Shown here one piece after another: positions 1 to 32,000 of a stretch of 32,000 bases of DNA. The DNA is from Planctopirus limnophila DSM 3776 (GTDB lineage Bacteria > Planctomycetota > Planctomycetia > Planctomycetales > Planctomycetaceae). Location: the NCBI RefSeq assembly GCF_000092105.1, contig NC_014148.1, positions 1,290,001 to 1,322,000 of the forward strand, written 5' to 3'. The number at the start of each line of letters is the position of its first letter. Position 1 is the first letter of the stretch. The notes below the pieces were generated by a model, which worked only from the letters and a program-made list of their open reading frames with translations, was not told the origin of the DNA and did no database searches. Made by a program: the position numbers and the translations under genes.

Positions 1-1868
1 TTGTACTGCACCATAAAGTGGAACGTGCAATCGACCGAAATACCCAGGGCAATACTCCCCGTCATCATCATGCCAATATCGACCGGCATCCCGAAAAAGC
101 CCACCGAGCCGAAGACCAGCCAAATGGGGACAATATTCGGCACCATCGCAATCAAGGTACCCACGAACGATCTCAGCGAGATCAGGAAGACCAGGCTGAT
201 GGTCAGAACTGCCGCAGTAAAGCTCTCCCAGAAACCACTGAAAATCTCCTTCTGGGCACTATCTAATAGAGGAGTCATCCCCGTGAAATGCACAGGAAAG
301 CCGGCAGTTTTTTGTTGAATACTATGCAGCACACGATCGGCACCACCGCCGACAATCGCGTTGTCTTCCACTCGTATCGAAACTCGCCACAACTGCTGAT
401 CGGCAGCGATCAGACCATCTTCACCCTGATAGCTGCGTGCAGTGGAAAACATCCGGGCAGTCGCGAGAGCCCCATCCGGAAGTTCATTGGGGAAGAATGT
501 CGCCAGACTCAACACATGCCGCACGCCCGGCTGTTGCCGCAGGACGGCTTCCAACTCTCTGACAATCTGCAGTTGATCGACAAAGGTGAGATTCTTCCCG
601 GTGAAATCGACCACCCCTTCAATCGAATCGACATTAGTCAGCTTCTTTTCAACCCGTCCGAGATCGACCAGCACCTGGCTGTCTCGGGGCAGAAAGTCCA
701 CCGGATCCACATCGGGCCGCAGACGAACAATCCCGACCATGGCGACACACAGCATCACAGTAGCCACAGCCAGAATGCCATGACGATGTCGATTGACGAA
801 GTGTCCCCACCAGTCGAAATCAACGTGATGGATGCGGAAGGACTTCACAGCACAATCTGGCCAGACCATCAAGAGAGCCGGTGTCAGGCCCAGGCCGACA
901 ACCATCGCGACCACAGCACCAGTCGCTGCGGCATAGCCGAATTGCGCCACAGGCAGAATACTGCTGACATTCAGCGAAACCAGGCCCAGCAATGTTGTCA
1001 GAGTCGAGAGAAAACAAGGGTTAAACGAGGCCTTAAAGGCATGGTCGAGTGGCTTAGCCTCACCCGAGGCAACCGCATCGCTATAGTAGCTCACGAAGTG
1101 CACTGCGATCGAGAGCGTAAAGATCATCACGAGGACGGAGAGTGAACCGAGAATAAAGTTCATCTCGCCGCCACACCAGGCGATGATCGACTGAGTCAGG
1201 AAAATCCCCCATAAGGTCACACCGAGAATTCCCAGAGACAAATTCCAATGCCTCAGCGAGAAGTAAAGTAACCCCAGGCAGATCGCTAACGTAATCGCAA
1301 AGAACTTACGGCCAGATTTCGCATTACCGAGTGTATCCAGCTCGGTCACAATGACAGGGGCCCCCGTGAGTGCCACATGCGCCGAATTGAGCTGACAATA
1401 CTTAAGAACTTCGCGAACCTGAGCCACTGTGCCCGCGCGGTCTTTTGTCCCGGCTTCCGAAAGGACCGCCGAGAGCCCGACCATATCTTTATCAGGGTTG
1501 GTCAATAAGCCTTCGAGCCGGGCATGAGCTTCTTCGGGAGAGACGCCTAAGGCCTCCATGCGATAAGCCAGTCGTCCCGGCGTCCAGCAGGAGCGAATGC
1601 CTGGCAAACGCTCTAATCGACCCGCAAGTGCTTCAATCGCGTCGTTCGAAAGTTCTTTGGCGCTGGCACCGATCAGAATGACTTCTTCAGCACCAAAGTC
1701 GAGCTTGAACTGTTCGTAGATCTGGCGGACACCGGTATCCCGGGGCATCCAGGTTTCGATATCGTTATTCGACTTGATCGACTCGGCCTGATACCAGAAC
1801 AGGGGCAATGTGAGCGCAACGAACCACAACATGTGTTTGTAGTAGCGAGCATACAGGGTCGAAATCAT
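1..1868 (-). CDS. MMPL/RND-superfamily membrane exporter (partial; C-terminus runs off the left edge)
   Basis: This gene is absent from the supplied ORF track because it has no stop in the window. The reverse strand is open from the ATG at 1868 (cat at 1866-1868) down to base 3. My translation starts MISTLYARYYKHMLWFVALTLPLFWYQAESIKSNNDIETWMP and ends AMVPNIVPIWLVFGSVGFFGMPVDIGMMMTGSIALGISVDCTFHFMVQY. It shows two hydrophobic helix bundles separated by a soluble loop, as in MMPL/HpnN-like RND transporters. The + ORFs 1..318, 18..266 and 288..1145 are antisense shadows of it. Confidence 0.8.
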   Translation of the reverse strand, partial: MISTLYARYYKHMLWFVALTLPLFWYQAESIKSNNDIETWMPRDTGVRQIYEQFKLDFGAEEVILIGASAKELSNDAIEALAGRLERLPGIRSCWTPGRLAYRMEALGVSPEEAHARLEGLLTNPDKDMVGLSAVLSEAGTKDRAGTVAQVREVLKYCQLNSAHVALTGAPVIVTELDTLGNAKSGRKFFAITLAICLGLLYFSLRHWNLSLGILGVTLWGIFLTQSIIAWCGGEMNFILGSLSVLVMIFTLSIAVHFVSYYSDAVASGEAKPLDHAFKASFNPCFLSTLTTLLGLVSLNVSSILPVAQFGYAAATGAVVAMVVGLGLTPALLMVWPDCAVKSFRIHHVDFDWWGHFVNRHRHGILAVATVMLCVAMVGIVRLRPDVDPVDFLPRDSQVLVDLGRVEKKLTNVDSIEGVVDFTGKNLTFVDQLQIVRELEAVLRQQPGVRHVLSLATFFPNELPDGALATARMFSTARSYQGEDGLIAADQQLWRVSIRVEDNAIVGGGADRVLHSIQQKTAGFPVHFTGMTPLLDSAQKEIFSGFWESFTAAVLTISLVFLISLRSFVGTLIAMVPNIVPIWLVFGSVGFFGMPVDIGMMMTGSIALGISVDCTFHFMVQY

Positions 1869-2504
1869 GGGCCAGCCATTCCCTGCGAAAAGCAGTTGTG
1901 GCATCACACAGGGTTGCTGCCACCGCTCGTCTCGTGAACATCACATGATTGAAAGTCGTCGCAAGGCATCAGGTGGGTGTGACTGATTGAAACATGATGC
2001 TGGATAGTTCTCAGGAGCACGAGTTGCTTGTGCAGCGTGCAGCATGTTCACCTGGTGTGGCCGAATTCACACCAGAATGAAAATCTGCAAGTGCCTGATC
2101 GATCCATGCATAACGCTTGTCGGTCGAACAACCGCTTGACGATTCACGGCGAATCTTCCACTGAACTTCTCAGGAAGGTTGATTCGCTACGACATTCATC
2201 CGTGTTGCTTTCGGCATTTGTCGCAGCACTTTACGAGAGTCATCCCCTGGGTCGTCATGATCGGAGAGAGTCCAACATTTTACTCAGGCTGAAAAGTTTG
2301 CCTCGTTCGTCCAAGCCGAATCTGCCAGACGAAATCTGTGGCTTTCATTGGTTCAAGAAATCGGAACACCTGCGGATCATCGCGAAAATCTGATTCAGCA
2401 ACGAAACAGTGGCATCCGCGCCGGCAGATCGTTACTCTCCCGCATATCAGGTTCAGGTTCCGAGGAAAGCCCACTCGAAGAAACTCATCCTACAGATGAG
2501 ATTC

Positions 2505-2680
2505 ATCCCGTGAGTTTTCCAACGAGGTAAGAGGGAAGTCGGCGAAATTCCGACACAGGGCCGCTGCTGTGATCAGCTATTGATCTGTTCATAATGTCAC
2601 TGCCCACGGATGATCACTCCGGGGTGGGAAGACGAACAGATCCTCATGCTGTCAGTCAGAAGACCTGCCAGAACTTTGCT
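2505..2680 (+). promoter_or_regulatory. Cobalamin (B12) riboswitch aptamer
   Basis: Conserved core blocks read directly from the sequence: AGGGAAGTCGGCGAAATTCCGACACAGGGCCGCTGCTGT (2531-2570), a B12-box variant GTCACTG (2596-2602) followed by GGGAAGAC, and AGTCAGAAGACCTGCC (2654-2669). It lies upstream of a cob operon on the same strand. The outer boundaries are approximate. Confidence 0.85.
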
Positions 2681-2860
2681 GATCGGTGTCTCGGACACAG
2701 GCTGCTGATCGGAGTGATTTGAAGTCAACATCTTGAGAGTTCCCCATTGCCGGAGTCAGGTCACTTGATCCGACTGGCTGCAATCAGGAGATCTCAGGGC
2801 TGATTCTCTTTGCGCTTCGATCGTCCACCTGCACGAGACTTGGTTGTGCCCTCGTCCTGA

Positions 2861-3436
2861 ATGCTGGTGGAAGTTATGAGCGATCGTCAATCTGTGGTGA
2901 AATCTGAGTCGTCACAGCAAGTCCGTCTGGTTGCCATGTGTGCACTGGTCTTGCTGGCCATTCTGGCCCGGTTTATCCCACATCCTCCCAACTTCTCACC
3001 CGTGGGAGCGGTCGCCCTCTTCAGCGGTGCCTTTCTGACCCAACGGTGGTTTGCACTCCTGATTCCCATCGCCATTCTCACCATTTCGGATGCCTTCATC
3101 GGCTTCCACTCTCTGGTCCCCGTGGTCTACGGCTGCTTTCTCATCAATGTGCTGATTGGCCGCTGGGTCGGTGGACATTCCAACCCCCTGGTTCTTGCGG
3201 GGGCCGCATTAGCAGGTTCCATCCAGTTCTTTCTGATCACGAATCTGGCGAACTGGTGGACCTATTATCCTCATACACGAGAAGGGTTCCTGGAGAACTA
3301 CATTCTGGCAATTCCTTACTTCCAGAATTCCGTGATGAGTGATCTGCTCTTCACCACTGTCCTCTTTGGTGGCTGGCATTTCGCTGAGTCTGTAGTGGCT
3401 GGCTGGAACAATTCGCGCCAGACGACGGAAGTCTAG
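2861..3436 (+). CDS. Uncharacterised 6-TM membrane protein under B12-riboswitch control (possible corrinoid / lower-ligand transporter; ECF-S/BtuM-like size and topology)
   Basis: 191-aa ORF with about 6 hydrophobic helices (PHPPNFSPVGAVALFSGAF, WFALLIPIAILTISDAF and others). It is the first gene after the riboswitch, and its stop lies 3 nt before the cobT start. An alternative ATG is at 2876. The family name is not certain from memory (possibly DUF6580-like). Confidence 0.7.
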   Translation: MLVEVMSDRQSVVKSESSQQVRLVAMCALVLLAILARFIPHPPNFSPVGAVALFSGAFLTQRWFALLIPIAILTISDAFIGFHSLVPVVYGCFLINVLIGRWVGGHSNPLVLAGAALAGSIQFFLITNLANWWTYYPHTREGFLENYILAIPYFQNSVMSDLLFTTVLFGGWHFAESVVAGWNNSRQTTEV

Positions 3437-3439
3437 GAA

Positions 3440-4501
3440 TTGTCGCAAGATCATCGTCCTCAACCGCTCACGAATCAGGTGATTCGTGAGCATCTTGCTA
3501 GTCTTGCTAAACCGCCGGGAAGTCTGGGCCGACTCGAAGATCTCGCCTTTGAACTCTGCCGCATCCAGCAGACCTTGCGACCAGTCTCCTCGCCACGCAA
3601 ACTGATCGTGTTCGGCGGAGATCATGGCGTCATCTCCGAAGGTGTGACCGCCTGGCCCGGCGAGATCACGCAAATCATGCTCGACACCATCGCCAAGGGG
3701 AAAGCAGCTTCCAGCGCTCTGGCCATGGCGACTTCGACCTCATTGGAAGTGTTCGATGTCGGCTCCTTTCGTGGCGGAGCTTTGCGACATCAAGGTTCGT
3801 CCTCGGTCCGTCGAGATTACTGGATGCTGCCGGGGTCGCGCAACCTGGCGCAACAACCAGCAATGACCGTCGATGAACTCGAGCAGGGACTGACCGCAGG
3901 ACGACAGATTGCCCGGGAAGTCGCTGCTCAAGGTTTTCGAATTGTGGCCGGTGGTGAAATGGGAATTGGCAACACCACTCCCGCCGCTTGCCTCACGAGC
4001 CTGATTTGTAACGAAAGTGGAGCACTCGTCGTGGGTCGCGGCGCCGGCGCTGATGACGAAACACTTCAGAGAAAAACTCAAGTCGTTACTCAGGCTGTCG
4101 AGCGCGCACGACAGCACGGGACGGGTCAATTGCGAAAACAACTCGCCGAAGTGACTGGTGTCGAACTGGCAACTCTGGCAGGCTTTTTTGCAGAGTCATC
4201 GCAACTCGGGATGGTGGTGATTCTTGATGGATTTATTGCCACAGCAGCGGCTCTCATGGCCGAAGTTCTCTGGCCAGAGAGTCGTCGCAACTGGATTGCC
4301 GCTCATTGTTCGACAGAACCAGGTCATGCCATTGCACTCAAGTTCTTACAGCTCGATCCTTTTCTCAATTGGCAGATGCGACTGGGTGAAGGGACAGGAG
4401 CCCTGCTGCTGATGCCCATGCTCGATGCCGCCTGTGCCATCCTCTCCGAGATGACCACGATCGCCCAGTTGCAGACAGAGTTGGTTCATTCCAGGACATA
4501 A
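3440..4501 (+). CDS. cobT: Nicotinate-nucleotide--dimethylbenzimidazole phosphoribosyltransferase
   Basis: 353 aa with a TTG start directly after the upstream stop. N-terminal LAKPPGSLGRLEDLA and the signature GGEMGIGNTTPAA are typical of CobT/CobU-type DMB phosphoribosyltransferases. Confidence 0.9.
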   Translation: MSQDHRPQPLTNQVIREHLASLAKPPGSLGRLEDLAFELCRIQQTLRPVSSPRKLIVFGGDHGVISEGVTAWPGEITQIMLDTIAKGKAASSALAMATSTSLEVFDVGSFRGGALRHQGSSSVRRDYWMLPGSRNLAQQPAMTVDELEQGLTAGRQIAREVAAQGFRIVAGGEMGIGNTTPAACLTSLICNESGALVVGRGAGADDETLQRKTQVVTQAVERARQHGTGQLRKQLAEVTGVELATLAGFFAESSQLGMVVILDGFIATAAALMAEVLWPESRRNWIAAHCSTEPGHAIALKFLQLDPFLNWQMRLGEGTGALLLMPMLDAACAILSEMTTIAQLQTELVHSRT

Positions 4502-4547
4502 GGAGCCGGTTGACTGTGTGGCCAAACAGCGGGTAGCTAAACAGCGA

Positions 4548-4671
4548 GTGGCTGGGGTCAAACGTCCTCGTTTGCCCCCAGGTCGCTGGACTTCGATCAT
4601 TGAAAGCTCCATGCCATGCTTGCAGCTCCGAGCCTTTGTGCCATGCTTGCAGCTCTGGGCAAGCATGCTTG
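4548..4671. repeat. Mosaic REP/BIME-like intergenic repeat (family B hairpin + 1.5 copies of family A hairpin)
   Basis: Family B: GTGGCTGGGGTCAAACGTCCTCGTTTGCCCCCAGGTC (4548-4585). Family A: a partial copy GCCATGCTTGCAGCTCCGAGCC (4613-4634) and a full copy TTTGTGCCATGCTTGCAGCTCTGGGCAAGCATGCTTG (4635-4671) with the 9-bp stem CATGCTTGC/GCAAGCATG. The same modules recur at 5635-5776, 6614-6652 and 10294-10468. Confidence 0.85.
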
Positions 4672-4767
4672 TTAATCTCTCCACGCCCCATGACTTCCCA
4701 GAAACATAGAGGTTCGCCTCCAACGACAATTCATCGCTGAGTTCACCCATCGATCAGGAAGTAGGAC

Positions 4768-5604
4768 ATGTCCCGCTGGTTATTCGAATGGCATGCACTC
4801 ATGTCAGCAATTCAGTTTCTGACACGCATTCCAGTCCCCGGCGGCATGCATCAGCCAGGCGCCGATCTGGCCATTCTGCAACACTCAATCATCTACTATC
4901 CGCTGGTCGGTGGCCTGCTGGCATTCCTGACGGGCACGGTCTACGGTCTGGCCTGTTTTGCTTGGATACCGCTGGTGGCTGCCCTGCTGGCACTGGCCTT
5001 CGAAGCGTTCACCACCGGTGGCTTTCATGAAGATGCCGTGGCTGACAGTTGTGATGCCTTTGGTGGAGGCTGGACCAGGGACGATATCCTCCGAATTCTC
5101 AAAGATAGCCGGGTGGGCAGCTACGGTGCTCTGGGGCTGATTCTGGCCATTACTCTCCGGGCAAGTCTCATCAGCAGTCTCGTCGTGACACCTGAAAAGT
5201 TACTGCTGGTCGTGGCCCTGGTGGCCAGTTCGGGTGCGATTGGCCGCTGGACGATTCTTGTCATGCGGACACTCTATCCACTGGTCAGTGGTCGCGATGG
5301 CTTATCGAAAGATATTGCCGGTGATGTTCGACCGGGAATGTTTCTGGCAGGGACCTTGTGGCTCTTGCCCACCTTGATATTTGTGTTCACCGTAACGCTG
5401 ACAACTGCTGCCGATCAGTGGGAAGTGATCACGATCAGCGTGAAACTGGCTGCGGCTGTGTCCCTTTCTGCCATCTGCGGATGGCTCTGGGGCCGATACG
5501 CAGTTCAGAAGATCGGCGGCCTGACAGGCGATGTCCTCGGCTGCGGCTGTTACCTCGGGCAGATCATGACACTACTGGTGCTGACAGCATCGATTCCTCG
5601 TTGA
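4768..5604 (+). CDS. cobS: Adenosylcobinamide-GDP ribazoletransferase (cobalamin synthase)
   Basis: 278-aa polytopic membrane protein with the N-terminal FLTRIPVP motif and the HEDAVADSCDAFGGG block characteristic of CobS/CobV. It sits between cobT and cobC. Confidence 0.88.
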   Translation: MSRWLFEWHALMSAIQFLTRIPVPGGMHQPGADLAILQHSIIYYPLVGGLLAFLTGTVYGLACFAWIPLVAALLALAFEAFTTGGFHEDAVADSCDAFGGGWTRDDILRILKDSRVGSYGALGLILAITLRASLISSLVVTPEKLLLVVALVASSGAIGRWTILVMRTLYPLVSGRDGLSKDIAGDVRPGMFLAGTLWLLPTLIFVFTVTLTTAADQWEVITISVKLAAAVSLSAICGWLWGRYAVQKIGGLTGDVLGCGCYLGQIMTLLVLTASIPR

Positions 5605-5634
5605 TTGCCAAAGTTAGATATGCCATCACTACGA

Positions 5635-5776
5635 CTTTGTGTGCCATGCTTGCAGCTCTGGGCTGTCTATTACACACCTTGTCATCCAATCTTGGGCGTG
5701 GTCTTGGCGTTTTGATGCCACATCTGATAACGGCCGGGTGGCAGGGGTCGGATGTCTTCATCCGCCCCCTGGTCAC
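5635..5776. repeat. Mosaic REP/BIME-like intergenic repeat (family A half copy + family B hairpin)
   Basis: CTTTGTGCCATGCTTGCAGCTCTGGGC (5635-5663; the 3' arm of the hairpin is missing) and CGGCCGGGTGGCAGGGGTCGGATGTCTTCATCCGCCCCCTGGTCAC (5731-5776). Confidence 0.85.
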
Positions 5777-5841
5777 TAAAATTCGCAAGCATGCCTGATA
5801 GACTCTCGACTCGCTATGACGTTCCGCGATGGGTATGAGAT

Positions 5842-6390
5842 ATGCCGTCACTGCTATTGCTTCGCCACACGACCGTTTGTGACTCTTATCGCGGCATCTG
5901 TTATGGCCAGAGCGATATTCCTCTACGTTCGACCTGGCAGGACGATTTCTTCCGGATCGCACAGAACATTTCCTCACAGAAGCCATTTGATGGGCTGTAC
6001 TCCAGCCCACTCAGTCGCTGTGCGAAGCTGGCCCATACACTGGCCGAAAAGATGGGCCAAGCTGTGCAGTTCGATCATCGTTTGATGGAAAGAAACTTTG
6101 GCGCCTGGGAACTCCAGCAGTGGACTTCCATTTATGAAGCCACAGGTACAGCCATGGATGGCCTCATCGACCAGCCCGAAACCTTTGCCCCGCCGGGAGG
6201 TGAAACCACTCGTTCGTTCGCTGATCGAGTTTGGGACTGGTGCCAGTCACTTCCGACTCATGGACGATATCTGGCTGTGACCCACGGTGGTTGCATTGCC
6301 GCCATACGTGGATTGTTACTCGGACTGGAAGTTCGCGCGTGGCTGGAACTCATTCCTAACCCGGGCGAAATTGTTGAAGTCAAGTGGTAA
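5842..6390 (+). CDS. cobC: Alpha-ribazole phosphatase (histidine phosphatase family)
   Basis: 182 aa. The N-terminal LLLLRHT (RHG-type catalytic motif) and the later VTHGG are typical of the phosphoglycerate-mutase-like histidine phosphatases. Its position after cobT-cobS supports the CobC call. Confidence 0.8.
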   Translation: MPSLLLLRHTTVCDSYRGICYGQSDIPLRSTWQDDFFRIAQNISSQKPFDGLYSSPLSRCAKLAHTLAEKMGQAVQFDHRLMERNFGAWELQQWTSIYEATGTAMDGLIDQPETFAPPGGETTRSFADRVWDWCQSLPTHGRYLAVTHGGCIAAIRGLLLGLEVRAWLELIPNPGEIVEVKW

Positions 6391-6439
6391 CGTGTTTTCT
6401 ATGGGATGACATCGCACTGTGTGCCATGTCTATCCATCA

Positions 6440-6652
6440 GGAACCCTCGCCCATGTCCTCCTGGGACAGGGCAGGGTGAAGGTCTTTCCCGTATCTCATT
6501 GTGATGACGCATGGCACGCCCTTGGGTGGCACGTCCCTGGAGCACCCAAAAAACAATACAGTGCGGAAGGGCGTGGTCTTTGCGCCCTTCAACGTAACAT
6601 TTGATGTCTGGAAGGGTGGCAGGGGTCGGATGTCTTCATCCGCCCCCTGGTT
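6440..6652. repeat. Mosaic intergenic repeat (family C 81-bp unit + family B hairpin)
   Basis: Family C: GGAACCCTCGCCCATGTCCTCCTGGGACAGGGCAGGGTGAAGGTCTTTCCCGTATCTCATTGTGATGACGCATGGCACGCC (6440-6520), which matches 10208-10288 over the same length. Family B: GGGTGGCAGGGGTCGGATGTCTTCATCCGCCCCCTGGT (6614-6652). Confidence 0.85.
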
Positions 6653-6817
6653 GATTGACGTCACCAGCGCCAATGCATCCGAAACGTGCTGTTCTAACTT
6701 TTCAGCATGTTTGCCACCATCAACCAAGTCCCATGACCTCGCGGCAAATGCGGACGTTTAATCCCAGCCACTCCGTTCGCAACCACAGGCAGCACTGAGT
6801 GACTTGGCCACCAATCG

Positions 6818-8131
6818 TTACTTGGCCACCAGCGAAGAAGCCAGACTGATTTGTGGTTCCAGGCTGCGTTCCCAATCGGTCTGTGGGCGAACCACCGTGC
6901 GAACCAGAGCCGGCAGCGTACGCTTGATGATCACGGCCTTTCTCTGGAACGAAACCTCGCTTTGAGCAATAAACCGCTCATCGAGCTGCAGAGCTTCCGC
7001 AGCAGGTTTCTCCGTTGGCGAGATCGGTGTGAAATCAATTGGTGCAGGAACTTTCATTGAACTGTCAGTTGAACCAGGCTTGGTACCATCAGGACTGGCT
7101 GCATCAGGCTTAGCAGCATCCGCAGGGGTCTCAACTTTGTTGGACTTGGTGGGATTGGTCTCGACCTTATTGCCCGCTGCGTCGGCTGGAACTGCAGCAG
7201 GTGTTTCATAACTCGGTCGGAAGGAACCACCAAACTCCGTCGAGCCACCGGCAGGTTCTGTCGTCGGTGCCGGCCTTCTCATGGGAGGCATAGGTGTTGC
7301 CGAATTATCCAGTGGAGCAGAACCCGCGCCACTACTGGCTGGTGGATTCGATCGGCTGGGAGTAAAAGGTTCCCGGCCCATGGGGTCAATCATCGGATCT
7401 CGCCCGGCAGGAAGTGTGCTTCGGCCAGGTGAGGATGGATTGGTGGGATTAGTGGGATTGGTGGTCGCCGGTGCATCGAACATCGGTGCTTCGCTTCCCG
7501 TGTTCCGCGGAATAAATCCATCGCGTTCAGGAGTTGTTCGAGAAGGTGTCGATTCGCGAGGTGTCACTGGAGTGATTTCCGGCTCGTCAAACGTATTACG
7601 TGGTGGTGGTGAATAAGGATTGCGCGAAGGAATCGGCTCAAAGGTCTCTGGCGGATTATTGCGTGGAGTTGTTGTGGGATTACTCCGCGGAGGTGTGGTT
7701 TCGGGGATGGGTGTAGGTGTTCCCGAAGGAGCCATATTGGTCGTGCAGTTCCCATTCGCACAGTTACCACCTGTGCAGGCAGTACCACAACTGCCGCTCC
7801 CACACGGATTACATCCGCAGGGATTGCAGGAGTCGCATGAAGAAACAGCGTAGCTGGCGGTCTGACAACTGTTGCAGGAGTTCCCCGTCCAAGCGTAGCC
7901 ACTGGTCACGACAGAGTTTTGCCCGCTCACCACAGAGCTTTGGCCGGCAGGAAAGTAATAGGTCGCCCAGCCCCCACCTGTGGGAGTGGAATAGTAGCTG
8001 GGGGCATAGCTGGTGCGGTAATTCGAGTAGAATTCACCGGCAAGGACAGGACTTGCTGTGCTGCCAAAGCTGGCGGCAAATGCCAGTAGCCAGGCCATGG
8101 TGCTGCGCGAGAGCTTGAAATACGTCTTCAT
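6818..8131 (-). CDS. Secreted Pro/Thr-rich low-complexity protein with a Cys-cluster
   Basis: The long minus ORF is 6818..8197. I prefer the internal ATG at 8131, which gives MKTYFKLSRSTMAWLLAFAASFGSTASPVLAGE, a signal-peptide-like N-terminus. This is followed by a Cys-dense segment (NSCNSCQ...SCDSCNPCGCNPCGSGSCGTACTGGNCANGNC) and roughly 250 aa rich in P/T/S/N. No family was recognised. Confidence 0.65.
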   Translation of the reverse strand: MKTYFKLSRSTMAWLLAFAASFGSTASPVLAGEFYSNYRTSYAPSYYSTPTGGGWATYYFPAGQSSVVSGQNSVVTSGYAWTGNSCNSCQTASYAVSSCDSCNPCGCNPCGSGSCGTACTGGNCANGNCTTNMAPSGTPTPIPETTPPRSNPTTTPRNNPPETFEPIPSRNPYSPPPRNTFDEPEITPVTPRESTPSRTTPERDGFIPRNTGSEAPMFDAPATTNPTNPTNPSSPGRSTLPAGRDPMIDPMGREPFTPSRSNPPASSGAGSAPLDNSATPMPPMRRPAPTTEPAGGSTEFGGSFRPSYETPAAVPADAAGNKVETNPTKSNKVETPADAAKPDAASPDGTKPGSTDSSMKVPAPIDFTPISPTEKPAAEALQLDERFIAQSEVSFQRKAVIIKRTLPALVRTVVRPQTDWERSLEPQISLASSLVAK

Positions 8132-8264
8132 GGTGCGATCCCGGATCTGGAAATCGCGAACGGCAAAGGGGTGCGTCCTCCCGATTCCATGACGCAAGCC
8201 GCCTGTCGGTAACTCCTACCAACGCCCCAGACTCCGCTGAGACCGCAATTTTCGAATCTCCGTT

Positions 8265-9443
8265 CTAGCGTGGTGCTGCTGGCTCTGTCAACGAGGGGGG
8301 ATCGGTCAGGATTGAGGAAATGACCACCTGGTGGGGATCCTGCGGACTTTCTGTCTCAGAATCCGGGTTTTCATCCAAAGATGGTAAAGCCTCAAATTCC
8401 CGACGTGCCGCAAAATAGTAGATCAATCCAATCGCCGAGATCGCTACTTGAATCACCCGGCTGGTGATCGCCATCAGCAGCCCATTCCCCGCAGCACGAG
8501 CCACGGCAGCAGCATCATTCGGATCGACCGTCAGCGAGTAAAACGCTTTGATCGCTCCTTCCAGTGCACCCATTCCACCCGGTGTCGGAATCAGCACACC
8601 AAAGACTTCCGCAGCGGGGATAAACCTTAAGTGAGCGACAAGATCCGGAATGGGATCATTCCCGCGAATGGTTTCTGCGCACAGGTAAAAGGAAAACAGC
8701 ATGAAAAGATGTCCGAAAATGCTGATCCCGATACAGGCGAGAATGGTCGAAGTTCGGTCTTTGTAGAGCGTGGCCGCCTGAAACAACTGATGGGCCAACT
8801 TGCCACCCACCGGAAAGCGGCTGAAAAATCGATCCCAGTGGTAGCGATGAAGAAAAGGAGATTGAATCACCACCAGGCCAAGAATACCGGCACCGGCCGC
8901 CACCCACGTCAACGTCATGATGAGTTGTAACTGAGCGTTGAAGGGCAACGTCGTGGGCAGAAGTGCCGCAGCAGCACCCACAATCACCAGTGCCACCAGA
9001 CCCAGCACGCGGTCATAGATCACGGAAGCCGCCGCCGCCGCCCGACGTTCCGGATGCCCTTTGGCAAGAATCATCCCCTTGATGAGATCGCCACCCACGG
9101 CACCCGGCCCAATGTAATTACACATCAGCCCCAAAGAACCCAGACGAAACGCTTCTTTGAGTGTCATCGGGAGATCCACAGCTCGCACCAGCAGGTACCA
9201 GCGGAAGAACGTCAGGACGACACCAATTAAACAGGTGGCAAAAGCGAGTGCGAAGAAATCCCAGCGAATTTGCCGCTCACTCAGATTCGCGAGGTTCTTC
9301 CAGTTGGAAGAAACCAGCCACGACATCAGGGCCGCCGCCAGCAGCCACTTCAGCCAGAACCAATGAGACTTGAACCACCGGATGGGCAGGTAAGATAGAA
9401 CACTCACTGGCGAACTCCTGCCAGTTGATGCACATGTAACCAT
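8265..9443 (-). CDS. UPF0104 / lysylphosphatidylglycerol-synthase-TM-type (flippase-like) membrane protein
   Basis: Polytopic membrane ORF with the IPTPGGMGALEGA motif typical of the LPG_synthase_TM (UPF0104) family. The start is uncertain. A GTG at 9407 overlaps the upstream stop as GTGA (9404-9407), which would indicate translational coupling and shorten the protein by 12 aa. Confidence 0.75.
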   Translation of the reverse strand: MVTCASTGRSSPVSVLSYLPIRWFKSHWFWLKWLLAAALMSWLVSSNWKNLANLSERQIRWDFFALAFATCLIGVVLTFFRWYLLVRAVDLPMTLKEAFRLGSLGLMCNYIGPGAVGGDLIKGMILAKGHPERRAAAAASVIYDRVLGLVALVIVGAAAALLPTTLPFNAQLQLIMTLTWVAAGAGILGLVVIQSPFLHRYHWDRFFSRFPVGGKLAHQLFQAATLYKDRTSTILACIGISIFGHLFMLFSFYLCAETIRGNDPIPDLVAHLRFIPAAEVFGVLIPTPGGMGALEGAIKAFYSLTVDPNDAAAVARAAGNGLLMAITSRVIQVAISAIGLIYYFAARREFEALPSLDENPDSETESPQDPHQVVISSILTDPPSLTEPAAPR

Positions 9444-9886
9444 TCACTCCGCGTGACAGGTTGAATCGATAATCTCATGCCACGTTTCATCACCAGCATA
9501 CTGGCGGTCTTGGGATGGGCGGCTAATTGATCGCGAGTAACGACGGCAGGAAACTTCTGCATCAATTGGACATCAACACCAATCCAGCGCGGAGCATCGG
9601 GCGGACTTTTCGCATCGTAATACTTGCTGGCGGGGTTGAATTGCGTGGGATCGGGATAACCCGCACGCACAACTTTCATGGTTCCCACGATCCCCAGCGG
9701 CTCTTCTCGACTGTGGTAAAAAAAGACCAGATCGCCTGTCTGCACATCATCACGCAGAAAATTTCTCGCCTGATAATTACGGACGCCATCCCACAGGGCC
9801 GTCTGCTTGGGAGACGCCGCCAGATCATCAATCGAAAATGCACTTGGCTCGGATTTAAAGAGCCAGTAGCGAACCGGATCTGCCAT
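9404..9886 (-). CDS. EVE (PUA-like, DUF55) domain protein
   Basis: The track ORF is 9404..10009. The ATG at 9886 gives MADPVRYWLFKSEPSAFSIDDL...WDGVRNYQARNFLRDDVQTGDLVFFYHS, the canonical EVE-domain N-terminus. The 41 upstream residues look non-coding. Confidence 0.85.
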   Translation of the reverse strand: MADPVRYWLFKSEPSAFSIDDLAASPKQTALWDGVRNYQARNFLRDDVQTGDLVFFYHSREEPLGIVGTMKVVRAGYPDPTQFNPASKYYDAKSPPDAPRWIGVDVQLMQKFPAVVTRDQLAAHPKTASMLVMKRGMRLSIQPVTRSEWLHVHQLAGVRQ

Positions 9887-10207
9887 AACGTGGCTCAACG
9901 ATGAAGTGGAAACGAAAACAATGGAAGTGACTGTTACACGGATTCTAATAAACAAATGTGCAGATTTTGGCTGGGGTTGAGTCTTCGAACCCCCAGCGAT
10001 TTTCGGCACGAATTAGGGGTTTGCGAAGACGTTTGGCCCTAGCCACCCTATACCAAGGACCGCAGTCGAACACTGGAATCCGTAACAGTCTCACTTCCAT
10101 GACGAGCTGTGAAGGTAGCTTGAGTTCGAATCTGTGAAAAGACTTTCAGGAAAAGTCTGGCCAGCCTGAGCAAGAATTTCTTCTGTAAGGTGGCTCTTTG
10201 CCCCTCT

Positions 10208-10468
10208 GGAACCCTCGCCCACGTCTGCGTGGCAGAGGGCAGGGTGAGGGGTTTTCCGGTATTTCGTTATGATAACGGACGGCACGCCCCACTCTTGTAC
10301 CATGCTTGCATCTCCGGGCCAGCATGCCCGACCGCACCAACGGCCGGGTGGCAGGGGTCAAACGTCCTCGTTTGCCCCCTGGTCATAGGACTCCCATAAC
10401 TCATCACAACTCAATGGCTCTTGTACCATGCTTGCAGCTCTGGGCCAGCATGCCTGACCGCACCAACG
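10208..10468. repeat. Mosaic intergenic repeat array (C - A - B - A)
   Basis: Family C unit at 10208-10288. Family A 49-mer CTTGTACCATGCTTGCATCTCCGGGCCAGCATGCCCGACCGCACCAACG at 10294-10342, repeated with 4 mismatches (positions 18, 22, 23, 35) at 10420-10468. Family B hairpin GGGTGGCAGGGGTCAAACGTCCTCGTTTGCCCCCTGGTCAT at 10346-10386 lies between them. Confidence 0.9.
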
Positions 10469-10501
10469 AAAGAGGGCGACCACTTCACATGGACGCCCTC
10501 T
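10463..10501 (-). terminator. Possible intrinsic terminator downstream of the cytochrome c gene
   Basis: 8-bp GC-rich inverted repeat AGAGGGCG (10471-10478) / CGCCCTCT (10494-10501). On the minus strand it is followed by TTTCGTT. The loop is large (15 nt), so this is only moderately convincing. Confidence 0.35.
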
Positions 10502-10577
10502 GAACGTATGAATATTCGTGGATTGTCACAACGCACCTGAGGAAATCTCACAAGTGCCGCTGATAAATCCTTGAAAA

Positions 10578-10931
10578 CTAGGCGGGATTCTTGCCTGGGA
10601 GTTCACCAGCCTTGATGAGATCGCCAAAGGTCTTGCCTTCGGTGGAGCTCTTCTCAGCTTCAGCCTTCTTCAAAGCCGCCTTAATCGCTTCGGTGTCCTT
10701 GACGTTGGTCGCTCCGAGAGCGGTCGTCATCGCTTTGCCGTAGTCGTTTTTGTTCTTTTTGCTCTCACCGAAGTGGCAAATCATGCACTTCGATTCGGCT
10801 GCCTTATCGGCAAGATTGGCATACGTTTCCTTGAAAGCGGCAAGGTAGGGCGGGCGAGCTTCAGCCGAATTGCCAGATACAAAGGCGGCGATTGCGGTAC
10901 AGCAGGCTAGCGAAATCCAAGTCAAACGCAT
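10578..10931 (-). CDS. Small secreted mono-haem c-type cytochrome
   Basis: 117 aa with a signal-like N-terminus MRLTWISLACCTAIAAFVSGNSAEA and a single CxxCH haem-binding motif (CMICH). The C-terminal half is Lys/Ala-rich. Confidence 0.8.
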   Translation of the reverse strand: MRLTWISLACCTAIAAFVSGNSAEARPPYLAAFKETYANLADKAAESKCMICHFGESKKNKNDYGKAMTTALGATNVKDTEAIKAALKKAEAEKSSTEGKTFGDLIKAGELPGKNPA

Positions 10932-11794
10932 TGATGCTTTCCTCTCGTACGAATTTCCCGGGTATGGGGGCAGGAGTGAAAATCAGGAACGCCTGACTTC
11001 CACCGAACGCGGAAACAACTCTTGCCGCATCTCGCGGCGAAGGCATTAGACGGGCTGACACGCGCTGTGTCAATTCCCTCTTCAAAACATTACAGCAGAT
11101 CCCATACCATTGTGATCTCATGATATGTCGGCCTGATATCCAATGGCCGCTTCCATTCGCATGAACTCAATCTGCAATCACAATGACCCGCAATGTCCTC
11201 GATTTGATGTCGCCTTGTCGCCTCCCTGAGCATCCCAAACACCTGACCATCCCCAACACCCCGGCAATCAACATCACCTCAGCCATCATTCAGCCGACAC
11301 AGGCGGGAACCACTCCTCGTTGTAAATTCCACAACTCATTTTTCAGAAAACCAAGGTGTGGCACTCCGGCTCCGCCATGAGGACCATCTCCCGTCCACCA
11401 CCACTCACGACATCTTCAACTGTAGGGGGCATGCCCATGCACCAATTCTGGCCACCACTTTGAAACTGGTGGATTCCAAGAACTCCACGCACCCCATCGC
11501 CCGTACTGAGTAGCATCCTCAGAATTAAAATGCTCAATCATCCACGCCATGCCTTCAGCCTGGTGACACTGCGGACTGGCCCAGCAGTGGTTTCTTCAAA
11601 GCATGATTGAGGGTGATCGACATCATTCGCCATCAATCGACCAATGGAGCTGGCTGGTGGTACTCAGAGAGCGGCTGTTGAAGAGATCGTGGGATGGGCG
11701 ATCTGGTTGGAGCTTTTCAGGAGCACTGCTGGCAAGCCCGCAGTGTCACCCGGCAGGTCTACCAACTGCCTCATCCGCCACGACGTACCAAAAA

Positions 11795-11836
11795 TGTCCC
11801 CGAGTGGGTTCGAACCACTAACCTTCGGCTTCGGAG
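11795..11836 (-). other. tRNA-Arg(CCG)-like 3' half (anticodon loop to discriminator) without a 5' half: att-site-like remnant
   Basis: The minus strand reads CTCCGAA GCCGA AGGTT AGTGG TTCGAAC CCACT CGGGGAC A. These correspond to the anticodon loop with CCG, the 3' anticodon stem, the variable loop, a perfect T-arm with a TTCGAAC loop, the 3' acceptor strand and the discriminator. The required 5' acceptor strand GTCCCCG is absent upstream, and the 5' anticodon stem (TTCGA) does not pair with GCCGA. Confidence 0.6.
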
Positions 11837-12118
11837 TCGAATTAATTGAGTACTGCCAAAAGCTCGAAACACAATTGTTTCAGTAGTTTACAACGTTTCG
11901 CACTTTTTGCCATACCACATTAATCGAATTTTGTTACCCCATTTTTTCAAGTGGAAAATGGGACTACCACTTTTTGAGTGGTAGTGAATTTGGTGGGGCA
12001 TTAGCGCATGTTTGGTACTGAATTTCTGGCCGATTGAAATTCCTCGACATCCAGCAAGCTACCCGCGATTCTCCCGGACGATTCGATGTCTTTACTATTA
12101 AAGGAATCCAGTCCGTTG

Positions 12119-12751
12119 TTAAGAGACTGACGAAAACCTCTTTGCTGCTGAATAGTTTAGACTAACTTTCTCATCAATATGCGATAGCAGAGAGCTGCCA
12201 GGGCCAGATAATTGCAGGCGTGGATGATCTGCTGATGCCGGTCGTAGCGAATGCGGAATCGGCGCAGCCCGCCGAGCCAATTGATGGTACGTTCCACCAC
12301 CCAGCGAATTTTCCCCAGTCCACTCCCATGAGCAGTGTCTCTGCGCCGAATGTGGGAGATGATGCGGCGGCCGGAGTGCGACCTGCGGCAAACCGGACTG
12401 CGTGTATCGCTTCTTGGCTCGGAAGACGTTGCCCACCGCGTTGGTGTTCGATGATGACAATGATGATCTGATGCGGTGTGTCGATGCGGATCCGGCGTAG
12501 AACGCTCTCTCGGAGCAGCCGCCATCATTGCCACCCAACCGAGCGAAGGGAACGACTGGATACCGAGACGTGGGGACAACGGAAGCTGTGATCGGCCTCC
12601 TCGGCTCCGCCCTTCTGTTCTGGGTCGCCAGCGATGCGGCCGACACAATCAGAGACAGATGAATAACTTCATATCTACTCAAGCGTGGACGCGAAGAAAG
12701 ACAATTTACCGGACTTCCCTTATCCCGCTGATCGTAGCCCGACACTTCTGA
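12119..12751 (-). pseudogene. IS5-family (IS427/IS1031-like) transposase remnant, multiply frameshifted
   Basis: The 163-aa frame ends in KIRWVVERTINWLGGLRRFRIRYDRHQQIIHACNYLALAALCYRIL, the conserved C-terminus of IS5-family DDE transposases. Upstream similarity jumps between frames: GNDGG in the 208-aa frame (cf. GYDGGKK) and RIRIDTPHQIIIVII in the third frame (cf. RKRHIxVDTxG). About 600 nt remain and no terminal IRs were found. Confidence 0.55.
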
Positions 12752-12940
12752 ACGACATCAAATTGCACAATAAAACACGAATCTGGAGACAAACCAGCAT
12801 ATCGAACATACTACTATCCAGCACTCACCTGCATCAGCAAACGGCATCCTCCACGAACCTCAACCCAACGGAAAGAGCATGAGCACATTCCTTGGGAGGC
12901 ACATTGATATGAGCATTCGATACCATGCGGCCAAGAAAGC

Positions 12941-14098
12941 TCAGTTAGTGAAAGAGCATTGCGGAAAAGAACCCCATTTACGCAAGGCCGCTTCAATAAT
13001 GTCACGTTGACCACTCTGGACTCCCCTGGCCATCAAAATTCTACAGAACAACGCGCGATCTTCATCGCCTGGTTGCGTGGCCATTGAAATCAGCCTGAGG
13101 CACGGTGTTGTAATTCTGTTGGTTCCAACTTCTGCATCACTAAAACTCGCAACAACATCTCGTGCCACAAGTACGACATCTGCATCAACACTATTTAATG
13201 AAGCCAAAAGCCTTGCCGAGCACTCTCTCGCATGCACACTGGACTCACTCGACCGAAAGATCTCGCTAGCAGCTCCAGCTGCGGTGGTTGAAACCGGACA
13301 ACTCTTGATCACGAAAGGATGGCCAAGTATATTCGCGCAGGCACTCCTCACCTTCTCTGGCTGCATTCGATCACAATAAATCTTGTCACATACTTGGCCA
13401 AGATGCTTCCAACAGTCTACGGAAACCGACATCTCCACAATTTCAAATGGAGGTAGCCCTTGGCAAATCCCTTCTAATAGTAATGCTCGCCTCGAATCAA
13501 AAAGACTTGATGACGCAACCTTGTCAAGAATTCCTTCCAACGTAGGCGAGATCGACTTACTTACCAAAGACAACTGTAAGAGTAGGACACATCCAGATCT
13601 AGCGGATTCGTCAGGAACTAAAGGATCAAAAATCTCTTCAATAATCCTACGCTCAACTTCCTCTGGGTTTTTCATACCGTATGTCGCGAAATTAATACTT
13701 GCGGCTTTCGAAATTCGATCCCCATCCATGGCAAGAAATTCGACAGCTACCTCATTAACTAGTTCTCTGTTCTCAGCGGACTGTGCATACATCAGGGAAA
13801 GGCTGCACATTGCAATCCGCGTGTCCTCGGAAAATCGAGGGTTCACGAGAATCCCAATAGCCCTTCCGATCGGAAGGCCATCAATTGGCCTCTGTCGTAA
13901 CCAATGAGCCGCAAACTCTTCAGCAGTCGCTTCCGTTTCCGTATCTGCAGCCAATTGTACCACCTGTCCCGCAAGCAACAGACTAGTGTGAGAGTCGCAG
14001 AAACACGCACCCCAAAGCGCGCATAAGCTGATGGGTGTCGTAAAAAACCGATTTACAATAGACATCATTGGGCGTCCGTGTTGGCGTATGCAGATCAC
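12941..14098 (-). CDS. Hypothetical all-helical protein; candidate cognate immunity protein of the upstream RHS toxin
   Basis: 385-aa ORF starting 36 nt after the RHS stop on the same strand (alternative ATG at 14068). Lines I hand-counted are about 43% GC, against about 60% in the RHS core. The sequence is Leu/Ala/Ser/Cys-rich with a helical-repeat feel. No family was recognised. Confidence 0.6.
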   Translation of the reverse strand: MICIRQHGRPMMSIVNRFFTTPISLCALWGACFCDSHTSLLLAGQVVQLAADTETEATAEEFAAHWLRQRPIDGLPIGRAIGILVNPRFSEDTRIAMCSLSLMYAQSAENRELVNEVAVEFLAMDGDRISKAASINFATYGMKNPEEVERRIIEEIFDPLVPDESARSGCVLLLQLSLVSKSISPTLEGILDKVASSSLFDSRRALLLEGICQGLPPFEIVEMSVSVDCWKHLGQVCDKIYCDRMQPEKVRSACANILGHPFVIKSCPVSTTAAGAASEIFRSSESSVHARECSARLLASLNSVDADVVLVARDVVASFSDAEVGTNRITTPCLRLISMATQPGDEDRALFCRILMARGVQSGQRDIIEAALRKWGSFPQCSFTN

Positions 14099-14134
14099 TG
14101 GAACAGCTATGGTTGGAAGGCGTCGAAAAATACT

Positions 14135-17100
14135 CTAACATTTCTGCGGATTTTGCGGGCAAGGGTTGCCATCACTGTCTTTGCCCTGATTATTTGGCCT
14201 CCGCTCAAGATACTTGTCTAGCATCCCGGCTTTCTCACACACCATATAGGGGTACACATCCCTAAGGAAATGGCCAATCGGGTTGTCAATTGAATGTTTG
14301 TAATCGACGGTTCCCGCTCCTGTTCCGCATGTCAGAAGCTTTCCCCCATCGTCAAAGCAGCATTGCTGTCCTGGGACAACCAGTGCTAACCAGGGTAATG
14401 TGTTTAGAGACCTGAAACATGTCTTGCATCCCGGATGTGTTGCAACATCCGTCGGCGATTCCACCCACCTTACACGCTCCTTACCCGTCTCCAGCGAAGA
14501 CTGATTACAAGGGCATGGCTGTACTTTCTCACTCCAATCTAGTGGCGTTTCGGTCGCGTCCCATTCAGCCCAAGCCGCACACTCTATTTCACAAAGCTCT
14601 TTTGACTTGTTTTTGATGTCTTTGCCCAGTTTGTCAATGAAGTTCTTGATCTGCTCCGGTGTAGGTAACAGAGGTGGAGTAAAAATGAACGGATTTGCAG
14701 GTTTCGATGTCAATCCATATGGGTCCGTTGTATTGATCGGGCCGTTGTATGAATACATGTTGTTGCCGTCAATATACTTTGCAGTGTCGCGCTGGGCCCA
14801 CAGGCCCATCTGTGGCAGCATGATGCGAGTCCTAATCGAATAATATCCAATATCTAAATTCATCGCATAGCCTGAGGCTAGAATATCCCAGGGGCTGGTA
14901 TGGGCCATCGGTGAGAACCCTGATGACAGTGCTGTCGGGAAGCCGTACGGTGTGAAGGAATATCGCTCCGTCACTATAGATAAGCTATTGGTGATTGCAT
15001 CTACATTCCAGTTGGCATCTTGCAAAGCATATAAACGCTGAGAGCCTACTGTTAGCACATCCCTGTCACGGAGGATGCAGTTGTCTATGTTTCGCAACCC
15101 CCATACATATTCAACGTCAATATCGGGGCCTGCTTGTGCCGTGGTCGTTTCTATACACTGCCATCTGCTGCTGTAGTATTTGTTGCAAACCGACGGTGCA
15201 TCTCCGCCATTTGAGGAGGTGGCTGCAATTTGATAGGATCTGCCATCATACTGGTATAGAGAGATGACTTCCATGGCGCTCTCAACCTCTTCCTCCACTG
15301 TCACCAAACGGTTCCAAGCGTCGTAGGTCGCAGAGTATTTGTTGGTTGGGTTGTTTCCCTGGGGAATGGTCGTCATGTTGCCAGAGGAGGAATAGACGGG
15401 TTCCGCCCATGCACTGCCAACAGAGTTGGTGATGTCCGTGATCTCGTTGACTTCACTTGCCGTCCGCTCCTGCTCCAGGGTCCAGGTGGAGCCGTTGTCG
15501 GTTTCCTTGAACCCCTGCCAGTTCCCGGTGGCGTCCAGTTGCCAGCATTGGCCGAATGTTTCGCTTGTCAGCGCGGTGTGACCGACATTCAACGTGCCAC
15601 GAGCCATCGTCTTCAGACGCTGGATGGCGTCGTAGCAGTAGATCTCGTCGAATTCGGCACTGTTAGCCGTGGCCACCGGGTTTTCCCGCCAGATGCGGTT
15701 GCTGGCCCGGTCGTAGCCGTACTTGATCCGGTCGAGATCCATTCCTCCCTTGTGCCAACGGTTGTCCTTGATCCGGCCGAACCGGTCGAGGCCCGTGTAG
15801 ATGTCCCCCGTGTCGGGATCGTCGCTGGATCCAACGAGAGTCCATTGGATGCCCGGTTCGGGTGAATCGCTGATGACGAACGTTCTTTGGCCCAGGTACT
15901 CGTAATCGACGAGATGGGTGCTGTCATCGTCGATGATGGCCGCGACCCGGCTGAGTTGATCGGGCATGCTGCCGGAAGTTCCGAAGCTGTATGTCAGTTC
16001 CCGGCCGTTGGGGTATGTCAGCGATGTCTGCCGGATGGTGTTGTCGGATCCATCGGCGTAGCCCATCTGGACGCTGGGTGTCGACAGAAGTTCAACTTCC
16101 CCGTCGTGCGCTTGGAATGTCTGGATAGCTTGCCCGAAATCATTGTACATGGTCTGAACTTCATTGAGTGCGGTGCCGCTGCCCACGGTCGCATTGTCCC
16201 AGCTTGTGATGCGGATGACCAGACCTCTTTCGTCGAACGCCGTTTCGATCCTCTGCACCGTGTCGTCGACATCGGTGCCGAAGGCTGTCACGCGATCTTG
16301 AGTCTGGCGGCCCAACAGGTCGAAGTCGTACTGGTGGACCGTCCCGCCCTGGTCGGTCAGCTGCGTGACCTGTTGCTGGCGGTTGTACGTGAATTCCACC
16401 TGATCACTGCCACCCGTCGAGTCGGGATATATCTCAGCGACTTTGAGGAAACTGGCAGCGATGTCCGAATCGTCCAATGTGCTGCCGTAGGCGTAGGTGG
16501 TCACCTGATTGCCGGTGGTCGCATTGACCGCCGTCAACGTCGCGACTTGGCCATCCGGCGTGTAGGTGGTGAGGACGGTGACATCTTCATCGACCGAAGG
16601 ATCGCAGTCAGTGACGGGCCCCACGAACACGGAACTCGATGTGGGGTTCTGAATCCTGGAGATCTCCCGTCCCGCATCATCATAGGCGAATCGTGTCACC
16701 AGCTCGGCAGGGTCCGCGGTTTCAAAGAGATTCCCCGCTTCGTCATAGACTTGGCTGCTGACCAGCACAGTATCGGAGCGAACAGGAACTGTGTCGGGGC
16801 GTGTGAACGAGGAACCGCCGTTGGTACCGTAATTGGCGCTGGCTTGAGTGCGGCCAATGCCGTCGGCCCATGCTGCGGTATGTGTGACGCGTGCTTTTGG
16901 ACTGGTCTGCGGATCCCCCAAGACGCCTGTCTGGGTAGCAACCGCATCGTGGTATCGCTGCTTGGCAGTGATGGAGATGACATTCGAAGTCGAGTCGTAG
17001 GTCGTCTCGGTTTGCTCCAATACCGTATTGTTGATAACATCGAAAATGTCAGCGTAGGTCGCATCGGTACCGTAGCCGGAGTAGTTCGCGATGGCTCGAC

Positions 17101-20100
17101 CAATACCGTCGAAGGTCGTTTTACCGAACAGGGAGGAACCAGCAGGCAACGATTTCACAACATTGCCGCTGGCATCGTACCATGTGTTGGACACCAGATT
17201 GTTGCCAATCGTTCCCGTCGCCGGATCGACGCCATATTGAATCGACTGATAGGTACGGCCCTGGTTGTCGAATTTGGTCTCACTCTGGGCGATGAGGTTC
17301 CCAAGGATCGTAGTGTCATACTGCTGCTGGAGCGTGACCTGATCGAGGTTGTCGTAGGTCTTTTTGGCGAAGTAATCGATCTCGCCATCTGTCGTCACCT
17401 GTCGATTGCGCCAGTCGTAGCCATAGCTGGTGACGCGTATGGTGGAAGCATCAACATGCTGTGTGACCTCGGTCAGATTGCCATCGCCACCATCGGTGCC
17501 GCCATCGTATTGATTCGAGATGATGACCACCATGTTGTTGTCGGGATCGACACCGCCTCCAGTCGGATCCTGTTCCGTCGCCCCATCGTCGTTGGTGCCG
17601 ATGTAGGTGGCCGAGACGAGGCCACGGGCGTCGAAGACCTGAAACGAAATGGTGCCACCAGGAGTAACGGTCCGATTCCGCCGCTTCATCGCGTCGTAAC
17701 CGTAGGTCGTCTGGTCATAGTTCGTGCCGCTGACGCCGGTCCCTGAAGTGGGAATTGTGTGGTAGATCCGTTGGAACGCCGCGAGGCAACAATCGGTGTA
17801 TTCGTAGGTTACCCAGCGGGTGTATGACAACTGCGGGAACCCTCCCAACGGGACTGTGCCACCGGAATTCGTGGCGGCGACGTATTCGGCGAGACTGCCC
17901 GTGGTGGTGGAGGCGGTTGCCTGGATTCGTTCCAGGACCTTGCCTCCAGCATCGTGGAGAACGATGACAACTGGGTTGATCAATTCATAGCTATCCGTGG
18001 CGGGATTCCACCAACCTCTGGCCTGATAAACAACATGATTGACGTCGTCATAAACAGCATAACTTGCTGTTCGAATGACTGTCGCCGTGCCTTCGATGTC
18101 AATAAAATGCACTGGGCTAAGGGCGAGAACTGTGCGACCTTGATCATCAACCGTTAAGTCGGTGACAAGGTTCAAACCGCCACCTGTCGGAGTCGTCCAA
18201 CCGGCGGGAGCTCCTGATACAATTGTGGTGTTGACATCCTGAATCTTTTGGACAACCGCCCCTGTGGCTAAGTCGTAGACTGTATGAGTGATGTAGCCTC
18301 GCTCGTCCATGCTCCAGGTCATGCGACCGCGATCATCAAAGTACTCCTGGTTTGCCGCGGCGACACCGCTTCCATTTTGATCGGTCGGAATCACTGGGAG
18401 AGTGGTTGAGCGTTGCTTCATTTGAGTCGTGCCGTCGTACCAGGTGTACGACATTGTCGATTCAATGAGTCCGGTTCCGTCGTCATTGCGGAAGCGGGTC
18501 ATTTTCGAGACGGGATAGACCGTGGCTCCACCGGCAGTGCGCGAGGTGTATTCATAGGACAGCTGGGGAACTGGATCTCCCGCAGTACCCTGCTGAAGTG
18601 CCTTACCAGAGACAAACCCTGCCGCCGCACCGCTTCCTGTGGTGGTGTAGTAGCTGGTGGTCGAAATGAGGCCTTCGTCGGTTTTGAGTTCAATGTCGAG
18701 GTCAGCCGCTGTATCGTCGTAAGCGAGCACGGCTGAGGGGGATGCCTCCCATAGCACTCGATGATCGGTATCGTAATGATAGGCCGTGATCCAATGGTCG
18801 GATCCATCCGAGAAGTCTCGAATCAGTGGTTGTCCGATTGTATTGCTGTAGACTATTAACTCCGTACCGTCAGGATAAGTTTCGACAGTACGAGTCGCCC
18901 ATGCATTGGAGGCTCCATTCGAGATGCGGTTGGTGTAAGCGAATTCAAAAGTACGCGAACCTCCGTTAACGCGTTCCAAGGTCACACGCTTTTGCTCATC
19001 GTATTCAAAGTAATTGTCAGCGTAAGTTGCCAGGATGCTGTTGCTCGTTGTTAATGGATCAACACTGTTGTTGACCATCCTCTGGAAAGTGTCTGGTTCG
19101 ATCACATACTTGAGTGCATGAGCGAACCCATGGATATCTCCCGCCTTGTAGTAGCGGTAGTACATCGATTGAGTAAGCTCCCAGCCAGTACTGGTCGGTT
19201 CCTCCAATTCGACGAGTTCCAGATCACTCAGGCTACCGTTCGCTGTCGTACCATCGTAATAACCATACGTTGCCCGACGAACATCTTCCCAACCACCAGA
19301 GCCAAGTTCGCGGCGAAGCGTAGCGCTTGTCAAATTTCCTGATGTGGCATCGTAGGTGTAAACGAATGCTTCAGTCAGCACTTCCGCACCCACCATTCCA
19401 GTGCGGCGGATTTCGGCAATTTTGCCTGTCGGCGTGTAAGACAGCACTTCTGTAATGGCGCCTCCGGCTTCAACCATTCGAGCGAATGCACCGGAAGGTG
19501 ATGTGGTCTGGATGAAGTCATGAAACTCGAACTGAACACCATCTGCATAAGTGAGACGCAAAACGTGAGCAGAGGTGTCATGCTCCAGTCGAGAATTGCT
19601 GCCAAACATGGGTACGAATTGCGGAGTCGCTTTGTTGAACCAAAGTGAACTGGTTGAGGAGCGGATAACGACAACTTCTTCGACACCATCAACAATGTGT
19701 GGCCAGTTGAATACCAGCCAACCGAACCCCTGACCCACATTCGTCGGAGTGGTGAGTTGGTTGGTGTAACTGCGCTGATGCATCCAATTCGCACCGAATC
19801 CGTTTGAACGAACGTCGATGGAGGAGATTCGTAAGGCTCCGTTGGAATACTGCACCGGATTCGATGACTCTGTCGTCGGGCAATTCTGGCACTCTTCCTG
19901 TGAGCAGTCGCTGGGGGGTGTGGGAGTGAGGGGAGGCCCGCCACTTCCTGACGAAGAACTTCCCGAACTACCACTGGAACCACTGCTTCCCGAGGACCCG
20001 CTGCCGCTTGAATGGCTCGACTCCGACGAACCGCTCTCCGAAGAGGGAGAGGGGGTGCTGGAATGTGACGAGCTGGGCGAGTGGGAACTTGAGGGTGACG

Positions 20101-20455
20101 GACTCGAAGAATGGCTGGAAAGGGATTCGCTGGAGCTGGGGCTCGCACTGCTTTGCGAAGAGAGGCTCTCTGACGACGGGCTGGCCGAGGACTGGCTCAA
20201 CGAGGACGACGGCGTAGGTGAGTGGCTACTTTCAGAAGACAGACTTTCCGAGGAAAGGCTCTCCGACGATTCACTCGATGGAGGGATGGGGGTGGTGGAT
20301 GACGATGACGACGATGAAGACGAGTGACTACTTTCCGAGGACAGACTTTCGGAAGACAAACTCTCCGACGAAAGGCTCTCCGAGGACTCACTCGATGGAG
20401 GGACGTCCGAGTGGCTGGATTCGGAAGGGTAGTAGCTGCTGCTTTCGCCGGGCAT
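14135..20455 (-). CDS. RHS/YD-repeat polymorphic toxin (2106 aa) with Ser-rich N-terminus and unassigned Cys-rich C-terminal domain
   Basis: Many YD repeats are present (YGYDWRNRQVTT, FAYDDAGREISRI, YDFDLLGRQTQD, YGYDRASNRIWRE). The RHS-associated core ends in YSIRTRIMLPQMGLWAQRDTAKYIDGNNMYSYNGPINTTDPYGL, with DPYGL at 14711-14725. The ATG has an SD-like GGAG 8 nt upstream, and an in-frame TGA lies 6 nt upstream, so no N-terminal extension is possible. Confidence 0.95.
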   Translation of the reverse strand: MPGESSSYYPSESSHSDVPPSSESSESLSSESLSSESLSSESSHSSSSSSSSSTTPIPPSSESSESLSSESLSSESSHSPTPSSSLSQSSASPSSESLSSQSSASPSSSESLSSHSSSPSPSSSHSPSSSHSSTPSPSSESGSSESSHSSGSGSSGSSGSSGSSGSSSSGSGGPPLTPTPPSDCSQEECQNCPTTESSNPVQYSNGALRISSIDVRSNGFGANWMHQRSYTNQLTTPTNVGQGFGWLVFNWPHIVDGVEEVVVIRSSTSSLWFNKATPQFVPMFGSNSRLEHDTSAHVLRLTYADGVQFEFHDFIQTTSPSGAFARMVEAGGAITEVLSYTPTGKIAEIRRTGMVGAEVLTEAFVYTYDATSGNLTSATLRRELGSGGWEDVRRATYGYYDGTTANGSLSDLELVELEEPTSTGWELTQSMYYRYYKAGDIHGFAHALKYVIEPDTFQRMVNNSVDPLTTSNSILATYADNYFEYDEQKRVTLERVNGGSRTFEFAYTNRISNGASNAWATRTVETYPDGTELIVYSNTIGQPLIRDFSDGSDHWITAYHYDTDHRVLWEASPSAVLAYDDTAADLDIELKTDEGLISTTSYYTTTGSGAAAGFVSGKALQQGTAGDPVPQLSYEYTSRTAGGATVYPVSKMTRFRNDDGTGLIESTMSYTWYDGTTQMKQRSTTLPVIPTDQNGSGVAAANQEYFDDRGRMTWSMDERGYITHTVYDLATGAVVQKIQDVNTTIVSGAPAGWTTPTGGGLNLVTDLTVDDQGRTVLALSPVHFIDIEGTATVIRTASYAVYDDVNHVVYQARGWWNPATDSYELINPVVIVLHDAGGKVLERIQATASTTTGSLAEYVAATNSGGTVPLGGFPQLSYTRWVTYEYTDCCLAAFQRIYHTIPTSGTGVSGTNYDQTTYGYDAMKRRNRTVTPGGTISFQVFDARGLVSATYIGTNDDGATEQDPTGGGVDPDNNMVVIISNQYDGGTDGGDGNLTEVTQHVDASTIRVTSYGYDWRNRQVTTDGEIDYFAKKTYDNLDQVTLQQQYDTTILGNLIAQSETKFDNQGRTYQSIQYGVDPATGTIGNNLVSNTWYDASGNVVKSLPAGSSLFGKTTFDGIGRAIANYSGYGTDATYADIFDVINNTVLEQTETTYDSTSNVISITAKQRYHDAVATQTGVLGDPQTSPKARVTHTAAWADGIGRTQASANYGTNGGSSFTRPDTVPVRSDTVLVSSQVYDEAGNLFETADPAELVTRFAYDDAGREISRIQNPTSSSVFVGPVTDCDPSVDEDVTVLTTYTPDGQVATLTAVNATTGNQVTTYAYGSTLDDSDIAASFLKVAEIYPDSTGGSDQVEFTYNRQQQVTQLTDQGGTVHQYDFDLLGRQTQDRVTAFGTDVDDTVQRIETAFDERGLVIRITSWDNATVGSGTALNEVQTMYNDFGQAIQTFQAHDGEVELLSTPSVQMGYADGSDNTIRQTSLTYPNGRELTYSFGTSGSMPDQLSRVAAIIDDDSTHLVDYEYLGQRTFVISDSPEPGIQWTLVGSSDDPDTGDIYTGLDRFGRIKDNRWHKGGMDLDRIKYGYDRASNRIWRENPVATANSAEFDEIYCYDAIQRLKTMARGTLNVGHTALTSETFGQCWQLDATGNWQGFKETDNGSTWTLEQERTASEVNEITDITNSVGSAWAEPVYSSSGNMTTIPQGNNPTNKYSATYDAWNRLVTVEEEVESAMEVISLYQYDGRSYQIAATSSNGGDAPSVCNKYYSSRWQCIETTTAQAGPDIDVEYVWGLRNIDNCILRDRDVLTVGSQRLYALQDANWNVDAITNSLSIVTERYSFTPYGFPTALSSGFSPMAHTSPWDILASGYAMNLDIGYYSIRTRIMLPQMGLWAQRDTAKYIDGNNMYSYNGPINTTDPYGLTSKPANPFIFTPPLLPTPEQIKNFIDKLGKDIKNKSKELCEIECAAWAEWDATETPLDWSEKVQPCPCNQSSLETGKERVRWVESPTDVATHPGCKTCFRSLNTLPWLALVVPGQQCCFDDGGKLLTCGTGAGTVDYKHSIDNPIGHFLRDVYPYMVCEKAGMLDKYLERRPNNQGKDSDGNPCPQNPQKC
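14138..14710 (-). other. C-terminal (post-DPYGL) variable domain of RHS protein, 191 aa, 14 Cys, family unassigned
   Basis: The sequence after the DPxGL demarcation is TSKPANPFIF...CEIECAAW...QPCPCNQ...HPGCKTCFRS...GQQCCFDDGGKLLTCGTGAGTVDY...HFLRDVYPYMVCEK...NPCPQNPQKC. GC drops to about 35-48% in hand-counted lines, versus about 60% in the core. Confidence 0.7.
19931..20455 (-). repeat. Coding low-complexity / tandem repeat: Ser-rich N-terminal ~175 aa of the RHS protein
   Basis: The N-terminus reads MPGESSSYYPSESSHSDV, then PPSSESSESLSSESLSSESLSSESSHS (nt 20321-20401) and a second copy PPSSESSESLSSESLSSESSHS (nt 20219-20284). SQSSASPSSESLSS units, SHS/SPS units and (GSS)n follow. It ends at GGPPLTPTPPSDCSQEECQNC. 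Confidence 0.9.
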
Positions 20456-20537
20456 AAATCACTCCGTGGGTTGCACCGGCCCGTGGGGCGGCGACGTTGA
20501 GGGGTCTGGAGGCGGAGAGTCGTTTGGTTTCAGAGAG

Positions 20538-21527
20538 TCAGGCGACGCTGGCAACCATCGGTTGCAGCGATCCCCCTTCGTAGTAGCGTTCAATGGCGCG
20601 GATCACATCCTGCGGCGAGATCATGTGCATGCACTGTGCGATCTGAAGTTTTTCATTAACCTTTACTGGTCGGAGACACAGGCTTTGATCCTTTGAATCA
20701 CCGTCGCCGACAGGCTGACAGCGACTCTTCCAGCAACCGCCCTGATCACAGCAGGGAAGAGCACCGTTCGTGTGCAAAAACTGGTGGTGAGGATAGGCCT
20801 CCCAATGAGAAGGCTCTCGACCTCCTGCTATGACGACTGCCGCCCGATTCTTCGGGCGCCCTGGTTTCGTCTCAACCGCTGCAGCAAGATGCATGGCAAA
20901 GGTTACAGGGCAGACAACTCCATCTGCGTGGTACATTAACCTCACAAACTGGCGCACATCTGTTTTTCCAATAAGATTAATGACGCCTCTTAACGGCGGA
21001 TGCCAGTGGCCGGACTCACCGCATTGGACGAACTGAATTCGACCATGGAAGTGATCCACAACCTGCTGATAAAACTCAGGGTTCCACCATTTGGCAGTGA
21101 AGTCGAACTTGCCACCGGCCATCAAGATCCAGAAAGGCCCTCGATAACCAGTCTCTTCGACCTGGCTCATCCACGATTTTTCCAACGGGGAGAGGTGAAT
21201 ATCTCCTTTGAACACACTCAGTGGAATTTTCAGATCCAACTGTTGTTCCAAGAACTGAGCATAGCCGTGAATGAAATGATATGGGGCCGTATTGCTTGAG
21301 TTGATCAACGGGTAGTGCATATCAATGACACGCACGTCCGGATCCGCTTCATTAAATATCGAGACCCACGGATTGTGCTCCCACAGAGAGGAAGCGCTCG
21401 TGTCGACCGCCGTGAGGAATCGACCGGGATGCGCCCGATGCAGATCCCGAACCGCAGCAGTCATCATGACGATATCGCCGGGACTTAACCGACAGCGGAG
21501 CAGCAATCGTTGCGGCGAAGAAGGCAC
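20538..21527 (-). CDS. GT9-like (heptosyltransferase-fold) glycosyltransferase
   Basis: 329 aa. N-terminal RLSPGDIVMMTAAVRDLHRAHPG...LWEHNPWV resembles the GT9 N-terminal block. The C-terminal Cys-rich CCDQGGCWKSRC...LC...QCMHMISPQDVIRAI resembles the C..C...CM..I block of WaaC/WaaF-type enzymes. Its stop lies 82 nt upstream of the RHS start on the same strand. Confidence 0.7.
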   Translation of the reverse strand: MPSSPQRLLLRCRLSPGDIVMMTAAVRDLHRAHPGRFLTAVDTSASSLWEHNPWVSIFNEADPDVRVIDMHYPLINSSNTAPYHFIHGYAQFLEQQLDLKIPLSVFKGDIHLSPLEKSWMSQVEETGYRGPFWILMAGGKFDFTAKWWNPEFYQQVVDHFHGRIQFVQCGESGHWHPPLRGVINLIGKTDVRQFVRLMYHADGVVCPVTFAMHLAAAVETKPGRPKNRAAVVIAGGREPSHWEAYPHHQFLHTNGALPCCDQGGCWKSRCQPVGDGDSKDQSLCLRPVKVNEKLQIAQCMHMISPQDVIRAIERYYEGGSLQPMVASVA

Positions 21528-21610
21528 CCGTCGATCCTTCGAGGTGTCCGAAGCAGTGAATTTCTGTGAATTATTTTAGAACGGTAGTGACACATCTGGG
21601 AACAGTCAAT

Positions 21611-22597
21611 ATGAAATCCACCATGAATTCCCTTCGCCCTCGAAAGACACGACACATGGAATACTCGCGAGCCTTCGCAGTAATCTCGAATTCCTGCTAT
21701 TTTTCAGGGATTTTGGCCACTTTGGGAAGCATCTACGCCTACTACGGCCGCGACCTGCGAGTTTATGTCGTCGGGCATGGCCTCAGTGCCGCAGAGCGAC
21801 AAATCTTGCAATCTACTAATCTGGGAGCTTCACTTACACTAATTGATACCGAGGACTTTTCGCATCGACCGATCGGCTGCTGGGAAGCCAAGCAGCAATG
21901 CGCCAGCGAACTGGTGGGATCCGTCAAAACGATTTCGCTACTGGACGCCGATTTGATCCTGCTCTCCCGGATCGACGATGTCTTCGAGTTGGCCGAACGG
22001 GGTAAGATCGTGGCTCCGCTGGATTGCGGGTCGATCGGATTCAATACCGACTACGATATTTATTCACGTCGACTCGCAGGTTGTGTCCGACCCAACCTCA
22101 ATACGGGATTCGTGACGTTCCATACCCGAATGCATTGGGATCTCGTCGCCCTCTGGGCCTTTACCAGCCGGTTCGGTGCCTACTCGCCCGGCCGGGGAAT
22201 GCCCTTGAGCTTCCCCGGACATGGCGATCCGGGGATCTTCAACGCACTGCTCTGCCAGCTGCACAAGGACGACGCCGTGCATGTCCTGCCGGAGCGGACC
22301 TGGACGAATTCCGTGGGCTGGAACCGGGGGCATGGTCTGCGGATCGTGGCTCGTCACGGCCATCAGATCACCGCCGAACATCAGCCGGGAGGTCTTCGGC
22401 AGCGTGTCCTGCACAGCTCGGGTCCCAAATGGTGGACCCCGGAAGGACAACGGGCTTTCAGCTCCGCCGGTGACGTGTTGACCTGCTTCGAGGAGATGTC
22501 ACGCATCGCCCTCCCCAACTCCCCCGCCAGTGAGCGAAGCACGCCTCGCACGACGGAAGCACCCCCTTCCGAAGTCTCGCTGGCCGTCTCCACCTAG
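21611..22597 (+). CDS. GT8-like retaining glycosyltransferase (stand-alone paralogue)
   Basis: The DxD motif LLDADLIL, NTGFVTF, and HSSGPKWW (cf. GT8 H..G..KPW) are present. It is colinear with, and by eye at least half identical to, residues 1-285 of the next gene. By that homology the functional start may be the ATG at 21656 (MEYSRAF). The track start is a GTG at 21566. Confidence 0.8.
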   Translation: MKSTMNSLRPRKTRHMEYSRAFAVISNSCYFSGILATLGSIYAYYGRDLRVYVVGHGLSAAERQILQSTNLGASLTLIDTEDFSHRPIGCWEAKQQCASELVGSVKTISLLDADLILLSRIDDVFELAERGKIVAPLDCGSIGFNTDYDIYSRRLAGCVRPNLNTGFVTFHTRMHWDLVALWAFTSRFGAYSPGRGMPLSFPGHGDPGIFNALLCQLHKDDAVHVLPERTWTNSVGWNRGHGLRIVARHGHQITAEHQPGGLRQRVLHSSGPKWWTPEGQRAFSSAGDVLTCFEEMSRIALPNSPASERSTPRTTEAPPSEVSLAVST

Positions 22598-22723
22598 ACC
22601 CATGGCTCCCGCCGGAACGCCCCGAGGTTCCATGGTGTGACCAATTTGCTCTTCGACGACTACTGATTCACCTTTCCATCGCCAGCCCCACCACGAGCCC
22701 CAACAGCAGAGGAATCAAGCGTT

Positions 22724-25700
22724 ATGGAGTACGCCCGCGCGTTCGTCATCGTTTCCGACGATCGATACTTCCCCGGACTTCAAGCCGCACTGGGAAGTAT
22801 CCACGCCTACTACGGACAAGAGATCCGTGTCTTCGTCGTCGGTCATGGACTGACGGCACCGCAGGTGGAGTCACTGAAGAACCACCCGCTGGGATCCGCC
22901 ATTACCTTGCTCCGCACCCAGGACTTCGCCTCCCGGCCCAGCGGATGTTGGGAAGCCAAGCAGCTCTGCCTCAGCGAGCTGGTTGCGTCCGTGCGCACCG
23001 TCTGTCTGATGGACGCCGATCTGATCCTTCTCTCGCGGGTGGACGACATCTTCGAACTGGCGGAGCAGGGAAAAATCATCTCCTCGCGCGACGGAGAGGG
23101 GATGCAGTTCGGGCCCGAATACCAGGTTTACTCACCCGCTCTGGTGGGGCCGCGGCAGGACTACATCAACTCGGGATTTCTCATATTCGATCTTCGCCAG
23201 CACTGGGATCTCGTCGCCCTGTGGTCGTTCACGGCTCGCTTCGCCGGTTACTCCCCCGGCAAGGGTTGGCCCTTCGCATTTCCGGGACATGGGGATCAGG
23301 GGGTCTTCAACGCACTGCTGGCCCTCCAACAAAAGTCTGATTTTCTGCATGCTCTTCCGGAAAACACTTGGTGCAACTCTGCTGGATGGAAAGAGGGGCG
23401 AAAGGTCCGCGTTACACATCAGGAGGGGAACCGCTTGAGTGTGATTCATGAACCTGGCGGAGAACAGCAGCGAGTTCTGCACAGTTCTGGCCCTAAGTGG
23501 TGGACAGACGAAGGTCGCACTTTCTTCGCATCTGCTGGTGATGTCCTGCGATGTTTTGATGCTATGCGAAAGATCACCGAGCCAACGATGGGCTCAAACA
23601 AAAACCTTGGAATCAGTTCTCCCGAGGAGAGGTCAAAACCTGCGTTGAGTGTTTGTGTGGCGATCAAAAATCGCTCGAAAGTAAGTGTCGGGCTAGAAAG
23701 TCGGGAATTATTTCCCAACTGTATCCGCAGTCTGCTCAGTGCGTCGGCTGGCGGCTTGAAAATTGAACTCGTCGTGGTGGATTTTCAGTCGGACGATTGG
23801 CCACTCGAAGAGTGGTTCTCAAATTTGGTGGGTGACGTTGCTCATCAGTTAATCACTTTGCGGGAACCTTTTTCACGGGGGCGGGGACTCAATGTTGCAG
23901 CATCTGCTGCACGATCTGATCGATTGCTGTTTCTCGATGCCGACATGCTTGTTGACAATTCTGTGCTTGAAAGAGCCTACGAGGTCGTCAATTCTGGTCG
24001 AGTCTGGCTTCCCATCTGCGAATGTGTGAAGTCCGATGGAACCTTCGACAGTTGGGGTTTTTTGGGGAACGTGGCCTGTGATCGGGAAGTTTGGAATGCA
24101 GCAGGTCAGATTCCCGAGTTTTACAGTTGGGGCGGTGAAGACAATCTGTTTGCAGATCGCTTGCAATCCATCAAGCCGGGCATTCGCGAAGTCAGTCTCG
24201 GTTTCCGACATCAATGGCATCCCGAGTCGTTGCGACATGCTTACTACATTCGCCCTGCTCAGAGCGACTTCTTTCGAATAGATCAACAGGCTACAAGCCC
24301 AGTCCAGCAATTGTGGCGACTCTCAGCACATCACCCGGAATGGCAGGGAGAGATACAGTTCTTCACAACTGGACGAATGGGGCGTCCGGGAGGAATGTTT
24401 GGTAGTTTCCAGGCCTCTGCCGAACAACTGACCTTGCACTGGGATTCGGGACATTCTGATACATTTCGGTGGGATTCCACTGTCCAAAGATATGTGCATG
24501 ATCTGCTGGATTTTTGGTTGGAACCTTTCACTTCTCTGGAATCCATGGATATAGAACGTCTTTTGAACCGCCAAGTTGAAGCATTATCCCTAGAAGAAAC
24601 TCCTAAGTCGTTTAAGCACCTCACAATACCACTTCCGGATCTACTCTCGCGCCGCGATCTTTTGCCTCGAATTCTGGTCTTTAGTTCTGTTGGTGATCGG
24701 GGAATTGCTGTTAACTCGTGGCTGGGGATCTCTTCTGCACGACAGGATCGACCGTTTGATACAGCCATCGTCTATTATGGCAACTATCCGACCGGTGACT
24801 GGGCACAGGGACTCCGCGCACGCTCCTGCTATTTTGGGCGTCATCGTGGGGGTAAAATTCAAAATCTCTCTTGGCTAATAAAGCAGCATCCCACTTTGCT
24901 TGAAGATTATGACTACGTATTCGTTCTTGACGACGACTTACGCATTACGCCGGATATGATTGGGCGCGTGGTGCGAACGGCCCGGGAATTCGATCTCCCC
25001 ATCTGTTCACCTAGCCACGACTGGAGAGGAAGGATTTCCTGGCTCCACATGGGAGCCCGCGGAAGTGGTCGCCGGGCTGCTGAACCTCCTGCTGGAGTGG
25101 AGTTAACCAATTTCGTCGAAGTGACTTGCCCGCTCTTTGAGACAGATGCTCTTCGCGAATATCTGAATCACTTCCTCTGGTGCGGTTCTGAATTAACCGG
25201 TTGGGGTGATGATTGGTTGATGACGGCGGCCTGTTTCCAAGAGAGTCGTCCCTTTGGCGTGCTTCACAACATCACAATTTGTAATCCCAAAGATCGGCCA
25301 GGACCCAACCCCCAGCTTCGTGAAATTGATCAACTGCATGCGGTGGAAGAGAGGCTGACAGCCTGGAAGCGAGTCAAGCAACGATTGGGTGGCCGCCTTC
25401 CCGTCACAGAAGAAGTTCGCACGTGGCTACCTCGCCCACGCCTCCGCTGTGTCAATCTTCCACGAGCCACTGAGCGGAGAAAGAAGATCACTTGTGAATG
25501 GATCGATGGATTAGGATTCCCCATTAAGTTCTTTCCGGCATTTGATCGGCGGGAATTGGAAAAAGGCCGAAGTTTTTTCCAATACGAGGATTCAGCTGCC
25601 ATCAACAAGATCGGACGCCCACTTACAGCAGGAGAAATTGCTTGTGCAAGTTCACATGCTCTGGTAATACGTGAAGAAATGGAGTTCACGGGTCCTGAAG

Positions 25701-32000: not shown

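Follow-up and report, generated by a model that had tools for sequence, protein, structure and literature searches.

An RHS-type protein of Planctopirus limnophila ends in a bacterial relative of the animal AMOP domain, a candidate toxin cargo

The last 191 residues of a large RHS-type protein of Planctopirus limnophila DSM 3776 are, on strong support, a true relative of AMOP, a domain whose carriers known so far have, to our knowledge, all been animal proteins (mucins, SUSD2, and isthmin). We lean towards the view that this protein, encoded in a 32,000-nucleotide window (the whole stretch of DNA analyzed), belongs to the RHS (YD-repeat) polymorphic toxins as a divergent member and carries a bacterial version of the AMOP fold as its exchangeable C-terminal cargo. 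Bacterial AMOP domains apparently form a large undescribed family of toxin tips.

The C-terminal stretch (CT) after the DPYGL motif has the 191 aa originally predicted (14135–14710, reverse strand). It had been called unassigned, with a faint resemblance to AMOP offered at very low confidence and a profile search including PF03782 proposed as a check. The search showed the first statement to be wrong and the resemblance to be right: the Pfam AMOP profile (PF03782) matched the CT at E=3.6e-10 and 40.6 bits, above the curated gathering cut-off of 25, with CT aa 43–158 falling on profile positions 4–130 of 143. Human isthmin-1 (ISM1, PDB 9C6T) was recovered by phmmer from the single CT sequence (E=9.4e-9) and by a profile of 47 bacterial sequences (E=1.2e-32), which aligned nearly the whole domain and 8/8 AMOP cysteines. 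Foldseek comparison of the AF2 model of the CT (pLDDT 90.2, pTM 0.83) with the PDB returned the same structure (9c6t_B, E=9.9e-8, probability 1.00, TM 0.60/0.52) as the sole significant neighbor, the next match having E=0.6; the predicted model has the central antiparallel strands and the flanking and 'thumb' helices of 9C6T. From these searches and from conservation, we delimited an AMOP-fold domain at CT aa 40–184 (14159..14593, reverse strand). It is preceded by a pre-toxin linker (CT aa 1–39; 14594..14710, reverse strand), delimited with alignments A1/A2, whose NPF.F.PP motif and predicted helix (18–34) are common to the closest relatives.

We know of no toxin role and no biochemical activity for AMOP, so a confident profile match shifts the novelty of the CT elsewhere and does not abolish it. 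The first AMOP structure, from 2025, was presented as a 'distinct fold' whose biochemical function was not known (PMC12000326). Known toxin-domain families (nuclease, deaminase, ART, peptidase, lipase, pore-former; Tox-/Ntox) were considered for the CT and set aside, as none gave a profile or fold match. Pfam returned no family other than AMOP at E≤1 and NCBIfam nothing relevant; nuclease, ART, and deaminase profiles and folds gave no match in Pfam, NCBIfam, or Foldseek, and enzyme, toxin, or pore-former folds showed no significant Foldseek similarity to the CT model.

The CT holds 12 cysteines among its 191 aa, whereas the 1910-aa core has 11, an enrichment of about eleven-fold. Every Cys motif quoted in the original prediction is present and the enrichment is real, but the count of 14 was too high, the quoted motifs themselves summing to 12. 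AMOP has eight invariant cysteines (PMC9818725); the eight family-conserved cysteines of the CT (C44, C66, C68, C98, C117, C118, C158, and C184) all align to cysteines of ISM1, and C40, C95, C128, and C191 are additional. The crystallographic disulfides of ISM1 are C1-C8, C3-C6, C4-C9, and C5-C7 (PMC12000326), and across 96 bacterial domains cysteines are present or absent together in exactly these pairs (phi 0.69 for 44-158, 0.76 for 98-118, and 0.33 for 68-184), with 66 and 117 near-invariant. From this sequence pattern, we infer that C44-C158, C66-C117, C68-C184, and C98-C118 form disulfide bonds in the CT, with a subfamily-specific C40-C95 bond probably as a fifth.

Among the polar residues, R100, Q116, and D136 were found in 96/96 bacterial domains, H92 and H147 in 95/96, and D151 in 94/96. 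Among 11 animal-type copies (ISM1 and the 10 copies within the animal-type protein P0010), H92, Q116, and D136 were each kept in just one; in ISM1 and 9/10 of the P0010 copies, H92 is replaced by K, N, A, I, or L, Q116 by H or E, and D136 by N or K. Near-invariance in bacteria together with loss in animals favors a bacterial-specific activity over a generic scaffold. Since no enzyme or pore-former fold matched, these invariant polar residues are the sole basis for reading that activity as enzymatic.

An exhaustive HMMER search returned 1033 representatives of 50%-identity clusters, and architectures were counted among the best 150 of these (with 151, 141, or 136 relatives as the base of a count). 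In that set, PF03782 also matched 138/141 relatives, the domain ended at most 30 aa from the C-terminus in 128/151, and an RHS-associated core preceded AMOP in 62/141; an eCIS/DUF4157 (eCIS_core) region was combined with C-terminal AMOP in 4/141, and also in P0163. Sec-type N-termini were present on 25/136 relatives with complete starts, including the full-length RHS proteins P0052, P0063, P0082, and P0093, and in some relatives AMOP occurs together with dockerin, He_PIG, OmpA, or M23 domains. In L001, L002, and L022, an orphan cassette made of a core tail and AMOP has a small ORF after it, and in L020 such a cassette lies just 3' of a full RHS-immunity pair. Bacterial members are presently annotated only as 'hypothetical' or 'RHS repeat-associated'. 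The term AMOP is absent from Zhang et al. 2012, Geller 2021, Danov 2024, and the Nachmias preprint, and our literature search found no paper tying AMOP to bacterial toxins.

The gene carrying the CT (14135..20455, reverse strand) encodes 2106 aa; this ORF lies where it had been predicted, as does DPYGL, which a motif search of the window placed at exactly 14711..14725. The RHS-associated core tail (14711..14875, reverse strand) translates as SGYAMNLDIGYYSIRTRIMLPQMGLWAQRDTAKYIDGNNMYSYNGPINTTDPYGL, and its end, ...NGPINTTDPYGL (14711–14746), carries the PxxxxDPxGL demarcation/autocleavage motif, the cleavage itself being predicted. Repeat and core profiles scored marginally: Pfam RHS_repeat gave E=2.3e-4 and 21.9 bits against a cut-off of 22, TIGR03696 (Rhs_assc_core) matched aa 1861–1915 at E=3.3e-5 and 24.3 bits, under its cut-off of 32.5, and TIGR01643 gave E=0.16. 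A phmmer comparison of the core with solved RHS structures gave no match. The core is homologous along its length to other large AMOP-ending proteins (L014, with 34% identity over 1823 aa, P0063, and P0082), of which at least P0063 has clearer Pfam RHS_repeat matches than the window protein. On this combined evidence, marginal repeat scores included, we accept the 2106-aa protein as a putative RHS/YD-repeat member. Its first ~180 residues (19916..20455, reverse strand) form a Ser-rich low-complexity region (53% Ser), which also contains a 15-bp tandem repeat at 20330–20387. [quoted passage not shown] No PAAR, VgrG, or T6SS neighbors lie near the RHS gene in the window, which also has no eCIS genes, and the protein has no DUF4157.

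Base composition sets apart a cassette made of the core tail, the CT, and the ORF downstream (12941..15300; GC 0.48–0.49, GC3 0.44–0.50). The core at 15301–20455 has GC 0.559 (~0.56) and GC3 0.64, compared with GC 0.49 and GC3 0.47 in its last 575 bp (14726–15300), 0.49 and 0.50 in the CT, and 0.477 and 0.44 in the partner ORF, which also contains the lowest 100-bp window (GC 0.38). A fall in GC from about 60% to about 35–48% exactly at the DPYGL junction had been predicted; the low-GC cassette is real, but the drop is smaller and begins about 190 codons (~575 bp) upstream of the motif. Orphan cassettes elsewhere likewise include part of the core tail, so this early shift is still compatible with cassette swapping. 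Exchange of the CT is indicated by the GC3 step from 0.64 to 0.44–0.50, and the CT family also turns up in orphan cassettes and on cores that are distant or unrelated. This supports the prediction that the CT is the variable cargo at the C-terminus of a polymorphic toxin of the RHS type, within a cassette of distinct composition.

Partner ORFs beside the relatives are tightly linked to the cassettes, often overlapping the stop codon, and typically encode 80–300 aa, the window ORF being larger. At least one hydrophobic segment was present in 15/21 downstream partners, compared with 31% of background ORFs (Fisher p=4.9e-4), and at least two in 10/21, compared with 11% (Fisher p=1.5e-4), the 21 loci being not all independent, as the partners in L007, L008, L009, and L011 are one family. 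The L001 and L004 partners have shorter signal peptides that this count missed. Such enrichment for membrane proteins is a signature of immunity genes, and partners enriched for membrane or exported proteins argue for a disulfide-bonded toxin acting outside the cytoplasm. Combined with the disulfide pattern and the Sec signals on 25/136 relatives, they make an oxidizing, extracytoplasmic site of action the best reading of the AMOP CT, as the original prediction had suggested.

In the toxin reading that we lean towards, the RHS shell would hold the CT unfolded and an aspartyl-protease-type core tail would cut after DPYGL, as expected from the family. The delivered 191-aa CT would fold extracytoplasmically, in a rival bacterium's periplasm or at its envelope, where the four AMOP disulfides, and probably C40-C95 too, would lock the fold. 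A putative polar site of near-invariant residues (H92, R100, Q116, D136, H147, D151, and Y167) would act on a membrane-proximal envelope target, with enzymatic action likelier than pore formation. The producer would be guarded by the product of the gene directly downstream, either exported or anchored in the membrane; in the window this would be the 375-aa orphan ORF, whose N-terminus resembles a signal peptide. A toxin role is supported by the position of the CT directly after DPYGL, the near-C-terminal position of AMOP in relatives, the RHS core or DUF4157 region that many or some of these carry (62/141 and 4/141), the orphan cassettes, and the distinct GC and GC3. Counting against the reading, animal AMOP domains are non-toxic structural or signaling modules, the CT model resembles no enzyme or pore-former fold, the RHS protein has neither a Sec signal nor PAAR or T6SS neighbors, and the downstream ORF has no homolog.

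The CT might instead be an extracellular binding or adhesion module like those of MUC4, SUSD2, and isthmin, freed or displayed by the RHS protein to attach to surfaces, algae, or animal hosts, with unrelated or accessory downstream ORFs. PVC-group bacteria often live on eukaryotic surfaces, which counts in favor of such a role. So do the dissimilarity of the CT model to known toxin folds, the relatives with dockerin, He_PIG, OmpA, or M23 domains, and the fact that all characterized AMOP proteins are extracellular adhesion or signaling proteins (PMC9818725; PMC12000326). We consider it unlikely, since AMOP occupies the cargo slot after DPxGL (62/141) and lies behind eCIS/DUF4157 in others (best 150 of 1033), orphan cassettes come with a linked small ORF strongly enriched for membrane proteins, and H92, Q116, and D136 are kept almost without exception in bacteria and lost in animals. 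Slightly less probable still is a toxin directed at eukaryotes (protist grazers, algae, or animal hosts), acting at the cell surface, a setting in which disulfide-rich domains hold their fold, and possibly mimicking host AMOP: 15/21 loci have an adjoining membrane or exported partner, whereas effectors used only against eukaryotes usually lack linked immunity genes, and the bacterial domains keep residues that animal copies lost and so are not simple mimics. The RHS orphan-cassette layout is also reportedly typical of interbacterial competition (PMC3967940). An anti-eukaryotic target would agree with the homology to animal extracellular AMOP, a Cys-rich fold suited to the extracellular milieu, the lack of T6SS genes near the window RHS, and the association with eCIS, several of which target eukaryotes (PMC8213781). 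Most characterized RHS CTs act in the cytoplasm, and CPC and CC motifs can bind metal, so that the CT might be a conventional cytoplasmic toxin (a nuclease, NADase, or similar) with cysteines as metal ligands and no disulfides; this we regard as improbable, given that the eight cysteines align one by one with those of the four disulfides in the ISM1 crystal structure and disappear in just these pairs, that relatives carry Sec signals and have membrane or exported partners, and that no nuclease, ART, or deaminase profile matched.

Whichever target the proposed toxin has, its pairing with the downstream ORF (12941..14068, reverse strand; 375 aa), which begins 66 nt after the RHS stop, is a separate matter. 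The frame is open for the predicted 385 codons from a GTG at 14098 (12941..14098, reverse strand), but the start is more likely the ATG ATG at 14068/14065 (375/374 aa), and gene callers on two independent Logan assemblies gave 374 aa for the identical gene. The N-terminus, MMSIVNRFFTTPISLCALWGACF, is moderately hydrophobic (1.95 over 11 aa) and signal-peptide-like, which is only suggestive of a signal peptide. Among 5.8e9 proteins, we found no homolog but the protein itself; the proposed profile check gave no match in Pfam, NCBIfam, or PDB, and no similarity could be detected to the conserved family of partners (L001/L002/L004) beside the closest CT relatives. What is left of the predicted toxin/immunity pair is therefore an immunity candidate by position only. 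It is quite possible that the ORF is not the cognate immunity gene but a passenger, an accessory protein or chaperone, or a decayed gene, with working immunity absent or elsewhere, as its lack of homologs, its difference from that partner family, its size relative to other partners, and its weak hydrophobic stretch would suggest. It is nevertheless the first same-strand ORF after the RHS gene, shares the low GC3 of the cassette, and keeps a 375-codon open frame called identically in two independent assemblies; the window has no other small ORF with a TM segment nearby and no homolog of the relatives' partners, and immunity families are known to swap within one toxin family.

Compared with metazoan AMOP (ISM1 9C6T, MUC4, SUSD2, ISM2, and Drosophila Mesh), the CT shows significant sequence homology, the same predicted fold (N-terminal helices, a central antiparallel sheet, and a helix with H...DV.P), the same eight cysteines and inferred disulfide map, and the shared motifs LP.CPC, C.R(S), Q.CCY, L.T.G.GAGT, H...DV.P, and Y...RP.N..C. 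It differs in being bacterial and an RHS C-terminus after DPYGL, whereas the animal domains occur in TSR, NIDO, vWD, and Sushi architectures, in keeping H92, Q116, and D136, and in having four extra cysteines. With RHS toxins (T6SS Rhs effectors, Salmonella orphan Rhs cassettes, and TcC), the locus shares a putative YD shell, the DPxGL tail, the variable CT, a GC-shifted cassette, an ORF directly downstream, and, in relatives, orphan modules of core tail, CT, and small ORF; unlike them, its CT is predicted to be disulfide-rich, it has no PAAR, VgrG, or T6SS context, and its N-terminus is a 180-aa Ser-rich tract and not a known trafficking domain. DUF4157 is an N-terminal marker of toxins that bear C-terminal toxin domains, and the relatives with C-terminal AMOP behind it fit this rule (PMC8213781), at the level of the family and not of this locus.

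A further parallel is Tox-GHH of teneurins, likewise an animal cell-surface domain with a far more diverse bacterial counterpart at the tip of YD/RHS toxins, and one whose animal versions lost residues invariant in bacteria. Teneurins retained their entire YD shell together with a recognizable nuclease fold, whereas in the AMOP case the tip domain alone is shared. Zhang et al. 2012 (Biol Direct) reportedly traced teneurin Tox-GHH and other animal extracellular domains to bacterial polymorphic toxins, and AMOP, an animal 'adhesion' domain that may have begun as a bacterial weapon, is another possible case of such recruitment. Speculatively, AMOP was originally a bacterial toxin fold that acted in the periplasm and whose catalytic or ligand site included H92, Q116, and D136. 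Carried as a polymorphic-toxin cassette, it would have spread mainly through the PVC group and cyanobacteria and been taken up by animals, where the site was lost and the scaffold of MUC4, SUSD2, Mesh, and isthmin remained. If true, bacterial AMOP toxins would represent a new class of envelope-targeting activity and give a first handle on the ligand of the AMOP pocket. The polymorphic-toxin repertoire would gain a predicted disulfide-dependent, envelope-acting family, with the AMOP fold as cargo of bacterial RHS and eCIS-type toxins in a large radiation (1033 representatives). As AMOP occurs in the medically studied MUC4 (pancreatic cancer), SUSD2, and isthmin-1 (an adipokine and angiogenesis factor), its bacterial members offer a testable route to the ancestral AMOP activity.

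The RHS-type ORF (14135–20455, minus strand) encodes 2106 aa, and its core tail reads ...RDTAKYIDGNNMYSYNGPINTTDPYGL, a canonical demarcation motif. DPYGL (14711–14725, minus strand) is followed by the 191-residue C-terminal stretch (CT), and the downstream ORF lies at 12941–14098 on the same strand. These coordinates, the motif, the length and the Cys enrichment agree with the original prediction, except that we counted 12 cysteines in the CT rather than 14, which is still eleven-fold enriched over the 1910 residues before it (11 cysteines). Profile matches to the large protein were marginal: Pfam RHS_repeat scored 21.9 bits (cut-off 22), and TIGR03696 matched aa 1861–1915 with E=3.3e-5, under its cut-off. 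Matching the core to solved RHS structures (phmmer against the PDB, no matches) and a strict YD regular expression (four matches vs 0.4 expected) were little informative. The core could be aligned along its length with the locus L014 (34% identity over 1823 aa) and the related proteins P0063, P0082 and P0093, all of them very large and likewise ending in this CT family, with clearer RHS_repeat matches in at least P0063. Judged by this core homology, which is stronger evidence than the marginal HMM scores, the large protein is probably a divergent RHS-type toxin. It follows the standard design of RHS polymorphic toxins, namely an RHS shell, DPxGL, a swappable CT and a downstream ORF. Its first 180 residues are 53% Ser, without a signal peptide. 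This Ser tract (19916–20455, minus strand, approximately 180 aa) carries SESSESLSSE repeats and contains a 15-bp DNA tandem repeat (20330–20387, 3.9 copies). Sec signals are present on the full-length AMOP-ending RHS relatives P0052, P0063, P0082 and P0093, unlike the window protein.

A compositional step marks the cassette, but the GC drop had been overstated and placed at the DPYGL junction, while it starts in the core tail. The core (15301–20455) has GC 0.559 and GC3 0.64, the final 575 bp of the core (14726–15300) 0.49 and 0.47, the CT (14135–14710) 0.49 and 0.50, and the downstream ORF (12941–14068) 0.477 and 0.44; the lowest 100-bp window has a GC of 0.38. Since the step is displaced from the DPYGL junction, the cassette boundary is inside the core tail, in agreement with orphan cassettes elsewhere, which begin with a piece of core tail. 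The CT is mobile as a cassette. Promoter and terminator predictions at the RHS start and around the cassette did no better than those in shuffled sequence.

The CT is an AMOP domain according to four agreeing lines of sequence and predicted-structure evidence, bearing out what had been a tentative hunch. AMOP (PF03782) was the only Pfam family with E≤1 on the CT (40.6 bits vs a cut-off of 25, E=3.6e-10). As a single sequence, the CT matched human isthmin-1 (ISM1; PDB 9C6T) with E=9.4e-9, and a profile from a 47-sequence bacterial alignment matched the same 9C6T chain with E=1.2e-32 over positions 24–168 of 170, aligning all eight family-conserved cysteines to ISM1 cysteines. The bacterial profile and ISM1 have in common the motifs LP.CPC, C.RS, Q.CCY, LIT.G.GAGTP, H...DV.P and Y...RPPNNG..C. 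AlphaFold2 with the 47-sequence alignment gave a model with pLDDT 90.2 and pTM 0.83 (the model from only three aligned sequences, with pLDDT 58, was not usable). When this model was compared with the PDB using Foldseek, two 9C6T chains were the sole significant matches (E=1e-7, probability 1.00, TM 0.60), the next match having E=0.6.

The ISM1 AMOP domain has four strictly conserved disulfides, C1-C8, C3-C6, C4-C9 and C5-C7 (PMC12000326). Across 96 bacterial domains, the presence and absence of cysteines co-varies in exactly these pairs (CT numbering: 44-158, phi 0.69; 98-118, phi 0.76; 68-184, phi 0.33), with Cys 66 and 117 both near-invariant. This co-variation lends independent, sequence-based support to the ISM1 disulfide topology in the bacterial domains. 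C40 and C95 were found only in the window CT and its closest relatives and may form a fifth disulfide; C128 and C191 are essentially unique to the window protein.

We then asked how far the family extends. A word-index search with the CT alone returned two proteins only; reaching the family took an exhaustive HMMER run over 1.84 billion cluster representatives, which gave 1033 proteins with E≤1e-3, of which 256 had E≤1e-10. Relatives were found in Planctomycetota (Roseimaritima sediminicola, Pirellulaceae, Singulisphaera, Phycisphaerales), Verrucomicrobiota, Lentisphaerota, Sumerlaeota and Cyanobacteria (Synechococcus PCC 7335, Scytolyngbya, Microcystis), and the source annotation of the genomic relatives was "hypothetical protein" or "RHS repeat-associated protein" in every case. 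Among the best 151 of the 1033, the AMOP domain occupies the cargo slot, ending at most 30 residues from the C-terminus in 128. Domain architectures were counted in the 141 of these 151 with at most 900 aa: 138 matched Pfam AMOP, 62 carried the RHS-associated core TIGR03696, 17 carried NF041261 and four carried the eCIS core domain (DUF4157), which is documented at the N-terminus of proteins whose toxin domain is C-terminal (PMC8213781). The layout of one relative, P0163, was confirmed, with eCIS_core at the N-terminus and AMOP at the C-terminus. Comparative evidence supports the toxin half of the original proposal, a candidate toxin/immunity cassette acting in an oxidising compartment.

Sec-type N-termini were present in 25 of 136 representatives with an intact start, including four full-length RHS proteins, and a signal peptide followed by an RHS core tail and AMOP was a recurrent mini-architecture among them. 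Its members (P0027, P0035, P0040, P0050, P0059, P0096, P0106, P0112 and P0116; for example, locus L020, 5001–5873) carry a Sec signal, directly the last 40–60 RHS-core residues (YY.P..GRW..RDP ... DPxGL) and then AMOP. They look like orphan cassettes turned into small Sec-exported proteins that retain the autocleavage motif. A cyanobacterial-type subfamily (S7335_542 of Synechococcus sp. PCC 7335 at L019, 5001–5636; P0065, P0067, P0091, P0104, P0118 and P0135) retains CPC, the last Cys and one of the two in the CC pair, and has lost both partners of the C44/C158 and C98/C118 disulfides; its tails are acidic and of low complexity, and the ORF after it encodes 80 aa with a single TM segment. Some non-RHS relatives carry cell-wall-related domains: P0062 (661 aa) combines a signal peptide, a weak Peptidase_M23 match (E=2.4e-4) and a C-terminal AMOP, and one protein in alignment A3 combines a signal peptide, an OmpA family domain and a C-terminal AMOP. 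These combinations are a faint hint that the family acts at the cell envelope.

Conservation separates bacterial from animal-type copies. R100, Q116, D136 and Y167 are present in 96/96 bacterial domains, H92 and H147 in 95/96 and D151 in 94/96. The animal-type sample comprised two proteins only, ISM1 and the 7101-aa P0010, whose ten tandem modules each consist of AMOP, vWD (with a GDPH site) and Sushi-like sequence, giving 11 copies. These keep R100, Q115, H147, D151, Y167 and R171, whereas H92, Q116 and D136 are each replaced in 10 of the 11. This sequence pattern suggests that the bacterial domains have an active or ligand site of their own, and bacterial AMOP conservation thereby points out specific residues for testing. 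We rejected as unsupported a LAS-type Zn site (HxxxD plus His, the arrangement in M23 or hedgehog) built from H147-x3-D151 together with H92, since its motifs come in a different order and the folds are not similar.

Next, we compared the first same-strand ORF after the AMOP gene at 21 loci with background ORFs from the same loci (n=157). At least one TM-length hydrophobic segment was present in 15/21 partners vs 49/157 background ORFs (Fisher p=4.9e-4), and two to six segments in 10/21 vs 17/157 (Fisher p=1.5e-4); the partners at L001 and L004, additional to the 15, have shorter classical signal peptides. The neighbours of AMOP genes are thus enriched for membrane or exported proteins. One multi-pass family comprises the partners of L007, L008, L009 and L011. 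A second comprises those of L001 and L002 (32% identity, E=3e-23), joined weakly by that of L004 (hhalign probability 58.6%, E=9.5e-5), and it is at these three loci that the CTs most similar to the window CT are found (46–49% identity).

The window's own partner ORF most likely starts at the ATG pair 14068/14065, for 375 or 374 aa, and independent gene calls gave 374 aa. The original prediction had called for profile searches of the CT and of this ORF; those with the CT led to AMOP in Pfam and the PDB, and those with the 375-aa ORF gave no match in Pfam, NCBIfam or PDB sequences. It showed no homology to the other partners by BLASTP or by hhalign against 2- and 3-sequence profiles, no similarity to the L001, L002 and L004 partners or any other protein searched, and a tblastn search of the window with every partner was empty as well. 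Its N-terminus, MMSIVNRFFTTPISLCALWGACF, is moderately hydrophobic only. The odds that it is the immunity protein are roughly even, a candidacy based on its position on the same strand 66 nt downstream, shared cassette composition, open-frame length and the lack of an alternative.

We propose that cleavage after DPYGL would free the CT, that in a target bacterium the CT would fold oxidatively outside the cytoplasm and act at or near the cytoplasmic membrane, and that exported partners would block it in the producer. Multi-pass immunity proteins classically go with membrane-active toxins. For a hydrophilic, disulfide-locked domain of approximately 150 aa, an enzymatic or specific-binding action is nevertheless favoured over pore formation because of the invariant-residue pattern, in which H92, Q116 and D136 are mostly replaced in the animal-type copies examined.

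AMOP has been described as an extracellular domain of approximately 100 residues with eight cysteines in MUC4, Mesh, SUSD2 and ISM1/2 (PMC9818725), and the first AMOP structure, from 2025, was called a distinct fold, with bacterial homologues unmentioned (PMC12000326). Bacterial proteins of the CT family are almost certainly already tagged IPR005533 in InterPro since the Pfam match is above threshold, and therefore the bare observation of bacterial proteins with AMOP is open to anyone looking. The novel element is what the RHS protein carries as its cargo. In open-access papers and bioRxiv preprints we found no pairing of AMOP with polymorphic toxins, Rhs or Planctomycetes, although a description elsewhere is possible, and the word AMOP is absent from the main toxin-domain surveys examined. 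The result links an enigmatic domain of animals with a large radiation of predicted bacterial toxins.

The genes around the RHS gene encode glycosyltransferases, an epimerase, an EVE-domain protein and an LPG-synthase-like membrane protein, and no T6SS, PAAR or eCIS genes were found among its neighbours in the window. The adjoining glycosyltransferase cluster (20538–28451) includes GT9, a 1122-aa multi-GT protein, a GT10 fucosyltransferase and the epimerase. The left part of the window, with a cobalamin riboswitch (2488–2686, plus strand; Rfam RF00174, 73.5 bits) and a downstream operon of DUF6580, CobT (DBI_PRT), CobS and a CobC-like protein (His_Phos_1) at 2861–6390 (plus strand), is ordinary chromosomal context. 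Just downstream of the cassette, a 208-aa ORF (12119–12745, minus strand) is Arg/Ser/Pro-rich with non-coding-like composition in a local GC-rich stretch (0.56–0.61); it had no family match, no Rfam or tRNA match explained the region, and a gene was called at its position in two Logan contigs (L023, L024). The window also contains a second RHS-tail protein of 626 aa (30086–31966, minus strand), with an rve-family integrase fragment downstream on the same strand (28589–29197). Its residues 75–189 align with the main protein's RHS core tail (34% identity, E=2e-5) and end ...NDPVNQTDPSG, and its C-terminal region of approximately 437 aa had no Pfam match. This is possibly a toxin cassette, either orphan or independent, that carries a further unassigned CT.
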